Shown: positions 1 through 64,000 of the stretch, piece by piece | How positions within the stretch are numbered: position 1 is the stretch's first letter | Layout: each line of letters begins with the position of its first letter | NCBI GenBank assembly: GCA_964480515.1 | Contig: CAYZOT010000004.1 | Location: 77,020 to 141,019 of the forward strand | Direction: 5' to 3' | Length of the DNA stretch: 64,000 nucleotides | Source of the DNA: an uncultured Gemmatimonadota bacterium | Lineage (GTDB): Bacteria > Gemmatimonadota > Gemmatimonadetes > Palauibacterales > Palauibacteraceae | Made by a program: the position numbers and the translations under genes | Notes under the pieces: generated by a model | Database searches by the model: none | Seen by the model: only the letters and a program-made list of their open reading frames with translations | Told to the model about the DNA's origin: nothing

Positions 1-1913
1 TACGGAGACAACTGCAGGGAGAAGATCTTGAGTGGGATCCTTCGATCCCACTTCGTGACGATATTTCCACAGATGAGATTACACCCGGGTGGGTGTGTTA
101 TCACTTTGATGAAAAACTCGGAGAATACCCCTACGTCGGTTTGCTGTGTGGTGGGGAACTTCCTGTCGGGCGCAATGATGTGAAAAATGGCGGATTTGTT
201 TGCTCAGTTTCAGGGAAGCGGCGTGGTAAGGGGTCGAGCCGAGAAGCGTCCCCATACGCAGAGCGTTCGGCCGGCATTCGCGTCGTCATAGGGGAGAATA
301 TCGAGCGCATCTACGGCGAGAACTGTGCAAACATCGGTGTTCTAGCATCAACGGACTTTTCTCTTATTGAAAAGATCAGGAGTGGAGAGGAGATCCCGCT
401 TGAATCTTTTATAGGCAATGCAAGCCAAATTGAACGCGATATCATTGAGCACGGTGGCTTGCTTGAGTATGCAGTAGCACGACTCAAAGGCCTCGTGACG
501 GTACCGGAGATTGTGGTTGATCTAGATCGGCCAGAGACGATTGCCGAAAAGATCATGGCGCGACACTGGTTGAAAGACGGGGCCGGTGCAGAGCTCGGAG
601 TTCCAAGGATACAGCCAGGTGACACGGGCTTTTTGCGAACGGATCTTCGCTTTTCACATGAGTATGTGACCCCCATGGCTTCAACCTTCTGGCAGGATTT
701 CGCGGGTGAAGCAGATCTGAACGACACAGATTCAATTCTGTTCTTTCGTGACCACCTAGCTTTTTTAGATGAAGTGATCACAGAGGATCGCAAAGCCGCT
801 GGACTCCTGGATGCGGCGCACGCACTCCATGACTGTCAACGCGAGTTTGCGGCGGCCAAGGGTGTCCGTTTACACGGCGAACTCCCGGATCGTACGGGGA
901 GCGATGGGATCTGCCACATTATGATCCAGGATCGATACGCCTTCCCTGGCCAGGTCATCATCGGTAGCGACTCACACACTCCGCACGTCGGAGCGCTCGG
1001 GTGTCTCGCGTTCGGTGTGGGCACTTCTGCAATCGTCAATGCGTGGGCAACTAAGGATGTGCGGCTGGAAGTGCCCGAGTCCCTTCGCATCGAGATTACG
1101 GGAGATCTCCAGCCTAGTGTCACAGCCAAGGACTTAATGATCGAGATTCTGCGACACCCCACAGTGAAGAGTGGAGAGGCGATCGGCCGCATTATTGAAT
1201 ACACGGGCTCAACCGTTACGGGGCTAACGATGGACGAGCGCGTTACGCTCACGAACATGGCAGCCGAAGTCGGGGGTTTCACTGGAATCATAGCACCCGA
1301 TGAGAAAACTGTTTCTTGGATCTCTGAGAGACGCAGCATTCCGACGGAGGACATTTGGGCCATGTGCGAGGGGCTTGAAAGCGATCCCGACGCGCATTAT
1401 GCGGCCACGATCGAGATCAATGCTGGCCAGGTAGAACCTATGGTTGCGGCACCGGGCGATCCGGGAAACGGTATGCCGATCTCGGAGCTTGGTGAAAATG
1501 TGACAATCGACCTCGTCTTCATTGGGTCGTGTACGGGAGCGAAGCGAGATGACTTTGATATGTACGCGGAGGTCGCCCAGCGAGCGATCGCGGCAGGCCG
1601 CCGAGTGCCCGAGTCCGTTACTGCGTTTGCTCAGTTTGGGTCCATCGACGTTGAAGCGTACTGTGTCGACCGTGGCTACGACAAACTCCTCAACAAAGCC
1701 GGATTTCAGGTCTTAGCTCCCGGCTGTGGGGCCTGTATCAATGCAGGCCCCGGGGTATCGAGCTTGCCGGACCAGGTTACGATCAGCTCGATCAACCGGA
1801 ATTTTCCCGGTCGAAGCGGGCCGGGAAAGGTCTATTTGGCAAGTCCGCTCACATGTATGGCTTCTGCAATCGCAGGGTCTATCACTGCCTACAGGCCAAT
1901 AGGCAACTGGTAA
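1..1913 (+). CDS. aconitase-family hydratase with LeuD-like swivel domain fused N-terminal to a LeuC/aconitase catalytic domain; 5' end probably lies outside the window
   Basis: ORF 93..1913 stays open in-frame back to base 3 with no stop. GSSRE swivel motif, GSDSHT motif and Cys ligand motifs (SCTGAKRDD, CGACINAGPG) typical of aconitase/IPM dehydratase. Confidence 0.7.
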   Translation, partial: RRQLQGEDLEWDPSIPLRDDISTDEITPGWVCYHFDEKLGEYPYVGLLCGGELPVGRNDVKNGGFVCSVSGKRRGKGSSREASPYAERSAGIRVVIGENIERIYGENCANIGVLASTDFSLIEKIRSGEEIPLESFIGNASQIERDIIEHGGLLEYAVARLKGLVTVPEIVVDLDRPETIAEKIMARHWLKDGAGAELGVPRIQPGDTGFLRTDLRFSHEYVTPMASTFWQDFAGEADLNDTDSILFFRDHLAFLDEVITEDRKAAGLLDAAHALHDCQREFAAAKGVRLHGELPDRTGSDGICHIMIQDRYAFPGQVIIGSDSHTPHVGALGCLAFGVGTSAIVNAWATKDVRLEVPESLRIEITGDLQPSVTAKDLMIEILRHPTVKSGEAIGRIIEYTGSTVTGLTMDERVTLTNMAAEVGGFTGIIAPDEKTVSWISERRSIPTEDIWAMCEGLESDPDAHYAATIEINAGQVEPMVAAPGDPGNGMPISELGENVTIDLVFIGSCTGAKRDDFDMYAEVAQRAIAAGRRVPESVTAFAQFGSIDVEAYCVDRGYDKLLNKAGFQVLAPGCGACINAGPGVSSLPDQVTISSINRNFPGRSGPGKVYLASPLTCMASAIAGSITAYRPIGNW

Positions 1914-1952
1914 ACTCGAGCGGCGGCCTTATGCTGCCTCCCCCTGCTTTTG

Positions 1953-4667
1953 TCAGGAAGGTTCAGGTTCCACGCGAACAGGGCACACCTTGAGTTCGGC
2001 GGTGTGGGTCACGGGATCGTAGCCTCCACCAGTGAGGACATTGATCGGGACATCGTCGAAACTGAAGCTTGCAAAAACAGTCCCGAGTGGAGAGCGTTTG
2101 TTGGATTCAACTTTTATCCTGACAGATCCCCGAGGGCTTGTGAGTGTACACCAACCGCCATCTTCAAGCCCCCAGGTTGCGACGTCGCCGGGATTAACCT
2201 CTAGGGTCTCCTCCGATAATAGGTAGTCAATCCCCGCTGACCGCCCGGTTTGAGTTCGGGTGTGATAGGCTGCAAGGCGACGCCCCGTGGTGAGCCACAC
2301 GGGGAACTCTCCTGAGATCGTCTCCGCAGGGTCCCGATATTCGATCATTTGAAAGATTCCACGCCCGTTCTCGAACTCACCCTGGTGAAGGATCGGCGTC
2401 CCGGGGTGCTCTTTGTGAGGAACTGGCCACATGTACTCTCCCTGGTCGATTCGATCCCAATCCAATCCAGCGTAGATCGGCGAAAGTCCGCAAAGTTCAT
2501 TGAACACTTCTTTTGCTGAGTCGAACTCGAAGCCTTCAAGCCCCATACGTTGGGCGATTCGCGAAACAATCCACCAATCTGGCTTTGCCTCACCCGGCGG
2601 GGTCACTGCTTTCCGAAGTCGTTGTACGCGCCGCTCGGTATTAGCGCAGACGCCATCTGTTTCGGCCCATGCTGTCGCTGGAAGCACGACATCGGCGAGC
2701 TTCGCTGTCTCGGTGAGAAAAATGTCAATGACAACAAAATGATCGAGACTTTTGAGTGCGTGTTCACAGTGGTCTCGGTTGGGATCAGTGACAACTGTAT
2801 TCTCACCGTTGATAATCATGGCACGGATTAAGTCTCCGCACATATCCAAAGCCTGGACCTTTGTCGGCCCAAGTTCAAGATCAACTTCTTTTCCATAGGC
2901 TTCTGCGAACTTGGCCTGGTTGGCAGGGTCCAGTACCGATTGGAACCCTGGATAATTGTTGGGTAGTGCTCCGCAGTCTCCTGCCCCTTGGATATTGTTT
3001 TGCCCCCGCATCGGATTAATTCCAGTGCCTTCGCGACCAATGTTTCCCGTGACCAGGGCCAGGTTACAAAGGCTCTGAACGTTATCGACACCGCAAATAT
3101 GTTCGGTAATCCCGAGCGTGTAATAGATGGCACCGCGCTCCGCTGCCCCGTACCATTGTGCAGCCTGTTCGATAAGTTTGGCATCAACTCCAGTGATTGA
3201 TTCAGCCCACTCGGGTGGGTACTCGGCAACATGCTCGAGAAATTCGGTTCCTTCCGTGGTTCGCTCTTCGAGGAATGCCTCATCCACCAATCCATCCCTC
3301 GCGATGACATGAGCCATTGCGAGGAGTAACGAAACATCGGAACCGACTCGTAGTGGCAGGTGGATATCGGCGAGCTCTGCCAACGCAACTTGCCTAGGAT
3401 CAGCCACAATCAGCTTCGCCCCTTTGGCGATAGCACGCTTGATTCGCGTGGCAGCAACGGGGTGGCATTCGGTCATATTTGTCCCAATGCAAAAAATTAC
3501 ATCAGGTTTTTCCATGTCATCGAGTGGGTTCGACATGGCTCCTCGACCGATAGAGGCCGCCAGACCGGCGACCGTAGGGGCGTGTCAGGCACGGCTGCAG
3601 TTATCAATTTGATTGGTTCCGAACCCCCCTCGGATGAACCGTTGCATCATGTAAGCAGCTTCATGCGGAGCCCGCCCGGATGCGATCCCATAGACTGATT
3701 GTCGTCCATGATTTTCGGCGGCCTGCGCGAATCCAGTTGCCGCTCGATCGAGTGCCGTATCCCAATCGGTCTCATGGAGTTCACCGTCGTCACCACGGAC
3801 TAACGGTGCGGCGAGTCGTTCGGGGTGTGAAACAAAATCAAATGCAAACTGTCCTTTGACACATAACGCACCCTTGTTGGCGGGACCATCCATAGCAGGC
3901 AGGATCCCGACGACCTTGTCATCTCGCGTCATAACATCGACGGAGCAACCCACTCCACAATAAGGACACACAGTCCGCGTTTTCTCTGTTTCGCCCGGCA
4001 CATCTTTATTTGCAAGTGCTTTCACATCGGCGAGTGCACCAGTTGGACAGGTTTGTATGCATTGTCCGCAGAATGTGCATGCAGAGTCCTTGAGCAATCC
4101 TTCAAACTCGGTGGTGATTTGCGTCTCGAATCCACGGTTCATCATCGAGATCGCATAGTCTCCTTCCTGTTCCGCGCAGACGCGTACACACCTGTAGCAG
4201 GAGATGCAGTTTTCGTAATCACGCAGGATAAAAGGATTGTCGTCGTCTGGTCGGCTCGTGCCCGACCTGGACCCGGCAAAGCGTTTTGTTCGTGCGTCGT
4301 ACCGATCGAGTAGTGTCGCCATCTCAGCTGACGCATAACCTGATAGTGGATCAACATCGAGATCCCGATTCTCAGACCCAACCATCTCCATCAGTACGCG
4401 ACGGTGCATCTCGAGGCGAGCGGACTTGGTTGTGATTTTCATGCCTGATTGCGCGACAGTCGTACAAGAAGCGACTGGGTTTCGGGCACCTTCAATCTCC
4501 ACGATGCAAAGTCGGCACGCCCCGAGCGGTTCGAGACGTGGATCGTAGCACAGCGTGGGGATTGATTTGCGGTGGCGTTCTGAAACTTCGTAGATGGTTT
4601 CTCCACGAGTCACGGGCACACGTTCGCCATCGAGCGTAATCTTGTAGTCGTATTGATTCCGGTCCAA
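1953..4667 (-). CDS. fdhA: formate dehydrogenase alpha subunit (NuoG-like 2Fe-2S/4Fe-4S N-terminus plus molybdopterin domain), selenocysteine-containing; in-frame TGA at 3585-3587 decoded as Sec; TTG start with GGAGGA SD
   Basis: ORFs 3585..4667 and 1953..3536 are in the same frame, separated only by TGA. Read-through gives ...NCSRA-U-HAPTVAGLAASIGRGAMSN..., matching the conserved Sec context C-A-R-V-U-H-G-P-S-V-A-G of E. coli FdhF. N-terminus has CRLCIVEIEG, CISCYRC, CTFCGQC and CPYCGVGC Fe-S motifs. Confidence 0.85.
3550..3584 (-). other. bacterial SECIS-like hairpin immediately 3' of the Sec UGA of fdhA
   Basis: mRNA reads UGA CAC GCC CCU ACG GUC GCC GGU CUG GCG GCC. A 7-bp stem GGUCGCC/GGCGGCC (one G-U pair) with loop GGUCU starts ~11 nt after the UGA. 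The apical GGUCUG is identical to the E. coli fdhF SECIS apex at the same spacing. Confidence 0.6.
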
Positions 4668-4728
4668 AGTTCCTCCATCGCCGGTGGATCGGGCTAAGGT
4701 GCCCAGTAAAGATGGTGACTATCGGTGT

Positions 4729-4770
4729 GCTACGCACGCGGATCTCGGGCCGCGTGCACCTTTGCGTAGC
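4729..4770 (-). other. intercistronic RNA stem-loop between fdsB stop and fdhA start
   Basis: GCTACGC-ACGCGG ... CCGCGT-(8 nt bulge)-GCGTAGC, an imperfect ~13-bp inverted repeat inside the 176-bp fdsB-fdhA spacer, which also carries an A/T-rich tract. Confidence 0.3.
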
Positions 4771-4843
4771 GTTTTGGCCGCGTCTAAAGCCGAAAAGTCA
4801 TGGGTGTTTTATTAATTTAAAAAGAAAAAAAAGTGGGAGCTTC

Positions 4844-6505
4844 TCATCGATTTTCGACACACGCCGCAACCTGATCAGGGAAGTACCGTAAGAGGCTTTC
4901 AGTGATTAGAGGGGCTGCTTGGCCTAAACCGCAGGCGCTCGTCTGTTTCATAGTTTGACCCAGATCTGTGACTTCGTCGACCCAGTCGCCAAGGTCAGAG
5001 GGCCCACCACCCGAAAGTCGCTCGGTCAGTCGGTGGGTTCCTATGCGACAAGGGAAACATTTCCCACACGACTCCTCAGCGAAGAATTCCATCGCAGCAT
5101 GTGCCACCTCAACCATATCGCGCGAATCATCGAATACCATGATGCCGCCTGCTCCCAGAAACGATCCTTTCGCTCTAATGCTTGATTCGTCGAGAGTGAC
5201 ATCAAGATCGTCTTTTGCGAGAAATCCTCCAGAGAGCCCTGCCATGGTCACCGCTTGGATATCTCGATTGCCCGGTGCACCTCCTGCCCAGTCCTGAAGC
5301 AACACTTGAAGTGGGAAGCCAAGCGGGACTTCATAGTTCCCCGGTCGCCTGATGTCGCCGGAAAGGCTGATGACTTTAGTCCCGGCGTGATCGCCTATGG
5401 CTAGGTTTCGGTACCAATCCGGTCCCTTGCTGAGAATATGGGGGATCGAAGCAAGCGTCTCCACGTTGTTAACTACAGTAGGGAGATTCTCATACCCGTG
5501 GGTTACCGGGAATGGAGGACGGTTGCGTGGGAAAGGGTGTTTACCTTCGAGGCTGTTAAGCAGAGAAGTCTCTTCCCCACAAATGTATGCTCCTGCGCCT
5601 CGTCGTACCCACAGATTGAATGGGCGGCCCGGCCCGAACGCCTCACTGCCCAGCAATCCTTGAGCCTGGGCTTCTTCGATCGCACGCTCCAGAATGTTCT
5701 GCGTCTCAGGGTACTCGTAGCGTAAATAGATGAACCCTCGGGTGGCCCCGGTTGCGAAACCAGCTGCCAACATGCCCTCAATTACTGCGTGAGGATCATA
5801 GTCCATCAGTGTCCGATCCTTGAAGCAGCCGGGCTCGCCCTCGTCGGCATTACATACAATCGTCTTGGGTTCCCCCTCGGCTTCGGCAACGGCCCTCCAC
5901 TTTCTTCCAGTTGGGAATCCTGCTCCCCCTCGGCCCGCGAGCCCGCTGGCGTCAATTGATTCAAGAAGATCTTGAGGAGAACCTGTAAGGGCGCGGGTCA
6001 GCCCATCATAACCGCCCGTCTCACGATACCCAGCGAGCCCGGCCCGTCCAGGTGTTCTGATTTGGGCGAAAACACACTCTTCTATTTCGTCGGGGCTTTC
6101 CGGTGGAAGGGGTGAATCGACATTTGTGAGAGTCGCCGGAGTGTCACCACAAAGTATTGTGTCGCCATCAAGGACGGGAACGGGTTGGTCGCAGCGACCT
6201 GGGCAGGGCATCGTGGTAGCACCATCTAGCCCATCTACAATCTCTTGAGCTCCGCGTAACGCACAGATTGGCCCGACACAGACCCGTGGTTTCTCCCGTC
6301 CTCCAGGTGTTCGGGCGAAGTGATGGTAAAATGTTACCGTTCCAAACAGGTCTGCAATTGGGATCCCGAGATCAGCTGAGATTGCCCGAAGGGTTTTCTC
6401 AGATAGATACCCATCGCATTGGTGAAACGCGTGTAGCAACGGAAGTAGTGGGGCAGGCTCGTCGCGCCAGGCGGCCAGCAGTTCCCCATCAGAAGGCCTC
6501 TTCAT
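4844..6505 (-). CDS. fdsB: formate dehydrogenase beta subunit (NuoF-like NAD(H)/FMN/4Fe-4S) with fused NuoE-like 2Fe-2S N-terminal domain
   Basis: GRGGAGFPTGRKW FMN/NADH motif, CGKCFPCRIG 4Fe-4S motif, N-terminal thioredoxin-like 2Fe-2S Cys pattern. Directly upstream of fdhA on the same strand. Confidence 0.8.
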   Translation of the reverse strand: MKRPSDGELLAAWRDEPAPLLPLLHAFHQCDGYLSEKTLRAISADLGIPIADLFGTVTFYHHFARTPGGREKPRVCVGPICALRGAQEIVDGLDGATTMPCPGRCDQPVPVLDGDTILCGDTPATLTNVDSPLPPESPDEIEECVFAQIRTPGRAGLAGYRETGGYDGLTRALTGSPQDLLESIDASGLAGRGGAGFPTGRKWRAVAEAEGEPKTIVCNADEGEPGCFKDRTLMDYDPHAVIEGMLAAGFATGATRGFIYLRYEYPETQNILERAIEEAQAQGLLGSEAFGPGRPFNLWVRRGAGAYICGEETSLLNSLEGKHPFPRNRPPFPVTHGYENLPTVVNNVETLASIPHILSKGPDWYRNLAIGDHAGTKVISLSGDIRRPGNYEVPLGFPLQVLLQDWAGGAPGNRDIQAVTMAGLSGGFLAKDDLDVTLDESSIRAKGSFLGAGGIMVFDDSRDMVEVAHAAMEFFAEESCGKCFPCRIGTHRLTERLSGGGPSDLGDWVDEVTDLGQTMKQTSACGLGQAAPLITESLLRYFPDQVAACVENR

Positions 6506-6589
6506 GTCGGATAGTTACGGGGAGAGGCCTGTGCCGGCAACGACAACTCACATCTCGACGCACTCGCGGGGACGTGTGTAACTTCGAGT

Positions 6590-7429
6590 ATGATCTCTCC
6601 TCGTCGCAGCATGGTGCGCATAGACGTCAATCGTTTTGCTGGAAAATCATCCCGCAATCGCCGAGATGCGGTAGCGGTTGAGGAACCACTCGAGATCCGA
6701 TTGGCTACACCGCAAGGTGACGAGCACCAGGTAGCCGTTACGATGCGTACCCCAGGCGACGACTTTGACCTTACCGCCGGATTCCTCTTCTCGGAAGGTT
6801 TGATTCAACGGCGGTCCGATGTTTTGGATCTTCGATACTGCACCAATGTTGATGTCCAGGAATACAATGTTATGACTGTGCAGCTAAGTGAGGGTACGAG
6901 CTTCAACCCCACTGATCTGACTCGAAACTTTTATACCACCTCGAGCTGCGGAGTATGCGGAAAGGCGTCACTAGAGGCGATCGAGATACAAGGGTGCACG
7001 CCTCTTCTTGAGGATGGGCTTGTGATTAAGAGTCAGGTGATCCGAACGTTACCAAGCGTGCTTCGAGAAGGGCAACAAATATTTGAACGTACCGGAGGCC
7101 TCCACGCAGCGGGGTTGTTCAACGTTGACGGAGATCTCCAAATCCTCCGTGAGGATGTGGGTCGACACAACGCGCTCGATAAAGTGATTGGGAACCGGTT
7201 TCTAGAAGACGGTTTGCCGCTTAAAGGATCGGTTCTCGCGGTCAGTGGTCGAGCTTCATTCGAGATTATGCAAAAAGCTCTGATGGCAGGTGTTGCTGTG
7301 ATTGTAGCAGTCGGCGCTCCCTCGAGCCTTGCGGTGGATGTGGCGAGCGAGTTCGGTATGACCCTAGTTGGGTTTACCAAAGAGGCGGGGTTTAATGTTT
7401 ATGCTGGAACCTCGCGCGTCTCCTTGTGA
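6590..7429 (+). CDS. fdhD: formate dehydrogenase accessory sulfurtransferase FdhD
   Basis: SSCGVCGK active-site motif and size (279 aa). Divergently placed next to the fds operon. Confidence 0.8.
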   Translation: MISPRRSMVRIDVNRFAGKSSRNRRDAVAVEEPLEIRLATPQGDEHQVAVTMRTPGDDFDLTAGFLFSEGLIQRRSDVLDLRYCTNVDVQEYNVMTVQLSEGTSFNPTDLTRNFYTTSSCGVCGKASLEAIEIQGCTPLLEDGLVIKSQVIRTLPSVLREGQQIFERTGGLHAAGLFNVDGDLQILREDVGRHNALDKVIGNRFLEDGLPLKGSVLAVSGRASFEIMQKALMAGVAVIVAVGAPSSLAVDVASEFGMTLVGFTKEAGFNVYAGTSRVSL

Positions 7430-7460
7430 TCAATAATTGTGTCTCGTATCCCTCAGAGCC

Positions 7461-8936
7461 TTACGCGGGCCATGCACGACCGACTCGCAAAGCCATTTCG
7501 ATCAGCGACTTTTTCCACCCTGTTAGTTGTGACTTTCGATAGGTGTCGGCTGTACGACGGATTCCTTCGCTCATTGTCGGATACGGATGCACCAAGGAAG
7601 AAATTGATCCGAGTCTTACACCTGCCTCCATGGCTAAAGCGATTTCGGAAATCATTGTGCCGGCGTTTGGCCCCAGAATATGACCGCCGAGGATTCTGCC
7701 TCCTCTACGGGTGACAATCTTTACACAGCCGACAGGTGCTCGATCAACGATCGCACGATCCAAATCGGCCAGGTCATACAAATGGACTGAGACTTCGGAA
7801 CCGTATCGATTCCTAGCCTCGTGTTCCGTCATTCCGACGTGAGCAAGCTCAGGATCTGTAAATGTGCACCATGGTATCACGTCATATTTAATGTTAGTCC
7901 GAACAGGGAAGAGTGCATTTTGGACAACCGTACGCGCTTGGTGGTCGGCAACGTGTGTAAAGAGAAAACGACCTGTCACATCGCCCGCTCCAAAAACGTG
8001 TTTTTCTGACGTGCGGAGTTTTGAATCGACCGTTAGCCAGCCGTTCTCAGTCTTGATCCCCACAGTCTCAAGTCCAAGGTCTTCCGTATTTGGTAGACGT
8101 CCGGTCGCGACCAGTAGCTCATCTACCTCTAGGATTTCTGTTTTTTGTGACCCAACATCTGCATCAGTCAGCTCAGGGGTTGCAGTTTTTATTGTAATGC
8201 TTCGTTGAGTCCCCCGTCGGTCCACCCGCGTGACAATGCGTCCCGTGAGAATGCGGATTCCCTCTTGTTTTAGTTGTTTGGTAAGGTGCTCGGCAAGTTC
8301 GGGTTCTTCCCGCATCATGATGCGATCTAGCGTCTCTATTATTGTTACGTCGCTGCCCAACCGTTGGAATGCTTGAGCGAGTTCGACCCCAATAGGTCCT
8401 CCGCCGATTACAGCCAATGTTGTGGGGATGGTATCACGATCAAATGCTTCCGCATGCGTAAAATATCCTGCTCCCGCTAGCCCTTCGATTGGCGGCACGG
8501 CAGGTCGGGATCCAGTGGCGATCAGAAACCGACGGCCACGGATCCTCTGATCCCCGACTTCTACTTCATGGGGGGTTACGAAGCGAGCTGACCCCTCAAC
8601 AACGTTGACTCCCATAGCGCGAAAGCGTTCGGGGTCATCGTGTGCCTGTATTTGCGCTCGAATATTTCGAACACTTTCCATTACATCGCGACCGTGAAGG
8701 CCAACTGTGACCGCCGGGAGCCCAAATACCTCTGCTTCACGAAAGTGTTTAGCCAAGCGTGCCGAAGCGATAAGCGCCTTCGAAGGCACGCATCCAGTCC
8801 ACAAACAGTCACCACCTAGGCGATCTCGTTCAATGAGAGCAACGTTTGCCCCTAAGCCTGAGGAACCTGCAGCCGTTACTAGCCCTGCGGGCCCCCCTCC
8901 GATCACAACTATGTCATACAAATCTTGTCTTCCCAA
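7461..8936 (-). CDS. FAD-dependent pyridine nucleotide-disulfide oxidoreductase (dihydrolipoamide dehydrogenase/mercuric reductase family)
   Basis: GGGPAG dinucleotide motif, redox-active GGDCLWTGCVPSK disulfide motif, C-terminal dimerisation domain. Confidence 0.7.
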   Translation of the reverse strand: MGRQDLYDIVVIGGGPAGLVTAAGSSGLGANVALIERDRLGGDCLWTGCVPSKALIASARLAKHFREAEVFGLPAVTVGLHGRDVMESVRNIRAQIQAHDDPERFRAMGVNVVEGSARFVTPHEVEVGDQRIRGRRFLIATGSRPAVPPIEGLAGAGYFTHAEAFDRDTIPTTLAVIGGGPIGVELAQAFQRLGSDVTIIETLDRIMMREEPELAEHLTKQLKQEGIRILTGRIVTRVDRRGTQRSITIKTATPELTDADVGSQKTEILEVDELLVATGRLPNTEDLGLETVGIKTENGWLTVDSKLRTSEKHVFGAGDVTGRFLFTHVADHQARTVVQNALFPVRTNIKYDVIPWCTFTDPELAHVGMTEHEARNRYGSEVSVHLYDLADLDRAIVDRAPVGCVKIVTRRGGRILGGHILGPNAGTMISEIALAMEAGVRLGSISSLVHPYPTMSEGIRRTADTYRKSQLTGWKKSLIEMALRVGRAWPA

Positions 8937-9187
8937 GCCGGCTTTCTCCGTGTTTGTGATTTAGGCTGTTGATGAGCCGATGGCGTCTCGTTTCCCCGAC
9001 GGCACCTCGACCCTTCAGGCCATTGTAAGGTGAACTGGGCTGCCTTGGCCCGCGATAGGGCTTATGATCAGGGAGCGAAATTTCTTGAGTTCATCCAAAG
9101 AGGAGGAGAGGGCTATAATCTCCGAGAGATTGAACTGACACCTTGGTTTGCTTGCCCGAAACTGTGAACTTTGCTTAGCTTTGAGTC

Positions 9188-10438
9188 GTGACCAAGAGCA
9201 CACCCCAGGCCGCCAGATCGCATTCGGAGCCTCTACTTGCAGCAGCCAGCCCGCTGCCGGAGATCTTCGCTAAATGTCTAGCGTTCACGCGCGCGCGTGA
9301 ACTGCGGGCAATTGGCCTCTACCCCTACTTTATGCCCATCGAGGAATCGCATGACACCTATGTGGTGATCAAGGGGGAAAAGAAGATCATGGTGGGCTCT
9401 AATAATTACATGGGGCTCACACACGACCCACGAATTCTTGAAGCTGCACGTGATGCACTAGACACATTTGGTAGCGGGAATACAGGAAGTCGTTTTCTTA
9501 ACGGAAACCTTGATCTGCATGATCGTCTTGAAGAAGAGCTGGCAGATTTCGTGGGCATGGAAGAGGCTTTGGTGTTTTCCACTGGATATCAGACCAATGT
9601 GGGAACGTTAGGTGCATTGATAGGGCGCAGTGACACCGTATATGTGGATAAGCTTGATCACGCGAGCATTCAAGACGGTGTCCGTTTGGGCCTGGGCCGT
9701 GTGCAGCGCTTCAATCACGGAGACTACACAAGTCTCCATAGGATGCTACAAGCTGACAAGCCGGAACGTGGAAAGCTAATTGCTATCGACGGTGTCTTTA
9801 GTATGGAGGGTGACATCGCCGACCTTCCGGCATTGGTCGCACTTAAACGTGAGTTTGGGGCGGCTCTTGTCGTTGACGATGCGCATGCCGTTGGTGTTCT
9901 TGGAGAAACCGGAGCCGGAACGGCCGAACACTGGGGCCTAACGGATGAAGTCGACATTATCCTCGGAACTTTCTCGAAATCATTTGCCTCGATCGGAGGG
10001 TTCTGTGCCGGAAAGGCCGATGTGATCGATTATCTTCGGAATCATGCGCGAGCCTTGATGTTTAGTGCGAGCATGCCACCGGCGTCGGTAGCAACGGTGC
10101 TCAAAGCCCTCGAGATCATTCGTTCAGAGCCAGAGCGGCGTGAACGGTTGTGGGCAAACACGTACAAAATGATGGAAGGGTTTAAATCAATCGGTTTTGA
10201 CATCGGACCCACCGAGACGCCGATCGTGCCAATTCTCGTCGGCCCTATGGAGAAGACCCTTCAGTTTGGACGGGCGCTGTTTGAGGCGGGGGTGTTTGCC
10301 AATCCGGTTGTGCCCCCAGCAGTTCCCGAAGGTCAGGGCCGTCTGCGGACGAGCTATATGGCGACTCACACTGACGAAGAACTTGATTTTGTGCTCGATC
10401 AGGTCCACCGCGTAGCTAAAAAACTCGACATCGTCTGA
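9188..10438 (+). CDS. PLP-dependent alpha-oxoamine synthase, serine palmitoyltransferase-like
   Basis: GSNNYMGL ... FGSGNTGSRFLNG ... FSTGYQTN ... DHASIQDG ... TFSKSF (PLP lysine), the AOS family pattern (SPT/Kbl/BioF). The SPT call rests on genomic context. Confidence 0.65.
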   Translation: MTKSTPQAARSHSEPLLAAASPLPEIFAKCLAFTRARELRAIGLYPYFMPIEESHDTYVVIKGEKKIMVGSNNYMGLTHDPRILEAARDALDTFGSGNTGSRFLNGNLDLHDRLEEELADFVGMEEALVFSTGYQTNVGTLGALIGRSDTVYVDKLDHASIQDGVRLGLGRVQRFNHGDYTSLHRMLQADKPERGKLIAIDGVFSMEGDIADLPALVALKREFGAALVVDDAHAVGVLGETGAGTAEHWGLTDEVDIILGTFSKSFASIGGFCAGKADVIDYLRNHARALMFSASMPPASVATVLKALEIIRSEPERRERLWANTYKMMEGFKSIGFDIGPTETPIVPILVGPMEKTLQFGRALFEAGVFANPVVPPAVPEGQGRLRTSYMATHTDEELDFVLDQVHRVAKKLDIV

Positions 10439-10486
10439 CGGATCGGTGTGTAAGCGTGCGACCGATCAGCTAGAACGCCTCACAAT

Positions 10487-11632
10487 GTGGTCAACCTAAT
10501 GACGTCGCATCCTTCGTCTGTTCTCAGAGTAATTCCGGTCGTGACGCGAGAAGATCTAAACCAGTTCATCTCCTTACCTTGGTCTATCTACGGTGACGAT
10601 CCACACTGGGTTCCTCCACTGAAGTCAGATGTGCGAAATGCATTCGATCATGAAAAGCATCCTTTTCATAGACACTCCGAGGCACAACCGTTTCTAGCGC
10701 TTCGGGATTCGGTACCCGTCGGGCGAATATGCGCGATTCGCAACCGTAATCATGAAACGTTTCATAAGGAGCCGGTGGGCTTCTTCGGGTGGTTTGAGTG
10801 TGTGGACGATGTTGAAGTGGCGGCTGCCCTTTTCGATGTAGTTCGGAAATGGCTCCGTCTCCGTGATCTCAAGATCATGCGAGGCCCGACGAGCTTTTCC
10901 ACAAACGAGACATGCGGCCTGCTTATAGATGGTGAACCAGGTCCGCCGTCCGTCATGATGGCATACAACCCCAAGTATTATCCCAACCTTTTGCAAGCGT
11001 GTGGCCTCACAAAAGTAAAAGACCTCTATGCCTGGCAAATGGACGATCAAATGGATATGGGGTACTTATTGCGAGGAGAAAAGCTTGTAACACGTCGCTA
11101 CGGGATCACGATGCGGTCGCTCGACATGGCTAAGTTCGATACGGAGTTGGAGACGGTCAGGTCGATCTATAATGCGGCATGGGAGAAAAACTGGGGTTTT
11201 GTGCCCATGACGGATGGAGAGATTGATCATATGGCAGCTGAACTCAAACCGATCTTGGAACCGAAGCTTGCCTTGTTTGTTGAAGATCCAGACGGGGTAC
11301 CAATCGGTTTTGCACTAGCCTTGCCAGACTTCAACCAGGTTCTCAAGAAGATGGATGGCAAACTGTGGCCTTTTGGCATCCTTAAGGCGCTCATCGCAAA
11401 GCGCCGAATCAACTGGATGCGTGTGATCATTCTCGGGCTCGTTGAGGAATGGCGTGGAAAAGGGATCGATGTTCTGCTTTATCTCGGTATGATTCGAGCT
11501 GGCAGGGAGGTTGGGATCACAGAGGGGGAGCAGTCTTGGATTCTTGAGGACAATGACAAGATGAACGCCTCGATCAAGCGTCTTGGGGGTCAGATGTACC
11601 GTACCTACCGCCTCTACGAAATTCCCCTATAA
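10487..11632 (+). CDS. GNAT-fold N-acyltransferase-like protein (candidate bacterial ceramide synthase)
   Basis: 381 aa, two acyltransferase-like halves, no TM segments. 49 bp downstream of the SPT-like gene on the same strand. Confidence 0.45.
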   Translation: MVNLMTSHPSSVLRVIPVVTREDLNQFISLPWSIYGDDPHWVPPLKSDVRNAFDHEKHPFHRHSEAQPFLALRDSVPVGRICAIRNRNHETFHKEPVGFFGWFECVDDVEVAAALFDVVRKWLRLRDLKIMRGPTSFSTNETCGLLIDGEPGPPSVMMAYNPKYYPNLLQACGLTKVKDLYAWQMDDQMDMGYLLRGEKLVTRRYGITMRSLDMAKFDTELETVRSIYNAAWEKNWGFVPMTDGEIDHMAAELKPILEPKLALFVEDPDGVPIGFALALPDFNQVLKKMDGKLWPFGILKALIAKRRINWMRVIILGLVEEWRGKGIDVLLYLGMIRAGREVGITEGEQSWILEDNDKMNASIKRLGGQMYRTYRLYEIPL

Positions 11633-11655
11633 ATGCTTTACTTTATCACTTTACC

Positions 11656-12651
11656 ATGATTTTCCTAACGGGAGCAACAGGTTTTCTCGGTAGCCATGTT
11701 GCTGAGAAATTGGTGGAAAATGGTCACAAGGTCCGGTGTAGTATTCGAAGGACGAGCAATAAGCGGTGGATCAATTCCATTGACGTGGAAACTGTTGAAC
11801 TGGATTTGGGTACAGTAAGGCAGGCTTTACAGTCCGACGCAGCCGAAGAGCCTAAATCTAATGAGGGGAGTGTAACGCCGCCCAAGGCTCTCGAGGGCGT
11901 TGAGATTGTGATTCACTGCGGCGGGCTCACAAGTGCGCGCAATGAAGATGAGTTTATGGCGGTGAATGCAGCGGGTACTGCAGAATTGGCGAAAGCTGCG
12001 TCAGCTGCAGGAGTTGCTCGGTTTATATATATCAGCAGTCTCGCAGCGCGTGGACCGGATGGCGCGAGTGGACCTGTGACTCCCTATGGTCGTTCTAAAC
12101 TATTGGGCGAGCGACTGTTAGAGGAAAATAAAGGCGATATGACGACTGTTGTTCTCCGGCCCGGTGGTATTTATGGGGCACGCGACTCGGCACTCCTACC
12201 TCTGTTTCAGATGGCAACGCGAGGGTGGATGGTAGTCCCGCGAAGCGAGGTGCCACTTCAACCGGTCTACGTTTCAGATGTTGTGACGGCAACAATCGCA
12301 GCAATAGACGCACCGACGGTGGATAAGCCGGTCGAGATAGCAGGAGCCCCAAAATATCGGTGGGAAGAGTTGGCGCAGGTGGTGGGAGCTGCGGTTGGAG
12401 ATGGAGTGCGCGTGGTTCGAGTACCCATGGCCTTTCTCAGGGCGGCGGGTCTTGTGTCCGAGCTTGGGGCTAAACTTGTGGGCAGATTGCCGGCGGTGGA
12501 TCGGAGAAAAGTACGAGACATCGGCCACCATTCATGGACATGCGACATTGAAGAGGCGGGAAGGCTCCTTGAAGGTTGGAAACCACGAGTGGAGCTGAAC
12601 GACGGGATGTCGCGCACGTTTGTTTGGTATCGTCAAGCGGGATGGATGTGA
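11656..12651 (+). CDS. NAD(P)-dependent epimerase/dehydratase-family reductase (candidate 3-ketosphinganine/ceramide reductase)
   Basis: N-terminal TGATGFLGSHV Rossmann motif, 331 aa. 24 bp after the preceding gene. Confidence 0.6.
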   Translation: MIFLTGATGFLGSHVAEKLVENGHKVRCSIRRTSNKRWINSIDVETVELDLGTVRQALQSDAAEEPKSNEGSVTPPKALEGVEIVIHCGGLTSARNEDEFMAVNAAGTAELAKAASAAGVARFIYISSLAARGPDGASGPVTPYGRSKLLGERLLEENKGDMTTVVLRPGGIYGARDSALLPLFQMATRGWMVVPRSEVPLQPVYVSDVVTATIAAIDAPTVDKPVEIAGAPKYRWEELAQVVGAAVGDGVRVVRVPMAFLRAAGLVSELGAKLVGRLPAVDRRKVRDIGHHSWTCDIEEAGRLLEGWKPRVELNDGMSRTFVWYRQAGWM

Positions 12652-13532
12652 CAGACGCTCAGGGATTATTGGCGGTCGATCGGCTAACTCGGGTTTATTT
12701 GGGAGTTACCGCCATCTTCGCTGTGGTTTTTGGTGGGATGACGGGGTTAGTCATCGCCGGAATCCATGCGGTCGCTTATCTGGCGATTACGCCACTGGCA
12801 CGCTGGCGGCCAGAAAACGGCCTTCTCGGTTTTCTGAGAGTGTCCTATCCAGTGGCGTTGGCACCCGTTTTATATGCCGAAATTGCTACGCTGAATCGTT
12901 TTTTTACGGAAAGTTTTTTCGATGGTTTAGTACAAAGTTGGGATGCCAAACTTTTTGGGGGGCAACCCAGCATTGAGCTTAGTTCCGCGTTACCGTGGCT
13001 GCCTTTATCCGAAGTGCTTCACTTCGCCTATTTTGGGTACTACGGTATAGTCCCGGTAGCGCTGATTGGGGTTTTTTGTACCAAAGGTTTTGCAGCGTTA
13101 CACCGCACCGCGTTTGTAGTCGCCACCGCATTTTTTGCTTGTTACCTGATTTTTATGGTTTTCCCGGTTGCCGGACCTCGGTATGAGTTCGCGCGGATTG
13201 AAGGACCAATTAGCGAGGGTGCATTTTACGGGTTGGTGCACACAATTTTGGAGAGCGGCTCTTCAAAAGGTGCCGCCTTTCCGAGTTCTCATATTGCGGC
13301 ATCCCTAGCGGCTGTTCTGGGTGCAGCACGGGAAGATACACGATGGTTCTGGCTTTTGATCGTTCCGGAGATCGCCCTCGCTGTAGGTACCGTCTATGGG
13401 CGTTTCCATTATGCAATCGATGCGTTGGCAGGGTTTGCGTTGGCCGTTTTGATCTGGAGATTCGACCGAAGGCTCTTTGGGTTTTTCAGCCCTAGGCAAC
13501 CTGTGCTGGGATCGAGGTATCCAACGGAGTGA
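12642..13532 (+). CDS. PAP2-family integral membrane enzyme (phosphatase/headgroup transferase superfamily)
   Basis: Multiple TM helices. PAP2 motifs PSSH and Y-G-R-F-H-Y-A-I-D (SRx5Hx3D-like). ATG at 12642 overlaps the stop of the upstream reductase (ATGGATGTGA); the ORF-track start at 12576 is probably too long. Confidence 0.6.
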   Translation: MDVTDAQGLLAVDRLTRVYLGVTAIFAVVFGGMTGLVIAGIHAVAYLAITPLARWRPENGLLGFLRVSYPVALAPVLYAEIATLNRFFTESFFDGLVQSWDAKLFGGQPSIELSSALPWLPLSEVLHFAYFGYYGIVPVALIGVFCTKGFAALHRTAFVVATAFFACYLIFMVFPVAGPRYEFARIEGPISEGAFYGLVHTILESGSSKGAAFPSSHIAASLAAVLGAAREDTRWFWLLIVPEIALAVGTVYGRFHYAIDALAGFALAVLIWRFDRRLFGFFSPRQPVLGSRYPTE

Positions 13533-14119
13533 TGTCGGAGAGCAGTGTGGCGAGGAGCTGCGTGGAAGAAGACAATCTGATCACCAGGGCAAAAGCAGGT
13601 GACCGCTCCGCGATGGGTGAACTGCATGAACTTCACGCACGTCGAGTATATACCGCTGTACGTCGTTTAGTAGGAAACGATCAGCTTGCTGAAGATCTTT
13701 CACAAGAAGCTTGGATCCGGGCGTTCGAGAAACTTGATCTGTTCAGGGGTGAAGCTGCATTTGGGACCTGGTTGTACCGTTTGGCGACCAATGTGGCACT
13801 CAATTATTTGCGGCGTTCATCGAAGAGAAGCTCCGTAGAAGCTGAGGCCAATCTTCCACGTGTCACGAAAGCTCAGGACGACGTGATTGTCGCAAGGCAT
13901 GTTTTGATGCAAGCGATTGATCAACTGCCCCCAGGATATCGCCGTGTCTTAGTCCTACATGATGTTGAGGGCTGGACCCACCAGGAAATTGCTCGGTCAC
14001 TCAGCTGTTCTCCCGGCACGTCGAAATCACAGTTACACAAAGCTCGAGCCCGAATGCGCGAACTAATGCAACCCGTCAGTTCGAGTAATGATGGCATGCG
14101 CGATAAAGCGAGTTTGTAG
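13529..14119 (+). CDS. RNA polymerase ECF-type sigma-70 factor
   Basis: Region 2 (EDLSQEAWIRAFEKLDLF) and region 4 HTH (GWTHQEIARSLSCSPGTSKSQLHKARARM). Confidence 0.8.
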   Translation: MMSESSVARSCVEEDNLITRAKAGDRSAMGELHELHARRVYTAVRRLVGNDQLAEDLSQEAWIRAFEKLDLFRGEAAFGTWLYRLATNVALNYLRRSSKRSSVEAEANLPRVTKAQDDVIVARHVLMQAIDQLPPGYRRVLVLHDVEGWTHQEIARSLSCSPGTSKSQLHKARARMRELMQPVSSSNDGMRDKASL

Positions 14120-14924
14120 GAATTTTGGTGAACGGTATAGACAGATGAATCAATCGGCGTCGGAACACCTGACAGCAGAACAAATCTCTGAGTTGCTCGA
14201 TGAGCCACGGAAGGACAAAGAGGATTGGTTCCATCTAGAAACGTGCGAGGAGTGCAGGGCGGAATTTGAACGGTTTAGCCGTATTCGCATGGCGCTATCG
14301 GCACTGCCGGACTTGGACCCTCCGGCCGATGAGTGGACGGCAATCGAGGCGAAATTGGATTCAAAGGAGCCTCGGATCAACCAAAGCATATTAGGATTTA
14401 GTTGGGATGCGGAGCGCCCTCATTTCATTTTCGGTTCGCACCAGTTGGCCGTTGCCGCTGCTGTTGCTGTTGTCGTTTTTGCGGCGGGTGTTTTCGCCGG
14501 GCTTCAGCTTCCGGGTCCGATTGGGTTTTTTGCTGAAAACACATTACAACCTGGCCTCTTGGCGCCCGCGGTCCAAGATGAAATCGTTTTGAATGAACCG
14601 ACGGAGCTTGAGTCGCAGCGCTCGCCGATACAACAGGCAGGTATGAGTGCTTTCGAGGGGGTGGAATTTGAGCCTGTTCGTCGTTATGAAGGTCGCTCGG
14701 GTCTTCTTGTACTCCGCGTAACACCACGTACGGCCGCGGCAAAACTAGGCTTACGGTCTGGAGACGTCGTGGTTGACGCAGGGAACCTGCCTACTCGTCA
14801 AGTCCCTGACCTGATCCAAGCCATAAACGCTTCTCAAGGGTCACCCCTCAGTGTTCGTTGGATCCGGAATGGGCGCGAAATGGTAAAACTTTGGCCAGCA
14901 AGTGAAATCCGGCCCAAAGAATAG
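14088..14924 (+). CDS. anti-sigma factor: zinc-finger N-domain, single TM helix, periplasmic PDZ-like domain (start may be at the internal Met ~14148)
   Basis: H-x3-C-x2-C (HLETCEECRAEF), hydrophobic segment AVAAAVAVVVFAAGVFAGL, C-terminal GLRSGDVVVDAGN... PDZ-like pattern. Overlaps the sigma gene. Confidence 0.6.
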   Translation: MMACAIKRVCRNFGERYRQMNQSASEHLTAEQISELLDEPRKDKEDWFHLETCEECRAEFERFSRIRMALSALPDLDPPADEWTAIEAKLDSKEPRINQSILGFSWDAERPHFIFGSHQLAVAAAVAVVVFAAGVFAGLQLPGPIGFFAENTLQPGLLAPAVQDEIVLNEPTELESQRSPIQQAGMSAFEGVEFEPVRRYEGRSGLLVLRVTPRTAAAKLGLRSGDVVVDAGNLPTRQVPDLIQAINASQGSPLSVRWIRNGREMVKLWPASEIRPKE

Positions 14925-15000
14925 ACGAAATCTGTAGAAGTCACCCCTATTTCTGTTTATTTTCACAGTATCGCAAGCAAATTCGGCTCGATCCCAAAGT

Positions 15001-15015
15001 GTATACAAAGTATAC
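15001..15015. promoter_or_regulatory. GTATAC-AAA-GTATAC tandem palindromic hexamers upstream of icd
   Basis: Seen directly; lies in the relatively AT-rich 323-bp region upstream of icd. Confidence 0.2.
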
Positions 15016-15208
15016 GCACTGTTTGTTTTGAAAGCTTATTTGACTTGGGTGCGCCCAGTAGAAGATGATTTTGGATTAAAGGGGCCAGCACAAAAGAAGC
15101 TGCTGAGTGCAATTGAAACAAAGGGGTAAGAGCAAATGCGGACTTGTGTGCGGTTTGTCCGCTAGAATGGACCATCGTACTCTCTCTGCCCCGGAGTAAC
15201 TAGCGGGT

Positions 15209-15232
15209 TTCAATATTTACGCTTCAATATTT
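15209..15232. promoter_or_regulatory. direct repeat TTCAATATTT x2 (4-bp spacer) 16-39 bp upstream of the icd start
   Basis: Seen directly; candidate promoter/operator element. Confidence 0.2.
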
Positions 15233-15247
15233 GAGGATAAAAGAAAT

Positions 15248-16498
15248 ATGTCGAGTTTTTCGAAATATGGTGGTCTCAGTGCACCAATGAAGGGTGAAGC
15301 AGTCGAATTGTCAGATGGGGCGCTGAATGTTCCAGATAATCCGATCATTCCGTTTATTGAAGGAGATGGGATAGGTCCGGATATTTGGTCAGCGGCCCAG
15401 GCGGTACTGGAGGCGGCGGTCGAGAAAGCATATGGCTCCAGTCGTTCCATCGTGTGGTTTGAGGTTCTCGCGGGCGAAAAAGCAAATGAGACCCTTGGAA
15501 ATTGGTTGCCAGACGAAACCTTGGAAGCGATTAAGGATCATCTGGTAGCGATCAAGGGGCCCCTTACGACACCGGTAGGAGGGGGGATTCGGTCATTGAA
15601 CGTGGCACTTAGACAAAAGCTGGATCTTTTTGCCTGCGTTCGACCGGTACGTTGGTTTGAGGGAGTACCTTCGCCGGTCCTACGTCCGGAGCTCGTGGAC
15701 ATGACGATCTTTCGGGAAAATACAGAAGACATCTATGCCGGGATTGAATGGGAAGAGGGGAGTGGAGAGGTAAGTCAGGTTATTCAATTTTTACAAAAAG
15801 AAATGGGTGTTTCGACAATCCGGTTCCCGAAATCGAGTGCGATTGGTGTGAAGCCCATCTCGGAAGAAGGAACGAAACGTCTTGTGCGAGCAGCTATACG
15901 CTACGCACGGAAGACGGGTTCCAAGAGCGTTACATTCGTCCACAAGGGCAACATCATGAAATTTACCGAAGGTGCTTTTCGTGATTGGGGCTATGAGGTT
16001 GCGGCTGAGGAGTTTGGGGCCGAAGAGCTCGATGGTGGCCCATGGTCGAAAACTCCCGATGGGATCGTAATCAAGGATGTGATTGCGGATGCATTTCTAC
16101 AGCAGATCCTTACCAGACCTGGTGAGTACGATGTTATCGCCACAATGAACCTGAACGGCGACTATATTTCGGATGCATTGGCAGCCCAGGTTGGTGGTAT
16201 TGGCATTGCCCCCGGGGCCAACATTAATTACGAGACTGGTCACGCGATTTTCGAAGCGACACACGGTACTGCACCGAAGTATGCCGGCCAAGACAAGGTG
16301 AACCCGGGCTCCGTGATTTTGTCAGGCGAGATGATGCTTAGGTATCTCGGCTGGAACGAAGCCGCTGATTTCATCATTTCATCGTTGAATACGACGCTTG
16401 GGCAAAGGCGAGTCACGTATGACTTCGAACGCTTGATGCAGGATGCCACCTTGCTCAAGTGTAGCGAATTTGGCCGAGCTATGATCGAAAACATGTAG
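15248..16498 (+). CDS. icd: NADP-dependent isocitrate dehydrogenase
   Basis: Strong similarity in pattern to E. coli Icd ([55 protein letters not shown]). 416 aa. Confidence 0.9.
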
Positions 16499-16518
16499 GG
16501 ACAGTTCTATTTAATTGA

Positions 16519-16800
16519 GTGGGGAAGATGGACATCTCTCACAATCCTGGAACCGAACGTTTCGCCGTTCATTTAGCCGGTGGTGAAGCCTATGTGTCAT
16601 ACCGTCAGAAAGGCGAAGTGATGGATATTGTGAGCACGTGGGTTCCACCCGAACACCGCAGGCTTGGAATCGGAGAAAAACTCGTGATCTATGCATTGGA
16701 TCATGCACAGGCGAACGAGTATAAGGTCATACCCACTTGTCCGTTTGTCCCAGGCGTGATCGATGCACACCCGGAGTATGAAACACTGGTCGCGGATTGA
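16519..16800 (+). CDS. small GNAT-like acetyltransferase (YjdJ/Acetyltransf_CG-like, ~93 aa)
   Basis: Size and ...VSTWVPPEHRRLGIGEKLV... pattern typical of the minimal GNAT family. Confidence 0.55.
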   Translation: MGKMDISHNPGTERFAVHLAGGEAYVSYRQKGEVMDIVSTWVPPEHRRLGIGEKLVIYALDHAQANEYKVIPTCPFVPGVIDAHPEYETLVAD

Positions 16801-17020
16801 GATTGGAGATCAATGGAGTGAGAGGCGAAGAAATGATAGAAAAGTCTCTGTTTGAAACAGGGAATGAAAAAAATTAGAAAAAGAAATGCTTCGATTGAAA
16901 GAAGAATTAGATGTTGATGATGAAGGACTGATCGCATGGATGAGAAGAGTGATGAAATATCTAAAAATCGAGATTCCCGATTCAGAAGCTGACTGATAAA
17001 AGCTAGGACTGCACAACGCT
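16801..17020. other. AT-rich (~37% GC) island between convergent genes
   Basis: Composition departs sharply from the ~58% GC flanks; contains A-runs and a 36-codon ORF. Confidence 0.5.
16886..16996 (+). CDS. hypothetical 36-aa small ORF (MLRLKEELDVDDEGLIAWMRRVMKYLKIEIPDSEAD) inside the AT-rich island
   Basis: ATG-to-TGA ORF below the track length cutoff; no homology recognised. Confidence 0.15.
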   Translation: MLRLKEELDVDDEGLIAWMRRVMKYLKIEIPDSEAD

Positions 17021-17509
17021 CTAGAAATCTAGTACGGAGTCATCCTTTAGGGCTGGGTCGTCGACCAAGCCGAGTCTGGCTTGAACCTCTGGTGTGATCA
17101 AGGCACGTCCACTAAATCCGGCATCGATCTCATGCCAATAACGCACTTTTTCCTCTCCTGAGTGCCAACATAAATAGACCCATCGCCCATCAATAGTGCT
17201 TGGAAAGTCGACGATCCCATGATCGAGGCCAGCAGAGGGTAAGCGAATCCCCACGTTGGTCATCCGGTCTTGGATGAGTCGATCAATGGCACGATGAATA
17301 CGCGCAACAGCTTTTCTATGGGCTAGAAACTCGAGGTGATCAAGATTGTCTGGTTGTAAGATGCGATCTCCCCAGAGAGTGTGGAGAACCACAATCTTAT
17401 CTCTACGCCTCTGTGCGGCATCAGCTCCTGCCCGGATCCTTCGAAAGGTCGCTCGGACATGAGGGATGAGTGCGTTCGCTTGTTCGACCGTAAAAGCGTG
17501 CCTTTTCAT
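17021..17509 (-). CDS. conserved hypothetical protein (DUF2203-like)
   Basis: Start placed at the internal Met ([16 protein letters not shown]...); the family assignment is from memory of the N-terminal FTxEEANALLP pattern and is uncertain. Confidence 0.45.
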
Positions 17510-17629
17510 GTGTAAAAAGATTCGTCCGCATCTCGGCAAAGGCAACTAAACCGAAAACACTGTCCGTTTTGAATCGAGCGTTGTGCTAGAAAAGTAGGTT
17601 GTGATCCGGTGCCTTGCAGGTGTGCAAGC

Positions 17630-18823
17630 TCAAGGCCAGCAGAGGAACTCAGAGTCTAGTATAGCATCGATTTTACTGCGGATTTGCGAACTGTAACTTT
17701 CCCCAGTAGATGGCCTTTTGTTGAAGAGTGCTGCGTAGTTGATGCCATCGCCTCGTTGCCTAGCTAGCGTGTTGGTGCCGGGCAGGCTGCCAGTGTGGTA
17801 CCACCTCCACTTTGAGCCCTCTGCCCCACGTCTTCGGGCCCCGATACCGTCACCGGCTGTCTGGTAAACATCCAAAAACTCAACAATTGCCCGGACTGAT
17901 CCGACTAAGCCACCAGAGGAAATCCTACTCTCCACGTCCCAGCCTCCGTTTGGAGCCTCTACCCTAGGTCCGTTGGGGTCGAACACATTTCGACTCATTG
18001 TGTCAGAGTCATACCATGGCTCACGTGGACTGCGATCAGTAGGGAAGGTTCTTCCCTGAATCAATTCGCTATTTGGAACCCCAAGCGGCTCAAAGAGAGT
18101 CGTGGTCACGTAACTAAGATAACCCTCACCAGACACCTCTTCTACGATGAGGCCGAGTACTAGATAACCGATATTTGCGTATGCAGTTTTGGTGCCGGGA
18201 GAAAACTGAAGCGGCTGTCCTAATATGTAGCGAATGGTATTTGCCCGTCCGGGAGGGCTTGGTACGTTCATGGCATCAGCGATCACGATTTCCTTAAACG
18301 TCAAATCCCCGACCAAATCGCGATCCCAGCCGCCACGATGCTGCAGTAGATGCTGAACCGTGATCTTCTTCAACAGGGAGTCTCCGAGTGACGGAAACGG
18401 CGTCAAATTCAGAATCCCTCCCTCGGGTTGGCCGAGATCAAAGACGAAATCATCCAAATCCATAAGTCCGGCATCCAGCAACTCTCGAATGGCAGCAGCT
18501 GTGATCGGTTTTGTGACGCTTGCTAAGCGCATCATTGTGTTTTGGGGGAGCTTGATCTCCTGAGCCTCATCCTGCCACCCGAAACTCTTATCGTAGACCA
18601 ATCGGCCGCTCTTCATTACCCCTAAAACCCCAGCCTTGATGTTTTGCGCTTCCATGAATTGGACCATGGTCGAGTCGAATCGTTCTAGGCTCAAGCAGGG
18701 TTCGATGGGGGGGGCGGATGGCTCAGTGCATTGGGTCAGTATCATCACGACAAGTACTAATCCGCAGATGTTGAGACATCTGTGAATCATACGTCGTGCT
18801 CCCATTAGTCTGAGCGAATTCAC
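17630..18823 (-). CDS. secreted serine hydrolase of the beta-lactamase/PBP-like family
   Basis: Signal/TM N-terminus, S-x-x-K motif (SVTK), ~400 aa. Confidence 0.7.
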   Translation of the reverse strand: MNSLRLMGARRMIHRCLNICGLVLVVMILTQCTEPSAPPIEPCLSLERFDSTMVQFMEAQNIKAGVLGVMKSGRLVYDKSFGWQDEAQEIKLPQNTMMRLASVTKPITAAAIRELLDAGLMDLDDFVFDLGQPEGGILNLTPFPSLGDSLLKKITVQHLLQHRGGWDRDLVGDLTFKEIVIADAMNVPSPPGRANTIRYILGQPLQFSPGTKTAYANIGYLVLGLIVEEVSGEGYLSYVTTTLFEPLGVPNSELIQGRTFPTDRSPREPWYDSDTMSRNVFDPNGPRVEAPNGGWDVESRISSGGLVGSVRAIVEFLDVYQTAGDGIGARRRGAEGSKWRWYHTGSLPGTNTLARQRGDGINYAALFNKRPSTGESYSSQIRSKIDAILDSEFLCWP

Positions 18824-18842
18824 TTCGAAACTGCCCGTTCAG

Positions 18843-21410
18843 TCACTGTTTTCGGGACTGTTCTTCTTCGACATCCAGTTGCCAAACATTTGCACTCCAC
18901 CGCCAATCATTGAGGAGGTGTTTCACGAAATATTCGGCTCGCAACCAAAACCAATAGTCGCTCATGTCTCCATATCCGTGGCGTTGTCCCGGAAAAACAA
19001 AGAAATCAAAGCGCTTGTTGTTTCTGATCAACGCTTCAGCTATTCGGTGGGTACCAGCATGGTGGACGTTGTTGTCGATGTCACCGGTTGTCAGAAGCAA
19101 GTGTCCCTTGAGGTTGGCAGCAAGATCAGAGTTTTTATCGATGTCGTATTCGAACGAAATCTGACCGCTGTCGTCTACGACCTCTTTCACACCGTGGTGC
19201 TTTTCCGACCAGTTTTGGTTATACACATCATTGTTGTGGTTCCCCGATGATGACACCGCAACTTTGAAAAAGTCTGGGTACACAAGCATCGCCGCGGTCG
19301 ACATGAATCCACCCCCGGAGTGCCCGTAAATCCCAACCCGGTCGATATCAATGAATGAATGACGGTCGGAGAGTTGTTCAATTGCCGCTTTTTTGTCCAC
19401 CAGACCGTAGTCGCGGAGGTTTCCGTACCCATAGTTATGATACCATTTCGACCTTGCTGGATGTCCACCACGGTTCCCTACTGTGATGACGATGATTCCG
19501 AACTGTGCGAGCGCTGTCTCGAAGCGTTGTGTGGAAAACGACTTAGACACAGACTCAGTTTGTGGGCCGGGATAAACGTAAGCGACGATCGGATATGTTT
19601 TGGTTGAATCGAAATCAAACGGCTTGTACAGTACGCCGTACAAATCTGTGACACCGTCAGCAGCTTTTACCATGTATGGTTCAGGGAAGTGGTAACCGGC
19701 CCCGTCAAGCATTGAAAAGTCGGCTTCCTCGAGGTCGATTAGTTTGCGACCCGTGTTCGCATACAAAGCGGCACCCGGTGTCGTATTGACACGTGAGTAG
19801 TTGTCAATAAAGAAACGATTTGACGCACCTATGCTAACGCGATGGTCAAAGTCGCCGGAATTGAGGAGCGTAAGCCCGCTACCGTCCAGGTTCACGCGAT
19901 ATAGGTGCTGGTAATACGGGTCTTCTCCACCTTCGCGGCCGTTGGCCTGGAAGTAGACGACACCAGTACTTTCATCAATGCCCACCACACGTCGGACTGA
20001 CCAGGGGCCTTCGGTAAGCCGGTTTCTAAGTGTCCCATCTGGAGCGAAGCGATACAGATGAGCCCAACCATCCCGCTCCGACCACCAGATCATATCGCCT
20101 GAAGCAAGAAGTTCGAGGCGTTGGGATTCGACATATGTATTGAGTCGTTCCTCAATCAGGAGTTGTACGTCGCCGGTTACCGCATCGGCGACCATCACAT
20201 CTACACGGTGTTGGTCTCGGCTTCGACGCCAGAAATAGAGTTGGTCCGAATTGTCGGATAACCAAAGCGTGCGGGAGGGCTCTTCGCTGTCTGGATAACG
20301 GAATTGTCTAGAGCTAAATGTGAAAAGTCGTTGATCCTTCCACGGGTCCATGGCGACCTGAGTCATCGTGCGCTCATTGAGGTCGTACACGAGTAACTCG
20401 TACTGGCTGACGGTTTCCTCACCTGGCATGTCGTACTTATAAGATTCTAGCTCAGGACGCTTGTTCCCTACTGTATGAATGACCCACAGGTTACCCGATT
20501 CACGTCGATCTGTTCGTACGATGGAGAAGCGATGTGAGTCGTGTGACCAAGAAATGCTGACCCGTTTCCTTTTGTCCGCGCTTTCTTCGCGCTCCTGGTC
20601 TGTATCGCCCCGGTCGGAGACCGCATAGCTGTAATGCTCCACTCCATCGGTCGTAAGCTGCTCATCGGATATTTCGATTTCTTCCTCGGCTTCGTCGGCC
20701 TCATCGCCACTCTTCCCACGTCTCGCCTCAAGAATCTTGCCGTAATCGCTCTCCGTCATCAGATGGAGATTGTGATTGCGCGCGTAGATTATGGTCTGGT
20801 CATCGGGGGATACGCTGGCCCAGGACGGGTGGTTATCCGGCGCTTCCCAATCTTCAAGCTCACGTAACACCTGTGTGCCGACGTCGTACTCAAAGTGGAA
20901 GACCTTCTTCTTTGAGCGGTGTCGGCGTTCTTCTCCGTCTTCCTGCTCCTCATCCTGTTCTTCCATATTGGTTTCGGTTTCCTGTTCCTCCTCGTCTTGG
21001 GAAGACTCGACCTCAAACTGGAGTGTGTTCTCGTCTATAAACTTGATCGAACGGATTGGAAGATGTCGTCCATCCCAGGGATCGCGTGTGATTCGAGTTA
21101 ACTCAGCAGCAATCCGGTCGTTGTCGAAAATCTGCTGTTTAGTCCCCGCAACCGGATCCACGATGTAGTAGAAAGTCCCGTTCGACGTCTCCCACTCATA
21201 CCAGAACTGCTCCGTGTCCTCGATCCACTTCGGATCTACCGAAGTGGAGTGGATGAGATCCTGGATCTTATAGGGAGCAAAGCGCGCCGCTAGCCGATAG
21301 TTACCTGGCTGTTCAGCGCTGTCTTGGGCGAACATTGGGGTGGCCAACATCAACAAGGTCATTGTGGCAAACAGGCTGGCCGGTGCGAATCGATGAGCGA
21401 AAATCATCAC
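18843..21410 (-). CDS. S9-family serine peptidase (dipeptidyl-peptidase IV/prolyl oligopeptidase-like) with acidic low-complexity insertions
   Basis: Signal peptide, beta-propeller N-region, catalytic GHSGGG nucleophile elbow plus downstream D/H. Poly-E/D inserts at ~20904..21005 and ~20658..20717. Confidence 0.8.
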   Translation of the reverse strand: MMIFAHRFAPASLFATMTLLMLATPMFAQDSAEQPGNYRLAARFAPYKIQDLIHSTSVDPKWIEDTEQFWYEWETSNGTFYYIVDPVAGTKQQIFDNDRIAAELTRITRDPWDGRHLPIRSIKFIDENTLQFEVESSQDEEEQETETNMEEQDEEQEDGEERRHRSKKKVFHFEYDVGTQVLRELEDWEAPDNHPSWASVSPDDQTIIYARNHNLHLMTESDYGKILEARRGKSGDEADEAEEEIEISDEQLTTDGVEHYSYAVSDRGDTDQEREESADKRKRVSISWSHDSHRFSIVRTDRRESGNLWVIHTVGNKRPELESYKYDMPGEETVSQYELLVYDLNERTMTQVAMDPWKDQRLFTFSSRQFRYPDSEEPSRTLWLSDNSDQLYFWRRSRDQHRVDVMVADAVTGDVQLLIEERLNTYVESQRLELLASGDMIWWSERDGWAHLYRFAPDGTLRNRLTEGPWSVRRVVGIDESTGVVYFQANGREGGEDPYYQHLYRVNLDGSGLTLLNSGDFDHRVSIGASNRFFIDNYSRVNTTPGAALYANTGRKLIDLEEADFSMLDGAGYHFPEPYMVKAADGVTDLYGVLYKPFDFDSTKTYPIVAYVYPGPQTESVSKSFSTQRFETALAQFGIIVITVGNRGGHPARSKWYHNYGYGNLRDYGLVDKKAAIEQLSDRHSFIDIDRVGIYGHSGGGFMSTAAMLVYPDFFKVAVSSSGNHNNDVYNQNWSEKHHGVKEVVDDSGQISFEYDIDKNSDLAANLKGHLLLTTGDIDNNVHHAGTHRIAEALIRNNKRFDFFVFPGQRHGYGDMSDYWFWLRAEYFVKHLLNDWRWSANVWQLDVEEEQSRKQ

Positions 21411-21536
21411 GGTCTCCTTGGACGGCTGCAGTTTTTTTTCGAGGTGCTACAAGCGTGCAGCTAGAAAAATGCGTTTGACTAGGAGGTGTGGCCATACCGA
21501 AAGGTTGAACTCGGGCCGGGTGGGGCAGAAACGGTC

Positions 21537-22877
21537 CTAGAACCTCTCTAGACGAGGATTCACGACATTCGTGAAGATCGATCCAAACGTGTAGGAGAAT
21601 CCAAAAGAGAGCCGATACTCGTACCCGCTCTGCAGGATGCGCTGTTCAAGAAGGACTTCTTCTTCGGTCGCGTCACCGGCCGGTACGTTGAGTTGGTCTC
21701 GAATGCGCGAGTATCGGATGTTGGTGGTGAGAGACAGTCCACGGAACAACCGAATGTTAGCGCCCAGGTTAACGGTGGCACGGTTCTTGGAAAGATCGTG
21801 CAGGTACTGCGAGAACTCGAGGAACCCATAGGAGGTTCCCCATGGCTGCCGCACGCTCAGGCCCGCGCCAATCTTATGCAGCGGTAGCGTCTCCTTCATC
21901 TTGAGGAAGACGGTCTCCTCCACGTAGTTGGTGTGGCTCAGTCCAGCGGTGTAGAGGATATTGAACTGGCGTCGCGTCGACTCCGAGTATGGGAAGATGT
22001 TGAATTCGATCGCCGACGATAAGTCGAGTCGGAGATCTTCGTTGTCAAACGATGAATGTTCGGCTGCGTAGGCCATGCCGATGGACCAGTGATCAGAGAG
22101 GCTCCACACGGTTAAGCCATCGAGGTTGTAACTTTCTCGGACACTGGTGACCGATGTCGTATCGCTGGTCTCGAAGATGTTCTCGTCGTAGTCGCCGCCG
22201 ATCCCGAACTCCAACTTTAGATTATCAGTGATACGGGTTGCGGTGAAGCCACCAGAGATCTCATAGCTTTGCGTGCGCTCATTCACACGGAGGTTTCCGT
22301 TTCCGCGTACTCGGAATGTCCAGAAGTTCCAGGGATCCGTCTCGGCGGTTGCAACCCCTACGTCCCTTTCGAAATCCTCAGATATGATCCGGATATTAGC
22401 AGCCTGATCGGTCCTTGCGATGTATCGGATTAGGCCAAGCTTCATAGTGGCAGCAATCTCAGTGAGTAGACGCTCACGAGCGAGATTGGCCGGCGTGACC
22501 ACCTCTAGTCGGTCGTCGATGTCGACGAACTCCTCGCGGCCGATGAAGTCGAGGGTGAACCGCCGACCTGCACTTCCTGTCGTTTCCTGTGTTAGTAACA
22601 CGTGGACCTGAGAATCTTCCCGGTCACGCGTGTAGTTCACGAATGGAATCTCTTGGCGGTAGAAGTCAAAATCGCAGGGACCGGAGTCACGCCCACGCCC
22701 ATAACTTTGACAGTCGAAAAAAACTCGAAGTGCACCATTTCCTGCTTCGTCGAATGTAGTGTCCTGTGCGGTCAAAGCGGGAGGTACGGTCAGCAGTACA
22801 AAAAAAGCGACGAGCCGGTAGGCCACGTAGGAAGCATACACTCGAATGCTTCTGGATCTTGAAATAGGTGCGACCAT
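21537..22877 (-). CDS. putative outer-membrane beta-barrel protein
   Basis: Signal-like hydrophobic N-region ending ALTAQD, alternating amphipathic strands, C-terminal ...RLERF with terminal Phe. Confidence 0.5.
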   Translation of the reverse strand: MVAPISRSRSIRVYASYVAYRLVAFFVLLTVPPALTAQDTTFDEAGNGALRVFFDCQSYGRGRDSGPCDFDFYRQEIPFVNYTRDREDSQVHVLLTQETTGSAGRRFTLDFIGREEFVDIDDRLEVVTPANLARERLLTEIAATMKLGLIRYIARTDQAANIRIISEDFERDVGVATAETDPWNFWTFRVRGNGNLRVNERTQSYEISGGFTATRITDNLKLEFGIGGDYDENIFETSDTTSVTSVRESYNLDGLTVWSLSDHWSIGMAYAAEHSSFDNEDLRLDLSSAIEFNIFPYSESTRRQFNILYTAGLSHTNYVEETVFLKMKETLPLHKIGAGLSVRQPWGTSYGFLEFSQYLHDLSKNRATVNLGANIRLFRGLSLTTNIRYSRIRDQLNVPAGDATEEEVLLEQRILQSGYEYRLSFGFSYTFGSIFTNVVNPRLERF

Positions 22878-22920
22878 CGCCTGTAGATATCTCGTGATAT
22901 TAAGAGTTTGTCCGTTGACT

Positions 22921-22938
22921 ACGTGTCAGGTAACACGT
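22921..22938. promoter_or_regulatory. perfect inverted repeat ACGTGT-N6-ACACGT; a third TACGTGT copy lies at 22950-22956
   Basis: Seen directly, in the divergent region between the OMP gene and the dpaL-like gene. Confidence 0.25.
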
Positions 22939-23019
22939 GGAGAGGTGAATACGTGTAGCCACCCGGAGTTTTACCCTACCATTAGATTGTTCTTGAACAT
23001 AATGCGTTATTTTGTTCGA

Positions 23020-23035
23020 ACAACCGAGCGGTTGT
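23020..23035. promoter_or_regulatory. perfect palindrome ACAACC-GAGC-GGTTGT
   Basis: Seen directly ~190 bp upstream of the dpaL-like start; overlaps the GTTCGAAC palindrome. Confidence 0.25.
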
Positions 23036-23222
23036 CTTTAAACTGGCCTCGGCTGACCTTAAAGAGGTGGTTCTCGTAAGCATCTTTTGAACTGAAAAAT
23101 TTGAGTTGGATCAGTTGGTGAAGACGAATCTGACATCCAGATCGTGATCCGGCATCAGAGGGTGATAGAGAACGGTTGCCTCCAACGTATTTAGCACGGT
23201 CATTTCGTTAAGGACGCGAAGC

Positions 23223-24380
23223 ATGAGCGGATCCACGTTACGACTATCTCTTCGGCAAGATTCTCCGACAACGGTTGAGTCTGAGGCCAGGGACATGGCC
23301 ACCGTGATTGACTCGGAGACAGCTGCAGATGCCAGGTCTGTGATCCGCAGATGGGAGGGTTATATGCCCACTCCACTTGTGCCACTAAACAAGCTTGCGA
23401 CGCAATTGGGAATCAAATCTGTATGGTGCAAGGATGAGTCGGGACGTTTTGGGCTTGGGTCGTTTAAATCGCTCGGTGGAGCATTTGGAGTGCTGCGTGC
23501 CCTTCAAGATGAAATTGAGGGGCGTACGAAACAGCGCCCAAGCGCAGAAGAGCTTTGGGCCGGGCACCCAGAAGCCAGTTTGATCACAACAACGACGGCC
23601 TCAGCAGGAAACCACGGCCGCTCGGTCGCCTGGGGAAGTTCCCAATTCGGCTGCACTTGCGTTGTCGTTCTCCCGGAGGACGCGCACCCTGCTCGCGCAC
23701 AGGCGATCGAATCACATGGTGCCCAGGTGGTGCGGTTTGAGGGTTCATACGATGAGGCTGTCGGTTATACGGAGCAGGAAGCTGAGCGAAACGGTTGGCT
23801 CATTGTTTCTGACACTGCTTACGACGGGTATGAAGAAATTCCGATGCGAGTCATGGAAGGGTATACGGTACTTGCGGATGAAATGCTCCAGTCGCTTGCT
23901 GCGGAGAGTATAGACTTGACGCACCTTTTTATTCAGACTGGTGTTGGAGGTCTGGCGACGGGGGTGTGTAGCCACTTGGTGAAAGAATTAGGTTCTCGAA
24001 GACCTCGATTTATTGCAGTTGAGCCATGGAGGGCGGATTGTTTTGGCCGTAGTCTCCGTTTTGGCAGACAGGTGTTTGCAGAACCGCCATTCGAAACAGA
24101 AATGGGTGGACTCGCAGCTGGTATTCCTTCGACCATTGCATGGACATTTTTGGAACAACACCTAGACGCGGCATTGGCTCTACCGGAATCCGTTTGGCAG
24201 ATTGGTGCGATGGCGCTTGATACCGGGGAATTAGGGGCCCGGATTGCAGCGGGTCCGTCTGGCGCAGCTGGTGTAGGGGCACTCGTTGCTCTCACTAGGC
24301 TACCCGGACTTGCTAAGCTTCTTGATCTTCGACCCAATTCTCAGGTGGGGACACTGGTTACAGAGGCGCGTTTCTATTGA
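23223..24380 (+). CDS. dpaL: PLP-dependent diaminopropionate ammonia-lyase-like enzyme (YgeX/DpaL family); true start may be the internal Met ~23295
   Basis: CKDESGRFGLGSFKSLGG matches the LKDESYRFGLNAFKMLGG PLP-lysine region of E. coli YgeX; fold-type II PLP enzyme length. Confidence 0.65.
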   Translation: MSGSTLRLSLRQDSPTTVESEARDMATVIDSETAADARSVIRRWEGYMPTPLVPLNKLATQLGIKSVWCKDESGRFGLGSFKSLGGAFGVLRALQDEIEGRTKQRPSAEELWAGHPEASLITTTTASAGNHGRSVAWGSSQFGCTCVVVLPEDAHPARAQAIESHGAQVVRFEGSYDEAVGYTEQEAERNGWLIVSDTAYDGYEEIPMRVMEGYTVLADEMLQSLAAESIDLTHLFIQTGVGGLATGVCSHLVKELGSRRPRFIAVEPWRADCFGRSLRFGRQVFAEPPFETEMGGLAAGIPSTIAWTFLEQHLDAALALPESVWQIGAMALDTGELGARIAAGPSGAAGVGALVALTRLPGLAKLLDLRPNSQVGTLVTEARFY

Positions 24381-24545
24381 AGTGGCTCAACGACTTCTCA
24401 CTTCTTCGATAAATGGACGAACGTAATAAGCTCTACCCGATCGACATCAATAATGCCGAAGGGATTTCAACCTCACCTGCCAACAGATATTCTGGCAATT
24501 ACATACGAAACCTCATTACCCTCGAACTGCCAATAGAATAAACCG

Positions 24546-25916
24546 ATGCCTGATTTAACCGCTTATATTGACGGACAGATCTCACGATTCCAGCAAGAAC
24601 TCTGCGATTTCCTTCGCATCCCGAGCATTAGTACGAACCCTTCGCATGCAGGTGACGTCCGAGAGTGTGCTGAGTGGGTTGCTGACCACCTCCATGCGGC
24701 CGGGATCGAGAAATCTGAAGTCATCGAAACAGATGGACACCCAATCGTCCTAGGGGAACATTGGATCAGCGACGATGCGCCAACAGTGCTCATTTATGGT
24801 CACTATGACGTCCAGCCTTCCGAGCCTGATGATCTATGGACGTTTCCGCCCTTTGAGCCAACCGTCCGGGACGGGCGTTTGTTCGCGCGAGGATCGGTTG
24901 ACGACAAGGGGCAGGTTCATATGCACCTTAAGGCTCTTGAGGCTCGGCTTGCCAGCAATGTCGATATGCCCGTGAACCTCAAGCTGGTGATTGAGGGTGA
25001 AGAGGAAGTCGGTAGCAAGCACCTCAGTGCCTTCTTGGACAAGAATGCTGAGAGACTTGCGTGTGACGCTGTGCTCATAAGTGATACGGGCATGTTCTCG
25101 CCGGACCTTCCATGTATCACGACCGGTCTGCGAGGGATCGTGTACACCGAGATCAACGTCTATGGTCCAGCATCCGACCTTCATTCAGGAAGCTATGGTG
25201 GTGCGGTAGTCAATCCAGCCAATGCGTTGGCTACTATCCTTGACGGTCTCAAGGATGATGATGGCCAGGCCACGGTCGCCGGTTATTACGACTCGGTGCG
25301 ACCAATGACAGAGCGCGAGCGAGCAGATCTTGTCCGCCTACCTATGGATGAGGAAACCCTGCGAGAGACCGTGGGGGCAGTGGCGCTAGGTGGCGAAGTA
25401 GGGTTCTCTGCTCTCGAACGGATGTGGTATCGTCCCACGCTGGATGTGAACGGTCTTCTGAGTGGGTTCACGGGCGATGGATCCAAGACGGTACTTCCCT
25501 CACGGGCGATGGCAAAAGTGTCGATGCGGCTTGTCCCCGACCAGGATCCTGTTCAAGTCGTTGAGGCGTTTGAGAAACGAGTTCACGAACTTACACCTGA
25601 AGGTGTGACAGTCGAGGTAAAACGTTTCCATGGTGGTGCACCGTGGGTAGCTGATACCACTCATCCCATCTTTGATGCGGCCAGCAAAGCGCTCGAGAGA
25701 GGCTTCGGTTCCCCTCCAGCATTCATCCGCGAAGGTGGTTCGATTCCGATTGTGCAGGTGTTCGAAGACGTTTTCAATGCGCCCGCTCTGCTCATTGGAT
25801 TTGCATTGCCCGGATCAAATATGCACGCCCCAGATGAGTGGTTGGACCTAAGTGTCTACCGGAAGGGCATCGAGGCGCTGGCCAATCTCTACGATGGATT
25901 GGCGGTAGGCTTGTAA
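24546..25916 (+). CDS. M20-family metallopeptidase (dipeptidase/YgeY-like)
   Basis: HYDVQP ... DDKG ... EGEEEVGS metal-ligand motifs of M20/ArgE/DapE; 456 aa. Confidence 0.75.
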   Translation: MPDLTAYIDGQISRFQQELCDFLRIPSISTNPSHAGDVRECAEWVADHLHAAGIEKSEVIETDGHPIVLGEHWISDDAPTVLIYGHYDVQPSEPDDLWTFPPFEPTVRDGRLFARGSVDDKGQVHMHLKALEARLASNVDMPVNLKLVIEGEEEVGSKHLSAFLDKNAERLACDAVLISDTGMFSPDLPCITTGLRGIVYTEINVYGPASDLHSGSYGGAVVNPANALATILDGLKDDDGQATVAGYYDSVRPMTERERADLVRLPMDEETLRETVGAVALGGEVGFSALERMWYRPTLDVNGLLSGFTGDGSKTVLPSRAMAKVSMRLVPDQDPVQVVEAFEKRVHELTPEGVTVEVKRFHGGAPWVADTTHPIFDAASKALERGFGSPPAFIREGGSIPIVQVFEDVFNAPALLIGFALPGSNMHAPDEWLDLSVYRKGIEALANLYDGLAVGL

Positions 25917-26041
25917 GACGCGGCAAGGGCGAAGTTGTCGGACAGTCGATATGTGTTTTGTCAGACCACAGTTCTTCGATCAACAGTAAGGAGCGAAGTC
26001 AGTTACCTCCCTTTTCCGTCCAGTTCTCACCCAATTCCCCG

Positions 26042-26509
26042 TCAGGTTTCTGTGATCTCCGCTAGCTCAGTGGTTATATCGATCGAGCCAGAAAGCGATT
26101 GATATACGGGACATTTTGGCGGGTGTAGTTCAAAGCTGCGTTGGATTACATCGGCGTATTTATCCTCCGCTTGAAGGTGATAACGAACATGAATGCGTTT
26201 GATCACGAGCACCCCATCCTCAACTTCAATCTCTCCCTCAGTTTCACCTATCAGTCGCCCTTCATCTGCCTTGACTCCGCGCGCTTCCAGCGCGCCCCCG
26301 AAGGTTCCGGTTAGTCAGCCGCCTGTCGCCGCAACGATATAGTCCAACGTCGTTGCCACGTCTCGATCCGGATTCACTCCATAGTGTTCAGCGATCGCAG
26401 AATGAACACCGAACTCAACAAGCTCATCGGTCACTGGTAACTGAGCCGAACGAAACGGACCTTTCTTTCGAACAATTCGCGAGCAGGAACGATAGACAAC
26501 GTTACTCAT
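26042..26509 (-). CDS. OsmC/Ohr-family peroxiredoxin-like protein with in-frame TGA (26315-26317) at the peroxidatic Cys position; candidate selenoprotein
   Basis: The N-terminal ORF ends ...DYIVAATGG-TGA. The same frame continues LTGTFGGALEARGV...ELHPPKCPVYQS...ITET* to the stop at 26042. The second (resolving) Cys motif H-x-x-x-C-P-V lies 68 residues after the TGA, the OsmC Cys-Cys spacing. ATG overlaps the upstream NUDIX stop (ATGA). Confidence 0.65.
26277..26299 (-). other. SECIS-like hairpin ~20 nt 3' of the OsmC UGA
   Basis: mRNA ...GGGGGCGCGC UGGAA GCGCGCGG...: 6-bp GC stem with 5-nt loop containing G; position and size are compatible with bacterial SECIS. Confidence 0.35.
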
Positions 26510-27102
26510 ACACTCACTTCCTCTCTCAGTATTTCACCGAGGTTCGTTACGATACGGTGGGTCAAGCCCCAAATGACGTCACCTTGGTATAAAATAGAGG
26601 GCAGTACGAAGTCTTGGCCATTTGTGTGATACTCCACCTCAGAAGCATTAGAGGGGTTGCCTAACTCCGTATAAGGTATCCAGACGTGATACTGAACCTC
26701 ATGGTTCCCGGTGACCTTCACGTCTCCATCAAGCCAAGCCACGAAAGATGAGATAGTAATTGGAGGAAGTTTCCGATTGACTGGATGCATATCGTGGAGT
26801 TGTCCAAGGAAATTGTCGCGCTTAATTTTGACCCCAACCTCCTCGAACGTCTCGCGCCGTGCGGTCTCTATTAAATCGATGTCTGTAGGATCCATGTGGC
26901 CACCGGGTAGTGCCATATGACCTGACCAAGGATCTCCTTCCACTTCAGCACGCCGGACAAAGAGGACATCCACTTCTCCTCCAAGTGATCTCAGAAGAAG
27001 TGTGACGGCCGCACGCCGTTCACCTTTGTTTGGATCAACCAAAAGGGGGTTCGACCGTTCGAGTGCTTTGCGAACACTTTTTGCATCGAGCTCGCTGTTC
27101 AC
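26506..27102 (-). CDS. NUDIX hydrolase (CoA pyrophosphatase-like)
   Basis: Nudix box PGGHMDPTDIDLIETARRETFEEVG. Confidence 0.75.
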   Translation of the reverse strand: MNSELDAKSVRKALERSNPLLVDPNKGERRAAVTLLLRSLGGEVDVLFVRRAEVEGDPWSGHMALPGGHMDPTDIDLIETARRETFEEVGVKIKRDNFLGQLHDMHPVNRKLPPITISSFVAWLDGDVKVTGNHEVQYHVWIPYTELGNPSNASEVEYHTNGQDFVLPSILYQGDVIWGLTHRIVTNLGEILREEVSV

Positions 27103-28022
27103 TGGTTCTCCGATTCGTCCAGGAGTGCGAGGTAACTCTTGTATCGGTGGGTTTCGATATTTCCGTTTTCTACATTCTGATGAACCGCACAGTCAGGTTC
27201 AGAACGGTGTCGACAGTCTGCAAATCGGCAGCCTTGACCTATTACTGCAATTTCTGAGAAACCGCCTGCCACATCGCCTGGATCAACATTCCACAAAGCC
27301 ACGTACTGGAGACCAGGTGTGTCGGCTACATATCCTCCCTGTGGATACGGATACAGTGCGGAAGAGACCGTCGTGTGGCGTCCACGCCCTTTTCGCTTAC
27401 CAATTTTACCGACGCGGAGATCAAGCCCGGGAATCAAAGCATTGAGAAGGCTCGATTTCCCGACCCCAGATTGTCCTGTAAGAACGGTGATGCGTCCCTC
27501 CAGTCGTTTGCTTAGGTCCTCGAGGCCGTCACCCGAGTGAGCGCTTGTCCGAAAAATGTCGAATCCGACCTTTTCGTAAACCTCAATCTCGTGGGAGAAG
27601 GTATCAGACAAGTCGGTCTTATTGACCACAAGACAGCTCTCAATTTCACTTAATGTGGCAAGGGCGAATAGTCGATCGATCATGAATATATCTGGATTTG
27701 GGGACCGGTCGGCAGCCACTACCATCACTTGATCTACGTTGGCCACAATGACCTGTTCTCGGCGTTTAGCAACGCCATGACGTGTGAGAGCACTCTTACG
27801 AGGAAGGAGCTTGGCAATACGCGGTTCGTCGGCAGTGGATTCAAGCTCTACAAGGTCTCCCACAGATACGATTCGGGAGTCTGTCTGCTTAACACGGCCC
27901 CTTAATGAAGCCCGGTGAAGACCGTCGGATGTGTCTACATCGTATATTCCACCCGCAATCTTTAGAACTCGACCCGAGAGGAAGTGGGAAGAAGGAATGG
28001 CGGATTCATCGTCTTTCACCAA
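27099..28022 (-). CDS. rsgA: ribosome small-subunit-dependent GTPase A
   Basis: Circularly permuted GTPase (VVNKTDL then GQSGVGKSSLLNAL) and C-terminal Zn-finger CRFADCRHRSEPDCAV. Confidence 0.8.
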   Translation of the reverse strand: MVKDDESAIPSSHFLSGRVLKIAGGIYDVDTSDGLHRASLRGRVKQTDSRIVSVGDLVELESTADEPRIAKLLPRKSALTRHGVAKRREQVIVANVDQVMVVAADRSPNPDIFMIDRLFALATLSEIESCLVVNKTDLSDTFSHEIEVYEKVGFDIFRTSAHSGDGLEDLSKRLEGRITVLTGQSGVGKSSLLNALIPGLDLRVGKIGKRKGRGRHTTVSSALYPYPQGGYVADTPGLQYVALWNVDPGDVAGGFSEIAVIGQGCRFADCRHRSEPDCAVHQNVENGNIETHRYKSYLALLDESENQ

Positions 28023-28040
28023 AGGTGCACCGATCTACTT

Positions 28041-28532
28041 TTAGGGTGATTCGGCGGGTATCATCTCACCCTCGGTAAGCTCGTCGAGGCAATTCCACCC
28101 GAGCAGCGCACATTTGATTCGGACTGGGAACTTTGAGACTCCCGCCAGTGCGCGCAGATCTCCCAAGTCTGAATCGGACAGCAATGATTCATCGCCATGC
28201 AACAGTTGTGTGAACTTTTTGGATAACTCAAGCACTTCCTCAGGTGTTTTATTCAGTACTCGGCCAGTGAGCATTGACGCGGACGCTTGGCTGATCGAAC
28301 AACCGCGACCTAAAAAACATGCCTCGGCGATTCGCCCGTCCTCCACTCTTAGGAGCAATTCGATAACGTCTCCACAGAGTGGATTGTTCATGGTAATAGC
28401 GTGGGTGGCATCGTCGAGGGCACGTTTGTTTCGAGGTTTACGGTAGTGGTCGAGAATCAACTCCCGGTAAAGCGTGTTTAGTGTAGATGGTATCTTTCGG
28501 TCTACGCGCGCAGGATTCTGTGGATCGGCCAT
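28041..28532 (-). CDS. sufU: SufU/IscU-like Fe-S cluster assembly sulfur-acceptor protein
   Basis: NPLCGD ... GRGCSISQASASM motifs of SufU/NifU-like; directly downstream of sufS. Confidence 0.7.
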   Translation of the reverse strand: MADPQNPARVDRKIPSTLNTLYRELILDHYRKPRNKRALDDATHAITMNNPLCGDVIELLLRVEDGRIAEACFLGRGCSISQASASMLTGRVLNKTPEEVLELSKKFTQLLHGDESLLSDSDLGDLRALAGVSKFPVRIKCALLGWNCLDELTEGEMIPAESP

Positions 28533-28535
28533 GAG

Positions 28536-29840
28536 TCAGGCTATTCCACCGAAGACTTTGGCCGCCATCTGAAGCCCCTCACAAAGTGCATCAACTTCGT
28601 TGTGTGTATTGTAGAGGTAAAAACTGGCACGGGCCGTCGCACTGATGCCAAAATGATCCATAAGCGGTTGGTTACAATGGTGTCCAGCACGGATGGCGAT
28701 TCCGTTTTGATCAAGAATGGTCGATAGGTCGTGGGGGTGAATATCCCCGTATGTAAACGAGAAGACCGACGTGCGTTCTTCTGGTGGACCATAGAGGGTC
28801 AGGCCTTCGACAGCCGTCAATCGTTCTAGTGCGTACTTTTTGAGACTGGCTTCGTGGACAGCAAGGGTGTCCAATCCGACATCGTCTAGGAATCGGACGG
28901 CTTCCCCAAAACCAATGACGCCCGAAATGTTGGGTGTGCCGGCCTCGAACTTGTGGGGAACTTCTGCCCACCTAGAACCTTCGAGCGTAACTTCTGATAT
29001 CATCTCTCCGCCGCTCTGATACGGTGGCATTGTTTCAAACAACTCTCGACGTCCCCACAATGCTCCTACACCGGTTGGGCCGCACATTTTATGGGCACTG
29101 AAGGCGTAGAAGTCGCAGCCCAGTTCTCTCACGTCGAGCTGAAGATGAGGTGCCGCTTGAGCCCCGTCTATGAGAGTCAAAGCTCCAACAGCATGAGCCC
29201 GCTCAACGATGTCGATGACGGGATTTAGCGTACCCATACCGTTCGACACATGTGTAAAAGAAACCAGCTTGGGTCTGCGTTCGAGTAGTCGATCTAGGTC
29301 ATCCATATCGAGACGGCCGTCGACCGTGACATCAACGTAGTTCAGTCGTGCTCCCGTACGTTCGGCAAGGATTTGCCACGGCACAATGTTCGAATGATGC
29401 TCCATCTTCGTGAGGATGATTTCATCCCCTTCTTTTACGAAGGTGTCCCCCCAACTTGAAGCGACAAGGTTGATGGATTCGGTAGTGCCTCGGGTAAACA
29501 CGATCTCGCTCGAATCGGCCGCTCCCACATGAGCTGCAATTGTGTCACGAGTTTCTTCGTACGCGTCGGTCGCCTCGATACTCAACGAGTGGACACCTCG
29601 GTGCACGTTAGCATGCTGTTCTCGCAGATAACGGTCGACCCTCTCAAGGACGCGGAGAGGTCTTTGTGAGCTGGCCGCACTATCGAGGTAGACGAGCGGG
29701 TGTCCGTTAATCTTACGGCGCAGAATCGGGAATTGATCGCGAATCGCCTGAAAATCTGGGTTGGTCGATTTGTTGAGTGTCTCTTCAATAGCTTGGCTAT
29801 CGCTGACAGAGCTCCGATTTTCCGATTGCTTGGTTTCCAT
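28536..29840 (-). CDS. sufS: cysteine desulfurase SufS (class V aminotransferase)
   Basis: HHSNIVPWQ, SAHKMCGPTG (PLP Lys), C-terminal RAGHHC active-site Cys loop. Confidence 0.85.
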   Translation of the reverse strand: METKQSENRSSVSDSQAIEETLNKSTNPDFQAIRDQFPILRRKINGHPLVYLDSAASSQRPLRVLERVDRYLREQHANVHRGVHSLSIEATDAYEETRDTIAAHVGAADSSEIVFTRGTTESINLVASSWGDTFVKEGDEIILTKMEHHSNIVPWQILAERTGARLNYVDVTVDGRLDMDDLDRLLERRPKLVSFTHVSNGMGTLNPVIDIVERAHAVGALTLIDGAQAAPHLQLDVRELGCDFYAFSAHKMCGPTGVGALWGRRELFETMPPYQSGGEMISEVTLEGSRWAEVPHKFEAGTPNISGVIGFGEAVRFLDDVGLDTLAVHEASLKKYALERLTAVEGLTLYGPPEERTSVFSFTYGDIHPHDLSTILDQNGIAIRAGHHCNQPLMDHFGISATARASFYLYNTHNEVDALCEGLQMAAKVFGGIA

Positions 29841-29897
29841 CGCTACACTGGATCGAATTAGACTAGTTTCTTAAGTCGGCTCTTGGTGCGTTGCAGG

Positions 29898-30218
29898 CTA
29901 AGCCGCTTCAGTGAGGTTGACCTTGATGTCATCCCCTTCGACCTGCACCTCGAACGTTCTAACCGGCGATACCGCGGGTAAAGCCCGAGGAACCCCCGTC
30001 TCAATGTCGAATCGGGCTCCGTGGAGCGAACAGGTAATCTCACACCCGACCAGGTCTCCTGCCGACAGAGGGAACTCTTCATGCGAGCAACTGTCCTCGA
30101 GCGCGTATATTACGCCATCGCAATTGATAAGAACGATAGCAACGCCGTCCACTATCAAACCCTTTAGGTCATTCTTGGGCAGATCGTCTAATTTCGCGAC
30201 AGTAACAAATCCGCTCAT
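29898..30218 (-). CDS. Rieske [2Fe-2S] ferredoxin-like protein embedded in the suf operon
   Basis: CSHEEFPL ... CSLHGARFD Rieske boxes; 106 aa. Confidence 0.75.
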   Translation of the reverse strand: MSGFVTVAKLDDLPKNDLKGLIVDGVAIVLINCDGVIYALEDSCSHEEFPLSAGDLVGCEITCSLHGARFDIETGVPRALPAVSPVRTFEVQVEGDDIKVNLTEAA

Positions 30219-31642
30219 AGGCCGATTTTCTCTTCGATAGCCACTCGTACCCGCTCACGAACTCCGGCCATCGGTAGGCGACCCAGAACCTCATCGAAGA
30301 AACCGAATACCAGTAGACGTTCTGCCTGCCGTTGTGTAAGGCCTCGACTCATAAGATAGAAAAGTTGTGTGTTGTCCACTTGTCCGATTGTCGCTCCATG
30401 TGAGCAGCGGACATCATCAGCTTCGATCTCGAGGTTCGGAAGTGCTGTAGCATGGGACCCTTTGCTCAACAGTAGGTTTCGGTTGGTCTGATAGGCGTCC
30501 GTGAGCTGAGCTCCCACGTCGACCTTAATCAGGCCGCGAAACACACTTGTTGCCTTGTCAGTGAGCGCGCCTTTAAATAACAGGTCGCTGTGTGCGTGTG
30601 GTGCTTTGTGATGTTGAAGGGTGTGATGATCGAAATGTTGCTGGGCGTCACCGAACCAGAGTGCAAGCATCTCACTATCACTGCCTTGACCCAGGAGTCG
30701 GCTTGTCACATCTGTGCGCGATAAGTCCGCACCCAGTCCTACATTAAAGGTGATAACTTTCGCATTGTGGTGGGCCACGGTGTGTTGGGTGGAAAAGTGG
30801 GCAACCCCTCCCCCGTATTGCTGTACCGTAACGTATTCGATGCCTGCGCTATCCTTGCAATGGACGCTTGCTCCGTGCAGCGATACGGTTCGTTCATCAA
30901 GGTCCTCGGATATGAACTCCTCTATCACTGCCGCGCGTGCGCCTCTTTCCATCACAATCAATGAATGTGTCGAGGTGAGCATGCCAGGAGTTTTGAGGGT
31001 GTTGAATGTGTGAATTGGTTCAGGCAGTTCCACATCCTGGGGCACATGCAGTAGATACCCACCACTCAATATTGCAAGATGGAGGGTCCACAGTTTCTCT
31101 TCCGCCGTGCTTGGTCTCGTCTCAAACAGTGCTTTCTGAAGCAGTTCAGGATGATTTTCGGCGGCTTTAGCGAGAGAGCACAGGATAACGCCTGCATCGG
31201 CAAGCGCTTGGTCAAGCTCAACGTGCACCACGCGGCCGTCTTGACATACGACCACCCCCGCTCGGTCCCCTGACTGGGACAAGATTTCTCGAACGTCAGC
31301 TGGCAGCTCCTCATCAATATCTTCTAACTGTATTGCCGGAATCAGCAGCTCGAAATCAATCGTTGAAATGTCTGTATACCGCCACTCTTCCACCTTACGG
31401 GTGGGGAAGGGCAATTCCGAATATCGCTTCCAGGCTGTCTCCCGAGCAGAAGTGAGCGAAGAAGGTTCGGTGAGCTCACTAGCGAACTGCTCAAAGTTCC
31501 ATTTAGGTAAGACAGCGTCGGTTCTCGCCGCCGCCGTTGCATTGTTCAAGACTTCTGGTCTCCCTCTATTCCGTGGAGTGGTACGCTGTTTAGTTGTAAG
31601 GTTCCGAAGATCAGCCGACGGACCCTTCCATTTCGAGTTCAA
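30215..31642 (-). CDS. sufD: Fe-S cluster assembly protein SufD (start codon uncertain)
   Basis: SufB/D-family C-terminal beta-helix region; position between sufB and sufS. Confidence 0.7.
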
Positions 31643-33026
31643 TCAACCGATTCAGTTCGATCGCGTACTCAAGGGGCAACTCTTTGGCGACCGGTTCGAT
31701 AAATCCGCGTACGATCATCGCCATCGCCTCCGCTTGATCAAGTCCCCGACTCATGAGATAGAAAATCTGCTCGTCGCCAACCTTCGATACTGTGGCTTCA
31801 TGCCCAATGGAGGCTGTGTTTTCATCAATTTCGATGTACGGGTAAGTATCTGTTCGTGATGTCGCATCGAGCAGAAGCGCATCACATTCGACGTTTGATT
31901 TCGCATCTAATGCGCCATCATAGACTTTGCATAGGCCGCGGTACGACGCTCGACCCTCACCCCTTGAGATCGACTTTGAAGTGATCTGTGATGTCGTGTG
32001 AGGAGCCGCATGAACCACCTTTCCTCCGGTGTCTTGGTGTTGGCCATCCCCCGCGTATGCGATCGATAGAATCTCGCCGTGGGCGCCCTCTCCCACGAGA
32101 TAGCATGATGGGTACTTCATTGTGAGTTTCGAACCGAGGTTTCCATCAAGCCATTCCATTTTTGCATCTTCGTGAACTATGGCCCGTTGCGTGACCAGGT
32201 TGTACATGTTGTTCGACCAGTTTTGGATAGTTGTGTACCGGAAATTCCCCCCCTTTTTGACGATGATCTCAATTACACCTGAGTGAAATGATTCCGTCGT
32301 ATAAACGGGAGCTGTGCACCCTTCTACATAGTGTGCATCTGCTCCCTCATCCACGATTATTAACGTTCTCTCAAACTGGCCCATGCGCTCGGAGTTGACA
32401 CGGAAGTACGCTTGGAGTGGTATTTCGACCTTGACCCCTTTCGGGATATAGACAAATGAACCTCCGGACCACACAGCTGAATTAAGTGCTGCGAATTTGT
32501 TGTCAGCTTGTGGAATGACCGTGGCGAAATACTGCTTAAACAGGTCGGGGTGGTTTCGGAGACCATCTTCAATTGAATCAAAGATCACTCCTTGTTCTTC
32601 CCACTGTTCCTTGAGGGAGTGATAAACCATTTCGGACTCGTATTGTGCTCCAACCCCTGCCAGTGCTTTCCGCTCTGCTTCCGGGATCCCAAGCTTATCA
32701 AACGTATCTTTGATTTCCTGTGGAACATCATCCCAAGAACGCTCCATCTTGTCCTGTGGTTTGAGGTAGAAATAAATCTCATCAAGTGTTGCTTCGAGTG
32801 TTGAGAGATCACCGCCCCACTTAGGCATAGGCTTCGATTTGTAGATTTCGTAGGCCTTCAGCCGGAATTCAAGCATCCACTCTGGTTCCTCTTTATGAGC
32901 AGAAATTTGTCGCACAATTTCCTCGGATAGGCCCGGGACGGCTCGGAAGACTGGCTTGTCGTCAGTGACAAAATCGTACTTGTACTCGTCGAGTCCGAGT
33001 TCTTTAATGGTTTCGTTCTGGGGCAT
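31611..33026 (-). CDS. sufB: Fe-S cluster assembly protein SufB
   Basis: Highly conserved SufB pattern throughout (e.g. [20 protein letters not shown]). Confidence 0.85.
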
Positions 33027-33095
33027 CTTACTCTTCTCTTTCCTGAGGTTGCCTGAAATTTATTTGGCTCCAGCCTACGGCTGGTTTTAATTGGT

Positions 33096-33869
33096 TCAAA
33101 CCGTGGCTGCTGCCTGATGCAACCAGTCATACCCTTTGGCTTCGAGCTTGTTGGCGAGTTCGGGGCCGGCACTCTCGACGATTCTCCCTCCGATCATCAC
33201 ATGTACGTGATCGGCTTTGATGTAGGTGAGGATTCGTTGATAGTGGGTTATTAGCAGCACTCCCAAAGCTGCATCCTCTGATGACAGGGTGTTCACACCG
33301 TTTGCCACAATCTTGAGTGCATCGATGTCGAGGCCGCTGTCAGTTTCATCGAGAACTGCGAGGGCTGGTTCTAGAACCGCCATTTGGAGGATTTCATTTC
33401 TTTTTTTCTCGCCCCCCGAAAACCCGTCGTTCAAATACCGACTTGCAAAGCCTTCGTCCACCTTGAGCAGTTCCATCTTTGCAGTTAGCCGTTCGTGGAA
33501 CGCGAAGATATCCATTTCATCCTCGTCAGCGACGCGAGCGTTCATCGCTGTTCGGAGGAAATTGGCAATCGAAACCCCTGGTACCTCGGCCGGATACTGA
33601 AAAGCAAGAAAAACGCCAGACCGGCTCCTCTCATCTGGTTCAAGGTCAAGGAGATCCTCACCATTCAGTAAGATCTCACCTTTTGTAACCTCATATCCCG
33701 GGTGCCCTGCAATGATCTTCGCGAGAGTACTTTTTCCCGATCCGTTCGGACCCATCAACGCGTGGACTTGGCCGTGTCCCACGGTTAGGTCTACACCGTT
33801 AAGAATTTCAAGATCTTCACCGACCACTTTGGCGTGGAGGTCTTGGATAACCAGGAGTGGAGCTGACAT
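33096..33869 (-). CDS. sufC: Fe-S cluster assembly ATPase SufC
   Basis: Walker A GPNGSGKST, ABC signature LNDGFSGGEKKR, Walker B LAVLDETDSGLD. Confidence 0.9.
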   Translation of the reverse strand: MSAPLLVIQDLHAKVVGEDLEILNGVDLTVGHGQVHALMGPNGSGKSTLAKIIAGHPGYEVTKGEILLNGEDLLDLEPDERSRSGVFLAFQYPAEVPGVSIANFLRTAMNARVADEDEMDIFAFHERLTAKMELLKVDEGFASRYLNDGFSGGEKKRNEILQMAVLEPALAVLDETDSGLDIDALKIVANGVNTLSSEDAALGVLLITHYQRILTYIKADHVHVMIGGRIVESAGPELANKLEAKGYDWLHQAAATV

Positions 33870-34117
33870 TGAGAGTCCTCTTATTTAGCAAAGGCCGGTC
33901 ACCGCGAGGTTGCCGGCCTGGAGATGTACGCAGGGTTCTGTGAAGAAACAGATTACCATTTCCACATGCCACGATACTATAGTTGAGATCGGCTTTCAAC
34001 TCTAGATGAGACTTGGTATCATCTAGGTTTAATGTGATGAGCCAGTGGTTACCCAATAGTTATGGAAAAAACGGATCAGAGTATGCACACACTACAAGTC
34101 GGTCATACGTTTCAGTT

Positions 34118-35146
34118 ATGAAAGCTGCGTTTTTCAACGATCATGGTGGCCCCGAAGTTATCCAGGTGGGTGAGTGCCCGAATCCGGAGCCGGGGGAGAG
34201 AGAAGTTCGAGTAGAGGTTAAGGCGGCTTCCCTTAATCACCTCGACCTCTGGGTGCGTCGAGGTCTCCCAGGGCTCAAACTTGAAATGCCTCATATCGGG
34301 GGCTCCGATATGGCGGGCGTCATCGATGCGGTGGGACCCGAGGTGACCGGGTGGCAGCCTGGGGATCGAGTCGCGGTAAACCCCGGCGTGTGGTGCGGAA
34401 CCTGTGAGTGGTGCAAACGGGGACAGCATCCACTGTGTGTCTCATACCGGATATTGGGTGAACATGTGGCCGGAGGTTTCGCGGAATTGGCGGTGGTGCC
34501 GGTCACAAGCCTCTATCAGATACCGGAAGAATTCCCATTTGAAAAAGCGGCGGCAGCAGCTCTCGTGTACCAGACGGCATGGCGTGGGCTGGTTACCCAA
34601 GGAGGCCTCCAGCCAGGAGAAACCGTACTAGTTACGGGAGCCTCGGGGGGAGTGTCGACTGCTGCGATTCAGATCTCGAAACATTTTGGGGCTCGGGTTT
34701 TTGCGGTTACGAGCGGCCCGAAAAATGTGGAGCGTGTTCAACAGCTTGGGGCAGATCTGGTAATCGACCGTTTGGAAGAGGATTTTTCGAAACGTGTGTG
34801 GAAAGAAACGAGTAAGCGTGGAGTTGACCTGGTACTCGATAGTGTAGGTGAGGCCACGTGGGAAAACTGCATAAGGGCGCTATCACGTCTCGGACGCATG
34901 GTGGTGTACGGAGCTACGACCGGGCCTGGAGGCCGCGTAAACATCGCCAGATTGTTCTGGAGCCAAACAAAAATCATGGGCTCCACTATGGCAACACAAT
35001 CGGAGTTTGAGCGAGTTATGGACCTTGTGGTTCGGGGAGAACTTCAGCCTGTGATCGATGCGGTTTGGCCTCTGGAACAGGTGCAAGAGGCGCATGAGCG
35101 TCTAGAGGCAGGTGGAGTATTCGGAAAGCTCGTCATCGCACCATGA
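34118..35146 (+). CDS. zinc-dependent medium-chain alcohol dehydrogenase/oxidoreductase
   Basis: GVWCGTCEWCKRGQHPLC structural-zinc motif, GASGGVS Rossmann motif; start set at MKAAFF... Confidence 0.75.
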   Translation: MKAAFFNDHGGPEVIQVGECPNPEPGEREVRVEVKAASLNHLDLWVRRGLPGLKLEMPHIGGSDMAGVIDAVGPEVTGWQPGDRVAVNPGVWCGTCEWCKRGQHPLCVSYRILGEHVAGGFAELAVVPVTSLYQIPEEFPFEKAAAAALVYQTAWRGLVTQGGLQPGETVLVTGASGGVSTAAIQISKHFGARVFAVTSGPKNVERVQQLGADLVIDRLEEDFSKRVWKETSKRGVDLVLDSVGEATWENCIRALSRLGRMVVYGATTGPGGRVNIARLFWSQTKIMGSTMATQSEFERVMDLVVRGELQPVIDAVWPLEQVQEAHERLEAGGVFGKLVIAP

Positions 35147-36842
35147 CGTGAAGCGCCGTAACACGCCTCCCTATGGGACCCCGCTCGCGCGTGTCAAGCA
35201 GCTTGAGGGGTTAGCATCTGGAGATTTTGACGTTTTGGTCATAGGTGGTGGTATCTCCGGTGCCGCCGTGGCACGGGATGCCGCGCGCCGCGGATTCCGA
35301 ACTGCTCTCATCGAAGCTGTTGATTTCGCATACGGAACTAGTAGTCGCTCATCCCGGCTCGTACATGGAGGACTCCGTTACCTTGAGAACTTCGAGTTCG
35401 ACTTGGTATTTGAAGCGAGCCAAGAGCGACGAACCCTGCTCCGAATCGCACCACACTTGGTTCGTCCCTTGGAATTTACGTTCCCCATCTTTGAAGACGG
35501 TCGTGTGGGTAAGCGCAAGCTCGACGCTGGCATGTGGCTCTATGATGCACTGTCGTTCTTCCGCAACATCGAACGGCACCAGATGTTTGAGCCGAAGGAA
35601 TTAATAGAACGTGAACCGGGTATCCGGAGCAAAGGACTTTTGGGGGGTGCGCGGTACTTTGATGCCCAAGTTGATGATGCGCGACTCGTTATGATGACTG
35701 TGATAGCCGCTCTGGAGTCCGGTGCTATTGTCACAAACCGAGCGGAAGTATGTGCGATCGACTCTTCGGACTGGCCCGGCCACCGAGTAGTGGTCGCAGA
35801 TCGCGAAGGCGAAGGAAAGTTTGATGTCGATACCTTAGCAATCGTGAACGCGACCGGTGCGTGGGCCGAGCAAACTCTGATACGTGCAGAAGCTAAACCG
35901 ACCGTTCGTATTGCCCCGTCTCGCGGTACCCATATTCATGTGAAACGTGATCGAGTTGGTCACGATGGCGCGTTCATCTTTGAGGCTCCTCAAGACGGTC
36001 GCATCATGTTTGTCCTTCCATGGCGTGAGGACCTGACGCTTATCGGGACCACTGATGAATTCTATGACGGAAAACCTGAGGACGTAGCTGCTACGCCAAC
36101 GGAGATCGCTTACCTGCTTGAGGCAACTAATCGACTTTTTCCTGAAGCGAAACTTCGATCTGAGGACATCCTCAGCGCTTGGGCCGGTTTGCGCCCGCTT
36201 GTCCAACCGGAGGAAGGCTTTTCTGAAGCCGGTGCCGTGTCACGGGAGTTTGAAATACGCGAAGGGCCGACTGGGGTATTCACGCTTAGTGGTGGTAAGT
36301 TGACGTCACACCGACACATGGCAGAAAAAACGGTCGATCGCCTACAACAGTTTCTTGGTCGCGCCGGCGTCTCGCCTACCCACAAGGTCGACACCGCGAA
36401 GACTCCTTTGCCGGGAGGGACGTTCGATACGCTGGATGCTCTTCGTACCGATGTCCGAGCTCGTGCTGATGCTTATGGCGTTGGGCGGGTAAGTGCGGAC
36501 CGCCTAACTCGAGCATATGGGACTCGAGCATATCGGGTGCTCGAACTCGTGAAACGTCGTCCTGAATTTCGCCGCCCAATCCTGGAAGACAGACCGCATA
36601 TTTTGGCTGAAGCGCTATACGCAGTTCAAAATGAATTTGCTCTCCATGTTGAGGATGTGTTGTACCGACGAACTCGGATTGGCCTCGAGACAAGAGATAA
36701 AACAGCGGTCGCAGCCCAACGCATAGCTAATGTGATGGGGACAGAGCTTGGGTGGTCCTCGGGCAAGATCGTCCAGGAAATAGAGGATGCGGTTGAAGTG
36801 AGAGCGCCTGACGATGCTGCCATAGCTCAGGTGATGGTATGA
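35112..36842 (+). CDS. FAD-dependent glycerol-3-phosphate dehydrogenase (GlpD/GlpA family); start uncertain
   Basis: FDVLVIGGGISGAAVARDAARRG ... SRLVHGGLRYLE N-terminal FAD motifs; C-terminal alpha-helical domain. Confidence 0.75.
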   Translation: MEYSESSSSHHDVKRRNTPPYGTPLARVKQLEGLASGDFDVLVIGGGISGAAVARDAARRGFRTALIEAVDFAYGTSSRSSRLVHGGLRYLENFEFDLVFEASQERRTLLRIAPHLVRPLEFTFPIFEDGRVGKRKLDAGMWLYDALSFFRNIERHQMFEPKELIEREPGIRSKGLLGGARYFDAQVDDARLVMMTVIAALESGAIVTNRAEVCAIDSSDWPGHRVVVADREGEGKFDVDTLAIVNATGAWAEQTLIRAEAKPTVRIAPSRGTHIHVKRDRVGHDGAFIFEAPQDGRIMFVLPWREDLTLIGTTDEFYDGKPEDVAATPTEIAYLLEATNRLFPEAKLRSEDILSAWAGLRPLVQPEEGFSEAGAVSREFEIREGPTGVFTLSGGKLTSHRHMAEKTVDRLQQFLGRAGVSPTHKVDTAKTPLPGGTFDTLDALRTDVRARADAYGVGRVSADRLTRAYGTRAYRVLELVKRRPEFRRPILEDRPHILAEALYAVQNEFALHVEDVLYRRTRIGLETRDKTAVAAQRIANVMGTELGWSSGKIVQEIEDAVEVRAPDDAAIAQVMV

Positions 36843-37282
36843 CAATCGATACCAAGGTTAAGGTGGGGATTTCGCTGTGTCCTCTGCTGGTTGTGTTCGT
36901 TTTAGCATGCGCGGACGATAATGACATGACACCGGACCAGACTGTGGCACCGAAAATGATGGACACTCCCTCCGATAGCATCAACCCTCTGTCTGATCCG
37001 CCTATTCCCTCAGTTTCAACTGTGTTTGGCGAAGGTGACCTGCGCACCTATCACTTGCTCCTTGTGAACACACGTGAGGTCGAAGCACATGTCTTTGCTC
37101 AAGCCGGGGCCGCTCGTGTGATGCTGGACACCGTACCTGCGCTCGACTCCGTTCGCCTCGATATACGCCTGCGTGCCACCCGTGTGAATTTAGAAGCGGA
37201 AGACGCAATTGGCCGACTGTTATATTCCGACTTGCTAGAGTTGCGAGTCGAATCAGCAAATCGATGGGTAATATCGCCGTAG
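36839..37282 (+). CDS. hypothetical lipoprotein
   Basis: Signal peptide with lipobox-like LAC. Confidence 0.4.
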   Translation: MTIDTKVKVGISLCPLLVVFVLACADDNDMTPDQTVAPKMMDTPSDSINPLSDPPIPSVSTVFGEGDLRTYHLLLVNTREVEAHVFAQAGAARVMLDTVPALDSVRLDIRLRATRVNLEAEDAIGRLLYSDLLELRVESANRWVISP

Positions 37283-37392
37283 GTTTTGGATCTGTGTGGT
37301 TCACAGTTTGCAATTCGCTGGCTTGTACCGTGGAAAGCTGCGAGATATCGTCGTTCGTGATAAAAAGGGCCCGATGCTCATGGAGGTAGACG

Positions 37393-38805
37393 ATGGAAGG
37401 TGAGGTTTCGAAAGCGCAGACAACAGGTCGCGGTCAATGGACCTCGAACCTCGGATTCGTGCTGGCAGCGACGGGTAGCGCGATTGGGCTCGGGAACCTT
37501 TGGAAGTTCCCCTTCATCACCTGGGATAATCGCGGTGGAGCCTTCGTCCTCGTCTATTTGATCTGCATTATTGCGGTGGGTCTCCCAATCATGATGGCGG
37601 AGATTCTAATCGGCAGGAAGACGCAAAAGAGTGCTGTTGGAGCGATGAAGGAAGCCTTCGGGGCGCGGTGGGGATTAGTTGGTGCGATTGGCGTCCTCGC
37701 CGGTTTCGTCATCCTCAGCTACTACGCGGTCATAGCTGGGTGGTCACTATACTACTTCGGTAAGGCGCTGGGTTGGAGTGCATCGGGTTTCCCGTCGGGA
37801 CTCCGACTTGGGGATGAATTCACTTCATTTGCGGCTCGGGGTGGTCTCCAGATCATCCTGTCTGGGCTCTTCATGGCTGCAACGATGAGCGTTGTTTGGT
37901 CAGGTATTAAAGGTGGAATTGAGCGAACCGCGCGGCTTCTTCTCCCAATTCTCTTTGGGATACTCGTGCTCCTCCTTCTGAGTGCGTTAAGCATGGAGGG
38001 GTCCAGCGAAGCACTCGTGTTCATCTTCCGACCGAATTTTAGTGCGCTCGGACCAGATGGCGTTCTTGAGGCATTGGGTCATGCCTTTTTTACACTGTCT
38101 TTGGGTATGGGGGCTATGATTACCTATGGTTCGTATGTGGCGAAAAGGCAGTCGATTGTAAAAGCAGCAGGTATGATCGTGTTATTGGACACCCTGATCG
38201 CGCTTTTTGCTACGGTCATCATGTTTTCGGTGATCTTCTCGGTGCCAGGGATGGAAGAACAAGTCGGCGGGTCAACCGTTGGAATGCTCTTCATTTCACT
38301 TCCGGAGTTATTCTATACGACCGTCCCATTCGGGCGTGCTTTGGCTCCAGCGTTTTACATTCTTGTCGCGTTTGCTGCTCTTACCTCGACGATCTCACTC
38401 CTGGAAGTGGTGGCTGCTTACATGATAGATGAACATGGAGTGGGGAGGAAAAAAGCAACACTAATGACTGGTGGTGCGATCTTCCTTGTAACCGTCATGT
38501 GCGCAATGTCGTTTGGTGGTTGGGGTGCCGTGAGTAACTTTGAACTCTTCGAGGGTAAAGCAGGAATGTTCGGCACTCTTGACCATCTTGCATCTAATTG
38601 GCTTCTCCCCGTCGGGGGCTTCCTGATCACACTGGCAACGGGCTGGTTCATGACGCGAGAAGACTCCGAATCTGAATTGGCTGCTGGAGGAGTTCCTTCC
38701 TGGTACAAATATGGGGCATGGCGCTTCTTTATTCGTTATATCGCACCAGTTTCGGTAGGTGCGATTCTTGTAGCCGTTGGTTTCTTCGGGGTCGACTTTA
38801 GCTAA
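37393..38805 (+). CDS. sodium-dependent transporter, neurotransmitter:sodium symporter (SNF/NSS) family
   Basis: GFVLAATGSAIGLGNLWKFPF N-terminal signature, ~12 TM segments. Confidence 0.85.
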   Translation: MEGEVSKAQTTGRGQWTSNLGFVLAATGSAIGLGNLWKFPFITWDNRGGAFVLVYLICIIAVGLPIMMAEILIGRKTQKSAVGAMKEAFGARWGLVGAIGVLAGFVILSYYAVIAGWSLYYFGKALGWSASGFPSGLRLGDEFTSFAARGGLQIILSGLFMAATMSVVWSGIKGGIERTARLLLPILFGILVLLLLSALSMEGSSEALVFIFRPNFSALGPDGVLEALGHAFFTLSLGMGAMITYGSYVAKRQSIVKAAGMIVLLDTLIALFATVIMFSVIFSVPGMEEQVGGSTVGMLFISLPELFYTTVPFGRALAPAFYILVAFAALTSTISLLEVVAAYMIDEHGVGRKKATLMTGGAIFLVTVMCAMSFGGWGAVSNFELFEGKAGMFGTLDHLASNWLLPVGGFLITLATGWFMTREDSESELAAGGVPSWYKYGAWRFFIRYIAPVSVGAILVAVGFFGVDFS

Positions 38806-39069
38806 GAATCGAACGACTCGGGGTTTTCAGATGGCGAGTGACTGTTCTGAAGGTAGGGGTAAACGTTGCATATATTGCTGGGTGTTTTATGGGGTGGTAT
38901 GTGATTCGTTGCGGCTATGTTTGTCTGGCGAGTAAGCCCGTGTCACGATCCATGGGTGGGAGGCGTTATTTTGGTGGAGTTAAGGAACTCTAGGGGATGA
39001 GCAGGGTCTGTAATTGAATAAAGTTGGGAGTAATAGGAGGTTTGGTGTGTACGCGATGAGCGTGGCAAG

Positions 39070-39219
39070 GTGAAGAAACTGAAATTGCTGATAGCCCTGA
39101 CAGTAAGCTTTGCACTGATTGCGATTGGTCAGCGTAACCAAAGTGGTCAGAAAGACGACCGGACTGAGCGAGAGCAGGTTCAGGACGCAAGTGCGGAAGC
39201 CGAGTCGTGGTTTATCTAG
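39070..39219 (+). CDS. hypothetical 49-aa secreted/membrane peptide (GTG start) in a 523-bp intergenic region
   Basis: VKKLKLLIALTVSFALIAIG... hydrophobic N-terminus; AGGAGG upstream at suboptimal distance. Confidence 0.15.
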   Translation: MKKLKLLIALTVSFALIAIGQRNQSGQKDDRTEREQVQDASAEAESWFI

Positions 39220-39328
39220 TATAGCAATAGATTGGGGGCCGCCGCGCAAGCCACCTTCCTGGCGGTGCACCCGGAGCGAGGGTGGATAGTTATAAACAGC
39301 CTAACCCGTAGCTCCCCAAAGGCAACGT

Positions 39329-40537
39329 ATGAAGCGAACCTCTTCGAGGCCTCTGATCCCTACTGACAAACATTTCTGTCTCCGAGGTCTCTTAGCTCTG
39401 GCTGCCATCCAATTTTCTGCCTGTTCCGAAGAGGCAACAATTGGACCGGAGATCGCGGATTGTTCGATTTCGCTTGAACGATTTACCGATGGTGGTGTCG
39501 ACCGTTCCGGGATCCCAGCCCTAAGAAATCCGAAAGTGTCGCTCCGAGCGACTCCCGATGTTGGCTACATTTTCAGATCAGATCTCGTTATCGGGCTTCA
39601 GTTCAATGGCCAGCCTCTGGCGATTCCACTAAAGCTTCTCTGGTGGCATGAAGTCGTAAACTTTGAAGTCCCTGGAGAGCGACTGACCGTAACCTACTCG
39701 CCACTTACGGGCTCGAGTCTCGTATTCAACCCAGCACCAACAGGTGTCGGCGATTTTGAAGTGTCGAAGTACGTACTCGATACGAATCTGGTGATGGAAG
39801 ACGTCGAAGGGACGCTATGGCCGCAAATGATCTCTGCGGCCAGCTGTGGTCCCAAAGATGGATTGAGCTTAGTCCGGGTTCCATATGAACAGATGTCTTT
39901 CGCCGCTTGGTCTGCAATCCATCAGAATACCTGGGTCGTTTCGATGGACACCGGGTTTGATTATTTGTATACGCTCTATCCCTATGGAGACTATCGCGAA
40001 CTCAACAACACAACGCTTCGCTACCCGATTGCGTCCCAAATTGACCAACGACGCCCTCCTAAAGAGCGAGTGATCGGGGTGCCGGCGGGAACAGGAGGGA
40101 TCGCGTTTCCAATTCCCCTGCTTGCGCAGAGAGCTATCAGCGACCAAGGGGGCGGGTCGGTCGTTTTTGTATGGGCCGCCAGTGCAATGGCAGGGAGTAC
40201 ACCAGTAGTCGCATTCTGGAACTCTATGGCAGGTGCCGTTGTCTACCGTTCGGCTGCAAACGGTCAGTCATTAACCTTCGAAGTTGTGAACGGGGCACGG
40301 CGGGACATTGAAACTGGCAGCAGGTGGAACTTTGCTGGTAGGGCGGTGGAAGGGCCGCTGGAAGGTGCTCAGCTCGCGCCAATGTCAGACGCGTATCATG
40401 CATTTTGGTTTGCGTGGGCAGCGTACCAACCCGACACGGAAGTTTGGCAGCCCTCTGGATCGGTATCGGTTGTGCCAGACTTCGATCCGCTCGCACCGTC
40501 CACTGAGCCCGTTGATTGGGGCCTGGCCACCCGCTGA
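39329..40537 (+). CDS. hypothetical secreted lipoprotein (DUF3179-like)
   Basis: Signal plus lipobox (FSAC); conserved-looking YVLDTN...GTLWPQ...W..W..H.NTWVVS.DTG block. Confidence 0.45.
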   Translation: MKRTSSRPLIPTDKHFCLRGLLALAAIQFSACSEEATIGPEIADCSISLERFTDGGVDRSGIPALRNPKVSLRATPDVGYIFRSDLVIGLQFNGQPLAIPLKLLWWHEVVNFEVPGERLTVTYSPLTGSSLVFNPAPTGVGDFEVSKYVLDTNLVMEDVEGTLWPQMISAASCGPKDGLSLVRVPYEQMSFAAWSAIHQNTWVVSMDTGFDYLYTLYPYGDYRELNNTTLRYPIASQIDQRRPPKERVIGVPAGTGGIAFPIPLLAQRAISDQGGGSVVFVWAASAMAGSTPVVAFWNSMAGAVVYRSAANGQSLTFEVVNGARRDIETGSRWNFAGRAVEGPLEGAQLAPMSDAYHAFWFAWAAYQPDTEVWQPSGSVSVVPDFDPLAPSTEPVDWGLATR

Positions 40538-40610
40538 TTTGGATAGGGATTTCAATAGGCAACTTACAAGCTGAAAACGTGAGGTGCGTATCCTTCGACT
40601 GTCGGACTAC

Positions 40611-40847
40611 CTACCAATCTTCTTCTGGGGGATCCCACGTTTGAGCCCAGAATTCATCTTCTTTCGCGCGAACTCTCTCAACGTCTACAACTTCGATATC
40701 TTCCGCTTCGACATGACCGACACTCTCAATTTGTCGCATGATATCGTCCGTAACACTTTGGTCGCGATCCAAGCGGAATCGCCGTCTTGTCGAGGCACCA
40801 ACCGCTAGAACTAGAATCGCCATTATTATGAAAAGAAGTTTGGTCAT
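40611..40847 (-). CDS. small secreted/membrane protein, acidic C-terminus
   Basis: MTKLLFIIMAILVLAVGAS signal; ATG overlaps the stop of the upstream SDR gene (ATGA). Confidence 0.35.
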   Translation of the reverse strand: MTKLLFIIMAILVLAVGASTRRRFRLDRDQSVTDDIMRQIESVGHVEAEDIEVVDVERVRAKEDEFWAQTWDPPEEDW

Positions 40848-41629
40848 GGTTTCCTGGACTGAGTCCAACCCATCAGGCTAGTGCCTGCTCTGCGTGGCAA
40901 CCAACCGAGAACACACGTTGCGAGTTTGTTGAGGAGTCCCGTAACGACTACTGGTCGACCCGCCTTCATTCCATGATATCCGATGCGAGCCACATCTGCC
41001 GCTTCCATAAACAGAAGTCGCTCAGCCATAGGTGGAATCGAGAGTCCGGCAGCCTCGTGAAACTCTGAAGTGGTACCCCCCGGACAAAGCGCCGAGAGGA
41101 TAACGCCTGAACCCTTCAGTTCATGATGGATGGCTTCCGAAAAGTGCAGCACGAACGCTTTGCTTGCGAAATATGAGGCCATGTATGGGCTAGCCATGAA
41201 GCCCGCGATCGAGGCCACGTTCATAATGTAGCCCTTGTCGCGTTCGACCATTTGGTCAAGCACCAGACGAGTGAGTCGTACTAATGCTGTCACGTTGAGG
41301 TCAATAAGTGCTGTACTTCGATCGATTGGGGTGCCTGCGAACTTTCCAAACGTGCCGAACCCGGCGTTATTAACCAACACTTCTACGGGGTTTCCTTCCG
41401 TCGCGGCCATGACGCGCTCGGGCCCATCGCGCTCGGTTAGATCCACTACTGCCACTAGTGGATTGGTCCCATACTTGGTAGCAAGTTCCGAAGCCAGACT
41501 CTCGAGTCGATCGCGGCGTCGAGCCACCAAAAGTGGACGATAGCCATCGGCAGCGACGAGACGGGCTAGCTCCCTACCGATGCCAGCGGATGCGCCAGTT
41601 ACTATGGCGAGGCGGCTTGGACATCTCAC
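40844..41629 (-). CDS. short-chain dehydrogenase/reductase (SDR) family oxidoreductase
   Basis: TGASAGIGRELA cofactor motif, NNAG, catalytic Y-x3-K (YFASKAF). Confidence 0.8.
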   Translation of the reverse strand: MRCPSRLAIVTGASAGIGRELARLVAADGYRPLLVARRRDRLESLASELATKYGTNPLVAVVDLTERDGPERVMAATEGNPVEVLVNNAGFGTFGKFAGTPIDRSTALIDLNVTALVRLTRLVLDQMVERDKGYIMNVASIAGFMASPYMASYFASKAFVLHFSEAIHHELKGSGVILSALCPGGTTSEFHEAAGLSIPPMAERLLFMEAADVARIGYHGMKAGRPVVVTGLLNKLATCVLGWLPRRAGTSLMGWTQSRKP

Positions 41630-41764
41630 GTGGTACAGCTCCTATTTGGGCTTTGAGAGCGACCAACAAAATCCATTAAACGATGGTCGTTGAGGACTGA
41701 TTGTTTGGTCAAGGAAACGCTGTTGTTGAGGCAAACATTGGCTGACGGATCGTATCTGTCGAAA

Positions 41765-42751
41765 CTACTCTTCCAAACGTGCCAGCTCAGCCTCAGCCGC
41801 AATGTAGCCAAATCCAGCCCACCCAGTACCCGAAATGATTTGGCGAAATGCATCAACAGCCTGCTCAGTCCGTTTATGATAGAAGTGCCAGTTTGCCACG
41901 CCGTAGGCAATTGCGACCCCCGAAGGATCCTGGCTGGTTGGGTCCCACAAATCATCGGCCTCAGAATCGCCCTGGTACATCAGAAGGAGCTGGTGATAGC
42001 TCTGGTTCTCAATCACAGTGAGATCGGCCGAAATTGCTTCGAGGACCTGATCCGCCTCGGCATCCCGATCAAGCCGGCGCAGTGCCATGTACCACCAGTG
42101 TGAAATGGCCACGAGCATATCCGGATTTGTCACCACATCCATGTAATTCCGGTAAGAATCTAAGGCGGCCTCAAAATCGCCATTTAGGTAGTATGCCAAG
42201 GCCAAGTGGTAGTGAATATTTGAGTGGAGTGAACTGGTGGGGATGCCTCGTTCGTTTGGTTGACCATCCGGTTCCACGGTGTCTTCCGTTCCGCGAACGA
42301 GGCCAGCCCCATGCGAAAGGTCTGCAATCGCTAGATCAAATTCTCGGATGCTGATGTATCGGTGGCCACGGTGACGATACATGCGGGCGTCACCCGGGTG
42401 CTTCCCGATGCCTTCAGTGAAAATCTCGATGGCCTCTCGATAGAGGCCTAAATATGCGGTGCGGCGTCCGAGCCAGATGATGGCGTCTGCATCATTTGGA
42501 TCAGCGTCGTAGGCTATACGGGCTGCCTCACGATCGGCGATTTGCTGAGTCACCACTTCCGTGGTGTCTGTACTTGGGTAGAGTGGTTGGCCTAAGAGGG
42601 AAATGGCCTGGGCGCCCTCAGGTAACGCGGTGGCCGAGGTGGCTGGATCTCCCTCCAGTTCTTCTGAATCGATTGCTTTGGAACAAGCCATTGGCGCAAT
42701 TGCGAGGCAAACAGTAGCAGCGAACGTGTGAATACCCTGACTAAAACGCAT
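41765..42751 (-). CDS. tetratricopeptide-repeat lipoprotein
   Basis: Signal peptide/lipobox (MACS); repeated A-x-x-Y / W-x-x-G TPR-like helices. Confidence 0.55.
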   Translation of the reverse strand: MRFSQGIHTFAATVCLAIAPMACSKAIDSEELEGDPATSATALPEGAQAISLLGQPLYPSTDTTEVVTQQIADREAARIAYDADPNDADAIIWLGRRTAYLGLYREAIEIFTEGIGKHPGDARMYRHRGHRYISIREFDLAIADLSHGAGLVRGTEDTVEPDGQPNERGIPTSSLHSNIHYHLALAYYLNGDFEAALDSYRNYMDVVTNPDMLVAISHWWYMALRRLDRDAEADQVLEAISADLTVIENQSYHQLLLMYQGDSEADDLWDPTSQDPSGVAIAYGVANWHFYHKRTEQAVDAFRQIISGTGWAGFGYIAAEAELARLEE

Positions 42752-43075
42752 CGTTATTCTCCTGGTTGGCCGCTTGTGTTTTGATACGATTCCCTGCGCT
42801 CAAAATCTGTACTGTGCATAACCATGTCTGGGTGACGACGCTAGATTGGTGCCTTGCAGCGTTCGACCATTGCACGCGCGCATTAGCCTGCTACACGTTT
42901 GGCACACGCTGCAACCTATACTGAGAAAACATAACGAAAGCCAGCACAAAAAATCCCAAGGGAGAGTGCTGATAACCTGTGGGATAGGTTTTTAGCGGGC
43001 GAGCAGGGCCCGATGACAATCCCATAAGAGCAACTCCAGGTGGATCGTGTCTTTGAAAAAACGAAGGAGTACACT

Positions 43076-44497
43076 ATGCGAAAGCTCGTTTGTCTAATCG
43101 GTTTGGTCTTCACTGCTGTGCTTCTTCACCCTGGCCATATGGTTGGCCAGTCATTTGCCTCTCTTTCTGGCGAAGTTCGCCGCTTTGTTAGCGTTGACAG
43201 TCCTGTTTTCGCGCTTACTAACGTTCGCGTTGTCGACGGAACGGGAGCGCCCGCCCGGGATGCTCAGACAGTGATTGTGATGGACGGCCTGATTCGAGAT
43301 GTGGGTCCGACAGAGAAGGTCAGTGTACCCGAGGGTGCCGAGATTCTTAACCTCGACGGGTACACCGTAATTCCGGGAATCATCGGAATGCACGACCACA
43401 CAGACTATGCAGGAGCGAAAGGTAGGCTTACGCTTGGCTTCAGTGCCCCCCGCATCTATTTGGCAAGCGGTGTCACGACGATTCGTACCACCGGAAGCAT
43501 CTCGCCATACATCGAACTGAACCTCAAGCACGCCATCGATGCAGGACAGACTCCTGGCCCTCGTATGCACATTACCGGGCCACGTTTATCGGAGGGGCTC
43601 GGCAACTACTCTCCTACAAGCGAAGAGCAAGCGCGCCGAATCGTTCGATATTGGGTGGAGGAAGGGGCGAGTTGGATCAAGGCGCATGCCCGAATCAGTC
43701 GTGCTAACCTGGCGGCAGCTATCGATGAAGCGCACAAGCAAGGGATCAAGTTCACAGGCCATCTGTGCTCAGTAACCTATGATGAAGCGATCGACATGGG
43801 GATTGATAACCTTGAACACGGGCTTTTCGTTTCATCGGATTTCGTACCGAACAAAGAACCGGACGTTTGCCCGAGAGGCCAGCGTGAAAGTCTAGTTAAT
43901 CTGGACATCGATGGACCGGAGGTACGGGCGCTCATCCAGAAAGCCGTGAAGAGTGGTGTGGCGATCACATCCACACTCGCAGTTATTGAGCAACTCACGC
44001 CCGGCCGCCCGGTGGAAGACCGTGTTTTGGAAATAATGTCTCCCGAAGTGCGTGAGTCATTCTTGGAAGCACATGAGCTCGTCCAGAATTCTGCGGCCAC
44101 ATCACCGCTCGGAATGGTGTGGAAAAATGCCCTCGCCTTCGAGAAAGCCTTTGCTGATGCTGGAGGCCTACTGGTGGCAGGTGTAGACCCTACGGGTAAT
44201 GGTGGAGCCATCCCGGGTTTTGGGGATCAGCGAAACTTCGAACTGTTGATCGAGGCAGGGTTCACGCCGGAGAAGGCCATAGAAATTATGACGGCCAACG
44301 GCGCTAAGGTTTTGGGTGAATTCGATCGATTAGGATCTGTCTCACCCGGGAAACGAGCGGATCTGGTCGCTATTCAGGGCGACCCTGTATCAAATCCGGC
44401 TGATATCCGTAACGTGCGCATCGTTTTCAAAGATGGGGTCGGATACCATGCAGCCAATTTGCTGGATTCTGTGAGAGAGTCTGTGGGCGCACGCTGA
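43076..44497 (+). CDS. secreted amidohydrolase-family metal-dependent hydrolase
   Basis: Signal peptide; GIIGMHDHTDY (HxH metal motif), downstream His/Asp pattern. Confidence 0.7.
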   Translation: MRKLVCLIGLVFTAVLLHPGHMVGQSFASLSGEVRRFVSVDSPVFALTNVRVVDGTGAPARDAQTVIVMDGLIRDVGPTEKVSVPEGAEILNLDGYTVIPGIIGMHDHTDYAGAKGRLTLGFSAPRIYLASGVTTIRTTGSISPYIELNLKHAIDAGQTPGPRMHITGPRLSEGLGNYSPTSEEQARRIVRYWVEEGASWIKAHARISRANLAAAIDEAHKQGIKFTGHLCSVTYDEAIDMGIDNLEHGLFVSSDFVPNKEPDVCPRGQRESLVNLDIDGPEVRALIQKAVKSGVAITSTLAVIEQLTPGRPVEDRVLEIMSPEVRESFLEAHELVQNSAATSPLGMVWKNALAFEKAFADAGGLLVAGVDPTGNGGAIPGFGDQRNFELLIEAGFTPEKAIEIMTANGAKVLGEFDRLGSVSPGKRADLVAIQGDPVSNPADIRNVRIVFKDGVGYHAANLLDSVRESVGAR

Positions 44498-44633
44498 CTT
44501 TAGCATTTTCTCAGGCCCGTTCGATCACAGTGAAATTGTCAGCGTTGCACTGAACGACTGACTTTATGTAAAGTGATATTGGTTAATGAGTGTTTCGGTC
44601 ACTTTCAGCATAATACTAACGAGGAGTCGTCAA

Positions 44634-44954
44634 ATGCTTGGGAAAGTTTTGATGTGGGGTTCATTAGCTGTTGCAGTACTCGCACACTTCATGCCTGATG
44701 CTTTCGACTTTGCACTAGTGTTAGTGGCGCTTGGACTCGTAAGCGGGTTTATGAATCCGATCGCTGACGTTGGAACGCGAGTAGCTTATTACGTGCTAGC
44801 TGTGGCTCTGCCAGGAATTGCAGGACACTTGAATGCGATTCCAGCGGTTGGTGAGATTGTGGGCGGAATCTTGACCAACTTCACCGGTGTTATAGCGGGT
44901 GCCGCGGTTGCGCAGGTCTTGCTCCAGTTAATGAAACAGTTGAAAGAAGCCTAA
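44634..44954 (+). CDS. small hypothetical membrane protein
   Basis: Three predicted hydrophobic helices; no homology recognised. Confidence 0.35.
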   Translation: MLGKVLMWGSLAVAVLAHFMPDAFDFALVLVALGLVSGFMNPIADVGTRVAYYVLAVALPGIAGHLNAIPAVGEIVGGILTNFTGVIAGAAVAQVLLQLMKQLKEA

Positions 44955-44999
44955 GAACAAAAGCGATTTGCGTCGCGTTCTTTCAACAAAAGGGTTGGC

Positions 45000-45986
45000 T
45001 TACGACGTGGGGGTTAGCGCCTGAGCGATGAGTTTGCCGTGATGGCGGCCATTCTCGATGAAAATCTTATTGGCATTAAACCCCGCCGTGAGAACACCTG
45101 CAACGAAAATCCCGGGGACGTTAGTTGCCATAGTCCTCGGGTTGTGATCGGGGATGCCAGTGCTCGGATCAGTATGAACTCCGAGTCCGTGAAGAAGAGT
45201 GTGGTCTGGGCGCCAACCGGTCATTGCGAGGACCCAGTCGTTGTCGAGCATCTTCGTCGACCCATCTCCCTCATTTTGAAGCACCACTCGGTCCGAGAAC
45301 ACTTCGATTACACGTGCGCCCCAACATGCTTGGATGTCCCCTGCCTCAATGCGGTTCAAGATGTCCGGTAAGATCCAAGGTTTAACGCCGCGATCGAATT
45401 CATTTTCGAAATGGACTACCGTTACCCGTCCCCCTCCGCGATGCAAAGCAAGAGCGGCCTCTACCGCTGAGTTTCCTCCTCCCACGACCATAACTTCCTG
45501 ATTGTAGTATGGGTGCGATTCCCGAAACGCATGTAGCACCTTCGCGGAATCTCCTCCGGGCACGTTGAGTTTATTGGCCTCCGACATGGCGCCAGTAGCC
45601 AACACGATAGCGTTGGTCTCCGTTTCAAGCTCTTCGCCAGTATGGGTGCGCGTTGACAACTGAAAGTGGTCCTTACTTCTGCTAATGTGAGAAACTTCCT
45701 CGTACTGTCGAAGGTTCAACTCGTATCGATCAGCTACAGCACGATAGTAAGAGAGTGCCTCTCTTCGGGTGGGTTTCGTGCCGGATATTACAAAAGGAAT
45801 ATCCGCAATCTCGAGCCGTTCTGGGGTGCTGAAAAACGTCAGGTAAGTTGGGTACCCCATGATGGTCTGGACGAGACAACCGCGATCGAAAAGTACGGTG
45901 TGGAGCCCTGCACGCTTTGCCGCTATGCCTGCAGCGAGCCCGCAGGGCCCGGCGCCGACAATAGCAACGTCTACCGTTTTGGGCAT
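45000..45986 (-). CDS. FAD-dependent thioredoxin-reductase-like oxidoreductase, YpdA-like (putative bacillithiol-disulfide reductase family)
   Basis: VAIVGAGPCGLAAG FAD motif, second GGGNSAVEAAL NAD(P) motif, ~328 aa, no CxxC redox pair in the TrxB position. Confidence 0.6.
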   Translation of the reverse strand: MPKTVDVAIVGAGPCGLAAGIAAKRAGLHTVLFDRGCLVQTIMGYPTYLTFFSTPERLEIADIPFVISGTKPTRREALSYYRAVADRYELNLRQYEEVSHISRSKDHFQLSTRTHTGEELETETNAIVLATGAMSEANKLNVPGGDSAKVLHAFRESHPYYNQEVMVVGGGNSAVEAALALHRGGGRVTVVHFENEFDRGVKPWILPDILNRIEAGDIQACWGARVIEVFSDRVVLQNEGDGSTKMLDNDWVLAMTGWRPDHTLLHGLGVHTDPSTGIPDHNPRTMATNVPGIFVAGVLTAGFNANKIFIENGRHHGKLIAQALTPTS

Positions 45987-46109
45987 GGTACCCAGATCCT
46001 TATAGATGACATGCAGTTTTTCGAGTCAGTTTAGAATGAAAAAGGGTTCAGTGTCCGCTTATAGACGGCTGAAAATTCGACAGGGGCACAGGATGGAATC
46101 CTATGAAGC

Positions 46110-47450
46110 TCAGTCTCTGATCGGGAGCTGATCCAGTCCGGCCAGGATCTGATCTCGTAGCTCCGCCAGTTGATCGCGTTTGGCTGACTCAGGCAAGTCA
46201 TGAGCTGCATAGTTAAAGACCCACAATACCACCTCTTTCGCTTCGTCAACATCGTGTTGATTTCGCATATGAGGACCTCGTTCTGCCAATCGTTCGACGA
46301 GGTGTTCATATCCGAAACGAACCGCGTTATATGTCCAATGCGAAGGAGAAAACTGTGCGATGTGGTACAGGTCATCGAAAGGCTCGCGGCTGCTTTGTGA
46401 ACGCTCCACCATCGAGCGGGCTGCGTGAAACGTAGCGTGGCGCGGCAGATCGAGCGCATTTAACGCTAGACCAAGATAGATGCTCGAATGATTGGCCGGC
46501 TCGAATGCCCAGCCGAGATACATCCATTGCGCCCAGTTCTCTGTCGCATTGTCGATGGGGCGGTCCGTGTGTCGTGAGGCACGTGCTGCATTCCCGACGT
46601 CCCACCACCCGTCATGGAGGAGCTGGTGGATGGCTGTCCGGTCGCCCGTGCGGAGCATGTGCTGGGTGGCAAGCGTGGCGATCCAGCGTCTGGTCTCAAA
46701 GCATTCAGTAGGCCGGAAGCGGTCGAATGGTTCCATGACGCAAGGCGCATCCGGGTTCTCGGGTTCTCGCTCGGAAACCCGCAGCGCGAGCACAGCCCAG
46801 AGGAGCGCTTCGACCGAGTGGGTATCGTGATACCACTCGATGTGTTCACGCGCTGTTCCATACTCGGTCGGGTAGTCCAAAATGGCCTTGTTGATGGGTG
46901 CCTCAGGCATCCAGTCCATGTTGCCGAACTCAAGTGACCACAGCGGGAAGTTAAGTGCGATCTGGGTTTTTAGTGGATCAATCCCTGCCATTCGTTCGGT
47001 TGTCATATCCGGTGGAAACAAATCACGGCCAAATATATTCGCGGCAAAGACGCCGTCGCCTCCAATCCGCTTTCCCCCGGGCTGAAAAATCCGGAGATTA
47101 CGCTGCATTTTTGCTGACGGAACGGTACGGATATAAGCCACAATATCATGTGCTGTGGTGGTATCGACGTGGGCGACTGCGCGTCGGACGATCGTGGTGT
47201 CTGGGTAGGCGAAGAACTTCAAATCAACTCCATCCCCAGATGAATGACAGGACGAACAGTTGAGTTGGAAGGCTTCCAGTCCGGCGACAGCGTTACCGTT
47301 AATTTGGGGTGGTCTGAGGTCGGGACCAGTATTTGATTCAGAGCTGCAACCTGCGGTGAGTGCAAGTGTCACGGTGAACAGGAGCCCACGACACCAAGGG
47401 TTGTACCATATGTTCGTTACACTTCGCTCGGGTCGCTTGAATTGCCGCAT
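46110..47450 (-). CDS. lipoprotein with N-terminal c-type cytochrome domain (CSSCH) and large C-terminal domain of unknown function
   Basis: Lipobox LTAGC; CxxCH heme-binding motif with a downstream Met candidate. Start set at the internal Met. Confidence 0.5.
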   Translation of the reverse strand: MRQFKRPERSVTNIWYNPWCRGLLFTVTLALTAGCSSESNTGPDLRPPQINGNAVAGLEAFQLNCSSCHSSGDGVDLKFFAYPDTTIVRRAVAHVDTTTAHDIVAYIRTVPSAKMQRNLRIFQPGGKRIGGDGVFAANIFGRDLFPPDMTTERMAGIDPLKTQIALNFPLWSLEFGNMDWMPEAPINKAILDYPTEYGTAREHIEWYHDTHSVEALLWAVLALRVSEREPENPDAPCVMEPFDRFRPTECFETRRWIATLATQHMLRTGDRTAIHQLLHDGWWDVGNAARASRHTDRPIDNATENWAQWMYLGWAFEPANHSSIYLGLALNALDLPRHATFHAARSMVERSQSSREPFDDLYHIAQFSPSHWTYNAVRFGYEHLVERLAERGPHMRNQHDVDEAKEVVLWVFNYAAHDLPESAKRDQLAELRDQILAGLDQLPIRD

Positions 47451-47606
47451 ACTATTGTTTGTCCGGTCACTAGGTGCCTGTTTCGGTGCTTGATCGTTCC
47501 TCACTAGACTGGGGCCACTTAGATGTTTGCGCCACAGAGATGTACTAGAACTAAGGTCAATAAGGTGCCCCGAAGATTAACCAGGCCACGGACAAAAGAG
47601 TTTATA

Positions 47607-49283
47607 ATGAGCAATAATAGGTGGCATTTACGGTGCATGATGATTGTCGGACTCATGTTGTTTGTTGGCGGATGTCAAGAAAATTCGATTCCGTCAGATG
47701 CACTTGATGGTATAGATCCCGTCGGACTCGCCAAACATATTCGAACGCTTTCCTCAGATGCATTTGAAGGCCGCAAACCCACGTCGCGAGGTGAGGATCT
47801 CACGATTGAATACATGACTCGGACCTTCGAAGGTCTTGGGCTTGAGCCGGGGAATGGAACCTCTTGGGTTCAGGAAGTCCCCATGGTCTCTATTACATCT
47901 GATCCGCAGATGACACTTACAATCGAGCGAGATGAAGGGGCACGCAATTTTTCTTATGGATCTGACTTTGTAGCGTGGACCCAACGCGTCATCGATATGA
48001 GCGTGATTCGGGAGTCCGAAATGGTTTTCGTTGGATACGGGATCGTGGCCCCTGAATATGGGTGGAATGATTATGAGGGGATTGATGTGCGCGGGAAAAC
48101 GGTCATTGTGCTGGTTAATGATCCGGGATTTGTAACCGATAGTGTGGGTCAGTTTAATGGTCGGTCCATGACCTACTATGGGAGATGGAGCTACAAATAC
48201 GAGGAGGCTGCACGGCAGGGTGCAGCTGGCGTCTTCATTGTTCACGAAACTGAAGCGGCTGGTTACCCATGGGAAGTTGTAGTGGGCAGTTGGTCCGGGC
48301 CTCAGTTCGGACTCGTTACAGAGGATGCGAACCTGTCGAGGCCCAGTATTGAAGGGTGGCTTACCCGAACAGCTGCAGTAGAACTCTTCGCATATGCGGG
48401 GCTCACTTTTTCCGAATTCGAGGAACGTGCGGTCTACGGGGACTTTCAAGCTGCATCGCTTAATGTTCGAGCCAATATCGCTATCCAAACCCGAGTAGAA
48501 CGTTCGATTTCGAACAATGTTGCGGGTCGGATCATGGGATCACAACGACCTGATGAGGTTGTTGTCTACATCGCACACTGGGATCATTTGGGTCGTGATG
48601 AGAGCTTGGAGGGTGACCAGATTTTCAACGGCGCTCTCGACAACGCCACGGGGACTGCGGGGCTCATTGAGGTTGCCGAAGCATTTACCTTACTCGATCC
48701 ACCTCCTGCCCGTTCGGTCTTGTTTTTAGCTGTCACTGCAGAAGAACAGGGGCTTCTGGGTTCTGCGTACTATAGTGATTCCCCGCTTTACCCTCTGAAC
48801 AAGACGGTAGCAGCGATCAATATGGACGGCCTAAACACCTTAGGCCCAACGAATGACATCACGATCATTGGGCTTGGAAACTCCGAGCTTGATGCCTATC
48901 TGGAAACCGCTTCTTCCGCTCATGGTCGTGTAGTAAAAGCCGACCCGGAACCTGAGAAAGGTTATTTTTATCGGTCGGACCATTTCAATTTCGCAAAGCA
49001 CGGGGTGCCGGCCCTCTACACACATGCAGGTATCGACCACGTGGAACTGGGTGAACAGTATGGGCGCGACATGCGTCGAAAGTACGTTGCGGAACGCTAC
49101 CATAAGCCAACTGACGAATACAACGGAACGTGGGATTTGGACGGCGCCGTGGATGACCTTCGTTTGCTGTTTGAAGTGGGGTACCGGCTAGCCCAGGGAT
49201 CGGACTGGCCAAATTGGGCCGAAGATAATGAATTTCGTGCCGCGCGAGATCAGATGATGGATGATGTGAGAAGCAATAACTGA
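47607..49283 (+). CDS. M28-family aminopeptidase with PA domain
   Basis: Signal peptide; HWDHLG ... DNATGTAGLIEVAEAF ... EEQGLLGS zinc-ligand motifs. Confidence 0.75.
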   Translation: MSNNRWHLRCMMIVGLMLFVGGCQENSIPSDALDGIDPVGLAKHIRTLSSDAFEGRKPTSRGEDLTIEYMTRTFEGLGLEPGNGTSWVQEVPMVSITSDPQMTLTIERDEGARNFSYGSDFVAWTQRVIDMSVIRESEMVFVGYGIVAPEYGWNDYEGIDVRGKTVIVLVNDPGFVTDSVGQFNGRSMTYYGRWSYKYEEAARQGAAGVFIVHETEAAGYPWEVVVGSWSGPQFGLVTEDANLSRPSIEGWLTRTAAVELFAYAGLTFSEFEERAVYGDFQAASLNVRANIAIQTRVERSISNNVAGRIMGSQRPDEVVVYIAHWDHLGRDESLEGDQIFNGALDNATGTAGLIEVAEAFTLLDPPPARSVLFLAVTAEEQGLLGSAYYSDSPLYPLNKTVAAINMDGLNTLGPTNDITIIGLGNSELDAYLETASSAHGRVVKADPEPEKGYFYRSDHFNFAKHGVPALYTHAGIDHVELGEQYGRDMRRKYVAERYHKPTDEYNGTWDLDGAVDDLRLLFEVGYRLAQGSDWPNWAEDNEFRAARDQMMDDVRSNN

Positions 49284-49421
49284 CAGATCCTGGATCGAGG
49301 GTTTAAAACCATTTCGGTTTGAGGTGAAAGGGTCGCCAAATTCCCCAGAGGACTGGTCTGGCGACTCTAGGGCACTCGCTCATACCTTCGACTGTGTATC
49401 CCGCGCCACTAGGAGGTTTTC

Positions 49422-51005
49422 ATGTCCCGCACACGTTCGCCGGCCCTTATAAACGCTTTTCGATGCGCTATAGGTGGACTCTTCAGCTTGTTTATAGCGT
49501 TCGGTTCTGTGGTAGCCCAAGCCTACTCGCCCGTGTACCACGAGCATTCACAGCTCATTGTAAATCGAGGCAAGCAGGCCTTTATGCTTTGCAATGGGCT
49601 ATTTGTCTCAGGGCGGACAGTCGAACAGATATACGCGGAGGAACTCAAGCTGGGCTTGATGCCCATCCTGCCTCTTGGGAACGTCTCAATTGACATTGAA
49701 CTGAAGTCAGTGACTGTGGGAAGAGGTGATCACCGGACGAGCGCCAGTGGAGAGGCCACATTCACAGGGTTGAACGGGGCAGGTGTTGGGGATCCTGAGG
49801 TGCCAATCATGCGCGCCGTTTATCGTGAAGGTCTCGGGTGTATGACGCTTTCCCCGGCGCAAACGCTTGGCGATATAGATGAACTCCCCGAACTGACGTT
49901 GGCCCCACTACCAGGCGACCCGAGCCAGATTCCGTGGCCCGACGGAGACCTGGTCCCGGACAAGCCGTTTCCCAGCTATGTCGATCGAGGTGCACTAGAC
50001 GCGGCAGGCAACTGGGCTTTTGATCGCGTGAGCCACGGCGGACATGAATCGCAGATCACGCTTAGCCTCGTAGTGGTCCACAAAGGAGATATCCTCTACG
50101 AGCGTTATGGGCCGGGTGTGGATATGACGACGCGCACTCGCACATGGTCGACTGCCAAGAGCATCGCGAGCACGCTCATTGGAATTGCCACGGATAAGGG
50201 AATCCTTGAGCTTGACGAACCACTTCCCTGGGCTATGTGGAAGCCGGAACGACAGAATCCGGATCTCGCGGACCCGCGTCGCGAGATCACGCTTCGCCAT
50301 GCGCTCAACATGTCGAGCGGTCTTTATCCGGTGGACAATCGATTGTGCCCAATTATCGGATCTTGTTTGAGTTATTTTGCGGGTACCAGCTCAGTTGAGG
50401 GAGCGATCGACAGAGGCGTGATAGCTGAGCCCGGGACAATCTGGGACTATGAGAACTATGACACTCTGCTAGGAGTTCTCGCACTCAAAACGGTGCTTAG
50501 TGACAATCAAACTTATCTTGAGTTCCCTCGTGTAGCCCTGTTGGACAAGATCGGTATGCGAAGCACACTGCCCGGCGTTGATCGGTTCGGGGACTATGTA
50601 ATGTCGAGCCAGGTTTATACGAATGCGCGGGACCTCGCCCGCTTCGGGTTGCTTTACCTGAACAACGGGATTTGGAACGAGGAACGTATCCTGTCTGAGG
50701 AGTGGATTGAGTTTGTCCGAACGCCTGCCCCCGCAACTGAAAAGAGTGGACGCTTTTACGGCGGACAATTCTGGCTCCCGAATGATGATCGTTCCGATGT
50801 GCCTCAGGATGCGTATACCACTGCTGGAAACCGCGGCCAGTATGCGACCATCATCCCGTCATATGATCTAGTGATTGTACGACGTGGACTGGATTGGCAG
50901 CCTGAGCCGGGGACTGGTTTCTCGTGGGAAGATCTGGTGGTAGAAGTGATTAAAGCGTTCCCAGATCAGTCCTCGCCTGGAAAGTTCCTGGGTGGCGGCG
51001 AATAG
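49422..51005 (+). CDS. secreted serine hydrolase (beta-lactamase-related C-terminal domain)
   Basis: Signal peptide; S-x-x-K (STAK) and Y-x-N (YENY) motifs in the C-terminal half. Confidence 0.7.
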   Translation: MSRTRSPALINAFRCAIGGLFSLFIAFGSVVAQAYSPVYHEHSQLIVNRGKQAFMLCNGLFVSGRTVEQIYAEELKLGLMPILPLGNVSIDIELKSVTVGRGDHRTSASGEATFTGLNGAGVGDPEVPIMRAVYREGLGCMTLSPAQTLGDIDELPELTLAPLPGDPSQIPWPDGDLVPDKPFPSYVDRGALDAAGNWAFDRVSHGGHESQITLSLVVVHKGDILYERYGPGVDMTTRTRTWSTAKSIASTLIGIATDKGILELDEPLPWAMWKPERQNPDLADPRREITLRHALNMSSGLYPVDNRLCPIIGSCLSYFAGTSSVEGAIDRGVIAEPGTIWDYENYDTLLGVLALKTVLSDNQTYLEFPRVALLDKIGMRSTLPGVDRFGDYVMSSQVYTNARDLARFGLLYLNNGIWNEERILSEEWIEFVRTPAPATEKSGRFYGGQFWLPNDDRSDVPQDAYTTAGNRGQYATIIPSYDLVIVRRGLDWQPEPGTGFSWEDLVVEVIKAFPDQSSPGKFLGGGE

Positions 51006-51079
51006 ACTTGCTATGAATTGCTGATTTTACACATGGTAGGAACGTGGTGAAAATCGGAGGAGGGTGTGTCCTAGCGACT

Positions 51080-52720
51080 CTATCCCTTATCTAGGTCTTC
51101 CGGTAGTCCGAATCCACCTCCCCCTGGTGTATGGATCTGGACTACGGATCCTGATTTAACATCGATGCTTTCCTTGCCCCCAAGGAGGGTGTGCTCATCG
51201 GATGAGGGCGCAAGGACCGTATTCACTCCGGGCGCACCAGGTTGTCCTCCGGCTAAGCCGTAAGGTGAATGGACGCGGCGATCGCTTAAGATCGTGACTC
51301 GAGCGTCAGTTAGGATCTCAATCTCTCGTTCGATGCCATCCCCACCGCGATGTTCGCCCGCTCCCCCTGATCCCCGACGCACGGCGTATCGACGCATTCG
51401 ATACGGATATGCATGTTCGAGGGCCTCGATCGGCGTGTTGAGGCTGTTTGTCATATGACAGTGGGTAGCATCGAGTCCGGCAGCCAAGGGACGAGCTCCC
51501 ATCCCGCCAGCGATTGTCTCGTAATATGCAAAATGCTCGCCTGACCGAGGATCAATGCCCCCGATCGTCAGATTGCTCATGGTTCCATAACTGGCGGCAG
51601 GGATACGATCGGGTATGGCTTGGGCTAATGCTCCAAGCACCACATCAACAATTCGTTGGGATGTTTCGACGTTCCCGCCTGCCATTGCTGCAGGTTCTTG
51701 AGCATTCACTAGGGACCCTTCGGGTGCAATGATTTCGAGCGGTTGAATTGTGCCCCAATTTGAAGGGAGCGAGAAGGGGACGATCACACGAAAGCAGTAC
51801 ATGGTTGCCGAGAGTGTGATCGCGTAGTTCGCATTGACTGATCCCGCCGCCTGGGCACACGTTCCGGTGAAATCGACTCGTGCCGTATCATCATCAACTG
51901 TTAGGGTGACGATGATTGGGAGCGGTCCATTACCGAAGCCATCGTCATCCATCGCATCTTCGAAGCGATACTCACCATCGGGAATCCCCCGAATCGCCTC
52001 ACGCGTCATGCGCTCCGCATAGTTTTGGAGGTGACGCATATAGTTGTCGATCGTCTGGCGGCCATAGCGTTCTACGAGCCCGATAAGGCGGCGTGCTCCG
52101 GTCCGATTGGACGCAATTTGTGCAGTAAGGTCTCCCTCACGTTCGATCGGGGTTCGAACGTTTGCAAGCACGAGGTCAAGAATTTCACGATCTAAGGTGC
52201 CCGCACGAAGGAGCCGGACAGGCGGAATACGGATACCCTCCTGGAAGATCGAGTTTGCCAGCGGCATCGATCCTGGCGTCATTCCTCCCACGTCGGAATG
52301 GTGCGCTCGGTTCGCAACGTAGTAAGCGGGCTTTTCCTCGTCCTCCAAGAATACCCCTTCGACCATCGTGATGTCTGGAAGATGGGTGCCACCGGCGAAC
52401 GGATCGTTTACGAATACAACGTCGCCTGGGGCAAGCTCCACCTTTTCCATGGCGGCTTCAACGGATTTTGGCATGGAACCAAGATGAACTGGCATGTGGT
52501 CGCCTTGTGCGACCATCCGGCCTTTTCCATCGAAGATCGCGCACGAGTAATCGCGTCGCTCTTTAATGTTGGGAGAGAAAGAAGTCCGGCACAACGTAAC
52601 GCCCATCTCCTCAGCGACCGAATAAAAGAGGTTCCGGAAGACTTCGAGTGTGACTGGGTCCCAGGCTTGTTCCGTCATGAGGTCCCCAGCACCAGGCTTC
52701 CCCATTCGTCTATCTGACAC
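51080..52720 (-). CDS. hyuB: hydantoinase B/5-oxoprolinase family subunit
   Basis: DPFAGGTHLPD motif and overall HyuB pattern; overlaps the upstream hyuA. Confidence 0.8.
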   Translation of the reverse strand: MSDRRMGKPGAGDLMTEQAWDPVTLEVFRNLFYSVAEEMGVTLCRTSFSPNIKERRDYSCAIFDGKGRMVAQGDHMPVHLGSMPKSVEAAMEKVELAPGDVVFVNDPFAGGTHLPDITMVEGVFLEDEEKPAYYVANRAHHSDVGGMTPGSMPLANSIFQEGIRIPPVRLLRAGTLDREILDLVLANVRTPIEREGDLTAQIASNRTGARRLIGLVERYGRQTIDNYMRHLQNYAERMTREAIRGIPDGEYRFEDAMDDDGFGNGPLPIIVTLTVDDDTARVDFTGTCAQAAGSVNANYAITLSATMYCFRVIVPFSLPSNWGTIQPLEIIAPEGSLVNAQEPAAMAGGNVETSQRIVDVVLGALAQAIPDRIPAASYGTMSNLTIGGIDPRSGEHFAYYETIAGGMGARPLAAGLDATHCHMTNSLNTPIEALEHAYPYRMRRYAVRRGSGGAGEHRGGDGIEREIEILTDARVTILSDRRVHSPYGLAGGQPGAPGVNTVLAPSSDEHTLLGGKESIDVKSGSVVQIHTPGGGGFGLPEDLDKG

Positions 52721-54723
52721 GTAACTCCAGGTGGTACCAGCGTGGTTGTACTGTATTCAACTACGATTGCCGGTCCTTCGAAGGTGTGTCCCGCTCGGAG
52801 CCTATCTCGGTCGAGGAGAACTCCAGGACAGGGAACCCCATCGTACATGAAGGTTTTTGTTTCGATTACAGCTGCTGTCATATCGGAATCGTCGATGGGT
52901 TCAGTTCGCAGTTTGGGCGTATCCCTCGACGCTATGGCTCGGACTCGGATCGTTACGATCTCCGTTGGACGGGTCGTGTCAGCATATCCATACCGTCGTT
53001 CGTGAGCTGCGTGAAACCCAGAAATGAGCTTATCCTTCCAATCTGTACCCTCGCCGGCCGATTTATCAGAATCGTTAGGAGTAGCTGAGATGGCTAGTTC
53101 AAAGCCTTGTCCTACGTACCTGAGATCGGCAAGGCGTTCGAAACGAAGTGAGGAATCTGGAAATCCCTCGTCAGCTAATGCATGACGACCTTGTTCTTCC
53201 AGTGCGATAAACTCAGCCTCGAGGGTGTCGGCTTCCAAGCGAGCGGTTGGGACCATCAGAGTACGCGAGAAATCTCGGATCGGCTCAGCCATCAGCATCC
53301 CGAGCGCGGACAGCGTTCCGGCGCCCCGGGGTACGATTACTCGAGGGATCCCAAGAGACCTAGCGAGGTCCACGGCGTGTAATCCTCCAGCTCCCCCAAA
53401 GCACAGAAGTGAGAAGTCTCGCGGATCAAAACCACGCTCGAGTGAGATGACTCGAATTGCCCGTTCCATCGTGGCGTTCGCCACCCGTACTATACCTTCC
53501 GCCACCGCCACCGGATTAAGGTCAAACTCATCGGCGAGGTGTGAGATGATTGGCTCGACATTCTCGGCTATAAGCTGTTTGGCACCACCGAGAAAGTGTT
53601 CGGGAGACAATCGCCCGAGAAACAAATTGGCGTCCGTTACAGTTACATTGTTTCCGCCCTGCCCATAACAAATTGGCCCTGGGTCCGCTCCCGCACTATC
53701 TGGGCCGACACGTAGTGATCCCCCCGGATCCCGGCTCGCGATCGAACCTCCACCTGCTCCCACCGTGTGGATGTCGATTACCGGAACACGGATTGGTAAC
53801 CCTCCTATTTCTGCTTCAGAGGTACGGGTGAGTCCGCCTGCACATAGACTTACGTCGGTAGATGTGCCACCCATATCAAATGTGATGACGTGATCGTATC
53901 CGGCCATGCGGGCTATCTCGAAGCCTCCAACCGCCCCTCCTGCAGGACCTGAGAGTATGGTTTGGACCGCAAGTCGACTTGCGGTGTCGAGTGAAACCAC
54001 TCCTCCATTCGAAGCCATAATCCGAACCCGGTCGGAACCGAGCCGTTCACCCAGAGCAGTCAGATAACGCGACATTACAGGACCAACGAATGCATTTACT
54101 GTGGTCGTACTAGTGCGTTCATACTCGCGGAATTCGGGCAACACCTCATGTGAGGCAGTAACGAAAAGGGGTCGTGGGCTTTCGTTCGATCGGATGGCAT
54201 CGGCGAGCATGCGCTCGTGATCGGAATTTGCGTAAGAGTGGAGCAGGCAAATAGCGACCGATTCTGCGCCACTTTCGATCACTTTACAGACAGCCGCTTC
54301 GACCGACTGTCCGGCATTTTCGTTTCCACCGAGTTCTACTAAAACTTCTCCGCGTTCGTCGAGGCGTTCCTCAACACCGAAGCGACGCTCCGATGGTACT
54401 AATGGCTCAGGCTTCGTGACCGCAAGGTCATAAATTTCTCGTCGCGTTTGACGTCCGATTTCTATTACGTCTTCAAACCCGGCCGTGGTTAATAACGCGA
54501 CGGTGGCACCTTTCCGCTCGAGGAGAGAGTTGGTCGCTACCGTTGATCCGTGAATAATCTCAGAGTCAGGTCGTCCACCGTCTCCCAACAATTCCGTTAA
54601 TCCTTGGAGTACAGCTTGTGATGGATCTTCAGGTGTCGATGGCACCTTGTGAATCCGAATCTCATCCTTATCAACAACGACAAAATCCGTAAAAGTTCCG
54701 CCCGTATCGACCCCGATGATCAT
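52675..54723 (-). CDS. hyuA: hydantoinase A/5-oxoprolinase family subunit
   Basis: N-terminal IIGVDTGGTFTDFV ASKHA-fold ATPase motif; 682 aa. Confidence 0.8.
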   Translation of the reverse strand: MIIGVDTGGTFTDFVVVDKDEIRIHKVPSTPEDPSQAVLQGLTELLGDGGRPDSEIIHGSTVATNSLLERKGATVALLTTAGFEDVIEIGRQTRREIYDLAVTKPEPLVPSERRFGVEERLDERGEVLVELGGNENAGQSVEAAVCKVIESGAESVAICLLHSYANSDHERMLADAIRSNESPRPLFVTASHEVLPEFREYERTSTTTVNAFVGPVMSRYLTALGERLGSDRVRIMASNGGVVSLDTASRLAVQTILSGPAGGAVGGFEIARMAGYDHVITFDMGGTSTDVSLCAGGLTRTSEAEIGGLPIRVPVIDIHTVGAGGGSIASRDPGGSLRVGPDSAGADPGPICYGQGGNNVTVTDANLFLGRLSPEHFLGGAKQLIAENVEPIISHLADEFDLNPVAVAEGIVRVANATMERAIRVISLERGFDPRDFSLLCFGGAGGLHAVDLARSLGIPRVIVPRGAGTLSALGMLMAEPIRDFSRTLMVPTARLEADTLEAEFIALEEQGRHALADEGFPDSSLRFERLADLRYVGQGFELAISATPNDSDKSAGEGTDWKDKLISGFHAAHERRYGYADTTRPTEIVTIRVRAIASRDTPKLRTEPIDDSDMTAAVIETKTFMYDGVPCPGVLLDRDRLRAGHTFEGPAIVVEYSTTTLVPPGVTCQIDEWGSLVLGTS

Positions 54724-54751
54724 CGAACGTCAGCTGATTTGACGCAAAGGT

Positions 54752-56245
54752 TCAAGCGGGATCTCCCTCGTAGACAAAGCGCTCGACGGCACCATGGATT
54801 CTGGCGACGGTTTCTGGAGTGGGCGCGGCGGTGAACCGACTCACTGACCATGTTACGACAAAATTTGCCAGCAGTCCCCAGACGCCGCCATGAAGCCCTA
54901 GCGGGTGTGGATACGCTACCAATGTCAGGTAGAGGGTGATAAGACCGGCGCCGATGCCTGTTAAGACGCCGGCTTTTGTCGTCAGTCTTTTAGACGGGAA
55001 ACAGACACCGAGCACTGCGGGCATTAGCTGGAGTGCTCCTGATCCCGAGAAGGACACGAGGACTACGAGTCCTTGGAAAGTGTTCACCGAAAGTAGGTAT
55101 CCAATGCCCAGAAGCAGGACTACGATGAGACGCCCAATCAAGATGTAATGTTCGGGAGTAGCGTTGGTCCGAACGTAACGCTGATAAATGTCACGGGTGA
55201 GCACCGTCATGTTCGAGTGCAGGATCGAGTCAAGCGTGGACATTGCGGCTGCTGTAGCACCGGCGAGAATAGCACCTGTCAGCCACGCGGGTGCGTATGC
55301 GAACAACATCTCAGGGAAAATCCGATCGGGTACGGCTATGTCGGGCATGACCAAGGCTCCACCAAGTCCCACTAGTGCAGCCGGTATATAGAGTGTCATA
55401 AGATAGATAGGGGTCGTTGCGCCCAGCCACTTAATTGTCCGCCCTGAGACGGCTGTATAGTACCTAATCATGAGGTGGGGCTGGAAGACAATTCCGAACG
55501 AGAGGACCACGACCATCCCGAACCACATTCCCGGTGTAAAGAATCCCTGGGGGCCGGGTAGCGAGAGTAGGTCTGGACGCTCTATGGCGACACGTTTCCA
55601 CAGTTCAATAGGCCCTCCGAAAAGCTTGAAGGCCAATACGAGGGCTCCGACCCAAACCGCAATGTACATCCATATCCCTTGCACTACGTCGGTCCAATAG
55701 ACTGCACGAAGTCCGCCTACGATTAGATAACCGGCGGCAACGACGAGCAGTATTAATGTGCCGAGTTCGAGTGATATTCGATCTCCCGATGCCACCGACA
55801 AGATGTACCCGAGTCCCTGTGCTTGAACCTGGATGTAGAGAATTGTGAAGAGGACGGAGACCACAGCCGTTACGATACGTACTGAGTCCGACTCATAAAA
55901 ATCGGCTAAAAGATCTGCAGGTGTGATGTAACTGAAGTTTTTTCCCAACGCCCAGATACGGCTGCCAATTACGTAGGTGATGGCACCCACGAGTATCGTC
56001 CACGCTCCAGCAGCCCAGAACCCAATCCCATGTGTGTAGAAAAACCCGCCTGAGCCAAGAAAGGCAAATGCAGAGTGGTATGTGGCCACGACTGTAAGGT
56101 ACATGACCACGAAACCCGCTTGCCTCCCGTAGAGCAGGAAGTCCTCAAGGTCGACAGACATCCTTCGGTTTGCGACCACGCCAAGGACGATGGTCACGAG
56201 GAGATAGAGGAATATTAGGCCTGTTGCGATGACCCAGGGTTCCAC
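54752..56245 (-). CDS. sodium:solute symporter (SSS) family transporter
   Basis: ~13 TM helices, SSS-family pattern; upstream of hyuA on the same strand. Confidence 0.8.
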   Translation of the reverse strand: MEPWVIATGLIFLYLLVTIVLGVVANRRMSVDLEDFLLYGRQAGFVVMYLTVVATYHSAFAFLGSGGFFYTHGIGFWAAGAWTILVGAITYVIGSRIWALGKNFSYITPADLLADFYESDSVRIVTAVVSVLFTILYIQVQAQGLGYILSVASGDRISLELGTLILLVVAAGYLIVGGLRAVYWTDVVQGIWMYIAVWVGALVLAFKLFGGPIELWKRVAIERPDLLSLPGPQGFFTPGMWFGMVVVLSFGIVFQPHLMIRYYTAVSGRTIKWLGATTPIYLMTLYIPAALVGLGGALVMPDIAVPDRIFPEMLFAYAPAWLTGAILAGATAAAMSTLDSILHSNMTVLTRDIYQRYVRTNATPEHYILIGRLIVVLLLGIGYLLSVNTFQGLVVLVSFSGSGALQLMPAVLGVCFPSKRLTTKAGVLTGIGAGLITLYLTLVAYPHPLGLHGGVWGLLANFVVTWSVSRFTAAPTPETVARIHGAVERFVYEGDPA

Positions 56246-56334
56246 CGGTCAACCTCTCCCTTTTGTGGTGAACGTTTGGGCCAGGTTTAGGGTGGGGAAG
56301 TGGGTAGGCACCTCAGGTATCCCTTGTGATTCAC

Positions 56335-56559
56335 TCATAGTCTGTGTTTACGCGCCCATAGGAGCACGCCGATGAGGAGCCAATAGAACGCGAGAAGGTA
56401 TACGTATAGAAACGGAACTCCACCGATCCATGGTTCTACTCGGTTGCCAATCCAAAACACGAGTGGGGGCTGAGTGAATGCGAAAAGGAAAACAAAGCCC
56501 GCGACTGCGAGCCGTCCATTCCGCGTGCGTGGTATATAGTGTGATTGAAATCGTCGCAT
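56335..56559 (-). CDS. small two-TM membrane protein (DUF3311-like SSS-associated subunit)
   Basis: ~75 aa, two hydrophobic helices, immediately upstream of the SSS transporter. Confidence 0.4.
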   Translation of the reverse strand: MRRFQSHYIPRTRNGRLAVAGFVFLFAFTQPPLVFWIGNRVEPWIGGVPFLYVYLLAFYWLLIGVLLWARKHRL

Positions 56560-56611
56560 GGCCGGCCAAGCTACTCGTACTGAGTTCAAATACGCGAGGG
56601 GGGTCGAATTC

Positions 56612-57877
56612 CTATCGTTCTGATGGAGGTTCGTGCTTGTATACGTTTCCGTTCCTCATAACAAACGAAACGTGTTCGAGAGCCTCGATGTCTCTAGAGG
56701 GATCGCCCGTCACCGCGATCAGGTCGCCTGCTAAGCCCACTGCAACCGTTCCCACTTCACTCTCCAACCCTAAAGACTCGGCTGCGAGGCTTGTTGCAGA
56801 GATGATCGCCGCCATCGGTTCCTGCCCACCTTCTTGGACGCGATAGGCGAGCTCCACCCAATTTTTCCCGTGTGCTCCAGCTACCGCATCTGTTCCAAAT
56901 ACAATGTTTAGGCCCTCTACAGTGAGTGCCGTTCGGAATGCAGCAAGAGCTGTAGGGACCGCATCGCGCATCTGTTGAAATCCCTGCTCGGTGTAGTTGC
57001 CAATCCCGATGTAACGCGCTTGGTTCTGAAAATAGTTCTCGAAGATTAGATGAATATGCGGATCGAAGTACAGCCCGTGCGCAGACAGGATCTCAAGAGT
57101 TTCGTGGTCGAGCAATGCTCCGTGTTCGATCTGAGAGCAACCGGCGTTCGCAGCGCGTCGAGCACTTTCTGGCCCGTGAGCGTGCACAACCGCCCTGAGC
57201 TTGTGAGATTTGGCTTGCCCGCAGGCGGCGTCGAGTTGTTCCTGACTAAGGGTAGGTGACCCACCGACTCGGATACTGGCTGAGGCGAAGATCTTGATGA
57301 CGTCCGCTCCCGCTTCCGTTAGTTCATCGATACGCGTTCTAATTTGGGCAGGCCCACCTGACGCTTCCGTTATAGAACTGAGTGAAGTGATAATGCGTGG
57401 TCCGGGAAGTGATCCTTTCGCGACAGCTTCTCTGAGCGGCAAGTCCTCCCATCCCCCGAGACTCTGCACGGTGGTCACACCGCTCATTAACATCTTCCAT
57501 GCGTTCTCCGCGGCATACAATGCTTGGTCTTCTGCCCCGTCGGTAGATTCGGCGCTGTGTAGGCGCTCTGTGTCACGGTCAAAATGCCACCCAAGGTGGA
57601 CATGTGTATCGATGAGGCCAGGTAGCAGTGTTGTGCCGGTGAGCTCGTATACGGTGCCGCCAACCGTTTGGCCAACCTCGGTGATGTCGTCGATTCGTCC
57701 GTCTCGCACGACGATTTCCCGGTCAGTCCACGTTTGGCCAGTGCCATCGAGAATTCGATCCGCTCGGAGAACGATGAGACCACCTGCCGGTGATCCAGAG
57801 TTGCTAACCAGCGCCTCACCCGAACACGCAAGAAAAATCGTCGATAGTACTGTTGCGATAGCCATCGCTTGGTTCAT
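56612..57877 (-). CDS. amidohydrolase-family metal-dependent hydrolase (lipoprotein)
   Basis: Start at MNQAMAIATVLSTIFLACSGE (ATG in CATATG at 57875-57877); LIDTHVHLG metal motif. The ORF-track N-terminal 135-aa extension is low-complexity and has no SD context. Confidence 0.7.
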   Translation of the reverse strand: MNQAMAIATVLSTIFLACSGEALVSNSGSPAGGLIVLRADRILDGTGQTWTDREIVVRDGRIDDITEVGQTVGGTVYELTGTTLLPGLIDTHVHLGWHFDRDTERLHSAESTDGAEDQALYAAENAWKMLMSGVTTVQSLGGWEDLPLREAVAKGSLPGPRIITSLSSITEASGGPAQIRTRIDELTEAGADVIKIFASASIRVGGSPTLSQEQLDAACGQAKSHKLRAVVHAHGPESARRAANAGCSQIEHGALLDHETLEILSAHGLYFDPHIHLIFENYFQNQARYIGIGNYTEQGFQQMRDAVPTALAAFRTALTVEGLNIVFGTDAVAGAHGKNWVELAYRVQEGGQEPMAAIISATSLAAESLGLESEVGTVAVGLAGDLIAVTGDPSRDIEALEHVSFVMRNGNVYKHEPPSER

Positions 57878-58040
57878 ATGTCGAGCCTCCCGACCCAAAG
57901 GTGACGTCCCCAGCCTCTGTACGCACGGGTTTACCTGATGACGGATCACCAAGTTAGAGTGATAATACAGATGGCAGTTGAATTTCGACTTTCGGTTCGT
58001 TGAGTGCTGAGACCGATTCTTGAAAAGAAAGGGACAATCT

Positions 58041-58538
58041 ATGTTGAATGCGATCCGCGTTTTGCGAGCGGTTTTTTTATTGACTCTCGTGGTCCTACCA
58101 GAAGCCAAAGGGCAAGAGGCTAACGAGGAGCAACAGGTGTCCGAGGTGCTCGATGCGCTCCATGCAGCTGCCTCGGAGGCTAACTTCGATCGGTATTTTG
58201 AACTGTACGCGCGAAAAGCGATTTTTCTTGGAACCGATGCGACAGAACGGTGGACGCGTGCTGAGTTCATGGGATACACCAAAACACGCTTTGATACAGG
58301 GACCGGCTGGACATACGAGGTGCTTGAACGTCACGTGTACATTGCTTCAGGCGCTAAGACCGCTTGGTTCGACGAACGACTAGAGAACGAAGGACTAGGT
58401 GAAACTCGGGGAAGTGGTGTATTGCTGAAAGAGAACGGCAAATGGAAGGTGGCTCAGTATAATTTGACCATCCCCATCCCTAATGAACTGAGCCGTGACG
58501 TTGTGCGACAGATCCGCGCGCTGGTGGATGGCGTCTAA
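58041..58538 (+). CDS. secreted SnoaL/NTF2-like fold protein
   Basis: Signal peptide then ~140-aa alpha+beta domain (FDRYFELYARKAIFLG...); family call is tentative. Confidence 0.45.
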   Translation: MLNAIRVLRAVFLLTLVVLPEAKGQEANEEQQVSEVLDALHAAASEANFDRYFELYARKAIFLGTDATERWTRAEFMGYTKTRFDTGTGWTYEVLERHVYIASGAKTAWFDERLENEGLGETRGSGVLLKENGKWKVAQYNLTIPIPNELSRDVVRQIRALVDGV

Positions 58539-58563
58539 TTTGATTGAGAGAGTGAGGCATAGT

Positions 58564-59100
58564 ATGCGAAGAGCACACCTGATAAGTGGATTCGCTTTGG
58601 TTGGAATTCTGACCACTTCGCCAGTTCTTGGGCAGAACTCTCCAACCGATTACCGAGATGCATTTCTGGGTCACTTCGAACAGTCGAGCCACAAAATCAC
58701 TGAACTGGCTAGGGTCATGCCCGAGGAAAAATACACGTGGGCGCCAGGGGAAGGTCTAATGACTGTAGCACAAGTATACGCCCACTTGGCGCGCTACAAC
58801 TTCATGTATCTCGATCAGAATTTGGGAATTTCCCCCCCAGGGGGATTGGAATACATGGGACTGGAAGAAATGACGGACAAGGATGAAGTACGGGAGGTCT
58901 TCGAACTCTCCGTTAGTCATGTCAAAGCGAAAGTGGCCGCGATGACGGAGGTGGCCCTGTCGGACAAAACTAATCTTTATGGTCAGCAGGTATCGGGTTG
59001 GACGGTTCTCCTGCAACTCATATCACATATGAATGAGCATGTTGGCCAATCTGTGGCGTATGCTCGGATGAATGGCATAGTCCCACCGTGGTCGCGTTAA
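58564..59100 (+). CDS. DinB/YfiT-like metal-dependent protein (DinB_2 superfamily)
   Basis: Signal peptide; conserved His pattern (H..E...H.....H) in a four-helix-bundle-sized protein. Confidence 0.5.
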   Translation: MRRAHLISGFALVGILTTSPVLGQNSPTDYRDAFLGHFEQSSHKITELARVMPEEKYTWAPGEGLMTVAQVYAHLARYNFMYLDQNLGISPPGGLEYMGLEEMTDKDEVREVFELSVSHVKAKVAAMTEVALSDKTNLYGQQVSGWTVLLQLISHMNEHVGQSVAYARMNGIVPPWSR

Positions 59101-59140
59101 GGCGGTCTTATGTGGTCCTGGTGTAGGGGGGACGCGCCCC

Positions 59141-60040
<900 letters not shown>

Positions 60041-60066
60041 TCACTGTTTTTGGTGTGTAGCGTCTT

Positions 60067-61167
60067 TTACGGAAAGCGAGAGGTGTCGAGACCTGGGATG
60101 ATCCGCAGCGCATTCTTGTAGTAAACTTTGCGAAGTACTTCATCAGGGAGACCAAGACCATACATTCGCCAGAATGCATGGTACTTCCGGTAATAGGGAA
60201 AATATTCATCGGTGGACTCTAAGACTCTAAAGTAGGTTGGATACTCCTCTGGAGCCCACGAGTCCTTGCCCATGAGGATTCGGTCTTGGTACTTGATAAA
60301 AAACTCACGAGCGAAGCGTGGTTGGCGGCCCGGTTCATAGATTACCGCTCCAAGTCCCACGTTCATGTTTGGGATTTCGTCAAGTGTCCGAGCCAATCTT
60401 TCGAGATCATTGCCCATCCATGCCAAGTGTGCCGCGATAAAAGTCGTTTCGGGATGCTTTCGAAACATGTTTAGTTGCTCGGATATCACTTGTTCCCAGG
60501 TCGGGGGTGCCTTCTGCTTTCGTTGCGGACGGAGCTTGAGCTCAAGCCACCGCTCGTTGTTCACATCCATATCCGCCCAAAACTCCTTGGGATCTGCAGA
60601 ATGAATTAGGACTGGAATCCCCAGCTGCCCCGCTTTTGTCCAGATTGGGTCAAGCCGTGGATCGTCAACTTGGATTCGTTTGCCTGAGGCACCAGCGGTC
60701 CATAGCCCTAGGCTCTTGAAGATTTTGATACCCTTGGCGCCTGCCTCCACATCCCGTTCAATTTGTGCCGCAGCAATTCCTCCGAAATTCGAGTCATCGA
60801 TCTGTGAGAAGTCGATATTGGTGAAAACCGCGAAGCGGCCTGGATAAGCTTCCTCAAATGTGCGTACTTGGTTGGCCAATCGGTCTCCACTTCCCCCGCT
60901 GAGATTGACTCCGACGGTGAGATTTAGCTGGTCCATGTCCACGATGAGCTGGTCTAGCTGGGACCGTGGCATAAGTGCATTCAAGTGGAGGTGAACATCG
61001 ATGAAAGGGAAACGGGCCCTGCCTACAGGGTTCTCAGGAACGACTAACGTCGATCGGGGCTCATAAGCCTCGATCGACATCGGTGGAACCTCCTCCCGCT
61101 GAGCTTCCAGCGGAAGTGTGCAGATCGTACCCAGCACAATCGGCGTTACCAAACCCCATTGTCTCAT
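60067..61167 (-). CDS. secreted amidohydrolase-2 (TIM-barrel metal-dependent hydrolase) family protein
   Basis: Signal peptide; FIDVHLH metal motif, further His/Asp ligands. Confidence 0.6.
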   Translation of the reverse strand: MRQWGLVTPIVLGTICTLPLEAQREEVPPMSIEAYEPRSTLVVPENPVGRARFPFIDVHLHLNALMPRSQLDQLIVDMDQLNLTVGVNLSGGSGDRLANQVRTFEEAYPGRFAVFTNIDFSQIDDSNFGGIAAAQIERDVEAGAKGIKIFKSLGLWTAGASGKRIQVDDPRLDPIWTKAGQLGIPVLIHSADPKEFWADMDVNNERWLELKLRPQRKQKAPPTWEQVISEQLNMFRKHPETTFIAAHLAWMGNDLERLARTLDEIPNMNVGLGAVIYEPGRQPRFAREFFIKYQDRILMGKDSWAPEEYPTYFRVLESTDEYFPYYRKYHAFWRMYGLGLPDEVLRKVYYKNALRIIPGLDTSRFP

Positions 61168-61210
61168 TGTGAGTTCATCATTCTGTTCTCGTATGAGTTG
61201 AGCCGGTTAG

Positions 61211-61861
61211 CTAGCCAGCAAGTAGGTCGGTGATGGAGTCGAGCATAACGTGCGGCCGTTCGACGGCGAGTTCGCCTTCTGAAAACGGCCCCCACAGTGC
61301 TGCCATTGTTGTGACGCCAGCTTTTCTACCAGATCGTATATCCCATATAGAGTCCCCAACGTAAGCGGCTTCCGTTGAGGGCACTTGCAAACGCTCAAGT
61401 GCTAGCCTGACAGGGGCCGGATCAGGCTTGTGCGGGATTGGTTCATCCGAAGTTATAATCACGTCAAACCACCCCTCTTTAAGGTTGCAAGCTGCCAGAC
61501 TGCAGATCGTTCCTTGCATCGCCTTACTTGTGACAATTCCGAGCCTGACTCCACTCGCCCTAAGTGAGACCAGTGTGTCCACCACATCTGGAAATGACCG
61601 AATCAGACGCTCGTGTTCCCGGAGGTTGTGTTCGACATATGTGTTAATCATGGCCTGTACATCTTCAGCCGTGTCTGCGAATAGGCCAAACTGTGCCCTA
61701 AGCGGTTGGCCGAACATCGTAAGCCAAACATCGTCAGGTGGCACTTCGTTGAGGTGCGTCCGCATGGTATGACGCCATGACTCTAGTATCAGGTCTGCGG
61801 AGTCAACCAGCGTGCCATCGAGATCGAAGAGGATCGTCCGGAGATTCTTGAATTTCACCAT
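61211..61861 (-). CDS. HAD-superfamily hydrolase (phosphoglycolate-phosphatase-like)
   Basis: Motif I LFDLDGTLVDS; motifs II/III (T, K, GDSIWD). Confidence 0.75.
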   Translation of the reverse strand: MVKFKNLRTILFDLDGTLVDSADLILESWRHTMRTHLNEVPPDDVWLTMFGQPLRAQFGLFADTAEDVQAMINTYVEHNLREHERLIRSFPDVVDTLVSLRASGVRLGIVTSKAMQGTICSLAACNLKEGWFDVIITSDEPIPHKPDPAPVRLALERLQVPSTEAAYVGDSIWDIRSGRKAGVTTMAALWGPFSEGELAVERPHVMLDSITDLLAG

Positions 61862-61943
61862 GGCGGCAAAGTTTGGTCCTTCAAGTCCTCGCGCCCTCGA
61901 TTACGACGTTCGGATTTAAATGTTTTGTCCACGAGTTTGAGTA

Positions 61944-62552
61944 TCAGCTGGTTACATCCGCGTAGCGCTCGGCTACGACACCCCAGTCAACCACATTCCA
62001 CCATGCGACCAAGTAGTCCGGTCGAAGGTTTTGATAGTTCAAGTAATAGGCGTGTTCCCAGACATCGACACCGAGAATTGGAATATCACCGCTCATATAG
62101 GGACTGTCTTGGTTCGCTGTAGAGTATACCGTCAGCCTGCCGCCACTCACTGTTAGCCAGGCCCACCCACTGCCAAACCGGGTAGCGCCGGCCTGTTGGA
62201 ATTCGCCTTTAAAATCAGCAAATGAACCAAATGTTGAGTCGATTTCCGCAGCGAGATCTCCAGAAGGTGCCCCTCCCCCGCTGGGTGACATCGACGTCCA
62301 AAACATTGAATGATTGGCGTGCCCACCTCCGTGGTTTTGGACGGCCCCACGGATCCCATCGGGAATATCGTTAATGCCGCGGAGCAGGTCCTCAACAGAC
62401 AGGGCAGCGAGATCATCGTGCCCTTCGAGCGCACCGTTTAGCATGTTGATATACGCCTGATGATGTTTGCCATGGTGGATCTCCATCGTGCGAGCGTCGA
62501 TGGTTGGCTCAAGCGCATCAAAGGCGTAAGGAAGATCGGGTAATGAATGCAT
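61944..62552 (-). CDS. Fe/Mn superoxide dismutase
   Basis: [17 protein letters not shown] signature motifs; 202 aa. Confidence 0.9.
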
Positions 62553-62723
62553 TCTGCCTCCTCGATTCGGCAGCCCCTAGTTAGAAGAAGCTGCGAACAG
62601 TCCGTGATATTCAGTTATATGGCCAAGTTATCTGCAGACCTAGGATGGGGACCAGCCGTCACAAATGGAAATAAGCAAATCGGCATGTTGGGGGGGGATA
62701 TGCTACTGACGCTTGTTGTGGGT

Positions 62724-63710
62724 TCAGGCCACAGCGATTTCGGCAAGCGCCCTGCGTAACAGTACGGGTAACATGGCGCGTCGCCACTCCTTGTCGACGG
62801 TGATATTGTCGAGCGGGTGACACTGCCGGAAGACCTGCTCCGCCAAGGTGTCGATGGTATGGGTGCTGAGTTTACTGCCGACAGCGGCTTCGGTAAGCTT
62901 GCCTATCTCGCGAGGGTAAGCGCCCATCGCGGAAGCTACGATCCGCATATTTGATATGCACCCGTTCTCGTCATGCTCTACGCGCACAGCCAAGTTCGCC
63001 AGGGGGAAATCGATCGCGTTACGTGACCGGAGCTTCTGGAAGGCTACGTACGTCCCATGCGTAGGTTTGGGTATGCGGATTGCTATAATCAGGTCGCCCG
63101 GTTCGATCGCCCGGTTCCAAATTCCGTCCGATGTGAAGAATTGTTTGATGGAGATCTCACGTTGGCCGCCGGCTCCCATGACTTCGAGTACTGCGTCCAA
63201 TACACTTAAGACCGGCGGGGTGTCTGCCGAATGTGCGGCGACACATCGTGTGCCCCCCTTCACGACATGACAGGCGTCACCATCTTTCTTGAGACAGTAG
63301 CCCAGTGCTTCTCGCCAAAACCGCGTCTGGTTGTAATAGGTGCAGCGTGTGTCCAGGCAAATGTTCCCTCCGATTGTACCGACACGACGGAGTTGTGGTC
63401 CTGAAATCAACGCTGCAGCCTGAGCGAGGCTGGGTAGTGTGGTTCGTATCTTCGGGTTGCTTGCGACTGAGGCTAACGACTCGCAGGCGCCAATTCGGAT
63501 GTGATCAGAGCTTGCCGATATCCCCCGCATTTCACCGATCGCACCCAGTCCGACGAGGTGCCCTGGGGTAAAAAGGCCATGTTTCATATTGGGCACTAGG
63601 TCAGTACCACCTGCGATAGGCATCGCGTCCTGTCCGAATTTAGAAAGGAGTGCGAGCGCATCATTCAGGCTTGTTGGCCTGTGATATTCGTAGGGGTGAA
63701 GCCTAAGCAT
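62724..63710 (-). CDS. FAD-binding subunit of a molybdopterin (xanthine dehydrogenase/CO dehydrogenase-family) hydroxylase
   Basis: N-terminal FAD-binding PCMH domain pattern (PIAGGTDLVP); ~328 aa CoxM/XdhB-like size. Confidence 0.6.
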   Translation of the reverse strand: MLRLHPYEYHRPTSLNDALALLSKFGQDAMPIAGGTDLVPNMKHGLFTPGHLVGLGAIGEMRGISASSDHIRIGACESLASVASNPKIRTTLPSLAQAAALISGPQLRRVGTIGGNICLDTRCTYYNQTRFWREALGYCLKKDGDACHVVKGGTRCVAAHSADTPPVLSVLDAVLEVMGAGGQREISIKQFFTSDGIWNRAIEPGDLIIAIRIPKPTHGTYVAFQKLRSRNAIDFPLANLAVRVEHDENGCISNMRIVASAMGAYPREIGKLTEAAVGSKLSTHTIDTLAEQVFRQCHPLDNITVDKEWRRAMLPVLLRRALAEIAVA

Positions 63711-63838
63711 GTCTTAGAAGGTATCCTATGAGCCAGTCGAGCCCAACGGATAAAAGTCTCTGGGGGCCGATATTGGCTAGAGATTCCGATGCCAAGATTA
63801 ACCTCAAGATTCTGGATGGAGTGTCTTGATGCGAAAAG

Positions 63839-64000
63839 TAGCGGTCTTGATTTTCGTGCTGATTATCAGCGGGTGCATGGAAAACAAGCCTTTGGTCGTA
63901 AGCGGAGCGACTCTGATCGATGGGACAGGGGGTTCAATCAATGACTCCCGTGTGATTGTGGTTGAGCAGCATATCACGTGTGTGGGCTCCGCTGCAGAGT
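63839..64000 (+). CDS. N-terminus of a secreted amidohydrolase-family protein (runs off window end)
   Basis: MRKVAVLIFVLIISGC lipoprotein signal then ...VVSGATLIDGTGG..., a typical amidohydrolase N-terminal beta-sandwich. Confidence 0.4.

Follow-up and report, generated by a model that had tools for sequence, protein, structure and literature searches.

Two open reading frames (ORFs) lie next to each other on the minus strand of the 64-kb stretch of DNA analysed here, which is called the window throughout (Table 1). They raise the question whether a gene has been broken at this locus, whether two separate proteins are made, or whether a single formate dehydrogenase (FDH) gene is read through an in-frame UGA that specifies selenocysteine (Sec). 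The DNA comes from a marine member of the Gemmatimonadota that is close to Palauibacterales. Judged from sequence, the two ORFs very probably represent one gene, fdhA, which codes for the Sec-containing catalytic (alpha) subunit of an FDH of the FdsA/Fdh1A type that is cytoplasmic, NAD+-linked, and dependent on Mo or W.

Table 1. Features at the fdhA locus and at the OsmC-like locus of the window.
Feature	Position	Strand	Remarks
fdhA, predicted FDH alpha subunit (FdsA/Fdh1A type)	1953..4667	(-)	904 residues, predicted complete selenoprotein gene
ORF, 527 aa, ATG start	1953..3536	(-)	ORF listing
ORF, 360 aa, TTG start	3585..4667	(-)	ORF listing
Predicted translation start TTG with GGAGGA	TTG 4665-4667, GGAGGA 4671-4676	(-)	First start candidate in ORF
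UGA as predicted Sec361, sixth ligand of Mo or W	3585..3587	(-)	Alignment to ligand Cys
Putative SECIS apical hairpin GGUCGCC-GGUCU-GGCGGCC	3555..3573	(-)	Loop 3562-3566; fold, Rfam, covariation
Diaphorase subunit with fused modules, NuoE-like (2Fe-2S) and NuoF-like (FMN- and NAD(H)-binding)	4844..6505	(-)	Upstream, same operon as fdhA
fdhD, sulfurtransferase for the sulfido ligand of the FDH cofactor	6590..7429	(+)	Divergent; Pfam FdhD-NarQ, E 1.6e-63
OsmC-like selenoprotein gene (predicted), 155 residues	26042..26509	(-)	Read-through; Pfam OsmC
OsmC-like in-frame TGA, residue 65, first conserved Cys of the family	26315-26317	(-)	Read-through
OsmC-like hairpin GCGCGCU-GGA-AGCGCGC	26279-26295	(-)	Begins 19 nt after UGA

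Reading frame, active site and operon of fdhA

The earlier note had claimed that both ORFs share a frame and are separated by nothing but a TGA. Translation of the whole segment in one frame agrees with this: among 905 codons, the TGA is the sole internal stop, in the context NCSRA*HAPTVAGLAASIGRGAMSN. The proposed TTG start with a GGAGGA SD motif is present as well. The motif is located 3 nt upstream of the TTG, which is a short spacing. The closest relative (L001) has an identical TTG, and an ATG aligns at about the same position in the orthologues L002 and L003. The gene's own terminator (1953-1955) is likewise TGA. As anticipated, automated annotation splits fdhA, and each of the best 120 database homologues is a fragment of about 525 aa from the C-terminal part. 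NCBI has named some of these fragments 'molybdopterin-dependent oxidoreductase'.

The read-through product scores 726.2 bits against the NCBIfam model TIGR01591 (Fdh-alpha), above the cut-off of 666.25, and aligns end to end with PDB entries 7vw6_A (E 2e-195) and 6tg9_A (E 6e-184). Its Pfam domains are Fer2_4 (residues 9-82), Fer4_Nqo3 (145-212), Molybdop_Fe4S4 (228-280), Molybdopterin (284-706), and Molydop_binding (791-896), an arrangement in which N-terminal 2Fe-2S and NuoG-like 4Fe-4S domains precede the bis-MGD-binding molybdopterin domain. The surroundings of the TGA had been likened to the Sec region of FdhF/FdnG-type FDHs. The position is indeed the Sec/Cys column of FDHs, but the type is FdsA/Fdh1A, which is NAD-linked and has the NuoG-like N-terminus. 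Comparison with this column in homologues, the check recommended beforehand, places the TGA exactly on Cys386 of Rhodobacter capsulatus FdsA (6tg9) and on the equivalent Cys of the Methylobacterium extorquens tungsten FDH (7vw6), and the column holds Cys in 22 of the 22 full-length representatives of the wider family with a readable motif. The roles of the active-site residues of R. capsulatus FdsA, including the metal ligand Cys386, have been described (PMC7171172). In the predicted FdhA, His362 directly follows the UGA, and Arg554 aligns with Arg587 of the R. capsulatus protein (positions counted from the structure alignment). Elsewhere in the window TGA serves as an ordinary stop, for instance at the end of fdhD (7427-7429); thus, the genetic code has not been reassigned.

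The diaphorase gene upstream of fdhA encodes the Pfam domains 2Fe-2S_thioredx, Complex1_51K, and NADH_4Fe-4S, and residues 19-545 of its product match PDB 7e5z_B, the 'tungsten-containing formate dehydrogenase beta subunit'. In 77 of the 80 orthologous loci a diaphorase gene precedes fdhA on its strand, and fdhD occurs within 6 kb of the fdhA TGA in about 70. Transporters for tungstate or molybdate were not identified in the window ORFs that were scanned.

The putative SECIS element

Immediately downstream of the UGA the transcript can form a hairpin whose stem begins 11 nt and whose loop begins 18 nt after this codon. Folded alone, the apical hairpin has a minimum free energy (MFE) of -13.6 kcal/mol (z = -3.33), and one of 200 shuffled sequences was as stable. 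The 61-nt region folded as a whole yields a non-significant z-score of +0.48, so that significance is confined to the apical hairpin. According to a published model, bacterial SECIS elements have a loop of 3-9 nt with G in its first two positions, a stem of 4-16 bp, 16-37 nt between UGA and loop, and an MFE of at most -7.5 kcal/mol (PMC13188914). With its 5-nt GGUCU loop that starts with GG, its 7-bp stem, and the distance and MFE given above, the fdhA hairpin agrees with this model in all respects. Hairpin shape is not decisive without a model score and conservation, because a loose SECIS-like pattern (TGA, a gap of 9-13 nt, a stem rich in GC with 6 bp or more, and a loop beginning with GGU or AGU) occurs at four TGAs of the window, compared with 0.36 expected in shuffles; the remaining three lie either in the wrong frame or antisense.

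An E-value scan with 4227 Rfam families, which covered both strands of the whole 64-kb window, yielded SECIS_3 (RF01989) at 3532-3590(-) as the sole match with E up to 0.1 (49.4 bits, E 2.3e-8). This score is below the gathering score of 63, and a threshold-mode Rfam scan of the window returned nothing. Among 56 distinct orthologous sequences, the six inner pairs of the hairpin are formed in 100% and the loop is invariant, while compensatory changes replace C-G by U-A at one pair and alternate between G-C, A-U, and U-A at the outer pair. The U that is bulged in the consensus is paired in all 56 sequences, with G in 53 and with A in three, and the helix is unbroken. The lower stem of the SECIS_3 model is poorly supported in the orthologues, where 64% of the cells are paired, and no covariation was found for this lower stem or for the alternative one of the MFE fold. 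At the codon level, synonymous entropy, evaluated in 475 windows along fdhA, reaches its minimum in a stretch of nine codons that starts one codon past the UGA (0.328, as opposed to a mean of 0.963). The Rfam covariance model, the compensatory changes, and the suppressed synonymous variation thus support the presence of a SECIS element behind the UGA.

A second UGA gene, the Sec machinery, and alternative explanations

The window harbors another TGA-interrupted gene, whose predicted product belongs to the OsmC-like proteins, a listed selenoprotein family (PMC13188914; Zhang and Gladyshev 2005). Its Pfam OsmC domain (residues 55-148) spans the TGA, and the hairpin downstream has a folding energy of -12.8 kcal/mol (z -2.65). 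This TGA is kept in 7 of 7 orthologous loci that were fetched, and other homologues have Cys. The presence of a second interrupted gene with a conserved TGA and a hairpin speaks for the decoding of UGA as Sec in this organism. Most homologues of the OsmC-like gene stem from short metagenome contigs; it shares a contig with fdhA in another MAG (L003, L086), and a further MAG (L002, L088) likewise contains both genes. Public sets represent the OsmC-like gene by stubs of 90 aa or by code-4 translations that contain a false Trp. It had gone unmentioned in the earlier note. A motif-and-gap scan of the window for a third selenoprotein gene gave no convincing candidate.

That selA, selB, selD, and selC are missing from the window, as had been stated, was borne out by several searches. 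ARAGORN detected no tRNA at all in the window, and tRNA-Sec was also not found in 60 related loci. SelA, SelB, and SelD domains were detected in none of the substantial window ORFs, and tblastn with SelD, SelA, and SelB queries, which NCBIfam recognised at 620, 631, and 920 bits, gave no match in the window or in 80 related loci of 22 kb. A possible selD-selA/selB cluster, suggested by three ORFs of plausible size at 45000-49283, turned out to encode a YpdA-type reductase, an unassigned protein, and an M28 peptidase. The four sel genes would thus be located elsewhere in this genome, outside the window. COGs of SelA, SelB, and SelD have each been listed for both of two sponge-associated Gemmatimonadetes bins (PMC5649159, Table S4), and apart from this COG table no direct statement on selenocysteine in Gemmatimonadota was found in the literature.

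The two fragments delivered by gene callers and the lack of visible Sec machinery in the window would also fit a pseudogene, in which a nonsense mutation of a Cys codon (TGC or TGT) to TGA had inactivated fdhA. The comparative data refute this explanation, whose probability is next to nil. The codon is TGA in all 80 orthologous loci, which belong to Gemmatimonadota and Verrucomicrobiota and share 69-97% amino-acid identity (the nearest relative, with 97%, is a Tara Oceans MAG), and each of the 78 full-length orthologues contains exactly one internal stop and no frameshift or other interruption; a pseudogene is thus excluded. Moreover, both halves of the gene are under purifying selection and evolve alike (dN 0.08-0.27 in each; dN/dS 0.02-0.12 where dS is unsaturated), and the SECIS element behind the codon is conserved. 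An error of sequencing or assembly, for which nothing specific speaks, is refuted already by the recurrence of the same codon in independent assemblies of 80 genomes, among them closed long-read chromosomes, and its likelihood is vanishingly small. Translation might instead stop at the TGA and restart at the ATG at 3536, 16 codons further downstream, and thereby produce a split enzyme made of a 360-aa Fe-S protein and a 527-aa molybdopterin protein; the many products of about 525 aa in the databases would be in line with this. However, both the essential metal ligand and His362 would be missing from a protein that starts at this ATG, and the full-length homologues with Cys consist of one polypeptide each. 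Hardly any variation among the orthologues is seen in the 16 residues that separate the TGA from the ATG (HAPTVAGLAASIGRGA); they are therefore translated, and their codons are also subject to the RNA-level constraint of the hairpin. A split enzyme is extremely unlikely.

Recoding of the UGA to a residue other than Sec is a further alternative and, although very improbable, the least remote of them. Cys might be inserted by a tRNA-Sec-like tRNA(Cys), or Trp by near-cognate read-through. Homologues function with Cys at this position, and Sec is the predicted residue here. Such tRNA(Cys) species reportedly deliver Cys in some bacteria; Cys recoding of UGA is rare. Against this alternative, the hairpin has the GGUCU loop and belongs to the canonical type bound by SelB, another UGA gene in the window, unrelated to fdhA, falls into a known selenoprotein family, and SelA and SelD are reported for the related Gemmatimonadetes bins mentioned above.

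Proposed function, significance, and comparison with known systems

If fdhA is one selenoprotein gene, as we propose, SelB carrying Sec-tRNA(Sec) would bind the emerging hairpin 11 nt past the UGA, and Sec would be inserted at this codon. In the resulting protein of 904 residues, Sec361 would ligate the Mo- or W-bis-MGD cofactor beside His362 and Arg554. Electrons from formate would then travel via the 4Fe-4S and 2Fe-2S clusters in the NuoG-like N-terminus to the FMN of the NuoE/NuoF-fusion subunit, whose gene is likely co-transcribed with fdhA, and from there to NAD+. FdhD would sulfurate the FDH cofactor.

The FDH alpha subunit is the most widespread bacterial selenoprotein and has been found in 822 organisms (PMC5029168). 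The fdhA call is correct but ordinary, because it concerns the commonest bacterial selenoprotein family; it adds to a well-known kind and leaves the understanding of selenoprotein synthesis and FDH catalysis unchanged. Its practical value is in annotation, as public gene calls routinely split both fdhA and the OsmC-like gene. Owing to this fragmentary annotation, metabolic reconstructions of Palauibacterales omit formate oxidation and selenium dependence. The words 'formate' and 'selenium' are both absent from the paper on Palauibacterales ecogenomics. Sec-containing FDHs have been described as oxygen-sensitive (PMC7171172), and marine metagenomes are reported to hold few FdhA selenoproteins; given both, an NAD-linked FDH of the Sec type is of mild interest when its host is a facultative aerobe. 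Possibly it is a Sec-FDH that is naturally exposed to oxygen, and as such of interest for CO2 reduction. With more doubt than confidence, it may be extrapolated that all examined members of these lineages possess an obligately Sec-dependent, NAD-linked FDH of the Fdh1AB type, and that at least the Palauibacterales-like ones also have a Sec-containing OsmC-like protein. If true, formate oxidation and a selenium requirement would be overlooked traits of these lineages that are masked by split gene calls, and the pool of marine FdhA selenoproteins, reported as scarce, would be enlarged.

Both candidate selenoproteins have counterparts in known systems. The OsmC-like gene shares the Pfam OsmC domain and the UGA at the first conserved Cys with the OsmC-like family from marine metagenomes of the Sargasso Sea (Zhang and Gladyshev 2005). 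The published motif of that family is UxxT, whereas the context in the window is U-L-T-G-T. For fdhA, a 7-bp stem with a GGUCU loop at the spacing of the Escherichia coli fdhF SECIS had been claimed. The hairpin exists, and its register is identical to that of E. coli fdhF and of the Rfam family SECIS_2, with UGA-CAC followed by the GGUC loop and no gaps between UGA and loop, although the SECIS_2 score is only 20 bits. The two elements differ in that the E. coli one has a bulged U that is paired in the fdhA hairpin (U-G, or U-A in Verrucomicrobiota). SECIS_3 is matched over its full length (model positions 1-59), with the same UGA position and the same G-U-C-U in the loop; however, four model pairs are non-canonical in fdhA, and the upper stem adopts another register without a bulge. 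The mode of SelB recognition of this bulge-less GGUCU hairpin may be nearer to that of Moorella than to that of E. coli.

As to the enzyme, E. coli FDH-H (fdhF, Sec140) has Sec followed by His at the Mo site, as predicted for FdhA from the window, and its catalytic domain is homologous (1aa6_A, E 3e-145). In contrast to FdhA, it has neither the NuoG-like N-terminal Fe-S domains nor an NAD-linked partner. The Mo-containing FdsABG(D) enzymes of R. capsulatus and Cupriavidus necator (6tg9, 6vw7) have in common with the window system the architecture of the alpha subunit and a gene for FdhD-type maturation nearby, and the triad Cys386/His387/Arg587 of R. capsulatus FdsA corresponds to Sec361/His362/Arg554, with Cys in the former and the predicted Sec in the latter. 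FdsG and FdsB are separate subunits in these enzymes, whereas they are fused in the window system, and no FdsD was seen within the window. Another counterpart is Fdh1AB of M. extorquens AM1 (7vw6, 7e5z), which is the best solved-structure match to the alpha subunit (residues 11-902) and has the same two-subunit layout, NuoE-like and NuoF-like modules being fused in its beta subunit. The metal ligand of Fdh1A is Cys, in the place of which the window enzyme has the UGA and probably Sec, and the metal of Fdh1 is tungsten, whereas that of the window enzyme would be Mo or W.

Reading frame and conservation of fdhA

The earlier note had read two minus-strand ORFs (1953..3536, 527 aa, and 3585..4667, 360 aa) as one selenoprotein gene for the alpha subunit of formate dehydrogenase (FDH). 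Both are in the ORF listing, and translation gives one frame of 905 codons with a TGA as the sole internal stop (...TNQIDNCSRA*HAPTVAGLAASIGRGAMSN...). The proposed hairpin GGUCGCC-GGUCU-GGCGGCC is present as well and starts 11 nt past the UGA. With ORFs, TGA, frame, and hairpin all in place, that observation is correct in every element. As had been suggested, the gene would start with TTG: no possible start precedes the one at 4665-4667, and the GGAGGA Shine-Dalgarno motif lies 3 nt upstream of it; TTG is common to the closest relative (L001), and the related loci L002 and L003 have ATG at the aligned position. TGA is also a normal terminator in the window: it closes fdhD (7427-7429), two genes with their ends at 28536 and 52675, and, at 1953-1955, fdhA itself. 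The genetic code is thus not reassigned. In the fdhA mRNA, UGA has two meanings: selenocysteine (Sec) at the internal site, followed by the hairpin, and terminator at the gene end, with no such hairpin downstream.

Features of the window discussed in the text (aa, amino acids)
Feature	Position	Strand	Size	Remarks
Aconitase-family ORF	93-1913	plus	606 aa	convergent with fdhA
fdhA	1953-4667	minus	905 codons	TGA 3585-3587 (Sec361), hairpin 3555-3573
NuoE/NuoF fusion gene	4844-6505	minus		upstream of fdhA; Pfam and 7e5z_B match
fdhD	6590-7429	plus		divergent from fdhA; Pfam
ORF	10487-11632	plus	381 aa	no Pfam match at E <=1e-12
ORF	14088-14924	plus	278 aa	no Pfam match at E <=1e-12
ORF	21537-22877	minus	446 aa	no Pfam match at E <=1e-12
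OsmC-like selenoprotein candidate	26042-26509	minus	155 aa	TGA 26315-26317, hairpin 26279-26295
SUF Fe-S assembly cluster	28041-33869	minus		ABC ATPase, two SufB/D, SufS-type class-V aminotransferase, NifU_N
Putative bacillithiol disulfide reductase, YpdA family	45000-45986	minus		TIGR04018, 400 bits, above cut-off
ORF	46110-47504	minus	464 aa	no match in Pfam at E <=1e-12 or NCBIfam at E <=0.001

An interrupted frame of this kind could reflect a pseudogene, a sequencing error, or an enzyme that is genuinely split into two polypeptides. Comparison with orthologues and with more distant representatives excludes all three. With each species represented by one genome, a scan found 80 loci with 69-97% amino-acid identity, 77 from Gemmatimonadota (Candidatus Palauibacter, Longimicrobiales, and unclassified MAGs) and 3 from Verrucomicrobiota, the closest being a Tara Oceans MAG (97%). 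The codon aligned to the internal stop is TGA in every one of them, and each of the 78 full-length orthologues has exactly one internal stop. dN is alike in both halves of the gene (0.08-0.27), and dN/dS is 0.02-0.12 where dS is unsaturated. In a library of representatives at 50% identity, all 22 distant full-length proteins with a readable motif have Cys in the Sec column, and many others are fragments of ~540 aa starting just past it; the clade of the window forms one cluster, itself represented by a fragment that starts just past the stop. Such a split between Sec and Cys members is usual for the family. The gene very probably encodes a translated, Sec-containing FDH alpha subunit. The Longimicrobiales contig CAXXCM010000005.1 contains two TGA-containing fdhA copies ~330 kb apart, L027 (208368-231073) and L042 (542388-565063), both with the same hairpin, which may be paralogous Sec-FDHs.

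The SECIS hairpin

The isolated hairpin folds at -13.6 kcal/mol (z = -3.33). When the whole 64 kb were scanned on both strands with 4227 Rfam families, nothing in the window reached the gathering thresholds, and the sole match with E <=0.1 was to the full SECIS_3 model at 3532-3590 on the minus strand (49.4 bits, E 2.3e-8). The score of the fdhF-like SECIS_2 model is only 20 bits, although its UGA and GGUC loop align with no gap in between. Among 56 distinct sequences of the stretch, the six inner pairs of the apical helix are always formed and the GGUCU loop is invariant. In three sequences both bases of one apical pair differ, so that C-G becomes U-A. The outer pair is G-C, A-U, or U-A and is unpaired in 30 sequences, and pairing in the lower Rfam stem is weak (64% of cells paired). 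Loop and stem are encoded by V-A-G-L-A codons with almost frozen third positions (GTC 75/78, GCC 75/75, GGT 78/78, CTG 78/78, GCG 75/78), and synonymous codon entropy in fdhA is at its lowest (0.328 versus a mean of 0.963) in the nine-codon window, out of 475, that starts one codon past the UGA. In E. coli and the SECIS_3 consensus a U is bulged, whereas here that U is paired, with G in 53 sequences and A in 3. The hairpin resembles in this respect the bulge-less one of Moorella thermoacetica fdhA. Its loop and stem size, loop-start G, spacing (16-37 nt), and energy all agree with the published bacterial SECIS model (PMC13188914). Loosely SECIS-like hairpins with GGU-starting loops at 9-12 nt spacing also follow TGAs at 10753 (plus), 48861 (minus), and 49557 (minus); these TGAs lie out of frame with, or antisense to, the local genes and lack Rfam support, and are regarded as chance matches.

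Enzyme type and gene neighborhood

With Cys in place of the stop, the 904-residue product contains the Pfam domains Fer2_4, Fer4_Nqo3, Molybdop_Fe4S4, Molybdopterin, and Molydop_binding, and scores 726 bits against the FDH alpha equivalog TIGR01591 (curated cut-off 666). An enzyme of the FdhF/FdnG type had been proposed. The Sec chemistry is no different, but the enzyme type is that of two-subunit Fdh1AB / FdsABG, as follows from the best solved relatives, which are NAD-dependent and align over nearly the full length (Methylobacterium extorquens Fdh1A, a tungsten enzyme, 7vw6, E 2e-195, and Rhodobacter capsulatus FdsA, 6tg9, E 6e-184), from the upstream NuoE/NuoF fusion, and from the nearby fdhD. 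The fusion product matches 7e5z_B, 'tungsten-containing formate dehydrogenase beta subunit', over residues 19-545. An FdsB-like gene lies upstream of fdhA in 77 of the 80 loci; about 70 have fdhD close by. In the 6tg9 alignment, residue counting places the stop at Cys386 of FdsA, in the Sec/Cys column as anticipated; His362 follows it as His387 follows Cys386, and Arg554 corresponds to Arg587. In the cryo-EM structure of FdsA, Cys386 is the Mo ligand and His387 and Arg587 are conserved active-site residues; either Cys or Sec occupies the ligand position in FDHs (PMC7171172).

The aconitase-family protein has a small Aconitase_C (swivel) segment at its N-terminus (39-84), before the catalytic domain (244-595), and a homologue lies <6 kb from the fdhA TGA in 20 of the 80 loci. 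Elsewhere in the window, the YpdA-family gene suggests bacillithiol use by this lineage of Gemmatimonadota.

A second TGA gene, Sec machinery, and known selenoproteins

The OsmC-like gene consists of 64 codons up to a TGA and 90 further in-frame codons, and the Pfam OsmC domain (residues 55-148, E 6e-12) spans the stop, which lies at the first conserved Cys. Three database homologues (P0130, P0146, P0186) have Cys in this column. Two others (P0121, P0124) have Trp, evidently because the gene was called with a TGA=Trp code (code 4): the DNA has TGA there (L082:579-1061, L083, L084, L085:456-935), and the Trp residues are therefore artefactual. In L082-L084 this calling also adds 'WCC' beyond the true TGA terminator. 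All seven related loci fetched (L081, L082, L085-L089) keep the TGA and, about 19 nt past it, the hairpin GCGCGCU-GGA-AGCGCGC, which folds at -12.8 kcal/mol in the window. One such locus is on the contig of the fdhA locus L003 and another in the MAG of L002. OsmC-like proteins are a listed selenoprotein family (PMC13188914), originally from Sargasso Sea data (Zhang and Gladyshev 2005). The SUF cluster adjoins rsgA, a NUDIX gene, and the OsmC-like gene, in the same order as in Candidatus Palauibacter (L081). Of the OsmC-like gene, public annotation has only a 90-aa C-terminal stub, 'OsmC family protein'. As the earlier note had expected of fdhA, public gene calls break both genes.

The note had placed the Sec machinery outside the window; accordingly, the window has no tRNA gene, the ORFs scanned contain no SelA, SelB, or SelD domain, and tblastn with NCBIfam-validated SelD/SelA/SelB query sequences found no match there. 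None of the 80 related loci has such machinery next to fdhA. In a sponge metagenome, both Gemmatimonadetes bins, bin94 and bin43, contain single copies of the SelA, SelB, and SelD COGs (PMC5649159). These COGs and the second TGA gene in the window are two indirect lines of support for a working Sec system.

The host lineages have been described as facultatively aerobic chemoorganotrophs in a paper that mentions neither formate nor selenium (PMC10469786), an oversight explained by the splitting of both genes in public gene calls. Sec-FDHs have been described as oxygen-sensitive (PMC7171172), and few FdhA selenoproteins are reported from marine metagenomes (PMC13188914). The Sec-FDH assignment is of value for annotation and will not surprise specialists. 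No bacterial selenoprotein is more widespread than FdhA (PMC5029168; PMC13188914), and the SECIS here is a classical FDH one; the finding therefore belongs to a known kind. A Sec ligand in an NAD-linked Fdh1AB architecture is a slightly unusual combination for facultatively aerobic lineages.

What the first reader, a model, noticed from the sequence alone, without database searches (positions are those of the whole stretch)
9188..13532. Compact four-gene candidate bacterial sphingolipid/ceramide biosynthesis locus
Four tightly packed same-strand genes (spacers 49 bp, 24 bp, then a 10-nt overlap). They are a serine-palmitoyltransferase-like alpha-oxoamine synthase (PLP Lys in TFSKSF; the GSNNYMGL...FGSGNTGSRFLNG...FSTGYQTN...DHASIQDG pattern closely follows bacterial SPT), a GNAT-fold N-acyltransferase-like protein, an NAD-dependent epimerase/dehydratase-family reductase, and a PAP2 membrane enzyme. 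This mirrors the components described for the Caulobacter-type ceramide pathway (Spt, a GNAT-like ceramide synthase, and an epimerase/dehydratase-family reductase CerR), with an added PAP2 enzyme as a plausible headgroup transferase. Such a minimal, ACP-less, PAP2-containing arrangement may be an undescribed variant of a bacterial sphingolipid pathway. The alternative reading is that the AOS is a Kbl/BioF paralog making a different aminolipid (e.g. sulfonolipid-like).
Basis: inference. Interest (0 to 1): 0.8.

Follow-up and report, generated by a model that had tools for sequence, protein, structure and literature searches.

The report
Gemmatimonadota ceramide operon with Aur1-like transferase
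This is a four-gene operon in a marine Gemmatimonadota bacterium that most likely makes a phosphorylated sphingolipid through the already described bacterial ceramide pathway (Spt, bCerS, CerR) plus a membrane enzyme resembling yeast inositol-phosphoceramide synthase, so it is a clean new example of a known system rather than a new system.

Summary
Four same-strand genes sit at 9188-13532, with gaps of 48 (or 60) nt and 23 nt, then a 10-nt overlap.

- **Gene 1** is a serine palmitoyltransferase. It is 52% identical to the characterised Sphingobacterium SPT, its best HMM is the SPT equivalog, and it falls outside Kbl/BioF in a tree.
- **Gene 2** is a tandem-GNAT protein of the YghO/bCerS family. 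It is 34-37% identical over its full length to the proteins that occupy the bCerS position in the E. coli and Roseomonas Caulobacter-type sphingolipid clusters. It lies next to an SPT gene in 49 of 56 informative loci from about 12 phyla and occurs as natural SPT-GNAT fusions.
- **Gene 3** is the CerR-type extended SDR.

An arrangement without an ACP gene is the rule outside Alpha-/Beta-/Gammaproteobacteria. Spt-bCerS-CerR clustering is published. An Aur1-type ceramide phosphotransferase already has a bacterial precedent, BT_1522.

What remains open is the head group that the PAP2_3 enzyme adds, and whether it is a transferase or a phosphatase.

Verdict: new member of a known kind; interest about 0.38.

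The parts
9188..10438 (+). spt: serine palmitoyltransferase (PLP-dependent alpha-oxoamine synthase). PLP Lys264 in TFSKSF; His158; Asp231/His233.
   Evidence: Pfam Aminotran_1_2, 196 bits. Best NCBIfam hit is SerpalmtaseCFB at 520 bits, below its 640 cut-off but above BioF (394) and Kbl (378). Best PDB hit is Sphingobacterium multivorum SPT 3a2b/8guh at 433 bits, aligned without gaps over residues 29-414; the next non-SPT hit scores 298. In an NJ tree it sits in a clade containing SmSPT, with Kbl and BioF outside.
10487..11632 (+). bcerS-like N-acyltransferase (YghO family, tandem GNAT). The likely true start is ATG at 10499 (377 aa). It has an acyl-CoA-type RGKG motif at residues 323-326 and conserved NWGFVPMT and SWILEDN motifs.
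11656..12651 (+). cerR-like NAD(P)H-dependent extended SDR (3-keto reductase). GATGFLG at residues 6-12; Tyr144-x3-Lys148.
   Evidence: Pfam Epimerase 93 bits and 3Beta_HSD 76 bits. It is 29% identical (2e-35) to the NAD-dependent epimerase/dehydratase inside the E. coli spt-acp-SDR-FAAL operon, and 32% identical to the Roseomonas SDR. Both this protein and the E. coli one give HpnA at about 90 bits as best NCBIfam hit. It lies within 5 kb of the GNAT gene in 56 of 80 loci.
12642..13532 (+). Aur1-like PAP2_3 integral membrane enzyme, the candidate ceramide phospho-head-group transferase. Motifs PVAGPR (175-180), FPSSH (His217) and RFHYAID (His256, Asp260). It overlaps the cerR stop codon by 10 nt.
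13529..14119 (+). ECF sigma factor whose GTG start overlaps the PAP2 stop codon by 4 nt. It is possibly co-transcribed. Its relation to the lipid genes is uncertain.
   Evidence: Sigma70_r2 and Sigma70_r4_2. The adjacency is kept only in the closest Gemmatimonadota loci: L001-L005 and L024.
14088..14924 (+). Putative anti-sigma factor with a C-terminal PDZ domain, partner of the ECF sigma. Its relation to the lipid genes is uncertain.
   Evidence: NCBIfam anti-sigma NF052375 at 33 bits (weak), plus PDZ_6 and PDZ_2. Weak homologues follow the sigma gene in L001-L004.

Best explanation
The locus is an operon for de novo synthesis of a phosphosphingolipid by the bacterial ceramide pathway. The steps are as follows.

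1. Spt (9188-10438) condenses L-serine with a long-chain acyl-CoA to give 3-ketodihydrosphingosine. No dedicated ACP or acyl-ACP synthetase is encoded, as with the Bacteroidota-type enzyme it most resembles.
2. The tandem-GNAT bCerS/YghO-family enzyme (10499-11632) N-acylates the long-chain base from a second acyl-CoA.
3. The CerR-type extended SDR (11656-12651) reduces the 3-keto group with NAD(P)H to give dihydroceramide.
4. The Aur1-like PAP2_3 membrane enzyme (12642-13532) uses its His217/His256/Asp260 site to move a phospho-alcohol head group from a glycerophospholipid donor (PE, PG or PI) onto the ceramide C1 hydroxyl, releasing diacylglycerol.

What is shown: gene identities by homology, fold, fusions and conserved synteny. 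What is inferred: substrates, the order of steps 2 and 3 (disputed even in Caulobacter), the transferase chemistry of step 4, its head group, and co-transcription.
For: Spt:
- 433 bits to Sphingobacterium multivorum SPT, against at most 298 bits for any non-SPT structure, aligned without gaps over 386 residues.
- Its best NCBIfam model is an SPT equivalog.
- In the tree it groups with SmSPT, with Kbl and BioF outside.

bCerS:
- It is homologous over its full length to E. coli YghO. YghO lies divergent to an operon that PGAP annotates as spt / acyl carrier protein / NAD-dependent epimerase-dehydratase / fatty acyl-AMP ligase, beside LptF/LptG paralogues.
- It is also homologous to the Roseomonas mucosa plasmid gene that sits after an LptF/LptG pair and before an NTP-transferase gene.
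- That is the layout described for Caulobacter CC_1156 / CC_1155 / CC_1154 (bCerS) / CC_1153 (PMC11324152 and its supplement).
- The GNAT gene has an SPT-like AOS within 5 kb in 49 of 56 informative loci, and the SDR in 45 of 56, across about 12 phyla.
- Fused SPT-GNAT proteins exist in nature.
- The fold is tandem GNAT, like MshD and N-myristoyltransferase.

CerR.

PAP2_3:
- The Pfam hit is above the cut-off and the catalytic motifs are conserved.
- The closest solved fold is Aur1 IPC synthase.
- PAP2_3 genes are linked to spt clusters in Gemmatimonadota, Eisenbacteria, Acidobacteriota, Myxococcota, Nitrospirota and Latescibacterota, in different gene orders.
- The AUR1 homologue BT_1522 is required for phosphoinositol-dihydroceramide in Bacteroides (PMC9246714).
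Against: - There are no lipid data for this organism or any Gemmatimonadota. None was found in the searchable library.
- The AOS scores below the curated cut-off of the CFB SPT equivalog (520 against 640).
- I could not align gene 2 directly with CC_1154/CCNA_01212, or gene 4 with BT_1522, because neither sequence was obtainable. Membership rests on positional orthologues.
- The PAP2 His/His/Asp site is shared by phosphatases and phosphotransferases, so the fold cannot decide the chemistry.
- A profile of the PAP2 family finds no PDB sequence, Aur1 included, at E <= 10. The Aur1 relationship is therefore at the level of fold and Pfam family only (17% identity).
- No promoter or terminator call supports the operon boundaries.
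- In 33 of 56 informative loci no PAP2_3 gene lies near the GNAT gene. It is an accessory gene, not a core one.
Confidence: 0.8

Rival explanations
1. Genes 1-3 make dihydroceramide as above, but the PAP2 protein is a lipid phosphate phosphatase rather than a head-group transferase. Possible substrates are ceramide-1-phosphate, sphingoid-base-1-phosphate, undecaprenyl-PP or lipid A. It would act in turnover or remodelling of envelope lipids.
Against: The best Pfam family is PAP2_3, not the generic PAP2 family (57 against 23 bits). From my own knowledge, PAP2_3 is the Aur1/Ipt1 family. The Aur1 alignment covers 234 residues, against about 160 for the phosphatases. The C3 motif is H-Y-x-x-D, as in the SMS/IPC-synthase type, and reads HYTVDV in the Acidobacteriota homologues (the motif comparison is from my own knowledge). 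A phosphatase would need a kinase to make its substrate, and none is linked in any of the loci inspected.
Confidence: 0.22
2. The AOS is not a serine palmitoyltransferase. It is a paralogue that uses another amino acid (cysteate, glycine or alanine), so the operon makes a sulfonolipid/capnoid or another N-acyl amino-ketone lipid rather than a ceramide.
For: AOS substrate specificity cannot be read with certainty from sequence. The score is below the curated equivalog cut-off. Bacterial Spt is reported to accept alanine, giving 1-deoxyceramides (PMC11334938 supplement; PMC10191378).
Against: The protein is 52% identical to an experimentally characterised SPT and nests with it in the tree. The Alistipes SulA structure and the cysteate-C-fatty acyltransferase score only 246 and 236 bits. 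The partner genes are the bCerS and CerR families, not the sulfonolipid genes.
Confidence: 0.06
3. The adjacency is fortuitous and the four genes have unrelated functions.
For: None beyond the weak promoter and terminator evidence.
Against: The order is conserved at 42-79% protein identity in Gemmatimonadota. There is cross-phylum linkage and there are gene fusions. Genes 3 and 4 have overlapping stop and start codons.
Confidence: 0.02

Closest known systems
Caulobacter crescentus ceramide pathway: Spt CC_1162, bCerS CC_1154/CCNA_01212, CerR CC_1164/CCNA_01222 (Olea-Ozuna 2021; Stankeviciute 2022; PMC11324152, PMC11087976)
   Same: The same three enzyme families: an AOS-type Spt, a GNAT-type N-acyltransferase and an epimerase/dehydratase-type SDR. 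Gene 2 is 34-37% identical over its full length to the proteins at the bCerS position in the E. coli and Roseomonas versions of this cluster.
   Different: There is no dedicated ACP (AcpR), acyl-ACP synthetase (AasR), LptF2/G2, ceramide kinase or phosphoglycerate genes in the window. [quoted passage not shown] The Spt is of the Bacteroidota (acyl-CoA) type. The head-group chemistry differs: an Aur1-like PAP2_3 enzyme instead of the CerK/Cpg route.
Sphingobacterium multivorum serine palmitoyltransferase (PDB 3A2B, 8GUH)
   Same: 52% identity in an alignment without gaps; the PLP lysine and the His/Asp/His residues are conserved.
   Different: The window protein has an N-terminal extension of about 28 residues. 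It comes from a different phylum. In Bacteroidota spt is reported not to be clustered with bcerS and cerR (PMC11334938).
BT_1522 of Bacteroides thetaiotaomicron (AUR1 homologue, phosphoinositol-dihydroceramide synthase; PMC9246714) and yeast Aur1 (PDB 9IVC)
   Different: BT_1522 sits in an inositol-lipid cluster (MIPS, PIP synthase, PIP phosphatase) and not with spt. Here the gene is translationally coupled to cerR, and no inositol genes are nearby. Identity to Aur1 is only 17%, and no Kei1-like partner is evident. The donor and head group are unknown. No direct comparison with BT_1522 was possible.
E. coli yghO locus: spt-acp-SDR-FAAL divergent from yghO (RefSeq/PGAP annotation)
   Same: A homologous Spt (38-40% identity), SDR (29%) and GNAT (34%).
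   Different: The E. coli cluster is the proteobacterial ACP-dependent type with LptF/G paralogues. It has no PAP2_3 gene, and yghO is transcribed divergently.

Membership tests
Bacterial serine palmitoyltransferase (alpha-oxoamine synthase family) | PLP-binding lysine and the conserved His / Asp-x-x-His active-site residues of AOS enzymes | tested here: met
   TFSK(264)SF, DH(158)ASI and DD(231)AH(233) align column for column with SmSPT.
Bacterial serine palmitoyltransferase (alpha-oxoamine synthase family) | Scores above the curated cut-off of an SPT equivalog HMM | tested here: not met
   NF047600 SerpalmtaseCFB is the top hit at 520.5 bits, but its cut-off is 640. NF047599 scores 408 against a cut-off of 500. 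These models are clade-specific (CFB, Betaproteobacteria, Alphaproteobacteria), and there is none for Gemmatimonadota.
Bacterial serine palmitoyltransferase (alpha-oxoamine synthase family) | Groups with characterised SPT rather than with Kbl, BioF or the cysteate acyltransferases | tested here: met
   PDB bit scores: SPT 433; BioF/Kbl 298; Kbl 266; SulA-like 246; cysteate acyltransferase 236. In the NJ tree SmSPT nests inside the clade, with Kbl and BioF outside. No bootstrap was run.
Bacterial serine palmitoyltransferase (alpha-oxoamine synthase family) | Condenses L-serine with a long-chain acyl thioester | not testable with these tools
   Needs an enzyme assay or lipidomics.
bCerS (bacterial ceramide synthase; YghO-like GNAT) | Sequence homology to Caulobacter CC_1154/CCNA_01212 | not tested
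   The sequence could not be obtained: the paper is not held and the single genome scan returned only the 80 closest loci.
bCerS (bacterial ceramide synthase; YghO-like GNAT) | Homology to the acyltransferase at the bCerS position of Caulobacter-type sphingolipid clusters | tested here: met
   37% identity (8e-72) over the full length to the Roseomonas mucosa plasmid gene lying between the LptF/LptG pair and the NTP-transferase gene. 34% identity (2e-71) to E. coli YghO beside spt-acp-SDR-FAAL. The layout matches PMC11324152.
bCerS (bacterial ceramide synthase; YghO-like GNAT) | GNAT acyl-CoA N-acyltransferase fold | tested here: met
bCerS (bacterial ceramide synthase; YghO-like GNAT) | Genomic association with spt and cerR | tested here: met
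   Within 5 kb of the GNAT gene, 64 of 80 loci have an AOS and 56 of 80 have the SDR (49 and 45 of the 56 informative loci). SPT-GNAT fusions also exist.
CerR (bacterial ceramide reductase; extended SDR) | Rossmann GxxGxxG motif and catalytic YxxxK of extended SDRs | tested here: met
   G6ATGFLG12; Y144GRSK148. Pfam Epimerase/3Beta_HSD.
CerR (bacterial ceramide reductase; extended SDR) | Homology to the reductase encoded in characterised-type spt operons | tested here: met
   29% identity (2e-35) to the SDR of the E. coli spt operon and 32% to the Roseomonas one. A direct comparison with CC_1164 was not possible.
CerR (bacterial ceramide reductase; extended SDR) | Periplasmic location, as reported for Caulobacter CerR (PMC11087976) | tested here: inconclusive
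   The Rossmann motif starts at residue 6, so no N-terminal signal peptide is possible. The export route of Caulobacter CerR is itself unexplained.
Aur1/IPC-synthase-type PAP2_3 phosphotransferases | Match to PF14378 above the gathering score | tested here: met
   57.1 bits against a cut-off of 27, covering profile positions 16-188 of 190. Spt-linked homologues from four other phyla score 55-80 bits.
Aur1/IPC-synthase-type PAP2_3 phosphotransferases | Catalytic His (C2) and His...Asp (C3, H-Y-x-x-D) | tested here: met
   FPSSH217 and H256YAID260 are invariant in A3 and conserved in 29 spt-linked homologues.
Aur1/IPC-synthase-type PAP2_3 phosphotransferases | Overall fold closer to Aur1 than to the PAP2 phosphatases | tested here: met
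Aur1/IPC-synthase-type PAP2_3 phosphotransferases | Detectable sequence similarity to a solved or characterised member (Aur1, BT_1522) | tested here: inconclusive
   A profile search of the PDB sequences finds nothing at E <= 10.
Aur1/IPC-synthase-type PAP2_3 phosphotransferases | Transfers a phospho-alcohol from a glycerophospholipid to ceramide | not testable with these tools
   Needs a biochemical assay.

The most novel reading that the evidence does not exclude
The spt-linked PAP2_3 proteins may form a previously uncharacterised bacterial clade of ceramide phosphotransferases. They occur in Gemmatimonadota, Eisenbacteria, Acidobacteriota, Myxococcota, Nitrospirota and Latescibacterota. They would install a non-inositol head group (phosphoethanolamine or phosphoglycerol) directly from PE or PG. 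This would give the first gene for that step in bacteria and predict phosphosphingolipids as envelope components of Gemmatimonadota. No paper in the library I could search names the enzyme for this step.
Probability: 0.35. Interest if true: 0.55.

Novelty: new member of a known kind. Interest (0 to 1): 0.38.

Why it matters
The locus adds Gemmatimonadota, an abundant but little-cultured soil and marine phylum, to the bacteria predicted to make sphingolipids.

It also provides a compact, ACP-independent four-gene cassette that could be expressed as a unit. Its main practical value is the fourth gene. The recurring linkage of an Aur1-like PAP2_3 enzyme to spt-bcerS-cerR in six phyla nominates a concrete, testable candidate for the head-group step of bacterial phosphosphingolipid synthesis.

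The core pathway itself is already known.

Tried and rejected
- **Caulobacter sequences.** Direct comparison with CCNA_01212 and CCNA_01222 failed. PMC8891067 is not held, and the supplements of PMC11334938 and PMC11324152 hold no sequences.
- **AlphaFold-database fold search.** The afdb50 library was not installed.
- **Genome scan with a diverse GNAT alignment (A2).** Alignment A1 was used instead, which biased the 80 returned loci towards the closest relatives.
- **PDB sequence searches for the GNAT and PAP2 proteins.** They found nothing useful. Fold comparison was needed.
- **Promoter and terminator scan.** Counts were at or below the shuffled expectation, so it was uninformative.
- **Proteobacterial accessory genes in the window.** I searched for ACP, fatty acyl-AMP ligase, LptF/G paralogues, DAG/ceramide kinase, CDP-alcohol transferase, sterol desaturase and NTP transferase. 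None was found.
- **The 'Zc3h12a-like RNase' Pfam hit on gene 2.** At 21 bits it is below the cut-off, and I rejected it as noise.
- **Sulfonolipid/Kbl/BioF reading of gene 1.** Considered and rejected.
- **A functional link between the ECF sigma/anti-sigma pair and the lipid genes.** Considered but not adopted, because the adjacency is confined to the nearest relatives.
- **Membrane topology of the PAP2 protein from loop charges.** A crude analysis was inconclusive.


Full report
**Observation**

The window carries four consecutive + strand ORFs at 9188-10438 (416 aa), 10487-11632 (381 aa), 11656-12651 (331 aa) and 12642-13532 (296 aa from its ATG). I read the junctions base by base.
- The first gap is 48 nt, or 60 nt if gene 2 starts at ATG 10499. 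That start is likelier because the homologues are 376-377 aa.
- The second gap is 23 nt.
- Genes 3 and 4 overlap by 10 nt (ATGGATGTGA).

Everything else, including each quoted motif, is present. The flanking genes are unrelated housekeeping genes: FdhD, a pyridine-nucleotide disulfide oxidoreductase and isocitrate dehydrogenase. Gene 4 is followed by an ECF sigma factor whose GTG start overlaps the gene-4 stop codon by 4 nt, and then by an anti-sigma/PDZ protein. The closest homologues of genes 2 and 4 come from Gemmatimonadota, several named Candidatus Palauibacter. The window is therefore from that phylum.

**Gene 1 is a serine palmitoyltransferase**
- Its best NCBIfam model is the SPT equivalog of the Cytophaga-Flavobacteria-Bacteroides group, at 520 bits. 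A second SPT model follows at 408 bits, then BioF (394) and Kbl (378). It does not reach the clade-specific cut-off of 640.
- Against all solved structures, the best match is Sphingobacterium multivorum SPT at 433 bits. The alignment covers residues 29-414 without gaps. The best non-SPT hit scores 298 bits. The Alistipes sulfonolipid enzyme and a cysteate-C-fatty acyltransferase score 246 and 236 bits.
- I built a neighbour-joining tree of this protein, 60 syntenic AOS proteins from other genomes, SmSPT, E. coli Spt, E. coli Kbl and E. coli BioF. All the syntenic proteins and SmSPT fall in one clade. E. coli Spt is its sister, and Kbl and BioF lie outside. Identities to the window protein are 52%, 38%, 36% and 32%.

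**Gene 2 belongs to the bCerS/YghO family**

The family is large: 1530 clusters at 50% identity have E <= 1e-30. It includes natural fusion proteins. P0250 and P0359 are full-length fusions of about 780 aa, and P0291 (648 aa) is truncated at the N-terminus. Their N-terminal part is an SPT-like AOS.

I could not obtain the Caulobacter bCerS sequence, so I tested membership through positional orthologues.
- A tblastn search of plasmids found a 37%-identical, full-length match on a Roseomonas mucosa replicon.
- That replicon also carries a fatty acyl-AMP ligase, an SDR, an acyl carrier protein, a PLP-dependent aminotransferase, a DAG-kinase-family protein and an LptF/LptG pair. The GNAT homologue follows the LptF/LptG pair, after one intervening sterol-desaturase gene, and an NTP-transferase gene comes directly after it.
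- This matches the published Caulobacter region: aasR-cerR-acpR-spt, the ceramide kinase, lptF2/lptG2 (CC_1156/CC_1155), cerS (CC_1154), and the MobA-like NTP transferase CC_1153 (PMC11324152 and its supplement).
- The protein is also 34% identical (2e-71) to E. coli YghO. YghO lies divergent to an operon that RefSeq annotates as fatty acyl-AMP ligase / NAD-dependent epimerase-dehydratase / acyl carrier protein / spt, beside LptF/LptG paralogues. The E. coli Spt passes the curated SPT cut-off, at 600 bits against 500.

**Synteny**

A scan of one genome per GTDB species returned the 80 closest loci. They come from Gemmatimonadota, Eisenbacteria, Bacteroidota, Ignavibacteria, Zixibacteria, Acidobacteriota, Myxococcota, Chloroflexota, Planctomycetota, Nitrospirota, Latescibacterota and others. 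The table gives the number of loci with each gene within 5 kb of the GNAT gene. "Informative" loci have at least 2.5 kb of sequence on both sides.

| Gene within 5 kb of GNAT | All 80 loci | 56 informative loci |
|---|---|---|
| SPT-like AOS | 64 | 49 |
| SDR | 56 | 45 |
| PAP2 homologue | 28 | 23 |

The four-gene order of the window recurs in Gemmatimonadota at 42-79% protein identity.

**Gene 3 is the CerR-type reductase**

It is an extended SDR, with GATGFLG at residues 6-12 and Y144-x3-K148. It is 29% identical (2e-35) to the SDR of the E. coli spt operon and 32% identical to the Roseomonas one. Both this protein and the E. coli one give the same weak best NCBIfam hit, HpnA at about 90 bits. 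It has no room for a signal peptide. The periplasmic location reported for Caulobacter CerR (PMC11087976) can therefore be neither confirmed nor excluded here.

**Gene 4 is an Aur1-like PAP2_3 protein**
- It matches PF14378 at 57 bits, against a cut-off of 27, and the generic PAP2 family at only 23 bits.
- The motifs PVAGPR, FPSSH217 and RFH256YAID260 are invariant among close homologues. They are conserved in 29 spt-linked homologues from six phyla. In the Acidobacteriota and Nitrospirota homologues they read FPSGHT and RYHY(T/V)(V/I)DV.
- Those distant homologues are also PAP2_3 by Pfam, at 55-80 bits.
- There is a bacterial precedent. BT_1522, an AUR1 homologue, is required for phosphoinositol-dihydroceramide in Bacteroides thetaiotaomicron, while PE-dihydroceramide persists in that mutant (PMC9246714).
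- The linkage survives rearrangement. The order is SDR-PAP2-GNAT-AOS in Bryobacterales. In Myxococcota the PAP2 gene lies upstream of the cluster on the opposite strand. This argues for a functional tie to the ceramide genes.

**Mechanism**

The most likely reading has four steps.
1. Spt makes 3-ketodihydrosphingosine from serine and acyl-CoA. No ACP or acyl-ACP synthetase is encoded in the 64 kb. This fits the statement that Bacteroidetes-type Spt uses acyl-CoA, whereas Alpha-, Beta- and Gammaproteobacteria use AcpR (PMC11324152).
2. The tandem-GNAT enzyme N-acylates the base.
3. The SDR reduces the 3-keto group to give dihydroceramide. The order of steps 2 and 3 is debated in the literature (PMC11087976).
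4. The Aur1-like enzyme transfers a phospho-head group from a glycerophospholipid to ceramide.

Steps 1-3 rest on homology, fusions and synteny, and I rate the ceramide-pathway identity at about 0.8-0.85. Step 4 is inferred from family, fold, motifs and linkage, and I rate it at about 0.55-0.6. The main rival is a lipid phosphate phosphatase, at about 0.2-0.25. The head group is unknown, and no inositol-synthesis genes are nearby.

**Comparison with the known and novelty**

The Spt-bCerS-CerR pathway, its wide phylogenetic spread and its frequent genomic clustering are published (PMC11087976, PMC11324152, PMC11334938). The absence of an ACP gene is the expected state outside the proteobacterial group. 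An Aur1-type ceramide phosphotransferase in bacteria is known.

Three things I did not find described:
- the recurring placement of a PAP2_3 gene inside or next to spt clusters in several phyla. No paper in the library contains both 'bacterial sphingolipid' and 'PAP2', and two related searches gave nothing;
- any report of sphingolipids in Gemmatimonadota;
- an enzyme named for the PE-dihydroceramide step.

The library is incomplete, so these absences are weak evidence. I therefore class the locus as a new member of a known kind, with moderate interest. The fourth gene is the part worth an experiment.

Noticed in passing
window 1953-4667, - strand: Two same-frame ORFs are separated only by an in-frame TGA at 3585-3587. 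The first (3585-4667) has Fe-S and Molybdop_Fe4S4 domains; the second (1953-3536) has Molybdopterin and Molydop_binding domains. Translation across the TGA reads IDNCSRA*HAPTVAGL, the classic selenocysteine motif of formate dehydrogenase. This is probably one Sec-containing FdhA-type gene, next to a NuoF-like gene (4844-6505) and FdhD (6590-7429).
   Followed up: partly
window 13529-14924, + strand: The start of an ECF sigma factor overlaps the PAP2 stop codon by 4 nt (GTGA), and an anti-sigma/PDZ protein follows. The pairing with the lipid operon is kept only in the nearest Gemmatimonadota loci (L001-L005, L024). It may mean the envelope-stress regulator is co-transcribed with the sphingolipid genes.
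   Followed up: partly
L084 (E. coli strain 1943, NZ_CP023359.1 796521-812321) and L082: Most complete E. coli genomes carry a Caulobacter-type cluster next to glcC. It was matched in 4593 of 5426 genomes, and 4065 have at least 80% of the 5.8-kb query. It consists of lptF/lptG paralogues, spt (named serine palmitoyltransferase by PGAP, 600 bits against a cut-off of 500), acyl carrier protein, NAD-dependent epimerase/dehydratase, fatty acyl-AMP ligase, and divergent yghO. YghO is thus the E. coli bCerS-family protein. As far as I know, E. coli is not regarded as a sphingolipid producer.
   Followed up: partly
P0250, P0359, P0291, P0241; L059 and L073: Natural single-polypeptide SPT-GNAT fusions exist: P0250 and P0359 (about 780 aa) and the N-terminally truncated P0291 (648 aa). 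There is also a 784-aa protein made of two tandem copies of the GNAT family. Two Myxococcota loci carry two paralogous GNAT genes flanking the SDR.
   Followed up: partly
L083 / L087 (Roseomonas mucosa plasmid p1-AD2, NZ_CP025188.1 about 57-78 kb): A 415-kb replicon of this human-skin commensal carries a complete Caulobacter-like sphingolipid region: FAAL, SDR, ACP, Spt, a DAG-kinase-family protein, a CDP-alcohol phosphatidyltransferase, LptF/G, a sterol-desaturase-family protein, the bCerS homologue and an NTP transferase. The bCerS homologue is mis-annotated 'dATP pyrophosphohydrolase'.
   Followed up: no
window 9115-9120: A perfect TATAAT hexamer lies about 70 nt upstream of the spt start, in the 251-nt intergenic region shared with the divergent oxidoreductase gene. 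No matching -35 element lies at standard spacing, and the promoter scan did not call it.
   Followed up: no
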